From contig NZ_CP042905.2 in the NCBI RefSeq assembly GCF_008000775.2, positions 1,560,001-1,592,000 on the forward strand: a DNA stretch of 32,000 bases, given 5' to 3'. The notes below the pieces were generated by a model. The model searched no databases, was not told where the DNA came from, and worked only from the letters and a program-made list of their open reading frames with translations. Source of the DNA: Promethearchaeum syntrophicum. Lineage in GTDB: Archaea > Asgardarchaeota > Lokiarchaeia > Sigyniarchaeales > Promethearchaeaceae. Of this stretch, positions 1 through 32,000 are shown in pieces (the first letter of the stretch is position 1; each line of letters opens with the position of its first letter). The translations under genes and the position numbers were made by a program.

Positions 1-886
1 ATAATGGTAAATCTTCAGGTTTTGATGCCAACTTGATCTTATTGGGTAATGACTCAGCGACGCTTACTGCACTTCTCCGAGAATTACAAAAAACCAAAAC
101 TTGTCCTCCTTCTTTTACCATTTCGATTGTCAAATTGCTAACATCGTCCATTTTTGGTAAATAAGGGACTTTTCTTATAGATCCATCTTTGAATTCGATT
201 TTATTTTTTAAATAAAAGCCTTCCTTAAGCTTTACCGGTCGCCAATCGCTGGTTATTAATTTGGCTTTTAGCCATTCTGCTAATTCATTAGCATTCTTTA
301 TTGTGGCAGAAAGACCGACGATTTGGATATTTGGGTTTAAAGTCATCAAGCGGGTTAGAAGGAATTCCAATGTTATTCCTCGTGAATCATCATTTATTAA
401 ATGAATTTCATCACAAATGACCATCTGGATATTTTCTATTAATTTTGGATTTAAACGAATAAGGGAATCTGCTTTTTCATTCGTCAATATAATTAGATCG
501 TTGAAAAATACACGAAAATCACTTTGATCAACATCACTTGTTGAAATACCGACGCGAATTCCTAAGTCCCCCCAAGACTTTTTGAATTCCTTATGTTTCT
601 CGTTTGCTAATGCTTTTAAAGGGCACAGATATAAAATTTTCTTTCTTTTCTTTGGTTCGTTTTTAGATTCTTCAGACGCTTTAAGAAATTTCTGAAGTGC
701 AATAATTTCAGCAATGAGAGTTTTCCCAGATGCAGTGGGAATGCTCACAACTAAATTATTTCCCTCTAATCCCGGTTTGATTGCTTCCCATTGTGGAGGA
801 TAGAATTGAGTAATTTTTCTCTTTTTTAAAAGATTTATTATTTTAGTATGCAAGAATTGAGAATAATTCTCTTCAATTTCATTCAT
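1..886 (-). CDS. Hel308/Ski2-like superfamily-2 DNA helicase, N-terminal part (the gene continues beyond the window start)
   Basis: This gene is absent from the ORF track because it runs off the window edge. Manual reverse-strand translation from the ATG at 886 stays open to base 1: MNEIEENYSQFLHTKIINLLKKRKITQFYPPQWEAIKPGLEGNNLVVSIPTASGKTLIAEI..LCPLKALANEK..VICDEIHLINDDSRG..VGLSATIKNANELAEWL..VLVFCNSRRS. Helicase motifs I (PTASGKT), Ia, II (DEIH), III (SAT) and IV occur in the order typical of Hel308. The start lies 21 nt downstream of the MCM stop and is preceded by GGGAG. Confidence 0.8.
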   Translation of the reverse strand, partial: MNEIEENYSQFLHTKIINLLKKRKITQFYPPQWEAIKPGLEGNNLVVSIPTASGKTLIAEIIALQKFLKASEESKNEPKKRKKILYLCPLKALANEKHKEFKKSWGDLGIRVGISTSDVDQSDFRVFFNDLIILTNEKADSLIRLNPKLIENIQMVICDEIHLINDDSRGITLEFLLTRLMTLNPNIQIVGLSATIKNANELAEWLKAKLITSDWRPVKLKEGFYLKNKIEFKDGSIRKVPYLPKMDDVSNLTIEMVKEGGQVLVFCNSRRSAVSVAESLPNKIKLASKPEDLPL

Positions 887-907
887 CCTAGATTATACTC
901 CCAGATC

Positions 908-3046
908 TTATTTGGGTTTTTTCGTTAATCTATATTCTCCAGGTTTCGGACAATAAAGTGTTCCTTCATTAGCCCACTCATTTAAGGCTTGTTGAACAAA
1001 TTCTTTAGTAATTCCTTGAAGGGTTGCAATTGGTTCATATATATCATCGAATACTAAAGGAGTGGTAGGATCTGCTAGAGTTAATTCTTTAATTTTTGAT
1101 AATATTTTATTGAATCGATCTTGTTTTGAATGAGTTCGCCCCGTCATCATTATATCGATATCATAAGTTTTTGTTTCTTCATCATAACCAATATCCTTCA
1201 TATAACGTTTTACTAATTCAATAACAGCATCTACATCTTCTTCAGTTACAACATCGCGTAAAGCCATTTTTGCATAGGCTTCACACATTCTAACAATCCC
1301 ATCAAGAGTTCGAGCAACAATACTTACCGCAGTTGAACCTTCTGGATTTGAATTACGCATTTCTACATAAAAATTACGGATCTTTTCTGCGGTTTTCTTT
1401 GTTAATTTTGGGAATGAATTATTTTTACAATAGCGGATATATTTCTTTAATAATTCCATTGGGATAAAATCCAAAGTAGCTTTCGGGGGTTTTCCTGATT
1501 CATCTTCCTCTAATGAAAAAGTATCATCATACCCTTGCATATGACTGGTCAATATATATTCTGCGATTATATCGTCCTCATGTTTATCTGGTTTATCTCG
1601 AATAACGAATATGAGATCAAACCGAGATAAAATTGGTGGACTCAGATTGATATTTTCGACTGCTGTCTCATATTCGTTCCAACGACCATGTTTAGGATTT
1701 GCAGCTGCTATGATTGCTGTTTTGGCTTGAAGTGTAGCTACAATGCCCCCCTTTGCTATGGAAATCGATTGTTGCTCCATTGCCTCGTGGATCGCTACTC
1801 TATCTGTTTTCCTCATCTTATCAAATTCATCAATACAGGCAATTCCTCCAGATGCTAAAACCAATGCTCCTGCTTCTAGCTGCATACCAGAATTATCATT
1901 TTCTCGTAAAACTGCTGCTGTTAATCCCGCTGCTGAGGAACCTTTTCCTGATGTATACACTGATCTCTTAGAAATCATAGAACAACTTTGAAGAATTTGC
2001 GATTTACCAGTCCCAGGATCGCCTAGGAATAAAACATGGATATCCCCTCGTAATTTACTCCCGTCCTTTTTCTTTTTTTGAATTCCTCCGAATAAGGACA
2101 TTGCGGCAGCCATTTTTAGTTGTTCTTGACCTAAAATTGTTCGAGCAATTGAACGTGCAATTTTTTTTTGAATTAACGGTTCCTGACTTAACGCAAAAAT
2201 TTGATCGATATCATCTTGGGTTAATTCAAGTTCTTCATCTTCTGAAGTCAATCCCTCAATGCTATTCGCGATAAGTTGAATCATAAATATAGTAGAAAGT
2301 CTACCTCTTCGATCTTCTTTTGGAATTGATTTTAAAATTCCCATTATTTTAATTCGTTCCCCCGGACGAACCGTATCGACTAAATCATGATATAATATCG
2401 CAGTAATCGTTTTCGGGATATCTCCAGATCTTAATTCTTCGGGGGATTCTTGAATGGTAATTAGCTGATAATCTATAAATTCCGATTCATCAGTAATTAC
2501 TCGAAAATTCCGATTATTTTTACAATTAGGATTGGTACATAAGTTAGGTGGAGTTAGTTTCTTGGTTGCTTGTTCTTCCTGCATAATATTGCCACAAAGA
2601 GGGCATTCGAATACTGCTTGAGTTATTTGAGGTCGAACATCAGAAGCGCGAATAATAATACCTTTTACATAAATTAATTTATCAATATGAACGGATCGAA
2701 TTTTTCTTAAATTAACATCATTAGAATTGTTAGCAGTGGCAATTCGTACCATATATTCTTCATTTGGGTTGAAAAGTCCTCCTGCATCAATCCTAATTAT
2801 ATTTTTAAATGCATCTACTGCATCGTGTAATGCTTGTTCTGGATGATTTTTTAAGTAATTTGCAAGCATTGGTTTGAAATTTAAAATATCTTCAAATAAA
2901 ACAGTAACAAAATTCTCAGATTTCGAATAAGCTTCACTTATTTTTTGTCTATATTTAAATATGTTTGGAGATTCTTCAAATTCTTTGAAAAATTCTTCAA
3001 AATCACTAATTGGGTTTGCTGGAAGCGAATCTGATTCAATTACCAT
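908..3046 (-). CDS. mcm: MCM replicative helicase (minichromosome maintenance protein)
   Basis: The 712-aa ORF carries an N-terminal zinc motif (CPLCGN..17 aa..CTNPNCKN), Walker A GDPGTGKS, the MCM Walker B box CIDEFDKM, and the arginine-finger region SRFDLIF. A C-terminal winged-helix-like tail is present. No intein insertion is evident. Confidence 0.95.
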   Translation of the reverse strand: MVIESDSLPANPISDFEEFFKEFEESPNIFKYRQKISEAYSKSENFVTVLFEDILNFKPMLANYLKNHPEQALHDAVDAFKNIIRIDAGGLFNPNEEYMVRIATANNSNDVNLRKIRSVHIDKLIYVKGIIIRASDVRPQITQAVFECPLCGNIMQEEQATKKLTPPNLCTNPNCKNNRNFRVITDESEFIDYQLITIQESPEELRSGDIPKTITAILYHDLVDTVRPGERIKIMGILKSIPKEDRRGRLSTIFMIQLIANSIEGLTSEDEELELTQDDIDQIFALSQEPLIQKKIARSIARTILGQEQLKMAAAMSLFGGIQKKKKDGSKLRGDIHVLFLGDPGTGKSQILQSCSMISKRSVYTSGKGSSAAGLTAAVLRENDNSGMQLEAGALVLASGGIACIDEFDKMRKTDRVAIHEAMEQQSISIAKGGIVATLQAKTAIIAAANPKHGRWNEYETAVENINLSPPILSRFDLIFVIRDKPDKHEDDIIAEYILTSHMQGYDDTFSLEEDESGKPPKATLDFIPMELLKKYIRYCKNNSFPKLTKKTAEKIRNFYVEMRNSNPEGSTAVSIVARTLDGIVRMCEAYAKMALRDVVTEEDVDAVIELVKRYMKDIGYDEETKTYDIDIMMTGRTHSKQDRFNKILSKIKELTLADPTTPLVFDDIYEPIATLQGITKEFVQQALNEWANEGTLYCPKPGEYRLTKKPK

Positions 3047-3340
3047 TTTTTTTCATTAATTTCCAATGTTAATTTACGTTCTTCAATAGGTCGAATTTTT
3101 TCCGTTATTTAATTATTTTTGTCGTATGCTTAATAATCGATAATAACAGAATATTTGATTAACATTTATCTTGTTACGTTTTTGAATATGAGAGTCCTAC
3201 AATTTTTTAAATTATTTACTTGGAATATCCCCTCAAATTTTAATGAAAATAAAAATATGTAAAGATATGAAAATTTTTTTAGAATTCTGCATTTTAGAAA
3301 CTAATTTTCAATTTAATTTTAATTTTGAGGTATAATAGAA

Positions 3341-4360
3341 ATGTCAGATCCCAACACAAATCCCAGTTCAGACCAATCACAAGCACCTAAATCACCTAAG
3401 GAATCAAAACTTGATCAACAATTAAAAAAGCTCACATCCCGTAAATTTCGCATTCAGAATGACGCAATCAATGAACTTGGTAAAATTAAAGATCCACAAG
3501 CAAAAATTAAACTAACTGAAATTGCAAGATCAAAAGAATGGGATAGTCAACTTCGTGTTACAGCAATCAGCTCTCTTGGAAGAGGACAAAAAAATAAAAA
3601 TTTGATGGATTTATTAATTGCATTAGCAAACGATAAAACCAATGATCGCGAAATACGCAGGGCATGTATAACACTATTATCCAGATATAGAGATATAAAA
3701 ATATTAGATACTTTTAGTCAATCACTAGATGATGAGTATAGATTCATTCGCTTTTGGGCAATAAGAGGGCTGATAAAATTAAGGGATAAAAAAGCAACTC
3801 CCGCTCTTATAAAAGGTTTGGGGGATTCTGATGAAGAAATTAGGAAAGAAGTCAGATCTCATCTTGAGATGTTAGGGGATGAGGCTGTTCCTGATATGAT
3901 TACGGCATTCACAGAACATAATGATAAAAAATTCTTACGTTATGGTGTTGTAGGTATGTTAGGAAGACTTAATCATCCGAAAGTGCTTCAATTTTTATTA
4001 GAAAGATTAAATGATGAAGAAGATAGACTTGTCACTATTGCTCTCCGAGGCATAAGCAAACAAGTAAATCCTAAATCCATTGAACCATTATTAACCCTGT
4101 ATATTAGTAAAAAGGACAAAAGAAGATTAATTGAAGATGCATTATTCCGTATCGGTCAAAGTTATTCAAAACTACTGGTAGAAAAAATCATAGTTAAGTT
4201 GAAAAACCAAAATGAAGATATAGTTACATTGGTAACAAATTTATTTGGTAAGCTACCTGAATGCGTGAGTTATTTGAAGAATTACCTTAAGGATAGCGAA
4301 TTAAATGAAGAGTTAAAAACAACTATTAATTCAATCTTAACAAAATTTGAGAAAAAATAA
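3341..4360 (+). CDS. HEAT / PBS-lyase-like repeat protein, function unknown
   Basis: The 339-aa ORF is built from repeated ~30-aa helical units with HEAT-like signatures: AINELGKIKDPQA, VTAISSLGRG, WAIRGLIKLRDKKATPALIKGLGDSDEEIRKEV, GVVGMLGRLNHPKVLQFLLERLNDEEDRLV. A GAGGT SD-like element lies upstream of the ATG. Confidence 0.65.
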   Translation: MSDPNTNPSSDQSQAPKSPKESKLDQQLKKLTSRKFRIQNDAINELGKIKDPQAKIKLTEIARSKEWDSQLRVTAISSLGRGQKNKNLMDLLIALANDKTNDREIRRACITLLSRYRDIKILDTFSQSLDDEYRFIRFWAIRGLIKLRDKKATPALIKGLGDSDEEIRKEVRSHLEMLGDEAVPDMITAFTEHNDKKFLRYGVVGMLGRLNHPKVLQFLLERLNDEEDRLVTIALRGISKQVNPKSIEPLLTLYISKKDKRRLIEDALFRIGQSYSKLLVEKIIVKLKNQNEDIVTLVTNLFGKLPECVSYLKNYLKDSELNEELKTTINSILTKFEKK

Positions 4361-4405
4361 TGAGTGATTGAAAAAATTTTAACTCGATAAAACCTTATTA
4401 GAAAT

Positions 4406-5575
4406 GTGGTTAAAAAAAATTTAGTCATTTCTCCCACTGGTGAAAAGGAAAATTCTCCCAATATTGAGATTGAAATTGATGAAATTGAACTTTCAGATTC
4501 AATAGAAGCTATTCATTCTGAAGATATCATAAAAAAAGTCTTTTTGGCTCCTGCGGGATATCCTATCAAACCTTTTGATGTTCCCAATCCTATTCAAGTG
4601 AGTGTTACTGACGAAAATCTTTTTCAAGCATATGCAACAGAACAGTGGTTAGGATTATCAGTTAAATTAAATGATTATATTTTTGACCAACTCATTATTC
4701 CTGATTTTGCTTTTAAAATTAAAAAAATTCTCCCAAAGAAAACACATCGGATTGGGGCTGAGACAAAATTTATCCTGGTTCAACCCCCTATTCGCAAACC
4801 AAAATTCAAAAAAATCACTTTTAACGATATAATTGGAAATGGACAAGCAATCTCAAAAGCAAAAATTATTGTGGAATATTTAAAAAATCCAGAAATTTTC
4901 GGAGAATGGGCTCCAAAGAATATCCTCTTTCATGGTCCACCAGGTACTGGAAAAACCCTTACAGCTAAAGCAATAGCGTCTGCTGCAAAATGTGCTTTCT
5001 TTGCTAAGAAAGGAACATCACTTATCGGCAATCATGTTGGTGATGGTGCTTCGAAGATTCATTCTCTTTATAATGAAGCGAAATCCCATGCTCCTGCAAT
5101 AATTTTCATAGATGAACTAGATTCGGTAGGTTTAAGCCGTGCTTTCCAAAATGTTCGCGGAGATGTTATTGAGGTTGCAGCTTCTTTATTAGCAGAACTT
5201 GATGGATTAGAAACCAGTGAAGGAGTTATAACTATTGGTGCCACCAATACATTGAAATTACTGGATTCGGGTTTAAGAAGCAGATTTGAAGAAGAAATTG
5301 AATTTCCAATCCCGACTGTAGAAGAGAGAGTTGATCTATTAAAATTATTCAGTAAGAAAATACCGTTTGAAATTGAAATAGATTTCAAAATAATAGCAAA
5401 AAACACTGAAAATTGGTCAGGTAGAGCCCTCCATGAAAAACTGATTAAAATTGCGGTACATAAAGCTATTCAGCAAGATTTAAAAATTGTAACAACCGAT
5501 ATGCTTATGGAGATTATCAACCAAGGTAAAAACAATAAGAAAGAACAAAAACCACCATCTAATATATTTACATAA
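4406..5575 (+). CDS. Single-module AAA+ ATPase (classic AAA family) with an uncharacterised ~150-aa N-terminal domain
   Basis: The 389-aa ORF has Walker A GPPGTGKT, Walker B IIFIDELD, and a second-region-of-homology-like segment GATNTLKLLDSGLRSRFEEEIEFPIP. The track start is GTG, and the true start is uncertain. It lies 45 nt downstream of the HEAT-repeat gene on the same strand. Confidence 0.85.
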   Translation: MVKKNLVISPTGEKENSPNIEIEIDEIELSDSIEAIHSEDIIKKVFLAPAGYPIKPFDVPNPIQVSVTDENLFQAYATEQWLGLSVKLNDYIFDQLIIPDFAFKIKKILPKKTHRIGAETKFILVQPPIRKPKFKKITFNDIIGNGQAISKAKIIVEYLKNPEIFGEWAPKNILFHGPPGTGKTLTAKAIASAAKCAFFAKKGTSLIGNHVGDGASKIHSLYNEAKSHAPAIIFIDELDSVGLSRAFQNVRGDVIEVAASLLAELDGLETSEGVITIGATNTLKLLDSGLRSRFEEEIEFPIPTVEERVDLLKLFSKKIPFEIEIDFKIIAKNTENWSGRALHEKLIKIAVHKAIQQDLKIVTTDMLMEIINQGKNNKKEQKPPSNIFT

Positions 5576-5583
5576 TTTTTTTT
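5576..5583 (+). terminator. Oligo-T tract (T8) immediately after the AAA ATPase stop codon
   Basis: The sequence reads taa-tttttttt. Archaeal RNA polymerase terminates at oligo-T runs. Confidence 0.4.
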
Positions 5584-5599
5584 AAAACTTCTAAAATCT

Positions 5600-5707
5600 G
5601 GGGCAGTAGTCTAGCTTGGTAAATTTTTCCCAATTTCGGGATATTTCCAAATTGATACTCGGCTGGGGGCCGAGTGGTCGAGTGTTCGAATCATTCCTGC
5701 CCCACCA
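5600..5707 (+). tRNA. tRNA-Pro (anticodon GGG) with an insert of ~31 nt (intron) in the D-loop/D-stem region; 3' CCA is encoded
   Basis: Hand fold of the sequence:
- Acceptor stem GGGGCAG (5600-5606) pairs perfectly with CTGCCCC (5697-5703), followed by discriminator A and CCA.
- The anticodon arm is intact: CTCGG-CTGGGGG-CCGAG (5658-5674), i.e. U33, G34 G35 G36, G37.
- The variable loop is TGGTC.
- The T arm is GAGTG-TTCGAAT-CATTC (5680-5696).
- The 5' D-arm TA-GTCT-AGCTTGGTA is separated from the only plausible 3' D-stem strand (TGAT, 5653-5656) by ~31 extra nt that can form their own hairpin (TCCC..GGGA). Confidence 0.75.
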
Positions 5708-5761
5708 TTCTTTATTTTGGTTTATTCTATTATATTTTCGTCTGTTATTATATGCATAGGC

Positions 5762-5770
5762 ATATATATA
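5762..5770 (+). promoter_or_regulatory. TATA-like box (atatatata) upstream of the vapB-like gene
   Basis: An alternating TA tract lies 31-39 nt upstream of the ATG at 5801. A second tatata lies at 5782-5787. This placement is consistent with an archaeal promoter giving a short-leader or leaderless mRNA. Confidence 0.3.
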
Positions 5771-5800
5771 CGTATTATTTGTATATACATTGATAATAAT

Positions 5801-6031
5801 ATGAGTTCAATTAGTGTTAGAATTAATTCAAAATTAAAAAAATTGATGGAATCTCATAAACACATCAATTGGAGTGAAATTATTCGCCAAGCAATTGCAA
5901 AAAAGCTCCAAAATGAGCAAAAAAAGAACATAGCTCGTGCAGTTTTAATAAATGAAAAAATTCGAAAAAAAGCTCCAGATAATTATGATAGCACTGAAAT
6001 TATTCGTAAATTTCGAGATGAACGTCATTAA
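5801..6031 (+). CDS. Ribbon-helix-helix (VapB/CopG-like) antitoxin
   Basis: The track ORF (5717, TTG start) begins 10 nt after the tRNA with an implausible hydrophobic low-complexity extension. The internal ATG at 5801 gives a 76-aa protein: MSSISVRINSKLKKLMESHKHINWSEIIRQAIAKKL.. This has the beta-strand/helix/helix pattern of RHH antitoxins. It sits directly upstream of a PIN gene. Confidence 0.6.
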   Translation: MSSISVRINSKLKKLMESHKHINWSEIIRQAIAKKLQNEQKKNIARAVLINEKIRKKAPDNYDSTEIIRKFRDERH

Positions 6032-6079
6032 ATAAAGGATATCTATTTTTAAAAATTATTTAAAGGATATTTGGAAAAC

Positions 6080-6514
6080 ATGGTTAAAAATATTATAATT
6101 GATGCTAGTGTAATTGTGAAATGGTTCATTGATGAAAATGACTCTGATAAAGCGGAAATAATAAAAGAGCAATTTATAAATGAGAAAATTAACATAATTA
6201 TTCCCGCTCTACTTAACTTTGAGGTTCTCAGCGCGCTAAAGTATAGTAAATTGTTTAATTTAGAGGAATTAAATTCAGTAGGGGAATCGATAGAAAATTA
6301 CGGATTTAATATTATTATGATCAGAGATGAAATTAGAGAGAAAATGATTGAATTTGCGATTAATCATGATATTTCTATATATGATGCATCTTATCTTGCA
6401 TTAGCAGAGAAATTTAAAACACAATTGATTACTGCAGATGAAAAAATTATAAAGAAGTTACCTAAAAATCTCAAGTTGCTTATTTTAAATCTAAAAAATT
6501 ATAATAAAGATTAA
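6080..6514 (+). CDS. vapC: PIN-domain ribonuclease toxin (VapC family)
   Basis: The protein shows IIIDASVIVKWFIDEN (first acidic residue), ..LNFEVLSAL.., ..IYDASYLALAEKFKTQLITADEKI (conserved D and the T/S-x-D motif). The ATG at 6080 is preferred over the TTG at 6071. Confidence 0.8.
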   Translation: MVKNIIIDASVIVKWFIDENDSDKAEIIKEQFINEKINIIIPALLNFEVLSALKYSKLFNLEELNSVGESIENYGFNIIMIRDEIREKMIEFAINHDISIYDASYLALAEKFKTQLITADEKIIKKLPKNLKLLILNLKNYNKD

Positions 6515-6515
6515 A

Positions 6516-7517
6516 TTATTTCAGAGGAATAAATTCATATAATTTATTAATTGATGGGGTAGGAGTTGAAGTTTTTTTAATTATCTCCTGAAATTCGTCT
6601 GCTATTTGCCTCATCTCATCGATAGCAGCCATTGCATGATCTCGAAGAGCTAATTCTCCTTTTTCCGATCCAAGGGCTTTTTTCAAGAAGAAAATTTGAA
6701 GGAATCTTGGATATCTGAATAATTTTTTTAAATTATCAGGATATATGGGAATATTTAGATTTTTTAAGACACAGAAACCCTCTTTAATTGCGCGAATTAC
6801 GAGTTTTATTCCATTTCTATCCTTTGCTAATTTATAGTTATCCCCTTTTGCATAAAATATTCCATTTGCCAATGGACTAACTAGAGCAATATGATATTTT
6901 AACCATGCATCTATATTATCTGTGAATACTACAGGGAATTTTGCAGCTTCAAATATTTTTTTTAACAATAATAAACGTGGAGTAATCTTTCCATTCATTT
7001 CCCCAAGTGTCATGTTACCTTTTTCTGAATGGATTGATTTGATCATTGGTCCTTCTCTTCTTCCACCGGCTGAAGGAAATCCTAATAAAATTCGTTCTTT
7101 ACGTATCAAATCTTGATAATTTTCAATCCCTGTGCCATTATTTCCCAGAAAAATGATATTTTCTGATTTATTTCGTTGTAAAATTGGTAGAATATCTAGA
7201 ACTTGATTTTTCCGCATGATTACGAAAATAAAATCATAAACATCATTCTCCTCTAAACTTTCTATTGCTGGAACATTAATTATTGTCTTTTTTTTCTGCA
7301 AATAATGGTTAATAACAATTCCATTCTTTTGGATGTCTTCTAAGCGTTTTCCACGAGCCAGAATATTGATCTCAACCTGAGTTTTATCTGTAATTTGAGA
7401 ATTATTTTCTTCACCATTTATGCATTCTTTAATGTTGTCCTTATATGAAAAGAGTTCTGACGCATATAAACTTCCAATTACCCCAGCACCATAAAATAAT
7501 ATTCTCATGTTTTTCAC
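6516..7517 (-). CDS. Ketopantoate reductase (ApbA/PanE) family NAD(P)-dependent oxidoreductase
   Basis: The N-terminus has a Rossmann motif, MRILFYGAGVIGSLYA. The C-terminal helical domain contains DAWLKYHIALVSPLANG, typical of the ApbA_C domain. An insert rich in polar residues follows the first beta-alpha unit. Substrate is not assignable. Confidence 0.55.
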   Translation of the reverse strand: MKNMRILFYGAGVIGSLYASELFSYKDNIKECINGEENNSQITDKTQVEINILARGKRLEDIQKNGIVINHYLQKKKTIINVPAIESLEENDVYDFIFVIMRKNQVLDILPILQRNKSENIIFLGNNGTGIENYQDLIRKERILLGFPSAGGRREGPMIKSIHSEKGNMTLGEMNGKITPRLLLLKKIFEAAKFPVVFTDNIDAWLKYHIALVSPLANGIFYAKGDNYKLAKDRNGIKLVIRAIKEGFCVLKNLNIPIYPDNLKKLFRYPRFLQIFFLKKALGSEKGELALRDHAMAAIDEMRQIADEFQEIIKKTSTPTPSINKLYEFIPLK

Positions 7518-7635
7518 TTGTTATTTATAAATTTTGTAGACTATTACTATTTTTTTTTAGGCTCGTCTAATTAATAAATTTTTTGTCAAATGGAAAAAAA
7601 TTAGCTTATTTATCTACAAGGATTTAAGTATATAT

Positions 7636-8625
7636 ATGGAATCATACAACAAGAATTTCTCAGTAATAAAAATTACGATTGTCTTGTTAGTTGTATTACT
7701 TGCACTTTACATCTCAAGTATTTATTCCTATCTATTCTTTCATCTACTTGCAGAGATTATTAGTATTATCATTGGGGTTTCAATTTTTCTTTTCCTTTGG
7801 ATTAATCGATACACGATTAAGATTAATTTTTATATTATTCTTGGTGTGTCTTCATTTTTTATAAGTATTATCGATTTTTTTCATACCCTCTCATATAAAG
7901 GAATGGATATTTTTATTGGGTACGATGCCAATCTTCCAACACAATTATGGATAGTCGCAAGATATATTCAAGCCATTTCAGTCTTATTAGCAATAGCGTT
8001 ATCCAATAAAAAAATATCTTCATACTTACTTTTTCTAATATATAGTATAGTTACAATAACAGTTCTCAGTTTGATTTTTTTGACAGATATTTTTCCTGAT
8101 TGTTTTGTTGAAGAAACAGGGTTGACTTTGTTTAAAATAATTAGTGAATTTGTTATTGTTTTTATATTATTGGTCTCAATTTTCTTTCTTTTCAGGAATA
8201 AACGTGATTTTGACCCTCAAATAAAAGTTTTATTCTATTTCATCATCATATTTTTGATTTTAGCAGAGCTTTCGTTTACTCTTTATAAAAACGATGTGTA
8301 TGGCTTATTTAATATTATCGGGCATTACCTTAAGATTATCTCTAATTATCTACTTCTCATAGGCATTCTTGAAGTAGGTATAAAGCAACCTCATAAACTT
8401 CTTTATTTGCGTCTAAAAAATAGTGAAGAAGAATTACGAAAAGCATTGGATGAAGTACAAGAACTTAAAGGAATTATCCCAATATGTGCCTCTTGTAAAA
8501 AGATCAGAAGTATTGATGGTGAGTGGGAACAAATTGAGGATTATATAAGGGAATATTCCAAAGCGGAATTTTCTCACGGATTATGTCCAGATTGTTATAA
8601 GAAATCTCTTGATGAATTAGACTAA
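7636..8625 (+). CDS. Membrane sensor: MASE3-like multi-pass domain + coiled coil + C-terminal Cys-rich module, with no kinase or cyclase domain
   Basis: The 329-aa ORF has about 7 hydrophobic helices including the MASE3-like signature DFFHTLSYKGMDIF..TQLWIVARYIQAISVLL. This is followed by LKNSEEELRKALDEVQELKG and then ICASCKKIRSIDGEWEQIEDYIREYSKAEFSHGLCPDCYKK (CxxC..H..CxxC). Confidence 0.65.
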   Translation: MESYNKNFSVIKITIVLLVVLLALYISSIYSYLFFHLLAEIISIIIGVSIFLFLWINRYTIKINFYIILGVSSFFISIIDFFHTLSYKGMDIFIGYDANLPTQLWIVARYIQAISVLLAIALSNKKISSYLLFLIYSIVTITVLSLIFLTDIFPDCFVEETGLTLFKIISEFVIVFILLVSIFFLFRNKRDFDPQIKVLFYFIIIFLILAELSFTLYKNDVYGLFNIIGHYLKIISNYLLLIGILEVGIKQPHKLLYLRLKNSEEELRKALDEVQELKGIIPICASCKKIRSIDGEWEQIEDYIREYSKAEFSHGLCPDCYKKSLDELD

Positions 8626-8714
8626 TATTTGGAAATGATGAGAAAAATTAAAGAAAAATGCAAAACTTTGAATCTTAATCTTTTACAATTTCTGTAATTC
8701 GATTGTTGATTAGT

Positions 8715-10241
8715 ATGACAAATGATGATGAATCTTCTAAAATTTTAATGTTAATGGCCCATCGGGGATTTATTTGGGGACCCTCACCAGAAATTTATAA
8801 CCCCGTCAAAGGATCTTATGAATTTGGCCCGCTCGGAAAACTAATGAAAAATAATCTAGAAAATTATATACGAAAATTATTTCGCAAACATAATTTTTGG
8901 GAAGTCCAATGCCCCCTAATCAGTCCAGAAATTGTTTGGAAAGCGTCCGGGCATGTTGAGCGATTCTTCGATTATATTATTCAATGTGAGAATAAGGATT
9001 GTAACAATTTATTCCGAGTTGACACAATGCTCGAACAAATGGGATATGATCTTACAGAAATTAATTTGAACGAATTACAGGAATTTATCGAAAAAGAAAA
9101 AATAAAATGCCCCGATTGTGAGGGAAATCTGGGAGAGGTCGCCAAACAGAATTTGATGATCACTTCAAAATTAGGATTTCCATCATCTGAATATATTTTG
9201 CGCCCAGAAACTGCTACTACAACCTATTTAACCTTTCCTCGACTTTACAATTTTAATCGAACCAACCTCCCGATTTTTGTATTTCAAATGGGATATGCAT
9301 TTCGCAATGAAATATCTCCCCGAAAAATGCTGCTTCGAACACGAGAATTTGAGCAATGTGAAGGCCAAATATTCATTCGCCCAGATCAAGAGTTAAATTT
9401 TGAACCCTATGAAGAAAGAAAGAATTACAAGATCAAAATGTGGTCTGCAAAAGCGCAGGAACAAAATGATAAAAAAAGCGTTAAAATCACCCTAGAAAAA
9501 GCAATTGAACAAAAAATAATTCAAAAACCTGCTTACGCCTGGTTACTATATTTAGCATACGATCTGGTTAAAGGTTTAAACATTCCTGAAAAAAATATAC
9601 GACTCAGACAACATAAAGATGATGAAAAAGCTCATTACGCGCATGATGCTTGGGATATCGAAATCAAATCCAAAATCTATGGTTGGACTGAGGTCTGTGG
9701 TGTACATGATCGTGGAGATTATGATTTGACGCGCCATCAGAAATATTCAAAGAAAAAACAGCTTTTTGTCCCAGGAGTCAAGAAAGGAGAAAAAATAATT
9801 CCGCACGTCTTAGAAATTGCTTTTGGTGTTGGAAGATTATTCTTTTTTGCACTAGAGCAAGCTTTTAAGTTTGAAAAAGAACGAAATCTGCTTGATCTTC
9901 ATATTCAAATAACTCCCGTTCCATTTGCTGTATTTCCACTTATGAAGAAACCGGCAGAATTACAACAAATTTCACGCAAAATCTATGAAGATTTAATTGA
10001 AAACGATATAAGCGCAATTTATGATATCGCTGGGTCGATTGGGAAACGTTATCGCCGAACTGAAGAAATAGGTGTTCGATATGCCTTCACGATAGACCAT
10101 CAAAGTATCGAAGATAAAACAGTGACAATCAGAAATATTGAAGATATGTCTCAGAAACGTGTTAAAATTGACGAGCTTATTCAATTAGCAACAAATCTTT
10201 TACATAATAAAACTACTTTTGAAGATATTCCTGAAATTTAA
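8715..10241 (+). CDS. glyS: Glycine--tRNA ligase (archaeal/eukaryal-type class II GlyRS)
   Basis: The N-terminus RGFIWGPSPEIYNPVKGSYEFGPLGKLMKNNLENYIRKLF matches the conserved GlyRS motif-1 region. Class II motif 2 is FRNEISPRKMLLRTREFEQCE and motif 3 is EIAFGVGRLFF. A C-terminal anticodon-binding domain is present (PVPFAVFPL..GKRYRRTEEIGVRYAFTIDHQS). The ATG at 8715 is preferred over the TTG at 8703. Confidence 0.9.
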   Translation: MTNDDESSKILMLMAHRGFIWGPSPEIYNPVKGSYEFGPLGKLMKNNLENYIRKLFRKHNFWEVQCPLISPEIVWKASGHVERFFDYIIQCENKDCNNLFRVDTMLEQMGYDLTEINLNELQEFIEKEKIKCPDCEGNLGEVAKQNLMITSKLGFPSSEYILRPETATTTYLTFPRLYNFNRTNLPIFVFQMGYAFRNEISPRKMLLRTREFEQCEGQIFIRPDQELNFEPYEERKNYKIKMWSAKAQEQNDKKSVKITLEKAIEQKIIQKPAYAWLLYLAYDLVKGLNIPEKNIRLRQHKDDEKAHYAHDAWDIEIKSKIYGWTEVCGVHDRGDYDLTRHQKYSKKKQLFVPGVKKGEKIIPHVLEIAFGVGRLFFFALEQAFKFEKERNLLDLHIQITPVPFAVFPLMKKPAELQQISRKIYEDLIENDISAIYDIAGSIGKRYRRTEEIGVRYAFTIDHQSIEDKTVTIRNIEDMSQKRVKIDELIQLATNLLHNKTTFEDIPEI

Positions 10242-10245
10242 AGAG

Positions 10246-10254
10246 TTTTTTTTT
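10246..10254 (+). terminator. Oligo-T tract (T9) 4 nt after the glyS stop
   Basis: The sequence reads taa-agag-ttttttttt. Confidence 0.4.
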
Positions 10255-10315
10255 ATTAAGATATTTCTTTTCAATCTCAGTTTTCAATGAATTTATTTTT
10301 GTCGAAATAAAAGAT

Positions 10316-10342
10316 TTACAAGGAGCCGATTCTTCCTTGTAA
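10316..10342 (+). promoter_or_regulatory. Perfect 9-bp stem hairpin ending 2 nt before the transposase ATG
   Basis: TTACAAGGA-gccgattct-TCCTTGTAA. The 3' arm abuts the start codon at 10345. Confidence 0.5.
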
Positions 10343-10344
10343 TC

Positions 10345-11679
10345 ATGCAATCTGTAACAACAAGCGGATTGGAGTTCCCGCTCCACCCCGCAGAAGAATC
10401 ATGCCCATATGATTATTGGCTGCCATGGCTAAAAAATCTTGCTCTAGAAATTATCAACCAAACTCATCTCTCAAAACGAAAAGGATATAAGTATTCCGCT
10501 GAAGATTTTTGGGAAATATTAATACTTCATTCCCTCATGGATCTTTCATTAGATGAAGCTTCTGATGAGTTGAATAAATTACTTTGGCAGAAGGAAAATG
10601 CCACCCGTCGCAGGAAAATTCAACCGAGACAATTTTTAGGAGAACTTGTACGGCGGGAAAGAAAGTGCCCTAATGGAGATCAAGTACGCAAATATCGGCA
10701 ATCACTCCCACTTTGGATATTAAATAGATTAAATGATATGATATTTGATGCCCAACTCAATTATGCTCTTCAAAATGGATTTATTTCCCATCAAATTGAC
10801 TTGTTAATTGATAATACTGATCAATGGTACTATGGATCAGAGCGATTTCCTCAAAATCCATTCCTTACAAAAGGTTATAATGGCCCTGGCACATCTCGTA
10901 AACGAAATTATCTTGGTCTGATGATAAAAAGCAAAGGAACCAGCTTATTTGTTGGAATTCATCTCATTAAAAGAAAGCACTCAAATGTCCCAAAAATCCT
11001 TCATTGCATTGATAGAATAATTCAACATGGGTTTAATGTTAGAGCTGTGATAGGTGATCGATGGTTCCCGACCTATGAATTATTGTCCGAATTAAATCCG
11101 CGTGGGATCCATTATATTGGCCCCTATCGAAAGTGGAAGCCAATTAAACGGCTTTTAGAACGTTATTTAAAAAAAGATATTCACTATATTCAATCATACA
11201 TCGTTCGAGGCGCACCAAAGAAATTTTATCACTTGCCAGGGATCCACGTGTGGTTAATTTTTACCAATCGACAAGGTCGGCGGTTACGGGATATTCGACA
11301 GGATTTCAAACAAAGAAGGATTGATTTAACTGAAGCAATGAAGGAAATAATGGTGATGATGACTACAAAGCCTCCACCTAGATGCAAAAAGGCTCAACAA
11401 GGTTGGGCTTCAAGTATTTGTCAAAAATATGATCGTCGGTGGCAAATTGAGACTGGTTTTCGGGATATAAATCGACTTGGTCCGCCATCCAATGCACATA
11501 CAAATGCCCGGAAATTAACAATGCGTTCAGTTCAATACTGGCTTTATAATGCATGGCAAATTGAGAAAGCTCGAAGGAGGCGACAACATAATATGTTAAA
11601 AAGTTGGAAACGAGGCCCTACCCTTCGACAATTCTCATTTATTCAAACTCAACTTCGGTTAGTGGAGAAGAAAATTTAA
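10345..11679 (+). CDS. DDE transposase, IS4-like superfamily (ISH3/IS701-like)
   Basis: The 444-aa ORF carries a DDE triad in context: LLIDNTDQWYYG, AVIGDRWFPTYE, YDRRWQIETGFRDINR (a Y-x2-R-x3-E signature). The ORF is visibly richer in G/C than its neighbours (e.g. cggcggttacggg, ggccctggcac, aggaggcgacaac). Confidence 0.85.
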   Translation: MQSVTTSGLEFPLHPAEESCPYDYWLPWLKNLALEIINQTHLSKRKGYKYSAEDFWEILILHSLMDLSLDEASDELNKLLWQKENATRRRKIQPRQFLGELVRRERKCPNGDQVRKYRQSLPLWILNRLNDMIFDAQLNYALQNGFISHQIDLLIDNTDQWYYGSERFPQNPFLTKGYNGPGTSRKRNYLGLMIKSKGTSLFVGIHLIKRKHSNVPKILHCIDRIIQHGFNVRAVIGDRWFPTYELLSELNPRGIHYIGPYRKWKPIKRLLERYLKKDIHYIQSYIVRGAPKKFYHLPGIHVWLIFTNRQGRRLRDIRQDFKQRRIDLTEAMKEIMVMMTTKPPPRCKKAQQGWASSICQKYDRRWQIETGFRDINRLGPPSNAHTNARKLTMRSVQYWLYNAWQIEKARRRRQHNMLKSWKRGPTLRQFSFIQTQLRLVEKKI

Positions 11680-11864
11680 AACAAGTTCAAATGCAAGAAA
11701 TCTACTTTAATCAACCCAAAATAAATGGAGGAAATAAGAAAAATTTAAATTAATCATTCACTGAATCTATATCCTATCAATTATTTTTATTTACAGCTTT
11801 CTTTAAAGAGATATTTTTATATTTTTTATAGCAAGTTTTTTATATTTGTTTTTGTATTTTTTCA

Positions 11865-12209
11865 ATGATGGAACAAATAAATTTTCGATTATTAAAAGAT
11901 GAAAAAGAAATTTTAACAACAATTGCACGTTCACGAGGTGTATCTGTAGCAGAATTTGCCAAAAAAGCAGTTTTAAAAGAAATTACTCCATTAAGATTAG
12001 AATTAGCATTTAGATTATTGAAAGAAGGAAAAATTGGATTTAAAAGGGCATGGAAGATTTCAGGGTTAACATATCATGAATTTTTAATTAAATGGAGTAA
12101 TCGAGGAGCTGAAGAAAAAATCAGCCAAAAATCAGAAGAAAAAGGTTTGAAATATGCATTATCTTTTGATTTGGAACCCTTTTTAAAGATAAATGAAAAT
12201 AAGGAATAA
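11865..12209 (+). CDS. Antitoxin-like protein: N-terminal ribbon-helix-helix fused to a UPF0175-like domain
   Basis: INFRLLKDEKEILTTIARSRGVSVAEFAKKAVLKEI has the RHH pattern. It is followed by LELAFRLLKEGKIGFKRAWKISGLTYHEFLIKWSNRG, which follows the UPF0175 pattern (LAxxLYxxGKxSxGKAAExxG). A PIN-like gene follows 24 nt downstream. Confidence 0.6.
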   Translation: MMEQINFRLLKDEKEILTTIARSRGVSVAEFAKKAVLKEITPLRLELAFRLLKEGKIGFKRAWKISGLTYHEFLIKWSNRGAEEKISQKSEEKGLKYALSFDLEPFLKINENKE

Positions 12210-12233
12210 ATTCATCAATAAATTGGAATTATT

Positions 12234-12734
12234 ATGATTTTCTTAACAGATACATGCTTTTGGACCCATTTATTCGATTTATATTCATTCGGGAAAATAG
12301 ATTTAAGGAAATATTTAGTGAATTTAAAATGGGGTTTAACCAAAGAAGTATTAAACGAAATAGCTGCATTAAATATGGATTCTTATTTTCCAAAATCAGA
12401 TTCTTACATTATTCCATTAAATAAAACAGAACTCATAAATTTTCTTCACAAATATCCTTTTCTTTCAGAGTTAGATAGAGCAGATCAAACTTTAGCTGCA
12501 ACTGCATATAGAGATAAATTAACATTAATAACTGATGATGGAGGTTTGTTCATGGTCTCTCAAGCAATGGGTATTTCATCTCTAAGATTGCCCCATTTTT
12601 GCATACTACTTACAAAGGAGGGAATAATAACCAAAAATTTAATGTTCAGAATAATGAAGTATTGGAAATCAATCAATAGATATTTGAAACAAGATTTAAA
12701 AAAATGGGAGTCAGCTTTACATGATATTCGATAA
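12234..12734 (+). CDS. PIN-like nuclease of the DUF3368 type (usual partner of UPF0175 antitoxins)
   Basis: MIFLTDTCFW.. provides the N-terminal acidic residue. ..LDRADQTLAATAYRDKLTLITDDGGLFMVSQAMGISSLRLPHFCILLTKEGIITK follows the DUF3368 consensus layout (LDxGExxxIxLA..LLxDDxxxR..A..G..v.Gt.GvL..A...G.I). Confidence 0.6.
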   Translation: MIFLTDTCFWTHLFDLYSFGKIDLRKYLVNLKWGLTKEVLNEIAALNMDSYFPKSDSYIIPLNKTELINFLHKYPFLSELDRADQTLAATAYRDKLTLITDDGGLFMVSQAMGISSLRLPHFCILLTKEGIITKNLMFRIMKYWKSINRYLKQDLKKWESALHDIR

Positions 12735-13205
12735 TATTTGGAGGGAATTTTCTTATTTTAGCAAGTTTCAATAGTAGTTGAAGCTCAATATTCGAAAATT
12801 TTTAGACAGCCATTGGCAGTCTCAAATGTTAATGCATAGTATGTTTGATTTTCCCTATAAAAAACGTAAAAGTATATTTTTCGGTAAAATAATGTTGTTT
12901 TTGTCCCGATCAAAGGGATTTAGAAAAGAAGTTAACCGACGAATGAAATCTCAAATAGTAGGTCCAATTAACCGGTTCGTTGATAAATTATAAATTATTG
13001 TTTTTTATATTTAAATAATTCTTACTTTATTACCAAAAATTGGCTTTTCCAAGGAATTTAGAAATGATTAGAAAAGAACCTTTAATATTGCATTTGAATA
13101 TTTCAAAAATTTGTATTTGTAACGAATATCATCAAAAATGTGGTCTGAAAATAGTCTAAAGATAAAAAAATCAATATATAAAAAATAAGTTAATCTTAAA
13201 TTTTC

Positions 13206-14696
13206 TTATAAATTATAAATTGAGCGATATTTTTCATTCAAATAATCCAGGAAATATTTCGTATCCGGGGGTTGATTGCAGATTTTCTCCATTAAATCTA
13301 TTGGATCATATAGACTTCCTTTATTATGAACGTTTGAAACCAACCAATTTCTAATTTTGCTAAAATCTCCTGAAGCAAGTTGCTCTTCCCAATTGGGGAT
13401 ACTGGTTTTCATGGTTGCCAACATTTGACTATTATAGATGTTACCTAATGCATACGTTGGAAAATATCCAAATAAACCTGCATACCAATGAGTATCTTGT
13501 AATACCCCTTCCGCATCATTTTCAATTTTCATTCCCAAATATTTTTCCATTTTGTCATTCCAAATACTTGGTAATTCGGCAACAGATATTTTCCCGGCAA
13601 TCAAATCTTGTTCAATTTCAAACCGAAGAATTATATGCAAATTATATGTAACCTCATCGGCGTAAATGCGAATTTTACTCGGGATAATTGCATTAACACT
13701 TTTAATGAACGTATCCGTATCCACCGATTGAAAAGCAGGCATATATTTCTGAACTACATTTGGATAAAAATTTTTTAGAAAAGTGGGGTTTTTTCCAACT
13801 ATATTTTCACAAAATCGACTTTGGCTTTCATGAATACCCATCGAGACTGTATCTCCAACTGCAGTATACCAATGCTCTTCTGGGGTATTTAAATTGTATA
13901 ATGCATGACCTCCCTCATGAAAGGTCGAATATATGGCTGCTGTCGGATCCTCTTGATAATGAGTGGTAATGCGGACATCTTTTGCATAACCAGTGGTAAA
14001 TGGATGTTCCGCTTCATCTACCCGTGATCGATTTGGGGGCAATCCAAGAAAATTCATTATCCACTTAGATACATGTTTTTGGGCGTCAACAGGAATATTT
14101 TTATCGAAGATAGAAATATCAGGAGGATTATCTGCAACTGCGTCTTGGTATTTCTTGATTAATTTGATGACACCATCCCTTAACGGCGTGAAATAGCTAT
14201 TAATACCTGCTGCGGTCATTTTTGGTTCATATTCATCCAACAATACATCATACATGGGTTTTTCCGCATCTAATGCTTGGGCTCTTTCTTTAACTAACTC
14301 CAGTAATATCTCCAGATCTGGCTTTACAAGTCCGAAATCTTGTTTCCTCTTTGCCTCATACCATTTACCTTCGGTTTTTGTAGATTGTTTTGTTAATCTA
14401 ATCACAAGGTCTGCTGGGATTTTAGTTTCACGATCATAATCGCGCTTCCAGAGTTCTACATTTCTTTGTTGAATCTTTTCTAACCCAGAACATTGTGAAA
14501 TTAATTTCCCAATTTGGGGGTCTGTCATTTTAACGTGAGTAATTTTACCTAAAGTTGATAATGCTTCACCTCGTTGTTCAATGCCTTCAGAAGGCATGTA
14601 GGTGCGCATATCCCAACCAAGAATCGAAGAACAATTTGAAAGTAGCCTTACTTCCTTCATTTTTTTACTCAATTCATCATAAGTAGTGTGAGTCAT
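13206..14696 (-). CDS. M32 family metallocarboxypeptidase (carboxypeptidase Taq type)
   Basis: The 496-aa ORF has the zinc motif HEGGHALY plus the family motifs EHPFTTG, DVRITTHY, GIHESQSRFCEN and IRIYADEVTYNLHIILRFEIE. Confidence 0.9.
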   Translation of the reverse strand: MTHTTYDELSKKMKEVRLLSNCSSILGWDMRTYMPSEGIEQRGEALSTLGKITHVKMTDPQIGKLISQCSGLEKIQQRNVELWKRDYDRETKIPADLVIRLTKQSTKTEGKWYEAKRKQDFGLVKPDLEILLELVKERAQALDAEKPMYDVLLDEYEPKMTAAGINSYFTPLRDGVIKLIKKYQDAVADNPPDISIFDKNIPVDAQKHVSKWIMNFLGLPPNRSRVDEAEHPFTTGYAKDVRITTHYQEDPTAAIYSTFHEGGHALYNLNTPEEHWYTAVGDTVSMGIHESQSRFCENIVGKNPTFLKNFYPNVVQKYMPAFQSVDTDTFIKSVNAIIPSKIRIYADEVTYNLHIILRFEIEQDLIAGKISVAELPSIWNDKMEKYLGMKIENDAEGVLQDTHWYAGLFGYFPTYALGNIYNSQMLATMKTSIPNWEEQLASGDFSKIRNWLVSNVHNKGSLYDPIDLMEKICNQPPDTKYFLDYLNEKYRSIYNL

Positions 14697-14743
14697 AAAT
14701 GATGATCATGAAGGAAAATATTAAAATTCATATAAATTGAAAT

Positions 14744-14766
14744 AAAAAAAAATCAAAGAAAAAAAA
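14744..14766 (-). terminator. Oligo-T tracts (T8 and T9 on the minus strand) after the transporter gene
   Basis: The plus strand shows a9 (14744-14752) and a8 (14759-14766), 11-33 nt past the stop at 14777. These are followed by a TATA-like tttatatgaatttt upstream of the M32 gene. Confidence 0.4.
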
Positions 14767-14776
14767 CCTCATCTAA

Positions 14777-16177
14777 CTATTCGCTCTTGGAATTCTTTAA
14801 ATATTCCAAATAATCATTCTCTTTTTGAATATGGATTTTGGATATGTCTTCCTTCTTAGAATTCCATTCTTTTCCATGCAAAGGATACCAAAGAAATAAA
14901 ATTGTAGCGATAAAGAAGAAAATTGCAGGAACAAGGAAGAAACCAAGCATGATTCCATCTTTAGCATGATCGGTTTGGGTGTTGAGAGTTTCATCAAAAC
15001 CATATGCAGTAAAGATAGTTAAATAAAGCCAATTAGCTATGCTGATTGAAGGCTTCATAAATAGTGCATTTATACCAGCATAGGTTGTTTCTCTTCGTTT
15101 TCCAGTTAGCGTTTCGTCGTAATCTATAAGGTCTCCCATAATTGGCTGTTCGCTAACAACTCGCGCAGCAAATCCAATCCCAATAAAAATCATGATAATA
15201 ACTGCAGGAACTAATGTATTGGCTAAAAAGAACGCAATTAGGAAAATTATAGATGTTATTAAGAGTCCCGCAAATTGGATTTTCTTTAATCCATATTTTG
15301 AGATATATAAGCTGAAAACAAAAGTAAAAATAAAAAGTGATAAAAACACAATCACAATTGGCACCATTGCCATGAATTCTTCTAATTGGAGAATAAATTG
15401 AATATAATAGAAAATACCAGAGAGTAATGTGGTATATCCAATCACCCACATAAAGTTGCTACTTTCAAAGATTAAAAATGGCTTATTTTTCAGACAAGCT
15501 TTTAACGAATCGATGATTCCTAATGTGTCTTCTTTTTGCGTATAATCATTTTCATATAAGAAATAACTCCCAACAAACATGATTACTGAAGATATTATTC
15601 CTACAATAATCATTGCTGGTCGAAAAGCAGGATCGAGTTCAGTAGTTTCACCTGTTAAAAGAAACATCGGGAGGGCCATGGAAACTAAAACACCTAAAGC
15701 ACCAAGAATTGTAGTATATACGCCTAAATTTGCTCGGGATTTTGCTGTTATTGCCATTTCAGCAGGCAAAGAATATGTCACAAGACCGACGAGCGTAAAG
15801 ATCGAATCAAATACAAATAATACAACTATGAAATTTAGAACAAGGGCAGTTTGAGAGTTCCCAAAAAACGGAAACCACGAGAGGATGAATAAAAATCCAT
15901 AAATAAATGCTCCATAACGGATATAGGGGATTCTTCTGCCAATTTTTGTTTTGGTTCGCTCTTCTAATATTCCAAAAAGAGGGTCGTTAATGGCGTTCCA
16001 AAATCCAAATATCAACCATGCAATCCCAATTAAATCCGAAGATAGCCCCAATTTTATATTATAAAAAAAAGTAATACTCCCAAAGACGGTCCCTTCAAGG
16101 GCAGATGATGCAGTTCCTATTAACCCGAAAGCCCATTTCGTCTTTCTGGGAATTTCATCGTTATAATTTTCTCCCAT
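14777..16177 (-). CDS. GPH-family (glycoside-pentoside-hexuronide:cation symporter-like) MFS transporter
   Basis: The 466-aa ORF has about 12 hydrophobic helices. The GPH signature lies in the loop 2-3 region: NAINDPLFGILEERTKTKIGRRIPYIRYG (DxxxGxxxDRTxxxxGRRRP-like). Confidence 0.8.
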   Translation of the reverse strand: MGENYNDEIPRKTKWAFGLIGTASSALEGTVFGSITFFYNIKLGLSSDLIGIAWLIFGFWNAINDPLFGILEERTKTKIGRRIPYIRYGAFIYGFLFILSWFPFFGNSQTALVLNFIVVLFVFDSIFTLVGLVTYSLPAEMAITAKSRANLGVYTTILGALGVLVSMALPMFLLTGETTELDPAFRPAMIIVGIISSVIMFVGSYFLYENDYTQKEDTLGIIDSLKACLKNKPFLIFESSNFMWVIGYTTLLSGIFYYIQFILQLEEFMAMVPIVIVFLSLFIFTFVFSLYISKYGLKKIQFAGLLITSIIFLIAFFLANTLVPAVIIMIFIGIGFAARVVSEQPIMGDLIDYDETLTGKRRETTYAGINALFMKPSISIANWLYLTIFTAYGFDETLNTQTDHAKDGIMLGFFLVPAIFFFIATILFLWYPLHGKEWNSKKEDISKIHIQKENDYLEYLKNSKSE

Positions 16178-16293
16178 ATTTCTTATTGAATTTCTATCTT
16201 TTTAATTGGGATCTTAAATATCTGACAAAATTAATAAAGGTAATACAGAAATTGATGAAAAAAATAAAAGAACCTTAACTATTACAATGATTA

Positions 16294-16731
16294 TTACTTC
16301 TTTTTTGATGAATCATACACCCCATATTTAATTGCTATACCGAATGAACCTATTGATAGAAAAAGAAGCCTAGAAACAGCAAAAGAAATAATTAGGTTTA
16401 TGATATAAATCCCAATTCTCATGATTTGATTCAAATTAAAATTTTTTCTCTTGGGGATTGTATAAATTCCATTTGCAATATTTATTGAAGATACCCCTAA
16501 GATGCTAAAGGTACTATAATAATTTGTATAGATATAAGGATAATTACTTAGATACGTGATCCTATCAATTACGCCGAAAAAAATACCATACAGATTTGAC
16601 AGAACAAAATTTGAGACCTGGATCTTCCAAAATAAATGTTTTATTAACCTATTTTGGGAATTCTTTGGTTCAATTTCTGATGAATTTATGTTCAATTTTT
16701 CCCCAATTTTTTCGATTTTTTTCTTATCCAT
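16294..16731 (-). CDS. Small membrane protein, paralog C of a tandem triplet (unknown family)
   Basis: This is a 145-aa protein from the ATG at 16731: MDKKKIEKIGEKLNINSSEI...KYGVYDSSKKK. An AAGGTG SD lies ~10 nt upstream. It has three hydrophobic segments. The track start at 16764 (an ATGA overlap with the paralog B stop) adds 11 non-conserved residues. The N-terminus and C-terminal tail are conserved with paralogs A and B. Confidence 0.7.
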   Translation of the reverse strand: MDKKKIEKIGEKLNINSSEIEPKNSQNRLIKHLFWKIQVSNFVLSNLYGIFFGVIDRITYLSNYPYIYTNYYSTFSILGVSSINIANGIYTIPKRKNFNLNQIMRIGIYIINLIISFAVSRLLFLSIGSFGIAIKYGVYDSSKKK

Positions 16732-16760
16732 ATTTTTTTTGCACCTTACTATTATTTTGA

Positions 16761-17204
16761 TCATACCTTCTGTTTTGATGAATCATATACATCATAATCC
16801 ATTGCCATACCCAATAGACCTGAAGATGATGCACTTAAACTATAAAAGACCCAATAGCCGATAAGTGAAAGAATGAGATTCATGCTAAATATTAATATTC
16901 GTTGTATTTTTTTTGAAATAGAATTAGATTTTTGAAGTATTGTCAATATTCCATTTGTTAAATTGACGGATGAAACACCTAATAACCCCATTTTTGCATT
17001 CTTTGTTTGAAATGGATAAAAACTCTGATAACTTTGTTCAAATAAACCAAATATAATGCCTAGAAGGCTCGATAGAACAAAATTTGTTATGTTTATAATC
17101 CAAAATGAGTGTTTTTTAAACCAATTGGGAGATTTTCTTTTTTTAATTTCTGAAGAATTTACATTCAATTTTTCGCCAATTTCATCAATTCTTTTTTCAT
17201 CCAT
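16761..17204 (-). CDS. Small membrane protein, paralog B of a tandem triplet (unknown family)
   Basis: This is a 147-aa protein from the ATG at 17204: MDEKRIDEIGEKLNVNSSEI...DYDVYDSSKQKV. An AAGGTG SD lies ~11 nt upstream. The track start at 17252 adds 16 non-conserved residues. Confidence 0.7.
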   Translation of the reverse strand: MDEKRIDEIGEKLNVNSSEIKKRKSPNWFKKHSFWIINITNFVLSSLLGIIFGLFEQSYQSFYPFQTKNAKMGLLGVSSVNLTNGILTILQKSNSISKKIQRILIFSMNLILSLIGYWVFYSLSASSSGLLGMAMDYDVYDSSKQKV

Positions 17205-17261
17205 ATACTTTCTACACCTTTTTATTTTCAAATTTATTCTTAAAAAAATCAAAGAACCTTC

Positions 17262-17708
17262 TTATTGCTTCTTTTTTGATGAATCATAGACATTATATAG
17301 AATTGGGTTAGACAGTTGATCTGAGGATGCAACTAAACTATATAAGAATCCATATCCGATAATTGAAAGAATGAGATTTATACTAAATATCAATATTCTC
17401 TGCTGTTTTCGTAATATAGAATGAGGTCTTTGAGGAATAGTTAATATTCCATTTGTTATATTAACAGGAAACACACCCAATAATCCAATCATTCCTTTTT
17501 CACTAAAAATAAATGGATAATGGCTCTGATATCGATGTTCAAACAAACCAGAAATCAACCCAATTGTGCTTGAAAGTATTAAATTCAAAGCGTTTAGAAC
17601 CCAAAAAGAGTTTTTTTTTTTTGATCTAATTTTATTTTGCTCTTTTTCTATTTCAGAGGGTTCAACATCCAGTTTTTTACCAATTTCTTGTATTTTTTCA
17701 TTTTCCAT
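17262..17708 (-). CDS. Small membrane protein, paralog A of a tandem triplet (unknown family)
   Basis: This is a 148-aa protein: MENEKIQEIGKKLDVEPSEI...LYNVYDSSKKKQ. A GAAGTGA SD-like element lies upstream. It starts 25 nt after the methyltransferase stop, with no intervening T-run on the coding strand. Confidence 0.7.
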   Translation of the reverse strand: MENEKIQEIGKKLDVEPSEIEKEQNKIRSKKKNSFWVLNALNLILSSTIGLISGLFEHRYQSHYPFIFSEKGMIGLLGVFPVNITNGILTIPQRPHSILRKQQRILIFSINLILSIIGYGFLYSLVASSDQLSNPILYNVYDSSKKKQ

Positions 17709-17733
17709 ACTTATTCACTTCAATTTTTTTTTT

Positions 17734-19029
17734 TTAATTTCTTATTTGTATCGGATTCTCAATCTTTATTTGAGAATTATTATGACTAAAATTTAACAAT
17801 TCATTTTTTATCAGTTGGTAAATTTTTCTGTCTTTTTCTTGCATTAATGCTTGGTGATAATAATTCAAGGTTTTATATTTTCTTTCATCAAGCAATATAC
17901 TTAATCTAGCTAAATTCCAATTATTTAGAGCATTATTTGGAACAAAATCTAGTGATTTTTTAAAAAATGTGTAGGATTTATTATGATCTTTAGAAGCAAA
18001 TGATTTTATCCCTAAATTTGTTAATTTCAGGGATTTGATATCTATAACTTCTAAGCTGAAGTAATCGCAGTCTTCTCCTTGAGTATTTGAAAGATATGTA
18101 AAGGTATCAGAGATATTCTCGTTATTAGTATTAGTAGTTAAAAATTTTGAGAGTCTATCTATCCAATAATCTTGGAATCGAGTGAAATTCAAAATTAAAT
18201 CTTTTTCTTCCTTCTTCCATTTCATCCAGACCGATAGAAATATTGTTGGAGAATTAATTTTTTCAAGATAATCGAGAATTTCTGTTTTAATACTATGCAC
18301 TCGGACTTTAGGTAGAAGGGATAGGAAAATTTTCGCAATTTTTGGATGAAATAATGAGAATAGTGCAATCATTGAAACGATGTTTTTTATTGAGAAAAAA
18401 TCTCGATTATCGTAATCATACTGTTTCTCAATCACGTTGATGCAGTTTTTTTCTACTGCATCTAAGAATAATACATCAAACTCCTTGAATTCATTATATA
18501 TCATCCATCTGAAAGTAGCAGTTAACCCTTTTTTATCCAATAGAGAAATTTTTTCAGGTTTTTGGGCTATGATTCGGAAACTTTTTTGATCTTTAAAGCT
18601 CTGTGATTTAATGAAATTTACATGAACAAATCCTGTGGAAATTAAAATATCCTTAAGAAATTTAGGAATTAGACCAATTTTATGAGTATTTCCGGGTAGA
18701 TCAACTCCAAATAAAAAACGTAAGGTATTTCTCTTTTTCAAATTATTTCTTGTTAAAAGTCTTAAATATCCTTTGAAAAAGTTGGGAGCTTCGATAACTA
18801 ATTTTCCATTTGGTTTAAGCACGCGAAACCATTCTGCAATTAAAAAAGGAAGGGTTATGACATCAAAATGCTCGAGTATATGCGAGGCTTCAATATCATC
18901 AACACCATTATCTTCATATTGTAAATGACGTATATCAGTAACTACATCTGCAATTTCAGATTCAAACATATCGATGTTGATATATCCTGGTTTATAATAA
19001 ATCCCGCAGCCCAAATTTAATTTAATCAT
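17734..19029 (-). CDS. Class I SAM-dependent methyltransferase (Methyltransf_11-like N-terminal domain) with a ~270-aa C-terminal domain of unknown function
   Basis: The N-terminus carries motif I (IKLNLGCG), then ..DNGVDDIEASHILEHF.. and ..RVLKPNGKLVIEAPN. The remaining ~270 aa are unrecognised and end in a TPR-like helical pair (SYTFFKKSLDFVPNNALNNWNLARLSILLDERKYKTLNYYHQAL). Confidence 0.75.
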   Translation of the reverse strand: MIKLNLGCGIYYKPGYINIDMFESEIADVVTDIRHLQYEDNGVDDIEASHILEHFDVITLPFLIAEWFRVLKPNGKLVIEAPNFFKGYLRLLTRNNLKKRNTLRFLFGVDLPGNTHKIGLIPKFLKDILISTGFVHVNFIKSQSFKDQKSFRIIAQKPEKISLLDKKGLTATFRWMIYNEFKEFDVLFLDAVEKNCINVIEKQYDYDNRDFFSIKNIVSMIALFSLFHPKIAKIFLSLLPKVRVHSIKTEILDYLEKINSPTIFLSVWMKWKKEEKDLILNFTRFQDYWIDRLSKFLTTNTNNENISDTFTYLSNTQGEDCDYFSLEVIDIKSLKLTNLGIKSFASKDHNKSYTFFKKSLDFVPNNALNNWNLARLSILLDERKYKTLNYYHQALMQEKDRKIYQLIKNELLNFSHNNSQIKIENPIQIRN

Positions 19030-19101
19030 ATGATTTTTTCACAACTATCTTATTTCATTATCCTTTCTTTTTTCTCTCATCAGTAGATTCAATATTATTT
19101 T

Positions 19102-20142
19102 TCATCTTTTGTAGGATTTTGTAGGTTTTACATCTAATTTATTTTCTTCAATCATTCGCATGCAAAATGGAGTGTTATGCAATTTTCCAGACATATGTAA
19201 GGAAACAGAATTACATCCTCCTTTACATCTGTCCGCAAAATAACATCCTTGGCAGTTCGCTCCAATGTTTTCTACAGTAAATTTTCGATTATATCTAAAC
19301 GAATTGGGGTCCTCCCAAATATCAATAAAACTCCTTTCTCTAATATTATCTTCAATAAATTGATTATTTCCCATCGAAAGACACCCAACTATTCCTCCAT
19401 CGGATGTTATTCCTATTGAGGATATCCCCGCAGTACATCCCTTCCAATGGCCTCCTCCTTGGAGTAAATGTGAAAAATAGCCAAAGCAATGCGCGCCAAT
19501 TACAGGATATTCCTTGAATTTATTTTTGATTCCTTCAGAGACAATAAACATCGGAATTGCATAATATTCATCTTCATCAATTATAAGGTTTGGATCAAGA
19601 TTTCCAAAGGGCATTCCGATCTGAATCTGCCAATTCACTTTCTTTTTTTTTAAAATATCCCGAATAGCAAGCAGTTCTGAGAAATTAGTTTTCGTTACTG
19701 TTGTAATTACCGTAGTTTGTATTCCATTTTGATTTAATAGATCAATGGTTTTCATTACTGCCTTGTAGGATCCTTCTCTCCTAATTGAATCATGGGTTTT
19801 TTCAGTTCCGTCCAATGAAATTCCAATAACGCTCGTTTCCAACTCAACAAGATCATTGATATATTTTGGTATCAAGAGCCCATTTGAAACAAAAGCTAGT
19901 TCCATGCCTAAATCTTTAACGCACCAAGCAAGAGACTTCCAATCTTTTCTTACGAAGGGCTCACCACCCATTAAGCTTACTGTATTACAACCTGATTGTG
20001 CTAAATCTTCGCATAACTTAAAACATTCGTCTGTCGATAATTCATTCTCTCTAGCAGTACCTGCGCTTGAACCACAATGTTTACAATTCATATTACACGC
20101 TAATGTTGTTTCCCACACAGCACAATCAAGTTTATATTTCAT
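19102..20142 (-). CDS. Radical SAM enzyme with a C-terminal SPASM (auxiliary 4Fe-4S) domain
   Basis: The radical SAM cluster motif is WETTLACNMNCKHCGS (CxxxCxxC), and the GGE motif is SLMGGEPF. The SPASM region is HCFGY..GCTAGISSIGITSDGGIVGC...CQGCYFADRCKGGC (C-x2-C-x5-C-x3-C). The gene is 346 aa, the size typical of peptide/protein-modifying SPASM maturases. Confidence 0.9.
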   Translation of the reverse strand: MKYKLDCAVWETTLACNMNCKHCGSSAGTARENELSTDECFKLCEDLAQSGCNTVSLMGGEPFVRKDWKSLAWCVKDLGMELAFVSNGLLIPKYINDLVELETSVIGISLDGTEKTHDSIRREGSYKAVMKTIDLLNQNGIQTTVITTVTKTNFSELLAIRDILKKKKVNWQIQIGMPFGNLDPNLIIDEDEYYAIPMFIVSEGIKNKFKEYPVIGAHCFGYFSHLLQGGGHWKGCTAGISSIGITSDGGIVGCLSMGNNQFIEDNIRERSFIDIWEDPNSFRYNRKFTVENIGANCQGCYFADRCKGGCNSVSLHMSGKLHNTPFCMRMIEENKLDVKPTKSYKR

Positions 20143-20154
20143 CCGAAAATCATC

Positions 20155-20168
20155 AATATTTTATCTAA
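20155..20168 (-). promoter_or_regulatory. TATA-like element upstream of the radical SAM gene (minus strand ttagataaaatatt)
   Basis: The element lies 13-26 nt upstream of the ATG at 20142. It sits downstream of the T-rich tract that follows the GDH-like gene, which suggests the rSAM cluster is its own transcription unit. Confidence 0.3.
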
Positions 20169-20244
20169 CTATTATGTGGATTAATAATAAATCTTGTATT
20201 TAAACATTTGAGGTAAGAATATCGTACATTTAATGGGAAGAATA

Positions 20245-20272
20245 ATAAAAAAGTGAACGAAAAAAAGAAAAA
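20245..20272 (-). terminator. T-rich tract after the GDH-like gene (minus strand tttttctttttttcgttcactttttt)
   Basis: On the minus strand, T-runs of 5, 7 and 6 lie within about 30 nt of the stop at 20280. Confidence 0.4.
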
Positions 20273-20279
20273 TTCAATA

Positions 20280-21521
20280 TTATGGATAAATTCCCCTAAT
20301 CTCCTCTGCAAATGCAACTCTTTTTATTGCTAATATCAGAGCTGCTGATCGGAAACTTATATCCCTCTCTGTTCTAAGGGTATACACTTCATTAAACACT
20401 TTGACAATTATTCGTTGAAGTTCTTCCTCAACACGCCCTAAACTCCATGCTAATTGCTGAAAACCTTGAACCCACTCAAAATAAGATACAATGACTCCTC
20501 CTGCGTTAGCTAAAATATCCGGAATTACTGGAATATTTCTGTCCCATAGTATTTTATCTGCTTTCAAAGAGATTGCAGCATTCGCACCTTCAATAATTCG
20601 CCGACATTTCAGATTATTCACATTATTTTCGGTAATTTGATGGTAGGTAGCACACGGAATTAACCAATCACATTCCATTGTTAAAAGTGTTTCATTTGTG
20701 ATTTTTTCTGCATTAGGATAATCCAATAAGTTGCCGTGCTTAAGTTTGTAATCAATCACATCCTGAACATCTAAACCTTCTTGATGATATATTCCATTTT
20801 TACTATCGGAAATTGCAATCACTTTTGCTCCTAATTTATCGGTAGCAAGCGCAAAATTACGCCCAACTTGGCCGATTCCTTGGATTACAACGCTTTGACC
20901 TTGAATTTCTTCTAATTCTTTGCGTGCCCATTCATGAAGTATATATCCAATACCTAACCCTACGGCTTGTTCTCGTCCGTATATGCCTCCGGTATCGATT
21001 GGTTTGCCCGTAACTACTCGATGCGTTGTGTGTCCTATGCCTACGGAATAAGTATCCATTATCCATGACATTATTCGTTCATCTGTATTTAAGTCAGGTC
21101 CCATTACATCTTGTTCAGGACCAATTACGTTGATTACTGCCGCCGTATAACGGCGTACTAATCGTTCAAGCTCTTTATCAGAAAGAGTATTTATATCTAC
21201 TTGGATTGCACCTCCAGAACCCCCAAGGGGGATACCTACTAACGCAGTTTTTAAAGTCATTATAGTGGCTAACGCTTTCGTATCATCCAAAGAAATATCG
21301 GAGTTGATGATGAGACCTCCCTTAGCAGGACCGATTGTATTTGAATGAAGCACTCGAAAACCTTGGATCATTTGTAATGATTTATCATCACGTTTTAATG
21401 GACAATTAACTACAACCATACGTTCTGCCTTGGTTAACAATAGAAGCTCCTTGTTATCTATCCCTATTTTTCTGCCAATGCTAAATATTTTTTCATTCGT
21501 ATCTTCTAGAAGAGATCCCAT
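20280..21521 (-). CDS. Glutamate dehydrogenase-family paralog with a degenerate active site (likely non-canonical or inactive)
   Basis: The 413-aa ORF is collinear with the upstream GDH (FRVLHSN, GPAKGG, VTGKP, QGIGQVG, ANAGGVIVSYFEW, RGIYP). However, the glycine-rich catalytic motif reads GGSGGA (21207-21224) instead of GG(A/G)KGG. In addition, KGGIR has become KGGLI and EGANGPTT has become EGANAAIS. Confidence 0.85.
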   Translation of the reverse strand: MGSLLEDTNEKIFSIGRKIGIDNKELLLLTKAERMVVVNCPLKRDDKSLQMIQGFRVLHSNTIGPAKGGLIINSDISLDDTKALATIMTLKTALVGIPLGGSGGAIQVDINTLSDKELERLVRRYTAAVINVIGPEQDVMGPDLNTDERIMSWIMDTYSVGIGHTTHRVVTGKPIDTGGIYGREQAVGLGIGYILHEWARKELEEIQGQSVVIQGIGQVGRNFALATDKLGAKVIAISDSKNGIYHQEGLDVQDVIDYKLKHGNLLDYPNAEKITNETLLTMECDWLIPCATYHQITENNVNNLKCRRIIEGANAAISLKADKILWDRNIPVIPDILANAGGVIVSYFEWVQGFQQLAWSLGRVEEELQRIIVKVFNEVYTLRTERDISFRSAALILAIKRVAFAEEIRGIYP

Positions 21522-21540
21522 TTAGTGCAACTCCAGTTTA

Positions 21541-22800
21541 TTATGGATAAATTCCCCGTAATTCAACCGCTTTAGCCACTCGTTGAACGGCAATTAAATA
21601 AGCAGCTAACCGATAACTAATTTTCTTTTCATTCTTTAGATCTCTAATTGCATCAAAAGCACGTTTCAAAATTGTTTCTAATTGTTTATTAACTTCATCT
21701 AAATCCCAGAAAAGACCTTGTCGGTCTTGGATCCACTCGAAATACGAAACTGTCACTCCGCCAGCGTTAGCTAGCACATCTGGAACCACATCAATACCAT
21801 TTTTATTCAAAATCTCGTCTGCTTCAGGAGTAGTAGGTCCGTTTGCACCTTCAACTATAACTTTACAATTTAACTTTGATGCATTTTCAATCGTAATTTG
21901 ATTTTCTAAGGCACAAGGGCAGAGGAAATCACATTTTAATTCCAATAATTCTTTATTGCTTATCTTTTTAGCTTTGGTATATCCTTCAAGTGTACGATGT
22001 TCGGGATCATTTATGTAAGCAAACATTTCATCAATATCTAATCCATCTGGATTATAATATCCTCCCGAAATATCAGATGTGGCAATAATTTTATATCCGT
22101 AACTTTTGAGAGTTGTACAAGTATATTGACCTACATTACCGAAACCCTGAACAACAACAGAGCAGTCTTCAGGTTTCATATCATGATTTTTTGCATATTG
22201 ATCTGCAACATATGCAACACCGTGACCCGTAGCTTGTGTTCTTCCTAAACTGCCTCCAATTTCTACTGGTTTACCTGTTACCACACCACTAATTGTTGCC
22301 CCTTTTGCCATGGAATAAACATCCATGATCCAAGCCATCATTTGGGGAGTAGTATTCATATCTGGTGCTGGAATATCGATCTCTGGCCCAATAACATTAA
22401 TTATTCCCTGAGTGAACCTTCTGGTTAATCTCTCCAATTCATTTTGGCTCATTTCATGAGGGTTGCATGTAACTCCACCTTTGGCACCTCCAAGAGGTAT
22501 GCCAACAGTAGCACATTTCCATGTCATCCACATTGATAAGGCTTTAACTTCATCCATATCAACATTTTGAGCATAACGTATTCCACCTTTTCCCGGTCCA
22601 CGTGCATTTGAGTGTAAAATTCTGAATCCTTCAAAAACTTTCAAGGATCCATCATCCATCTTCACGGGGCAATTCACAATAACTATTCTCTGCGGGTGAG
22701 ATAGATATTCATATAGGTCTTTGTTGAGATCTAAGTAATCACAAGCATTTCTTAACTGTTTGAGGGCGTTTTCCCACGGATTTCCAGTCATTTTATTCAA
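21541..22800 (-). CDS. gdh: Glutamate dehydrogenase (hexameric ~415-aa archaeal/bacterial type)
   Basis: The 419-aa ORF has canonical motifs: GPGKGGIRY, MTWKCA, IPLGGAKGGV, PAPDMNT, VTGKP..GGSLGR, QGFGNVG, EGANGPTT, ANAGGVTVSYFEW. It lies 19 nt upstream of the degenerate paralog, with a GGAG in the spacer. Confidence 0.9.
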   Translation of the reverse strand: MNKMTGNPWENALKQLRNACDYLDLNKDLYEYLSHPQRIVIVNCPVKMDDGSLKVFEGFRILHSNARGPGKGGIRYAQNVDMDEVKALSMWMTWKCATVGIPLGGAKGGVTCNPHEMSQNELERLTRRFTQGIINVIGPEIDIPAPDMNTTPQMMAWIMDVYSMAKGATISGVVTGKPVEIGGSLGRTQATGHGVAYVADQYAKNHDMKPEDCSVVVQGFGNVGQYTCTTLKSYGYKIIATSDISGGYYNPDGLDIDEMFAYINDPEHRTLEGYTKAKKISNKELLELKCDFLCPCALENQITIENASKLNCKVIVEGANGPTTPEADEILNKNGIDVVPDVLANAGGVTVSYFEWIQDRQGLFWDLDEVNKQLETILKRAFDAIRDLKNEKKISYRLAAYLIAVQRVAKAVELRGIYP

Positions 22801-23132
22801 CTTATATTTTTTTTTTAAATGAGTAGTACGAAATGATCAATACTGATCATGGAAGGTATAGTTTCCTTCCTTATATAATTGAGTAAAATGTATTTTTGGA
22901 AAAAAATTGTTATGAATTTTATATTTTTGGGTAAAATGTGGGCAAATTTTTCCCACTCATATCACTAAATTAATACTAAGTTCGAAATATAAATTAGCGG
23001 AATGGGGGGCTAAGAATAAAACATAATTAGAAAAAAAGAATAATAAAAGTGAATAATATACAATTCAAATCCCTAAAAATCTCTTTATATTTCTTCTATT
23101 AGACCTTTCATAAATGTGAGTTTATTCAAGAT

Positions 23133-23147
23133 TTAATAAAAAAACGA
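23133..23147 (-). terminator. Oligo-T (T7 on the minus strand) directly after the TPR protein stop
   Basis: The plus strand reads ataaaaaaacgatca. The minus strand reads tga-tcg-ttttttt. Confidence 0.35.
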
Positions 23148-24941
23148 TCAATTTTCTTTCAAGCTTCTGATCTTTTCTTGAATCTGTTTCTGAAAATCTT
23201 GGTCAGACGTACCTGGATTACGGTAAATATTTCTCGGGTGGTCTAATCTGACTTGATTGATGCAATTATCACAAAAATTACAGATGCAGAGAGAATGCAT
23301 AACATCTCCTCGTTGAGATATCATTGAAACGTGATAAGGTACTCCATGTTTTGAACATCTTTTACATTGATTACTTCTCAGAAGCATTTCTGCCCGTTCC
23401 CGTTCAATTTTTAGGGCATCACTCTTGTGAATATTCTCCTTTTGAAATTCTAATGAATTTATAAATAATACTGGATTTTCGATTACAAAATCATCATTAA
23501 TGACCCTATATCCTTCTAAAAATTCCCACCTTTTCAAATTTTCTTCTAATATCGAAATGGACATGTTGTATAACTTTAAAATATCTCCTACTTTGATTTG
23601 AAATGTGATTTGACTCATCCGCTTAATTTCATCCAGTAACCATAATTCTGGGTTATCTTGCTTATTTATTTTTTGACGATATAATGGTTTATCCCTCACA
23701 TTCGCACGAAGAGGATCTCTCAGCAAAACTGCTTTAATATCGTTTAAACTATCTTCTGGAGGGTTTATCTTGAAATATTTTTCGTTGGCTCTCAAAACCA
23801 ATTCTTCCAAGGAATTTCTGGCTTGTCTTCGCTTATGGAAAAAATCAACCGCATGGATAAAATAAATACTTGCTTCTAAGAGATGTCCTTGATATAAGAG
23901 CACATTACCCATTCCATTCCATGCATTACAGATATTCAGTCGTGCTTTCATTGCGAGGGTGAAATAATTTTCTGCTTCAATATACCTTTCCTGAGCCATC
24001 ATAAGCATGCCCAAAAAATAGTAAGTTTCTTTTTTGTTATGTTTCGATTTCAGGGCGTTAAGAAACATTCTCTCAGCTTTTGGATAATCTTTTCTGAGAT
24101 TCATAGCAATCAAGCCCAAATAATCCTTAGCATGGTACATTTCGGGATTAAATTTCAATGTTTGATGAAAATCACTCTCAGCACCTTCGACATCCCCATC
24201 CAAATATTTTTGTAGCCCATTTTTCAGATATGCTTCACTTTTATCACTCAAACATTTTCGTTCTTTGCTTTTTTGTTCTACCATTTGTATAAATTCCCTT
24301 AGTTTTTCACTCTTTTTTCCTTCATGTATTTTATCTAAGAATTTTTTCGTATAAAGATCAGGACCAGTTATTTCATTTGCATTCTGATTGATGAGTTGGC
24401 GCTCGTATTCTTCCTTTTTTTGGGTTGGGATTGATTTCATCTTATGGAAATTCTTGGCAATGGGGATTTTAGATAGGATAGATGTGAAATACGGGTTGAA
24501 ATCTAAATACCCTTTTCTATCAATACCCGTAAACGTATATCTGAATCTCCATTGAGATCCAGTAGATTCATAAAAAGCTAAATGGACTTGAGTGAGTTGG
24601 TCACAAATTGTGATGCTCATGCTTAGGTTTGTATTTTTTGCTGTGATAGAATAATGGTAAATTCTCTCATTATCGGGACACACTTCGACGGTACCCTTTC
24701 TGATCGGAGATTCCCAAAATGTTTTTCGTTCTCCGAATATGGATAATTCTATATTGATCATGTCGTATTGGGTCTGATTCAGCAAAATTAATCCATGTTC
24801 ATCCCGTTTATATATGCGTCGATTTTTTCCTGTGATTTCCTTGTTTCCAAAAATTTCAAATTCAACATTTAAAATTTTTTTTGGGTAGGGAGTCAAATCC
24901 AAAATTTCCGCTTTTTCGGAATATTGAATCTCTATTGGCAT
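23148..24941 (-). CDS. TPR-repeat protein with an N-terminal beta-rich domain and a C-terminal Cys/His-rich (zinc-binding-like) tail; function unknown
   Basis: This is a 597-aa ORF. The central region has at least 4 TPR-like units (GDVEGAESDFHQTLKFNP.., YPKAERMFLNALK.., YIEAENYFTLAMK.., LLEASIYFIHAVD). The C-terminus reads CKRCSKHGVPYHVSMISQRGDVMHSLCICNFCDNC. Confidence 0.5.
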   Translation of the reverse strand: MPIEIQYSEKAEILDLTPYPKKILNVEFEIFGNKEITGKNRRIYKRDEHGLILLNQTQYDMINIELSIFGERKTFWESPIRKGTVEVCPDNERIYHYSITAKNTNLSMSITICDQLTQVHLAFYESTGSQWRFRYTFTGIDRKGYLDFNPYFTSILSKIPIAKNFHKMKSIPTQKKEEYERQLINQNANEITGPDLYTKKFLDKIHEGKKSEKLREFIQMVEQKSKERKCLSDKSEAYLKNGLQKYLDGDVEGAESDFHQTLKFNPEMYHAKDYLGLIAMNLRKDYPKAERMFLNALKSKHNKKETYYFLGMLMMAQERYIEAENYFTLAMKARLNICNAWNGMGNVLLYQGHLLEASIYFIHAVDFFHKRRQARNSLEELVLRANEKYFKINPPEDSLNDIKAVLLRDPLRANVRDKPLYRQKINKQDNPELWLLDEIKRMSQITFQIKVGDILKLYNMSISILEENLKRWEFLEGYRVINDDFVIENPVLFINSLEFQKENIHKSDALKIERERAEMLLRSNQCKRCSKHGVPYHVSMISQRGDVMHSLCICNFCDNCINQVRLDHPRNIYRNPGTSDQDFQKQIQEKIRSLKEN

Positions 24942-25149
24942 ATTAATTAACGCCTATCTTTTTTCTTTCTGACATATAAACATTTTTTTACGAATATATA
25001 ATTATGGATTGAGCATGAAGGGAAATAAAACATATCGAAAGGGGATTTGAAAACTTAGCAATGTTTTATTATTTTATTAAATCGACGCAAACAAGCTTTT
25101 TATTACAAATCTTTTAATAAATGATAAATCTCATTATATGTGAATCTTC

Positions 25150-25947
25150 ATGAAGGCAAAAAAAATTTTAGTGTTGGTAAAAGCATATCCTGAACGAAGT
25201 AAATCTTATGGGTCGTCAGTTTGTACAGCAGGAATTACTAAAGAAGGAAAATGGATTAGAATCTATCCTATTCGTCTTGAACGTTATGATAGTAATCATG
25301 AAGTTATAAAGAAATGGTCATGGATAGAAGCCTATGTTGAAAAATCAAATGAAAAACTTAATCGAATAGAGTCCTATAAGGTAAATGAGAATACAATTAA
25401 ACTAATTGATGATACATTAACAAAAACTTCAAGTAATTTAAAAATCTGGTATAACCGAAATAATATAATATTTCCAAAATTTCTCAATAAATCAATTGAA
25501 GAGCTAGAACAATTAAAAAAAGATCAAAAAATGTCATTAGGACTTATAAAACCTAAGAATTTTGAATTTTATTTGAAGAAGCCAATTGAAGAAATTGAAG
25601 TAAAAGAACAAAAACTAATTCAAACTACTTTGCATGGAAGGAAAATTAAAACTCCAGATGAAATTGGAAATCATTTTGCGTATAAATTTAAGTGTAGTGA
25701 TGAAAACTGTAAGGGTCACAATATGATTTGTGAAGACTGGGAAATTAGAGAATCTTTTAGAAAGTGGCGTAAAATCTATCAAAATAAAAAAGAATTAGAG
25801 GAAAAATTATTTTATAAGTATCAAACCTTTATGGAAAATCGTGATTTGTATTTTATAATGGGAACAACAAATCCTTATAATAAGTGGGTTATAATCGGGT
25901 TATATTATCCCCCAAAAAGAAAAAATAAATCATTACTTGATTTTTAG
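25150..25947 (+). CDS. Hypothetical protein (265 aa) with a Cys/His motif; no family assigned
   Basis: This is a clean ORF with an ATG start. The N-terminus reads KILVLVKAYPERSKSYGSSVCTAGITKEGKWIRIYPIRLERY. The C-terminal half reads FKCSDENCKGHNMICEDWE. I have a vague memory of similar conserved hypothetical N-termini but cannot name a family. Confidence 0.45.
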   Translation: MKAKKILVLVKAYPERSKSYGSSVCTAGITKEGKWIRIYPIRLERYDSNHEVIKKWSWIEAYVEKSNEKLNRIESYKVNENTIKLIDDTLTKTSSNLKIWYNRNNIIFPKFLNKSIEELEQLKKDQKMSLGLIKPKNFEFYLKKPIEEIEVKEQKLIQTTLHGRKIKTPDEIGNHFAYKFKCSDENCKGHNMICEDWEIRESFRKWRKIYQNKKELEEKLFYKYQTFMENRDLYFIMGTTNPYNKWVIIGLYYPPKRKNKSLLDF

Positions 25948-25966
25948 CATAAAAAATACAACGTAT

Positions 25967-26833
25967 TTAAATTGAGTTAACTAAAATCCCTTTCTTCTGT
26001 ATATAATTACCAATTTGTCGACGATGACAGAAATTTTCATCTTTTTCAAAACACATTAAAGCAATTCTTTCCATTTTTCCTAATTTCAAAATTTTATTAA
26101 TGTAAATTTCCTTTCTTGGTAAAAATTTCCTATATTGAGTAAATAATTCTTGGTAATCTTCTTTTGTCTTTAGGTTTTCTCTCAGATTTTTTGGGACACC
26201 TAATTCTGGAATATGGATGTATCTTATATCAACCTTTTTTAAACTCTTTATCAATCTGCCTTTATTAAACATATATTTCATTGATCTTGGATTTTTACGC
26301 ACATCAATCAAAATATTGATATTATTTGAAATTAATTCAAATAAAAATTGATCTATATCTTTACCTTCATATCCTATCAGGAATATCCCTGGATTAGACG
26401 GTAATTTAATTTTAATCGGGATTTTTTTCCTTTCTGATTTACATGTATAAGTTGGATATTTTGAATAAATTTCATTAATAAGGTTTTCAATTGATCCAAA
26501 TTTGTTAATATATCTGCTAACGAAATTTTTCTGATCATGAGAAATTTCCAATTCATCTTTACCTTTTTTTGTAAGTTGGGGAATATATTTTGAATCCGCT
26601 TGATTATCAATTAAATATCCTTTTTGTATTAAATAATTAATATCGGAATACATAGCAGAAGAAAATGGTCCAAATTTATAGGGATGAAAGTGATATGTTG
26701 AAAATTTTGGTGTTTTTTCTTTTGTAATTAAAAACATTAATTTAGTTAAATGCAATTTAGTCATATGATTTATGTCGGATAAATGGTGGATCAATCCTAA
26801 TAACAATCTTTGTTTTTTAAACAAATCTAACAC
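25967..26833 (-). CDS. Two-domain protein: N-terminal wHTH/SocA-Panacea(DUF4065)-like region fused to a C-terminal DUF488 domain
   Basis: The C-terminal ~140 aa match the DUF488 layout: IFLIGYEGKDIDQFLFELISNNINILIDVRKNPRS..IRYIHIPELGVP..RIALMCFEKDENFCHRRQIGNYI. The N-terminal region MTKLHLTKLMFLITKE..YHFHPYKFGPFSSAMYSDINYLIQKGYL resembles the KLxKLLY..Y..GP.. core of DUF4065. Confidence in this N-terminal assignment is lower. Confidence 0.65.
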   Translation of the reverse strand: MLDLFKKQRLLLGLIHHLSDINHMTKLHLTKLMFLITKEKTPKFSTYHFHPYKFGPFSSAMYSDINYLIQKGYLIDNQADSKYIPQLTKKGKDELEISHDQKNFVSRYINKFGSIENLINEIYSKYPTYTCKSERKKIPIKIKLPSNPGIFLIGYEGKDIDQFLFELISNNINILIDVRKNPRSMKYMFNKGRLIKSLKKVDIRYIHIPELGVPKNLRENLKTKEDYQELFTQYRKFLPRKEIYINKILKLGKMERIALMCFEKDENFCHRRQIGNYIQKKGILVNSI

Positions 26834-26936
26834 CTAGATTAATAAAAGTATATTTGTGTATAAAAGAATATAGATAATCTTGAATTATCAAAAAAATATT
26901 TGAAGAAAAAAAAATTTTTAAGTTCACTAAGAATGT

Positions 26937-28283
<1,347 letters not shown>

Positions 28284-28525
28284 TCACTACCAATCCGAAT
28301 AAAATTCCTATTGAATATTTCATCCGTGTATTGATACTGCTAAAAAATTTCGATTCCTACTAAAATATTTCGGAATCTTGAAGAAAAAATGGAGAACTAT
28401 TAAGAAAAATTATGAGAAAAATGCAATTATGGAATATTATGTGTTTATTTTTTGATCAAAACACCGAAAAGAAAAATAGAAAAATATAAAAATGTAAAAA
28501 AGGGAAATTGAAATGGAAATTTTTT

Positions 28526-31171
28526 ATGTCACGAAATAAAAATAATCACGTGTCAAAACCAAATTTGGATTTTAGTTCTGGAATGAAAAATTTAGATAGT
28601 GTTCTGCAAGGAATCTTACCCGGGGATAATGTCGTTCTCCAGGTTGATGAATTAGAAGATTATATCCCATTTGTTCATAAATTTGTCCGAAATGCTAACA
28701 AGGAAGATAAGCCATTGGTTTATTTTCGCTTTGCCCAACATGAATTCTTAATTCCAAGTGATGTTCATGCTACCATAATTGAATTGAGACCTGAAAAAGG
28801 TTTTGAGAAATTTCTTTCCCAAATTATCAAAACTATTGAGGATTTTGGATTAGGAGCATGCTATGTATTTGATTGTTTATCGGATCTTATAGTAGATTGG
28901 TATTCTGATGTAATGGTTGGAAACTTTTTTATGTTAACCTGTCCCTATCTGTATAAATTTGACACTGTAGCGTATTTTGCGTTATTCCGCCATAAGCATG
29001 AATTGAAAGTAATTAAAGATATTCAAGATACTGCTCAAGTGGTTATGGATATTTATAGAAATGAGGGGTCTCTTTATGTTCACCCTTTAAAGGTTTTTGA
29101 ACGATATTCTTCAACATTATACATGTTATATAAGTGGGAATCACAAGACGGGGTTGATAAATTCATCACAGTCAAAAATAGTTCAACGATAGCTCAGACT
29201 CTATCTTCTATGCAACATTGGATAAATATTGGGAAGAAAAGGCATGATGTATGGAATTTAACATTTGATTCCGCTAAAGAAACAGTTGAAGGTATCTTAT
29301 TAGGAGAAATTTCACCAATTAGAGGAGAGAATTTAAAAAATCATCTGATTAAAATGGCAGTGGTGCGTGATGATTTACTTTTTATCTTAGCTATAAAATA
29401 TTTTGATTTGGAAGATATCCTAGAAATTGGCCAAAGGATGATTGGATCGGAAATGATTGGGGGAAAATCTGTTGGTATGTTACTCGCTCAAGCAATTTTG
29501 CGCAAATCAGATCCTTATTGGGAGAAACGTCTTGAAGTTCAAGATTCCTTTTACGTTGGGGCAGAAGTTTATTATACTTATTTAGTAAAAAATAACTGCT
29601 GGTGGCTTCGTCGTAAAGCCTCCGATCCTTCTACTTTCATGGAAGGAATTGAAGAAACAAGAAGGAAAATTCTATCAGGTACATTTCCCGATTATATAAT
29701 TATTCAATTTAAAAGAATGTTGGATTATTATGGGCAATCCCCGATAATTGTCAGATCCAGCAGTTTACAAGAAGATGCATATGGGAACTCATTTTCGGGA
29801 AAGTATGAGAGTATTTTTCTAGGAAATCAAGGGACTCCTGAAGAAAGGCTTGCAAATTTTATTAAAGCAGTGCAGAGAGTATACGCTAGTACATGTGGCG
29901 ATGATGCACTTACATATCGAAAAAGTAGAGGATTATTAGAATCTGATGAGCAAATGGCACTTTTAGTGCAAAGAGTGTCTGGAAGCATATACAGGGATAA
30001 TTTCTTTCCACAAGCTGCAGGTACTGGTTTTTCATTTAATCCTTATGTTTGGGATAAAAAAATTGATCCTAAGGCTGGTTTTTTACGGTTAGTTTTTGGA
30101 TTAGGAACTCGAGCAGTTGGGCGAACTGATGATGATTTTACTAGATTAGTTACATTAAAATCGGTAAATTTACGAGCGGAACATGGCATTGACGAAATTC
30201 GTCAATTTTCTCAAAAATATGTAGATGTTTTAGATTTAAAAGAAAACAAATACGTTACACACCAATTTAAAAATGTGATAGATGATATTGACGGATTCAA
30301 ATTAGATTTATATGCGAGTCGAGATGATGAAATTGAACAACGAATGAAGGATCATAATCGAGAGGTCATCCCAACTTGGATTTTAACTTTTGATAAACTC
30401 CTAAACAATACAACTTTTGCTGAAGATATGAGTAAAATTCTAGATACATTGCAAGATGCATATCAAATTCCAGTTGATATAGAATATACAGTAAATTTCT
30501 TTGAAGATGATTATACTATCAATCTGCTTCAATGTAGACCATGGCAAATAAAATATGAAATTCAAGAGGTTGAAGATCCTGGAAAAATTAAGAAGGAATT
30601 AACAGTTTTTAAGAGTAAAGGGCCGATAATAGGGACTTCTGTAGCTACTTCAATAACACGTTTAATTTATGTTGTTCCTGGCGTATATGGAAGTTTAACT
30701 ATGCGAGATCGCCATGCTGTAGCGCGATTAGTCGGGCAAATAAATCATCATGACTCATCAACCAAAAAAAATATTTTACTTATTGGTCCCGGAAGATGGG
30801 GAACAAGTTCACCCAGCTTAGGAATACCGACAACATTCGCAGAGATAAATAATGTAAATATAATTGGAGAAATTGCTGAAATGCATGAAGGACTTGTTCC
30901 TGACATTAGTTTAGGGTCTCATTTTTTTAATAATCTCGTGGAATTAGATATGGTCTACTTTGCGCTGAATCCGGATAAAGAAGAGGATTATTTAGATCGA
31001 GAATTCTTCCAAAAATCTCCAAACCAATTAAAACATCTAGTGCCAAATTCCGACCAGATGGAGGAGGTCATTAAAGTGATAGATTTTCAACATGAGGATG
31101 AATTACTAATAAACCTGAATTCTCTTTCACAACAAGCAATATGTTATTTAAAAAATAAAACAAATGATTAA
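28526..31171 (+). CDS. PEP/pyruvate-binding (PPDK_N ATP-grasp) domain protein, dikinase-like, with a degenerate RecA/KaiC-like N-terminal region
   Basis: The central region IVRSSSLQEDAYGNSFSGKYESIFL..MALLVQRV is the PPDK_N/PEP synthase nucleotide-binding signature (VRSSxxxEDxxxxSFAGxxxS). The N-terminus LQGILPGDNVVLQVDELEDY has a KaiC-like layout but no P-loop. The C-terminus GPGRWGTSSPSLGIPTTFAEI..SLGSHFFNNL is conserved in this family. No obvious phosphohistidine swivel motif was seen. The ATG at 28526 is preferred over the TTG at 28508. Confidence 0.75.
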   Translation: MSRNKNNHVSKPNLDFSSGMKNLDSVLQGILPGDNVVLQVDELEDYIPFVHKFVRNANKEDKPLVYFRFAQHEFLIPSDVHATIIELRPEKGFEKFLSQIIKTIEDFGLGACYVFDCLSDLIVDWYSDVMVGNFFMLTCPYLYKFDTVAYFALFRHKHELKVIKDIQDTAQVVMDIYRNEGSLYVHPLKVFERYSSTLYMLYKWESQDGVDKFITVKNSSTIAQTLSSMQHWINIGKKRHDVWNLTFDSAKETVEGILLGEISPIRGENLKNHLIKMAVVRDDLLFILAIKYFDLEDILEIGQRMIGSEMIGGKSVGMLLAQAILRKSDPYWEKRLEVQDSFYVGAEVYYTYLVKNNCWWLRRKASDPSTFMEGIEETRRKILSGTFPDYIIIQFKRMLDYYGQSPIIVRSSSLQEDAYGNSFSGKYESIFLGNQGTPEERLANFIKAVQRVYASTCGDDALTYRKSRGLLESDEQMALLVQRVSGSIYRDNFFPQAAGTGFSFNPYVWDKKIDPKAGFLRLVFGLGTRAVGRTDDDFTRLVTLKSVNLRAEHGIDEIRQFSQKYVDVLDLKENKYVTHQFKNVIDDIDGFKLDLYASRDDEIEQRMKDHNREVIPTWILTFDKLLNNTTFAEDMSKILDTLQDAYQIPVDIEYTVNFFEDDYTINLLQCRPWQIKYEIQEVEDPGKIKKELTVFKSKGPIIGTSVATSITRLIYVVPGVYGSLTMRDRHAVARLVGQINHHDSSTKKNILLIGPGRWGTSSPSLGIPTTFAEINNVNIIGEIAEMHEGLVPDISLGSHFFNNLVELDMVYFALNPDKEEDYLDREFFQKSPNQLKHLVPNSDQMEEVIKVIDFQHEDELLINLNSLSQQAICYLKNKTND

Positions 31172-31216
31172 TAAGAAAAAAGTGGATTTTTTTCCACTAC
31201 ATGGGAATTTTAAAAG

Positions 31217-32000
31217 ATGGATGAATTTTCTGTAGATGAATCACAATTTGATTACAAACCCAAATATCGGATCTTTCATAGTTTAATGAAGAATCGAATA
31301 AAGGAGATATTACTGGTTTCAAGTGCATATGATAATTTCATTCTGGAAGAGGATGGGCGATTATCAGATCAGATTTACGCAGAATTTCATGATTTAAATT
31401 TGAGAACAATCCCTCATATCACGCGAGTTTCTTCAGCAAAAGGAGCTTTGGCGCGCCTCAAAGAGAATGAATTTGATTTAGTTGTTACAATGAGGAAGCT
31501 TTTTGATTCAGATCCCTTCGAATTTGGAAAGCAAATCAAAGAAATCCAAGATATTCCAGTTGTATTATTACTAACTAGTCTTTCGGATATTAATTTTATC
31601 CCAGATTTCACCAAATCTAAAGAAGGAATTGATTTAACTTTTTTATGGAATGGTGACAGTGCAATTTTCATTTCCTTAACAAAATTACTCGAAGATCGGA
31701 TGAATATTAAAGAAGATACTGAAAATGGTATGGTACGGGTAATCATCATCATTGAAGATAATATTCGATTTTATTCTGTGTATTTACCCCTTATTTATTC
31801 CGAAATAATGAGACAAATTCAATTGCTAATTCAAGAAGGTGTAAATGATTATTATCGTTTACTCCAAATGAAAGCGCGCCCTAAGATTATACTAACTCAT
31901 ACATACGAAGAAGCTATGAAATTCTATGAAGAATATAAAGAAAACGTTATTGGAATTATTTCTGATATTGAATTCCCCCGGAATAATAAAATAAATAGGA
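31217..32000 (+). CDS. Partial CDS: receiver-like (pseudo-receiver) N-terminal region of a second large regulatory protein, probably of the PEP/pyruvate-binding family
   Basis: This gene is not in the track because it runs off the window end. Manual translation from the ATG at 31217 stays open to base 32000: MDEFSVDESQFDYKPKYRIFHSLMKNRIKEILLVSSAYDNFILEEDGRLSDQIYAEFHDLNLRTIPHITRVSSAKGALARLKENEFDLVVTMRKL..IPVVLLLTS..VRVIIIIEDNIRFYSVYLPLIY.. The beta-alpha pattern is that of CheY-like receivers, but T replaces the phospho-acceptor Asp (DLVVT). The track ORF at 31414-31752 (-) is its antisense shadow. Confidence 0.55.
   Translation, partial: MDEFSVDESQFDYKPKYRIFHSLMKNRIKEILLVSSAYDNFILEEDGRLSDQIYAEFHDLNLRTIPHITRVSSAKGALARLKENEFDLVVTMRKLFDSDPFEFGKQIKEIQDIPVVLLLTSLSDINFIPDFTKSKEGIDLTFLWNGDSAIFISLTKLLEDRMNIKEDTENGMVRVIIIIEDNIRFYSVYLPLIYSEIMRQIQLLIQEGVNDYYRLLQMKARPKIILTHTYEEAMKFYEEYKENVIGIISDIEFPRNNKINR

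Follow-up and report, generated by a model that had tools for sequence, protein, structure and literature searches.

The window analysed here, a stretch of 32,000 nucleotides from Promethearchaeum syntrophicum MK-D1, contains five neighbouring genes on the minus strand. The first encodes a radical SAM (rSAM)/SPASM enzyme of 346 aa (19102-20142; QEE16170.1), and the second a class I SAM methyltransferase of 431 aa with a helical/TPR extension (17734-19029; QEE16169.1). They are followed by three small membrane proteins: paralog A (17262-17708; 148 aa, DSAG12_01997), paralog B (16761-17204; 147 aa, DSAG12_01996) and paralog C (16294-16731; 145 aa, DSAG12_01995). An earlier note, made from the DNA letters alone, had described this gene order; all five open reading frames were confirmed, and re-measurement of the spacers gave the same values of 72, 25, 57 and 29 nt. 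The starts of paralogs B and C are internal ATGs (MDEKR.. and MDKKK..), in agreement with the public annotation, and paralog B is identical in sequence to P0014.

Each paralog is preceded, as had been claimed, by a Shine-Dalgarno-like element, which on inspection is AGGTG for B and C and GAAGTGA for A. The earlier note was wrong, however, in stating that no spacer carries a coding-strand oligo-T. The A-to-B spacer has a T7 run at 17248-17242 in AAGGTTCTTTGATTTTTTT (17242-17260), which is nearly a copy of the terminator-like tract AAGGTTCTTTTATTTTTTT read directly after paralog C (16258-16276, minus strand; T7 at 16264-16258). Runs of T5-7 are common within genes in this DNA of about 30% GC: 12 of the 17 runs of T5 or longer in 16178-20279 lie inside the five genes. 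Neither oligo-T reading therefore proves transcript structure. Direct reading of the intergenic region upstream of the rSAM gene (20143-20279, minus strand) gave T-rich tracts behind the GDH gene, as well as a TTTAAATA box rich in A/T; without transcript data, this box is only a candidate promoter.

The rSAM enzyme has the CX3CX2C motif at residues 16-23 (20074-20097) and a SPASM region at about 19162-19488. Pfam matches to Radical_SAM (1.7e-24) and SPASM (5e-7), together with eight SPASM cysteines (C219, C236, C254, C297, C300, C306, C310 and C327), bear out the proposal of a full auxiliary-cluster domain. The enzyme has no N-terminal RRE or extension. It reaches no NCBIfam equivalog cutoff and matches no curated family. 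The best NCBIfam matches were TIGR03913 (206 bits) and TIGR04103 (202 bits), far under the trusted cutoffs of 592 and 725 bits, respectively, and every other SPASM family scored at most 135 bits, including MftC (122 bits; cutoff 265), WgkB (111), DynA (80) and PqqE (66; cutoff 381). Since no equivalog cutoff was met and the two best matches are peptide-maturase families, this profile check places the enzyme outside the housekeeping subfamilies, in line with the modification cassette that had been suggested. Full-length alignments from tblastn and BLASTP gave it 32-36% identity with Agathobacter, GDL-motif and Nostoc nif11-maturase-3 proteins, a Nostoc plp-type maturase standing at 32% over the full length (E=2e-60); identity with MftC and TIGR04053 proteins was 26-28%. 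We found 602 homologues, the top 120 at 53% identity or more. In a rough neighbour-joining tree this family falls within the splicease/GDL-motif super-clade, as a clade of its own separate from the TIGR04103 and TIGR03913 families. Judged by sequence, the window enzyme stands closest to the spliceases of PlpX type (TIGR04103) and to the GDL-motif maturases (TIGR03913).

In the second protein, Pfam Methyltransf_11 matches residues 29-79 only, within a methyltransferase domain at about 18550-19029. The extension behind it had been called an unrecognised stretch of about 270 aa. An extension is indeed present, but it is not wholly unknown: a helical middle (about 18055-18534; helices in the AF2 model) leads into TPR repeats (about 17785-18054; profile and Pfam matches). 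The family profile matched TPR proteins at positions 333-407 with E down to 3e-39, Pfam TPR matches were found in 4 of 15 family members, and the AF2 model (pLDDT 81.9) has a Rossmann part followed by helices at 166-415. TPR is a peptide-binding fold.

All three small proteins proved to be true paralogs, as had been supposed, with 56% and 39-40% identity to A and 46 invariant columns. AlphaFold gave a confident three-helix bundle (pLDDT 85.7). The net charge is +4.0 before TM1, +0.2 in loop 1, +2.9 in loop 2 and +0.5 in the tail, from which a three-TM, N-in/C-out topology is predicted; this inference is weak. Three features are shared across the family: an N-terminal helix (KLxEIGxKLxV), an invariant Tyr-Pro and a C-terminal (M/L)-Y-G-V-Y. 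On the minus strand, these lie at 17649-17708 (leader helix), 17511-17519 (Tyr-Pro loop) and 17286-17300 (core L-Y-N-V-Y) in paralog A; at 17145-17204, 17010-17018 and 16785-16799 (D-Y-D-V-Y) in paralog B; and at 16672-16731, 16534-16542 and 16315-16329 (K-Y-G-V-Y) in paralog C. Among 95 diverse family members, Y64, P65 and Y138 are invariant and V140 is present in 87. At position 139, 69 members have G, 17 have N, 5 have D and 4 have S; M (25 members) and L (23) occur at position 137. The earlier description of an invariant Tyr/Asp/Ser tail thus has to be narrowed to Tyr138 and Val140, and D-S-S-K-K-K is particular to this lineage. Within the window, a canonical x-Y-G site is present in paralog C alone; every close orthologue of paralog A also has Y-N or Y-D instead.

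Linkage was examined in 81 loci (species-representative genomes and the window), which reach at most 8 kb on either side of the rSAM gene. In 71 of the 81 loci the methyltransferase, conserved over its full length, lies within 4 kb of the rSAM gene; 71 loci have precursor-like ORFs within 5 kb, and 63 have both. The precursor-like ORFs, 158 in total, are all within 5 kb, with none farther out. Loci without methyltransferase or precursor-like ORFs are mostly at contig ends. A search started from the small proteins also led to rSAM and methyltransferase neighbours (L001, L097, L098 and L099), so the co-occurrence that had been expected is found from either starting point. Depending on the lineage, the order is small proteins-rSAM-methyltransferase, methyltransferase-small proteins-rSAM, or divergent, and each locus has one to seven tandem, divergent copies of the small protein. 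The trio occurs in Asgard, Thermoplasmata, DPANN, Patescibacteria, Chloroflexia and Elusimicrobia. Beyond these three, no gene family is widely conserved in the surroundings; the next most frequent is present in 10 loci at most. No conserved protease or exporter accompanies the cassette, and neighbourhoods and NCBIfam models gave no conserved MftB/PqqD-like RRE, peptidase or downstream tailoring genes.

The small proteins vary in form: Elusimicrobia have single-TM forms, and Thermoplasmata and Helarchaeota have TM-less forms of 57-85 aa that keep leader and core (e.g., ..LGKKLGLNEENID...GYFGGYYGTISINDF). Since these soluble versions keep the same ends without membrane segments, the small proteins are, by strong inference, substrates rather than partners. 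A 65-aa Helarchaeota form has the core motifs only (GYPY...SYGVYSRK), with no recognisable leader helix, and other proteins repeat the core, with two GYPF and two IKYNVY in one (L007) and three YKAGTxYGT in another (L052). The idea that the tandem small proteins are substrates of a modification cassette thus held in every comparative test made here, among them enzyme family, linkage from either side, shuffled order, one to seven copies and TM-less forms. The same evidence favours a leader-like role for the N-terminus and modification of the C-terminal tail, as the earlier note had inferred; role and chemistry remain inferences.

On balance, we consider it somewhat probable that the cassette is a three-component, RiPP-like and spliceotide-like protein-modification system; its chemistry is inferred, and only weakly. 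Most likely it edits the conserved tyrosine motif of the small proteins by means of a splicease-related enzyme. The suggestion that the system has no precedent is not upheld: PlpX-type spliceases and GDL-motif maturases form one group with the rSAM enzyme, and (M/L)-Y-G-V matches the x-Y-G splice motif of their substrates. PlpX excises tyramine at X-Y-G (PMC11002830), and the PlpA3 core is AVAAMYGVVFPWD (supplement of PMC10533398). Neighbouring substrates of the relatives carry x-Y-G-V/L/T, such as the Nostoc Nif11 peptide (..IALYGLPPELF), the Burkholderia DUF1842/1843 proteins (..AAMYGVAIQ.., ..MPMYGVGLQ.., ..TPYGVAIH..) and the Agathobacter substrate (..GPVMYGTGVRM).

A possible course of events, whose order is again weakly inferred, is as follows. 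The N-terminal helix (M-N-x-E-K-L-x-E-I-G-x-K-L-D-V) would dock the newly made small protein on the cytoplasmic enzymes, binding either the rSAM enzyme directly, as in binary splicease systems, which a leader alpha-helix activates (PMC11414181), or the TPR domain of the methyltransferase. The rSAM/SPASM enzyme would then attack the invariant Tyr of (M/L)-Y-G-V-Y; this choice of residue is inferred with moderate strength. The methyltransferase may add a second modification, and its candidate target is the family-specific invariant Tyr-Pro because Tyr-Pro and methyltransferase are both absent from three of the splicease and GDL-motif-type loci compared (Nostoc, Burkholderia and Agathobacter); the fourth, that of Aureibacter, has a class I methyltransferase, though an unrelated one. 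In the absence of a conserved protease or exporter, the membrane protein probably stays full-length as the mature product, and its modified tail would face the same side of the membrane as the Tyr-Pro loop, probably the outer one.

Several points speak against a splicease. The rSAM enzyme is far below the TIGR04103 and TIGR03913 cutoffs and in its own clade, so its chemistry could have diverged, and splicease activity of TIGR03913-type enzymes is itself an assumption. The spliceases known so far are described as specific for X-Y-G, and splicing did not occur at one natural D-Y-G site (PMC11626197). Paralogs A and B and 27% of the family lack Gly after Tyr. The invariant Tyr-Pro and the obligate methyltransferase are without parallel in the spliceotide systems described so far and are not explained by simple tyramine excision. 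The C-out topology would place the target motif outside the cell, so that modification would have to come before membrane insertion. For no family member are there experiments or mass data.

Crosslinks are commonly made by SPASM enzymes such as StrB, DarE, 3-CyFE, MftC and PqqE. It is possible, though in our view unlikely, that the same cassette makes a carbon-carbon or carbon-oxygen crosslink on the same substrates without excising tyramine, either a three-residue Tyr138-x-Val140 cyclophane, as in triceptides, or a staple between the Tyr-Pro loop and the C-terminal Tyr motif. The conserved Y138/V140 pair with G, N, D or S between fits an Omega1-X2-X3 pattern better than strict X-Y-G. Tyr-Pro and Y-x-V are also duplicated together (L007 has two of each, and every repeat unit of L052 has two Tyr), adjoin in short forms (GPPGYFGGYYGT; GPYPGYPCGTRYYTV) and share a membrane face in the three-TM form, by model and charge. 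However, the closest relatives are PlpX-type and GDL-motif enzymes and not the known crosslinking families, for which MftC, WgkB, DynA and PqqE gave the low scores above, and the consensus M/L-Y-G-V is the PlpA3 splice site.

Another product can be imagined. MftA ends in G-V-Y, which the core G-V-Y recalls, and Tyr is the key residue of PqqA. A diffusible product, whether a redox cofactor of the mycofactocin or PQQ kind or an inhibitor that is secreted, might be released from the C-terminal Tyr/Val motif, the membrane part being only a carrier; beyond the motif, the tail is short and variable, with low order (pLDDT 63-70), and spliceotide ketoamides inhibit proteases (PMC11626197). We regard this as improbable, as MftC-type decarboxylation needs a C-terminal V-Y, which is never found here, the RRE, peptidase and tailoring genes noted above are missing, and the MftC and PqqE models score far under cutoff. 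Very improbable is that the small proteins are membrane partners (anchor, immunity factor or transporter-like subunit) of enzymes that work at the membrane on a small molecule such as a lipid or a cofactor: the confident helical bundle, the lack of protease and exporter and the lipid modification by some archaeal rSAM/SPASM enzymes (Hbs/Gms) would suit it, but the Thermoplasmata and Helarchaeota equivalents are soluble peptides with leader helix and Tyr motifs only, divergent copies stand in tandem in varying numbers, with cores repeated within proteins, the distribution takes in DPANN, Patescibacteria and Elusimicrobia, the rSAM enzyme lacks the N-terminal COG4001 domain of about 100 aa that defines Hbs, and the methyltransferase bears a peptide-binding domain.

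The favoured reading, editing of a tyrosine motif by a splicease-related enzyme, can be compared with known systems. Spliceotides (PlpX/PcpX/RhaX with PlpA/RhaA; TIGR04103-type, IPR026482) share an rSAM enzyme with full SPASM that aligns end to end (32% identity), with TIGR04103 among its two best curated matches, a core identical to the PlpA3 and Nostoc splice sites, multiple tandem precursors, and a leader helix without RRE, as in binary type II systems. The window enzyme differs in its separate clade, its score far under the family cutoff and its length (346 versus about 420 aa). Its precursors are membrane proteins with two to three TM segments rather than Nif11/NHLP peptides, the residue after Tyr is N, D or S in 27% of members, paralogs A and B included, an invariant Tyr-Pro and a 430-aa TPR methyltransferase are added, there is no Y protein, and the hosts are mainly archaeal.

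GDL-motif maturases (TIGR03913, DUF1842/DUF1843) gave the best NCBIfam match and 33-34% identity. Their substrates carry x-Y-G-V (Burkholderia) or x-Y-A/G (Aureibacter), and some are proteins of about 200 aa instead of peptides. In Aureibacter, three tandem precursors share the locus with an rSAM enzyme and a class I methyltransferase. However, the window family lacks the GDL motif, DUF1842/1843 similarity and the C-terminal extension of about 130 aa of these maturases, and the Aureibacter methyltransferase is unrelated, with only a GxG motif in common.

In mycofactocin (MftA/MftB/MftC) and PQQ (PqqA/PqqD/PqqE) biosynthesis, the target of the rSAM/SPASM enzyme is likewise a conserved Tyr, together with Val or Glu, close to the C-terminal end of a ribosomally made precursor. 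The window system differs in its low MftC and PqqE scores, its internal V-Y, and its lack of an RRE chaperone and of downstream cofactor-processing genes. In the quinohemoprotein amine dehydrogenase system (QhpD/QhpC), QhpD makes Cys thioethers, whereas the window paralogs contain no Cys, and no sequence relationship was shown here. In that system a SPASM enzyme modifies a folded or larger protein that stays functional, which is a precedent for a protein rather than a released peptide as the substrate.

The cassette is best classed as a splicease-related, three-component protein-modification system with membrane-protein substrates, a splicease being an rSAM enzyme of the PlpX type that cuts tyramine out at X-Y-G; its chemistry is inferred. 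The reading of this locus as a modification cassette is supported and sharpened by linkage, motifs and the nearest enzyme families. The five minus-strand ORFs proposed in the earlier note are all present: the rSAM/SPASM enzyme (19102-20142; QEE16170.1, labelled 'radical SAM protein'), the methyltransferase (17734-19029; QEE16169.1), and the small proteins A (17262-17708), B (16761-17204) and C (16294-16731). Exact look-ups trace the DNA to Promethearchaeum syntrophicum MK-D1 and match C, B and A, respectively, to DSAG12_01995, DSAG12_01996 and DSAG12_01997 (QEE16166-8), each a 'hypothetical protein' in GenBank; their mutual identity of 39-56% confirms that they are paralogs. The spacers of 72, 25, 57 and 29 nt are correct if the internal ATGs that GenBank uses are taken as the starts of B and C. 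The statement that no spacer contains oligo-T was wrong: the spacer between A and B has a T7 run inside AAGGTTCTTTGATTTTTTT. A near-identical 19-nt motif, AAGGTTCTTT(G/T)ATTTTTTT, follows the stop codons of A (17242-17260) and C (16258-16276) on the minus strand, and a terminator-like tail has apparently been duplicated along with the small-protein gene. Because the tract between A and B nearly copies that after C, paralog A may have its own weak archaeal terminator, with partial termination after A. T runs of this kind are also common inside genes in the AT-rich DNA of the window. Scanning for sigma-70 promoters and hairpin terminators gave counts no higher than the shuffled expectation and is uninformative for an archaeon, and Rfam and tRNA scans of the window gave no matches.

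Homologues of the rSAM enzyme numbered 602 at E<1e-20, the best 120 being 53-88% identical and 330-370 aa long, and more than 579 rSAM loci were found in a scan of one genome per species. The best 80 of these more than 579 loci belong to Asgard archaea (Loki/Promethearchaeota, Heimdall-, Hod-, Hel-, Hermod- and Thorarchaeota) and to Thermoplasmata, Nanohalo- and Undinarchaeota, Patescibacteria, Chloroflexia and Elusimicrobia. HMMs built for the cassette families were applied to 81 loci, namely these 80 and the window. A full-length methyltransferase of ~430 aa stands beside the rSAM gene in 71/81 loci, a precursor-like ORF lies within 5 kb of it in 71/81, and both are present together in 63/81; the misses are mostly at contig ends. 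All 158 precursor-like matches are within 5 kb of the rSAM gene and none is in the remaining flanks. There are one to seven precursor copies per locus, with seven tandem, mutually divergent copies upstream of the rSAM gene in a Heimdallarchaeota MAG (L012, 4126-8011) and five each in L014, L020 and L038. The gene order is rSAM, methyltransferase, small protein in the window and its close relative L001; three small genes, rSAM, methyltransferase in L004; methyltransferase, small protein, rSAM in the bacterial-looking contig L007; and two small genes divergent from rSAM and methyltransferase in L005 (Heimdallarchaeaceae). When the small proteins were the starting point, the rSAM and methyltransferase genes were adjacent in L001, L097, L098 and L099, so the expected co-occurrence was borne out from either end. 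Clustering of all neighbouring ORFs found only the rSAM, methyltransferase and small-protein families widely conserved, and no conserved protease, exporter, RRE gene or Y-like ORF near the cassette. An exhaustive profile search gave 138 small-protein clusters (54 at E<=1e-10), nearly all 115-175 aa long and matched over their full length; a word-indexed protein search with the small-protein alignment added just 5 members. Neither the small proteins nor their short variants have a significant match in Pfam or NCBIfam, and a family of at least 138 sequence clusters absent from both is hereby defined.

The surroundings of the cassette are an amino-acid catabolism neighbourhood. Three glutamate/leucine-type dehydrogenase paralogs (20280-21521, 21541-22800 and 26937-28277) fall within 8 kb; two form a tandem pair immediately upstream of the cassette. 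The vicinity also holds genes for an M32 carboxypeptidase (13206-14696) and for an MFS_2 transporter (14777-16177). Synteny of the dehydrogenase, transporter and peptidase genes extends to L001, the only close relative with examined flanks, and not to distant loci; it is treated as coincidental. A 597-aa protein with weak TPR matches upstream of the dehydrogenase pair (23148-24941, minus strand) is also syntenic in L001 (3351-5144) and has no link to the cassette in distant genomes. In L001, one canonical small-protein copy is downstream of the methyltransferase gene, a divergent copy with 27% identity lies on the opposite strand between the dehydrogenase and rSAM genes, and a third family member is ~5 kb upstream; members are located at 10001-10444, 6926-7372 (minus strand) and 2556-2987 (plus strand). 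The number and placement of the small proteins therefore shift fast even among close relatives. The L001 member at 10001-10444 (P0010, 147 aa) carries the JGI name 'ABC-type branched-chain amino acid transport system permease subunit', evidently a mis-annotation. The 427-kb contig of L007 has a bacterial look (PNPase, ribosomal proteins S15 and L19), and its FtsH gene (9039-12236) is broken by an intein with Intein_splicing and LAGLIDADG matches. Seven Thermoplasmata loci with short precursors (L049, L050, L052, L053, L075, L080 and L081) have two or three tandem rSAM/SPASM paralogs and often a conserved 461-aa protein (MNPFLNPIFL...); no methyltransferase was found within ~7 kb in L050 and L052.

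In the AlphaFold model of the small protein (pLDDT 85.7), a short N-terminal helix is predicted at residues 2-12 and a long one, which continues into TM1, at 17-60; after the loop at 61-71 come the next helix (72-90), a basic loop, the last helix (101-132) and a flexible tail. A PDB fold search with this model returned nothing at E<0.5. The net charge is +4.0 before TM1, +0.2 in loop 1, +2.9 in loop 2 and +0.5 in the C-terminal tail, a distribution that supports a predicted three-TM topology with the N-terminus in and the C-terminus out; simple hydropathy scanning picks up the middle helix in only about half of the members. In a comparison of 95 diverse members, Y64, P65 and Y138 alone never vary; L13 and V140 come close to this. 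The profile of these members has an N-terminal helix M-N-x-E-K-L-x-E-I-G-x-K-L-D-V-x-x-x-D-I, a Tyr-Pro-(Tyr/Phe) loop and a C-terminal (I/P/V)-(M/L)-Y-G-V-Y-(S/D)-(K/R) followed by a variable polar tail. Decisive here were the loci missed by the membrane-protein HMM: the protein encoded beside the rSAM gene is short, and it keeps the ends while its middle differs or is lacking. The Thermoplasmata variants are soluble peptides of 57-85 aa (for example ..ISELITLGKKLGLNEENIDAMLKD...GPPGYFGGYYGTISINDFKS), one of which has three tandem YKAGTxYGT(V/I)S units. A Helarchaeota locus encodes a 65-aa protein in which a Pro/Lys linker joins ..RGYPYHQKG.. to ..PPSYGVYSRK, and in the Elusimicrobia variants the leader helix is followed by a single TM or lipoprotein-like segment, then by an Ala/Pro linker and ..CGPYPGYPCGTRYYTVSPADF. 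The Tyr-Pro and Y-x-V motifs are only 4-10 residues apart in the short forms. The bacterial-type small protein of L007 has two GYPF and two IKYNVY motifs. Because the ends are conserved, the middle is dispensable, the copies are tandem and divergent, and the cores are repeated, we strongly infer, without mass data, that the small proteins are substrates of modification and not a membrane partner.

The methyltransferase has a G-x-G SAM loop at residues 7-9 in a short Rossmann part and is conserved from end to end between lineages (E 1e-75 to 1e-166). In its AlphaFold model (pLDDT 81.9, pTM 0.81) the Rossmann part gives way to an all-helical region (166-415), which ends in about 2.5 predicted TPR repeats. 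TPR proteins are matched by the family profile over positions 333-407, and TPR Pfam models match 4/15 family members. The model contains no RRE-like winged helix; a structure search with it gave only generic class I methyltransferases over ~140-200 residues, with no structural match for the helical middle domain.

The rSAM enzyme has the cluster motif CX3CX2C (CNMNCKHC, residues 16-23), Pfam Radical_SAM and SPASM matches, and eight further conserved cysteines (C219, C236, C254, C297, C300, C306, C310 and C327) that are consistent with two putative auxiliary clusters; the full SPASM domain claimed for it thus holds. It reaches no curated NCBIfam cutoff. Two models stand clearly apart from the rest, TIGR03913 (GDL-motif peptide maturase; 206 bits vs cutoff 592) and TIGR04103 (nif11-class maturase 3, the PlpX lineage, IPR026482; 202 bits vs cutoff 725), and the next best scores 135 bits. 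Identity is 36.5% with an Agathobacter rSAM, ~34% with GDL-motif maturases of Burkholderia, Ralstonia and Azospirillum, 32% with a Nostoc 'nif11-class maturase 3' (full length, E=2e-60), and 26-28% with MftC and TIGR04053; in PDB profile comparison, the best full-length matches (PqqE, anSME, SuiB and CteB) score 53-65 bits. As a stand-in for PlpX we used the annotated plp-type homologue from Nostoc; the leader of its precursor matches PlpA3. In a rough NJ tree without bootstrap, the methyltransferase-linked rSAM family is its own clade with Agathobacter as sister; the Nostoc, GDL and DUF1843-type enzymes form the next group out, and MftC and TIGR04053 lie outside. The family thus falls as a separate branch in a super-clade with PlpX-type and GDL-type enzymes.

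The precursors of these related enzymes share the tyrosine site. In Nostoc the locus is a spliceotide cluster of the plp type: the Nif11 precursor there has the MSIESAKAFYQR leader common to Pleurocapsa PlpA3 and ends in ..IALYGLPPELF, and the PlpA3 core is AVAAMYGVVFPWD.. (PMC10533398). The same site occurs in Burkholderia DUF1842/1843 neighbours (..AAMYGVAIQSAAASGDL.., ..MPMYGVGLQ.. and ..TPYGVAIH..) and in an unannotated Agathobacter ORF (..GPVMYGTGVRM). The latter, 35 codons (MFNLEELSLEFVKISELKTSKNLFGPVMYGTGVRM) at ~2860-2970 of the Agathobacter rectalis locus L091, lies a short way upstream of the bacterial rSAM homologue nearest to the window's enzyme. It resembles a precursor gene that annotation overlooked and carries an M-Y-G site. 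On plasmid pAT1 of Aureibacter tunicatorum (L092, 1698-4468), genes for three DUF1843 peptides, which have x-Y-A/G close to the N-terminus, stand in tandem ahead of those for an rSAM/SPASM enzyme and a class I methyltransferase; this is an independent bacterial case of the layout of tandem precursors, splicease-like rSAM and methyltransferase.

It is moderately well inferred that the rSAM enzyme acts on Tyr138 of the Y-x-V motif, and only weakly inferred that the reaction is tyramine excision. A serious rival is that the enzyme crosslinks instead, forming a Tyr-x-Val cyclophane or a Tyr-Pro-to-tail staple. Gly follows Tyr138 in 69/95 members, leaving 27% of the family without it. In the window, X-Y-G is present only in paralog C (K-Y-G); the corresponding residues are L-Y-N in A and D-Y-D in B, and every close orthologue of A carries Y-N or Y-D. 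The Aureibacter DUF1843 peptides have Y-A in place of Y-G, and one natural D-Y-G site is left unspliced by its own enzyme (PMC11626197). For these reasons crosslinking cannot be set aside.

Other identities of the rSAM enzyme were rejected. TIGR03913 membership fails on score, and the small proteins have no GDL motif. A sactipeptide or ranthipeptide needs a thioether donor Cys, and paralogs A, B and C have zero cysteines. The enzyme does not belong to a housekeeping subfamily (heme, Moco, sulfatase, PQQ, mycofactocin), a possibility that would have refuted the earlier reading, as every such NCBIfam model is far under its cutoff. For mycofactocin MftC (TIGR03962, 122 bits vs cutoff 265), no MftB-like RRE gene is conserved among the clustered neighbouring ORFs, and a mycofactocin-type G-V-Y end is excluded by 2-25 more residues after V-Y. 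The heme and heme d1 enzymes (AhbC/AhbD/NirJ) score 120-130 bits vs cutoffs of 500-650, and PqqE (TIGR02109) 66 bits vs 381. The lipid-modifying H-GDGT bridge synthase Hbs/Gms has a ~100-aa N-terminal COG4001 lipid-binding domain (bioRxiv 10.1101/2023.10.20.563219), which is absent here since the rSAM motif begins at residue 16. Anti-phage defence (PADLOC) rests only on generic rSAM-core similarity to pVip (82 bits, residues 10-193), and the other four cassette proteins match no defence-system model.

Returning to the splicease-related system, the N-terminal helix of the precursors might activate the rSAM enzyme or bind the TPR domain, a weak inference without binding data. Among the related loci examined, the invariant Tyr-Pro and the TPR-type methyltransferase are both unique to the cassette family, and from this it is a reasonable guess, still speculation, that Tyr-Pro is the methyltransferase target or docking site. 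Should the three-TM topology hold, the outer face would be where the Tyr-Pro loop and the Y-G-V tail meet, so the cytoplasmic Fe-S enzymes would have to modify them before insertion. Tentatively, and with considerable doubt, we propose a widespread unannotated system in which a splicease-derived rSAM and a TPR-methyltransferase produce backbone-edited or crosslinked, methylated integral membrane proteins, with the Tyr-Pro loop and Y-G-V tail as sites that end on the outer face. Rather than a secreted natural product, such a system would yield an electrophilic ketoamide tethered to the membrane, or else a protein-derived cofactor. Its hosts are mainly archaea (Asgard, Thermoplasmata, DPANN), joined by Patescibacteria, Chloroflexia and Elusimicrobia.

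If true, a modification of this kind would be without precedent in membrane proteins, and the cultured eukaryote relative MK-D1 has the system. Backbone editing by rSAM enzymes would reach beyond secreted bacterial peptides to integral membrane proteins and would also occur in Asgard, Thermoplasmata and DPANN archaea, with an obligate TPR-methyltransferase partner and a second invariant Tyr site that current models do not explain. Tethered to the surface, an alpha-ketoamide would be a candidate for inhibiting proteases or for serving as a reactive handle at the cell envelope of this peptide-fermenting syntroph. Five genes labelled only 'hypothetical', 'radical SAM protein' or 'methyltransferase domain-containing protein' gain a testable role. 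P. syntrophicum is one of few cultured Asgard archaea, and a mass spectrometry test is possible there or in E. coli; the short soluble variants would be easy heterologous test substrates.

In the literature searched, we found no mention of these genes or of a membrane-protein or Asgard spliceotide. The survey of Scott et al. 2022 (Chem 8:2659), as described in PMC11626197, which is our only source for its content, found spliceotide clusters in archaeal as well as bacterial genomes, so this subtype may already be included. Among known systems, the Aureibacter locus differs from the cassette in that its class I methyltransferase is unrelated. The Y-x-V motif fits the Omega1-X2-X3 pattern of triceptides (3-CyFE), a likeness of motif only, without comparison of the 3-CyFE enzymes. 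Spliceotide formation is marked by loss of C8H9NO (-135.06 Da) to give an alpha-keto-beta-amide, for which the cassette has no mass data. Spliceotide enzymes are activated by a leader helix or a Y protein, and where the Y protein is missing, the leader alpha-helix binds and activates the enzyme (PMC11414181); the cassette precursors have a strongly conserved N-terminal helix. Together with this leader helix, the M/L-Y-G-V consensus of the cassette family fits the spliceotide systems closely.
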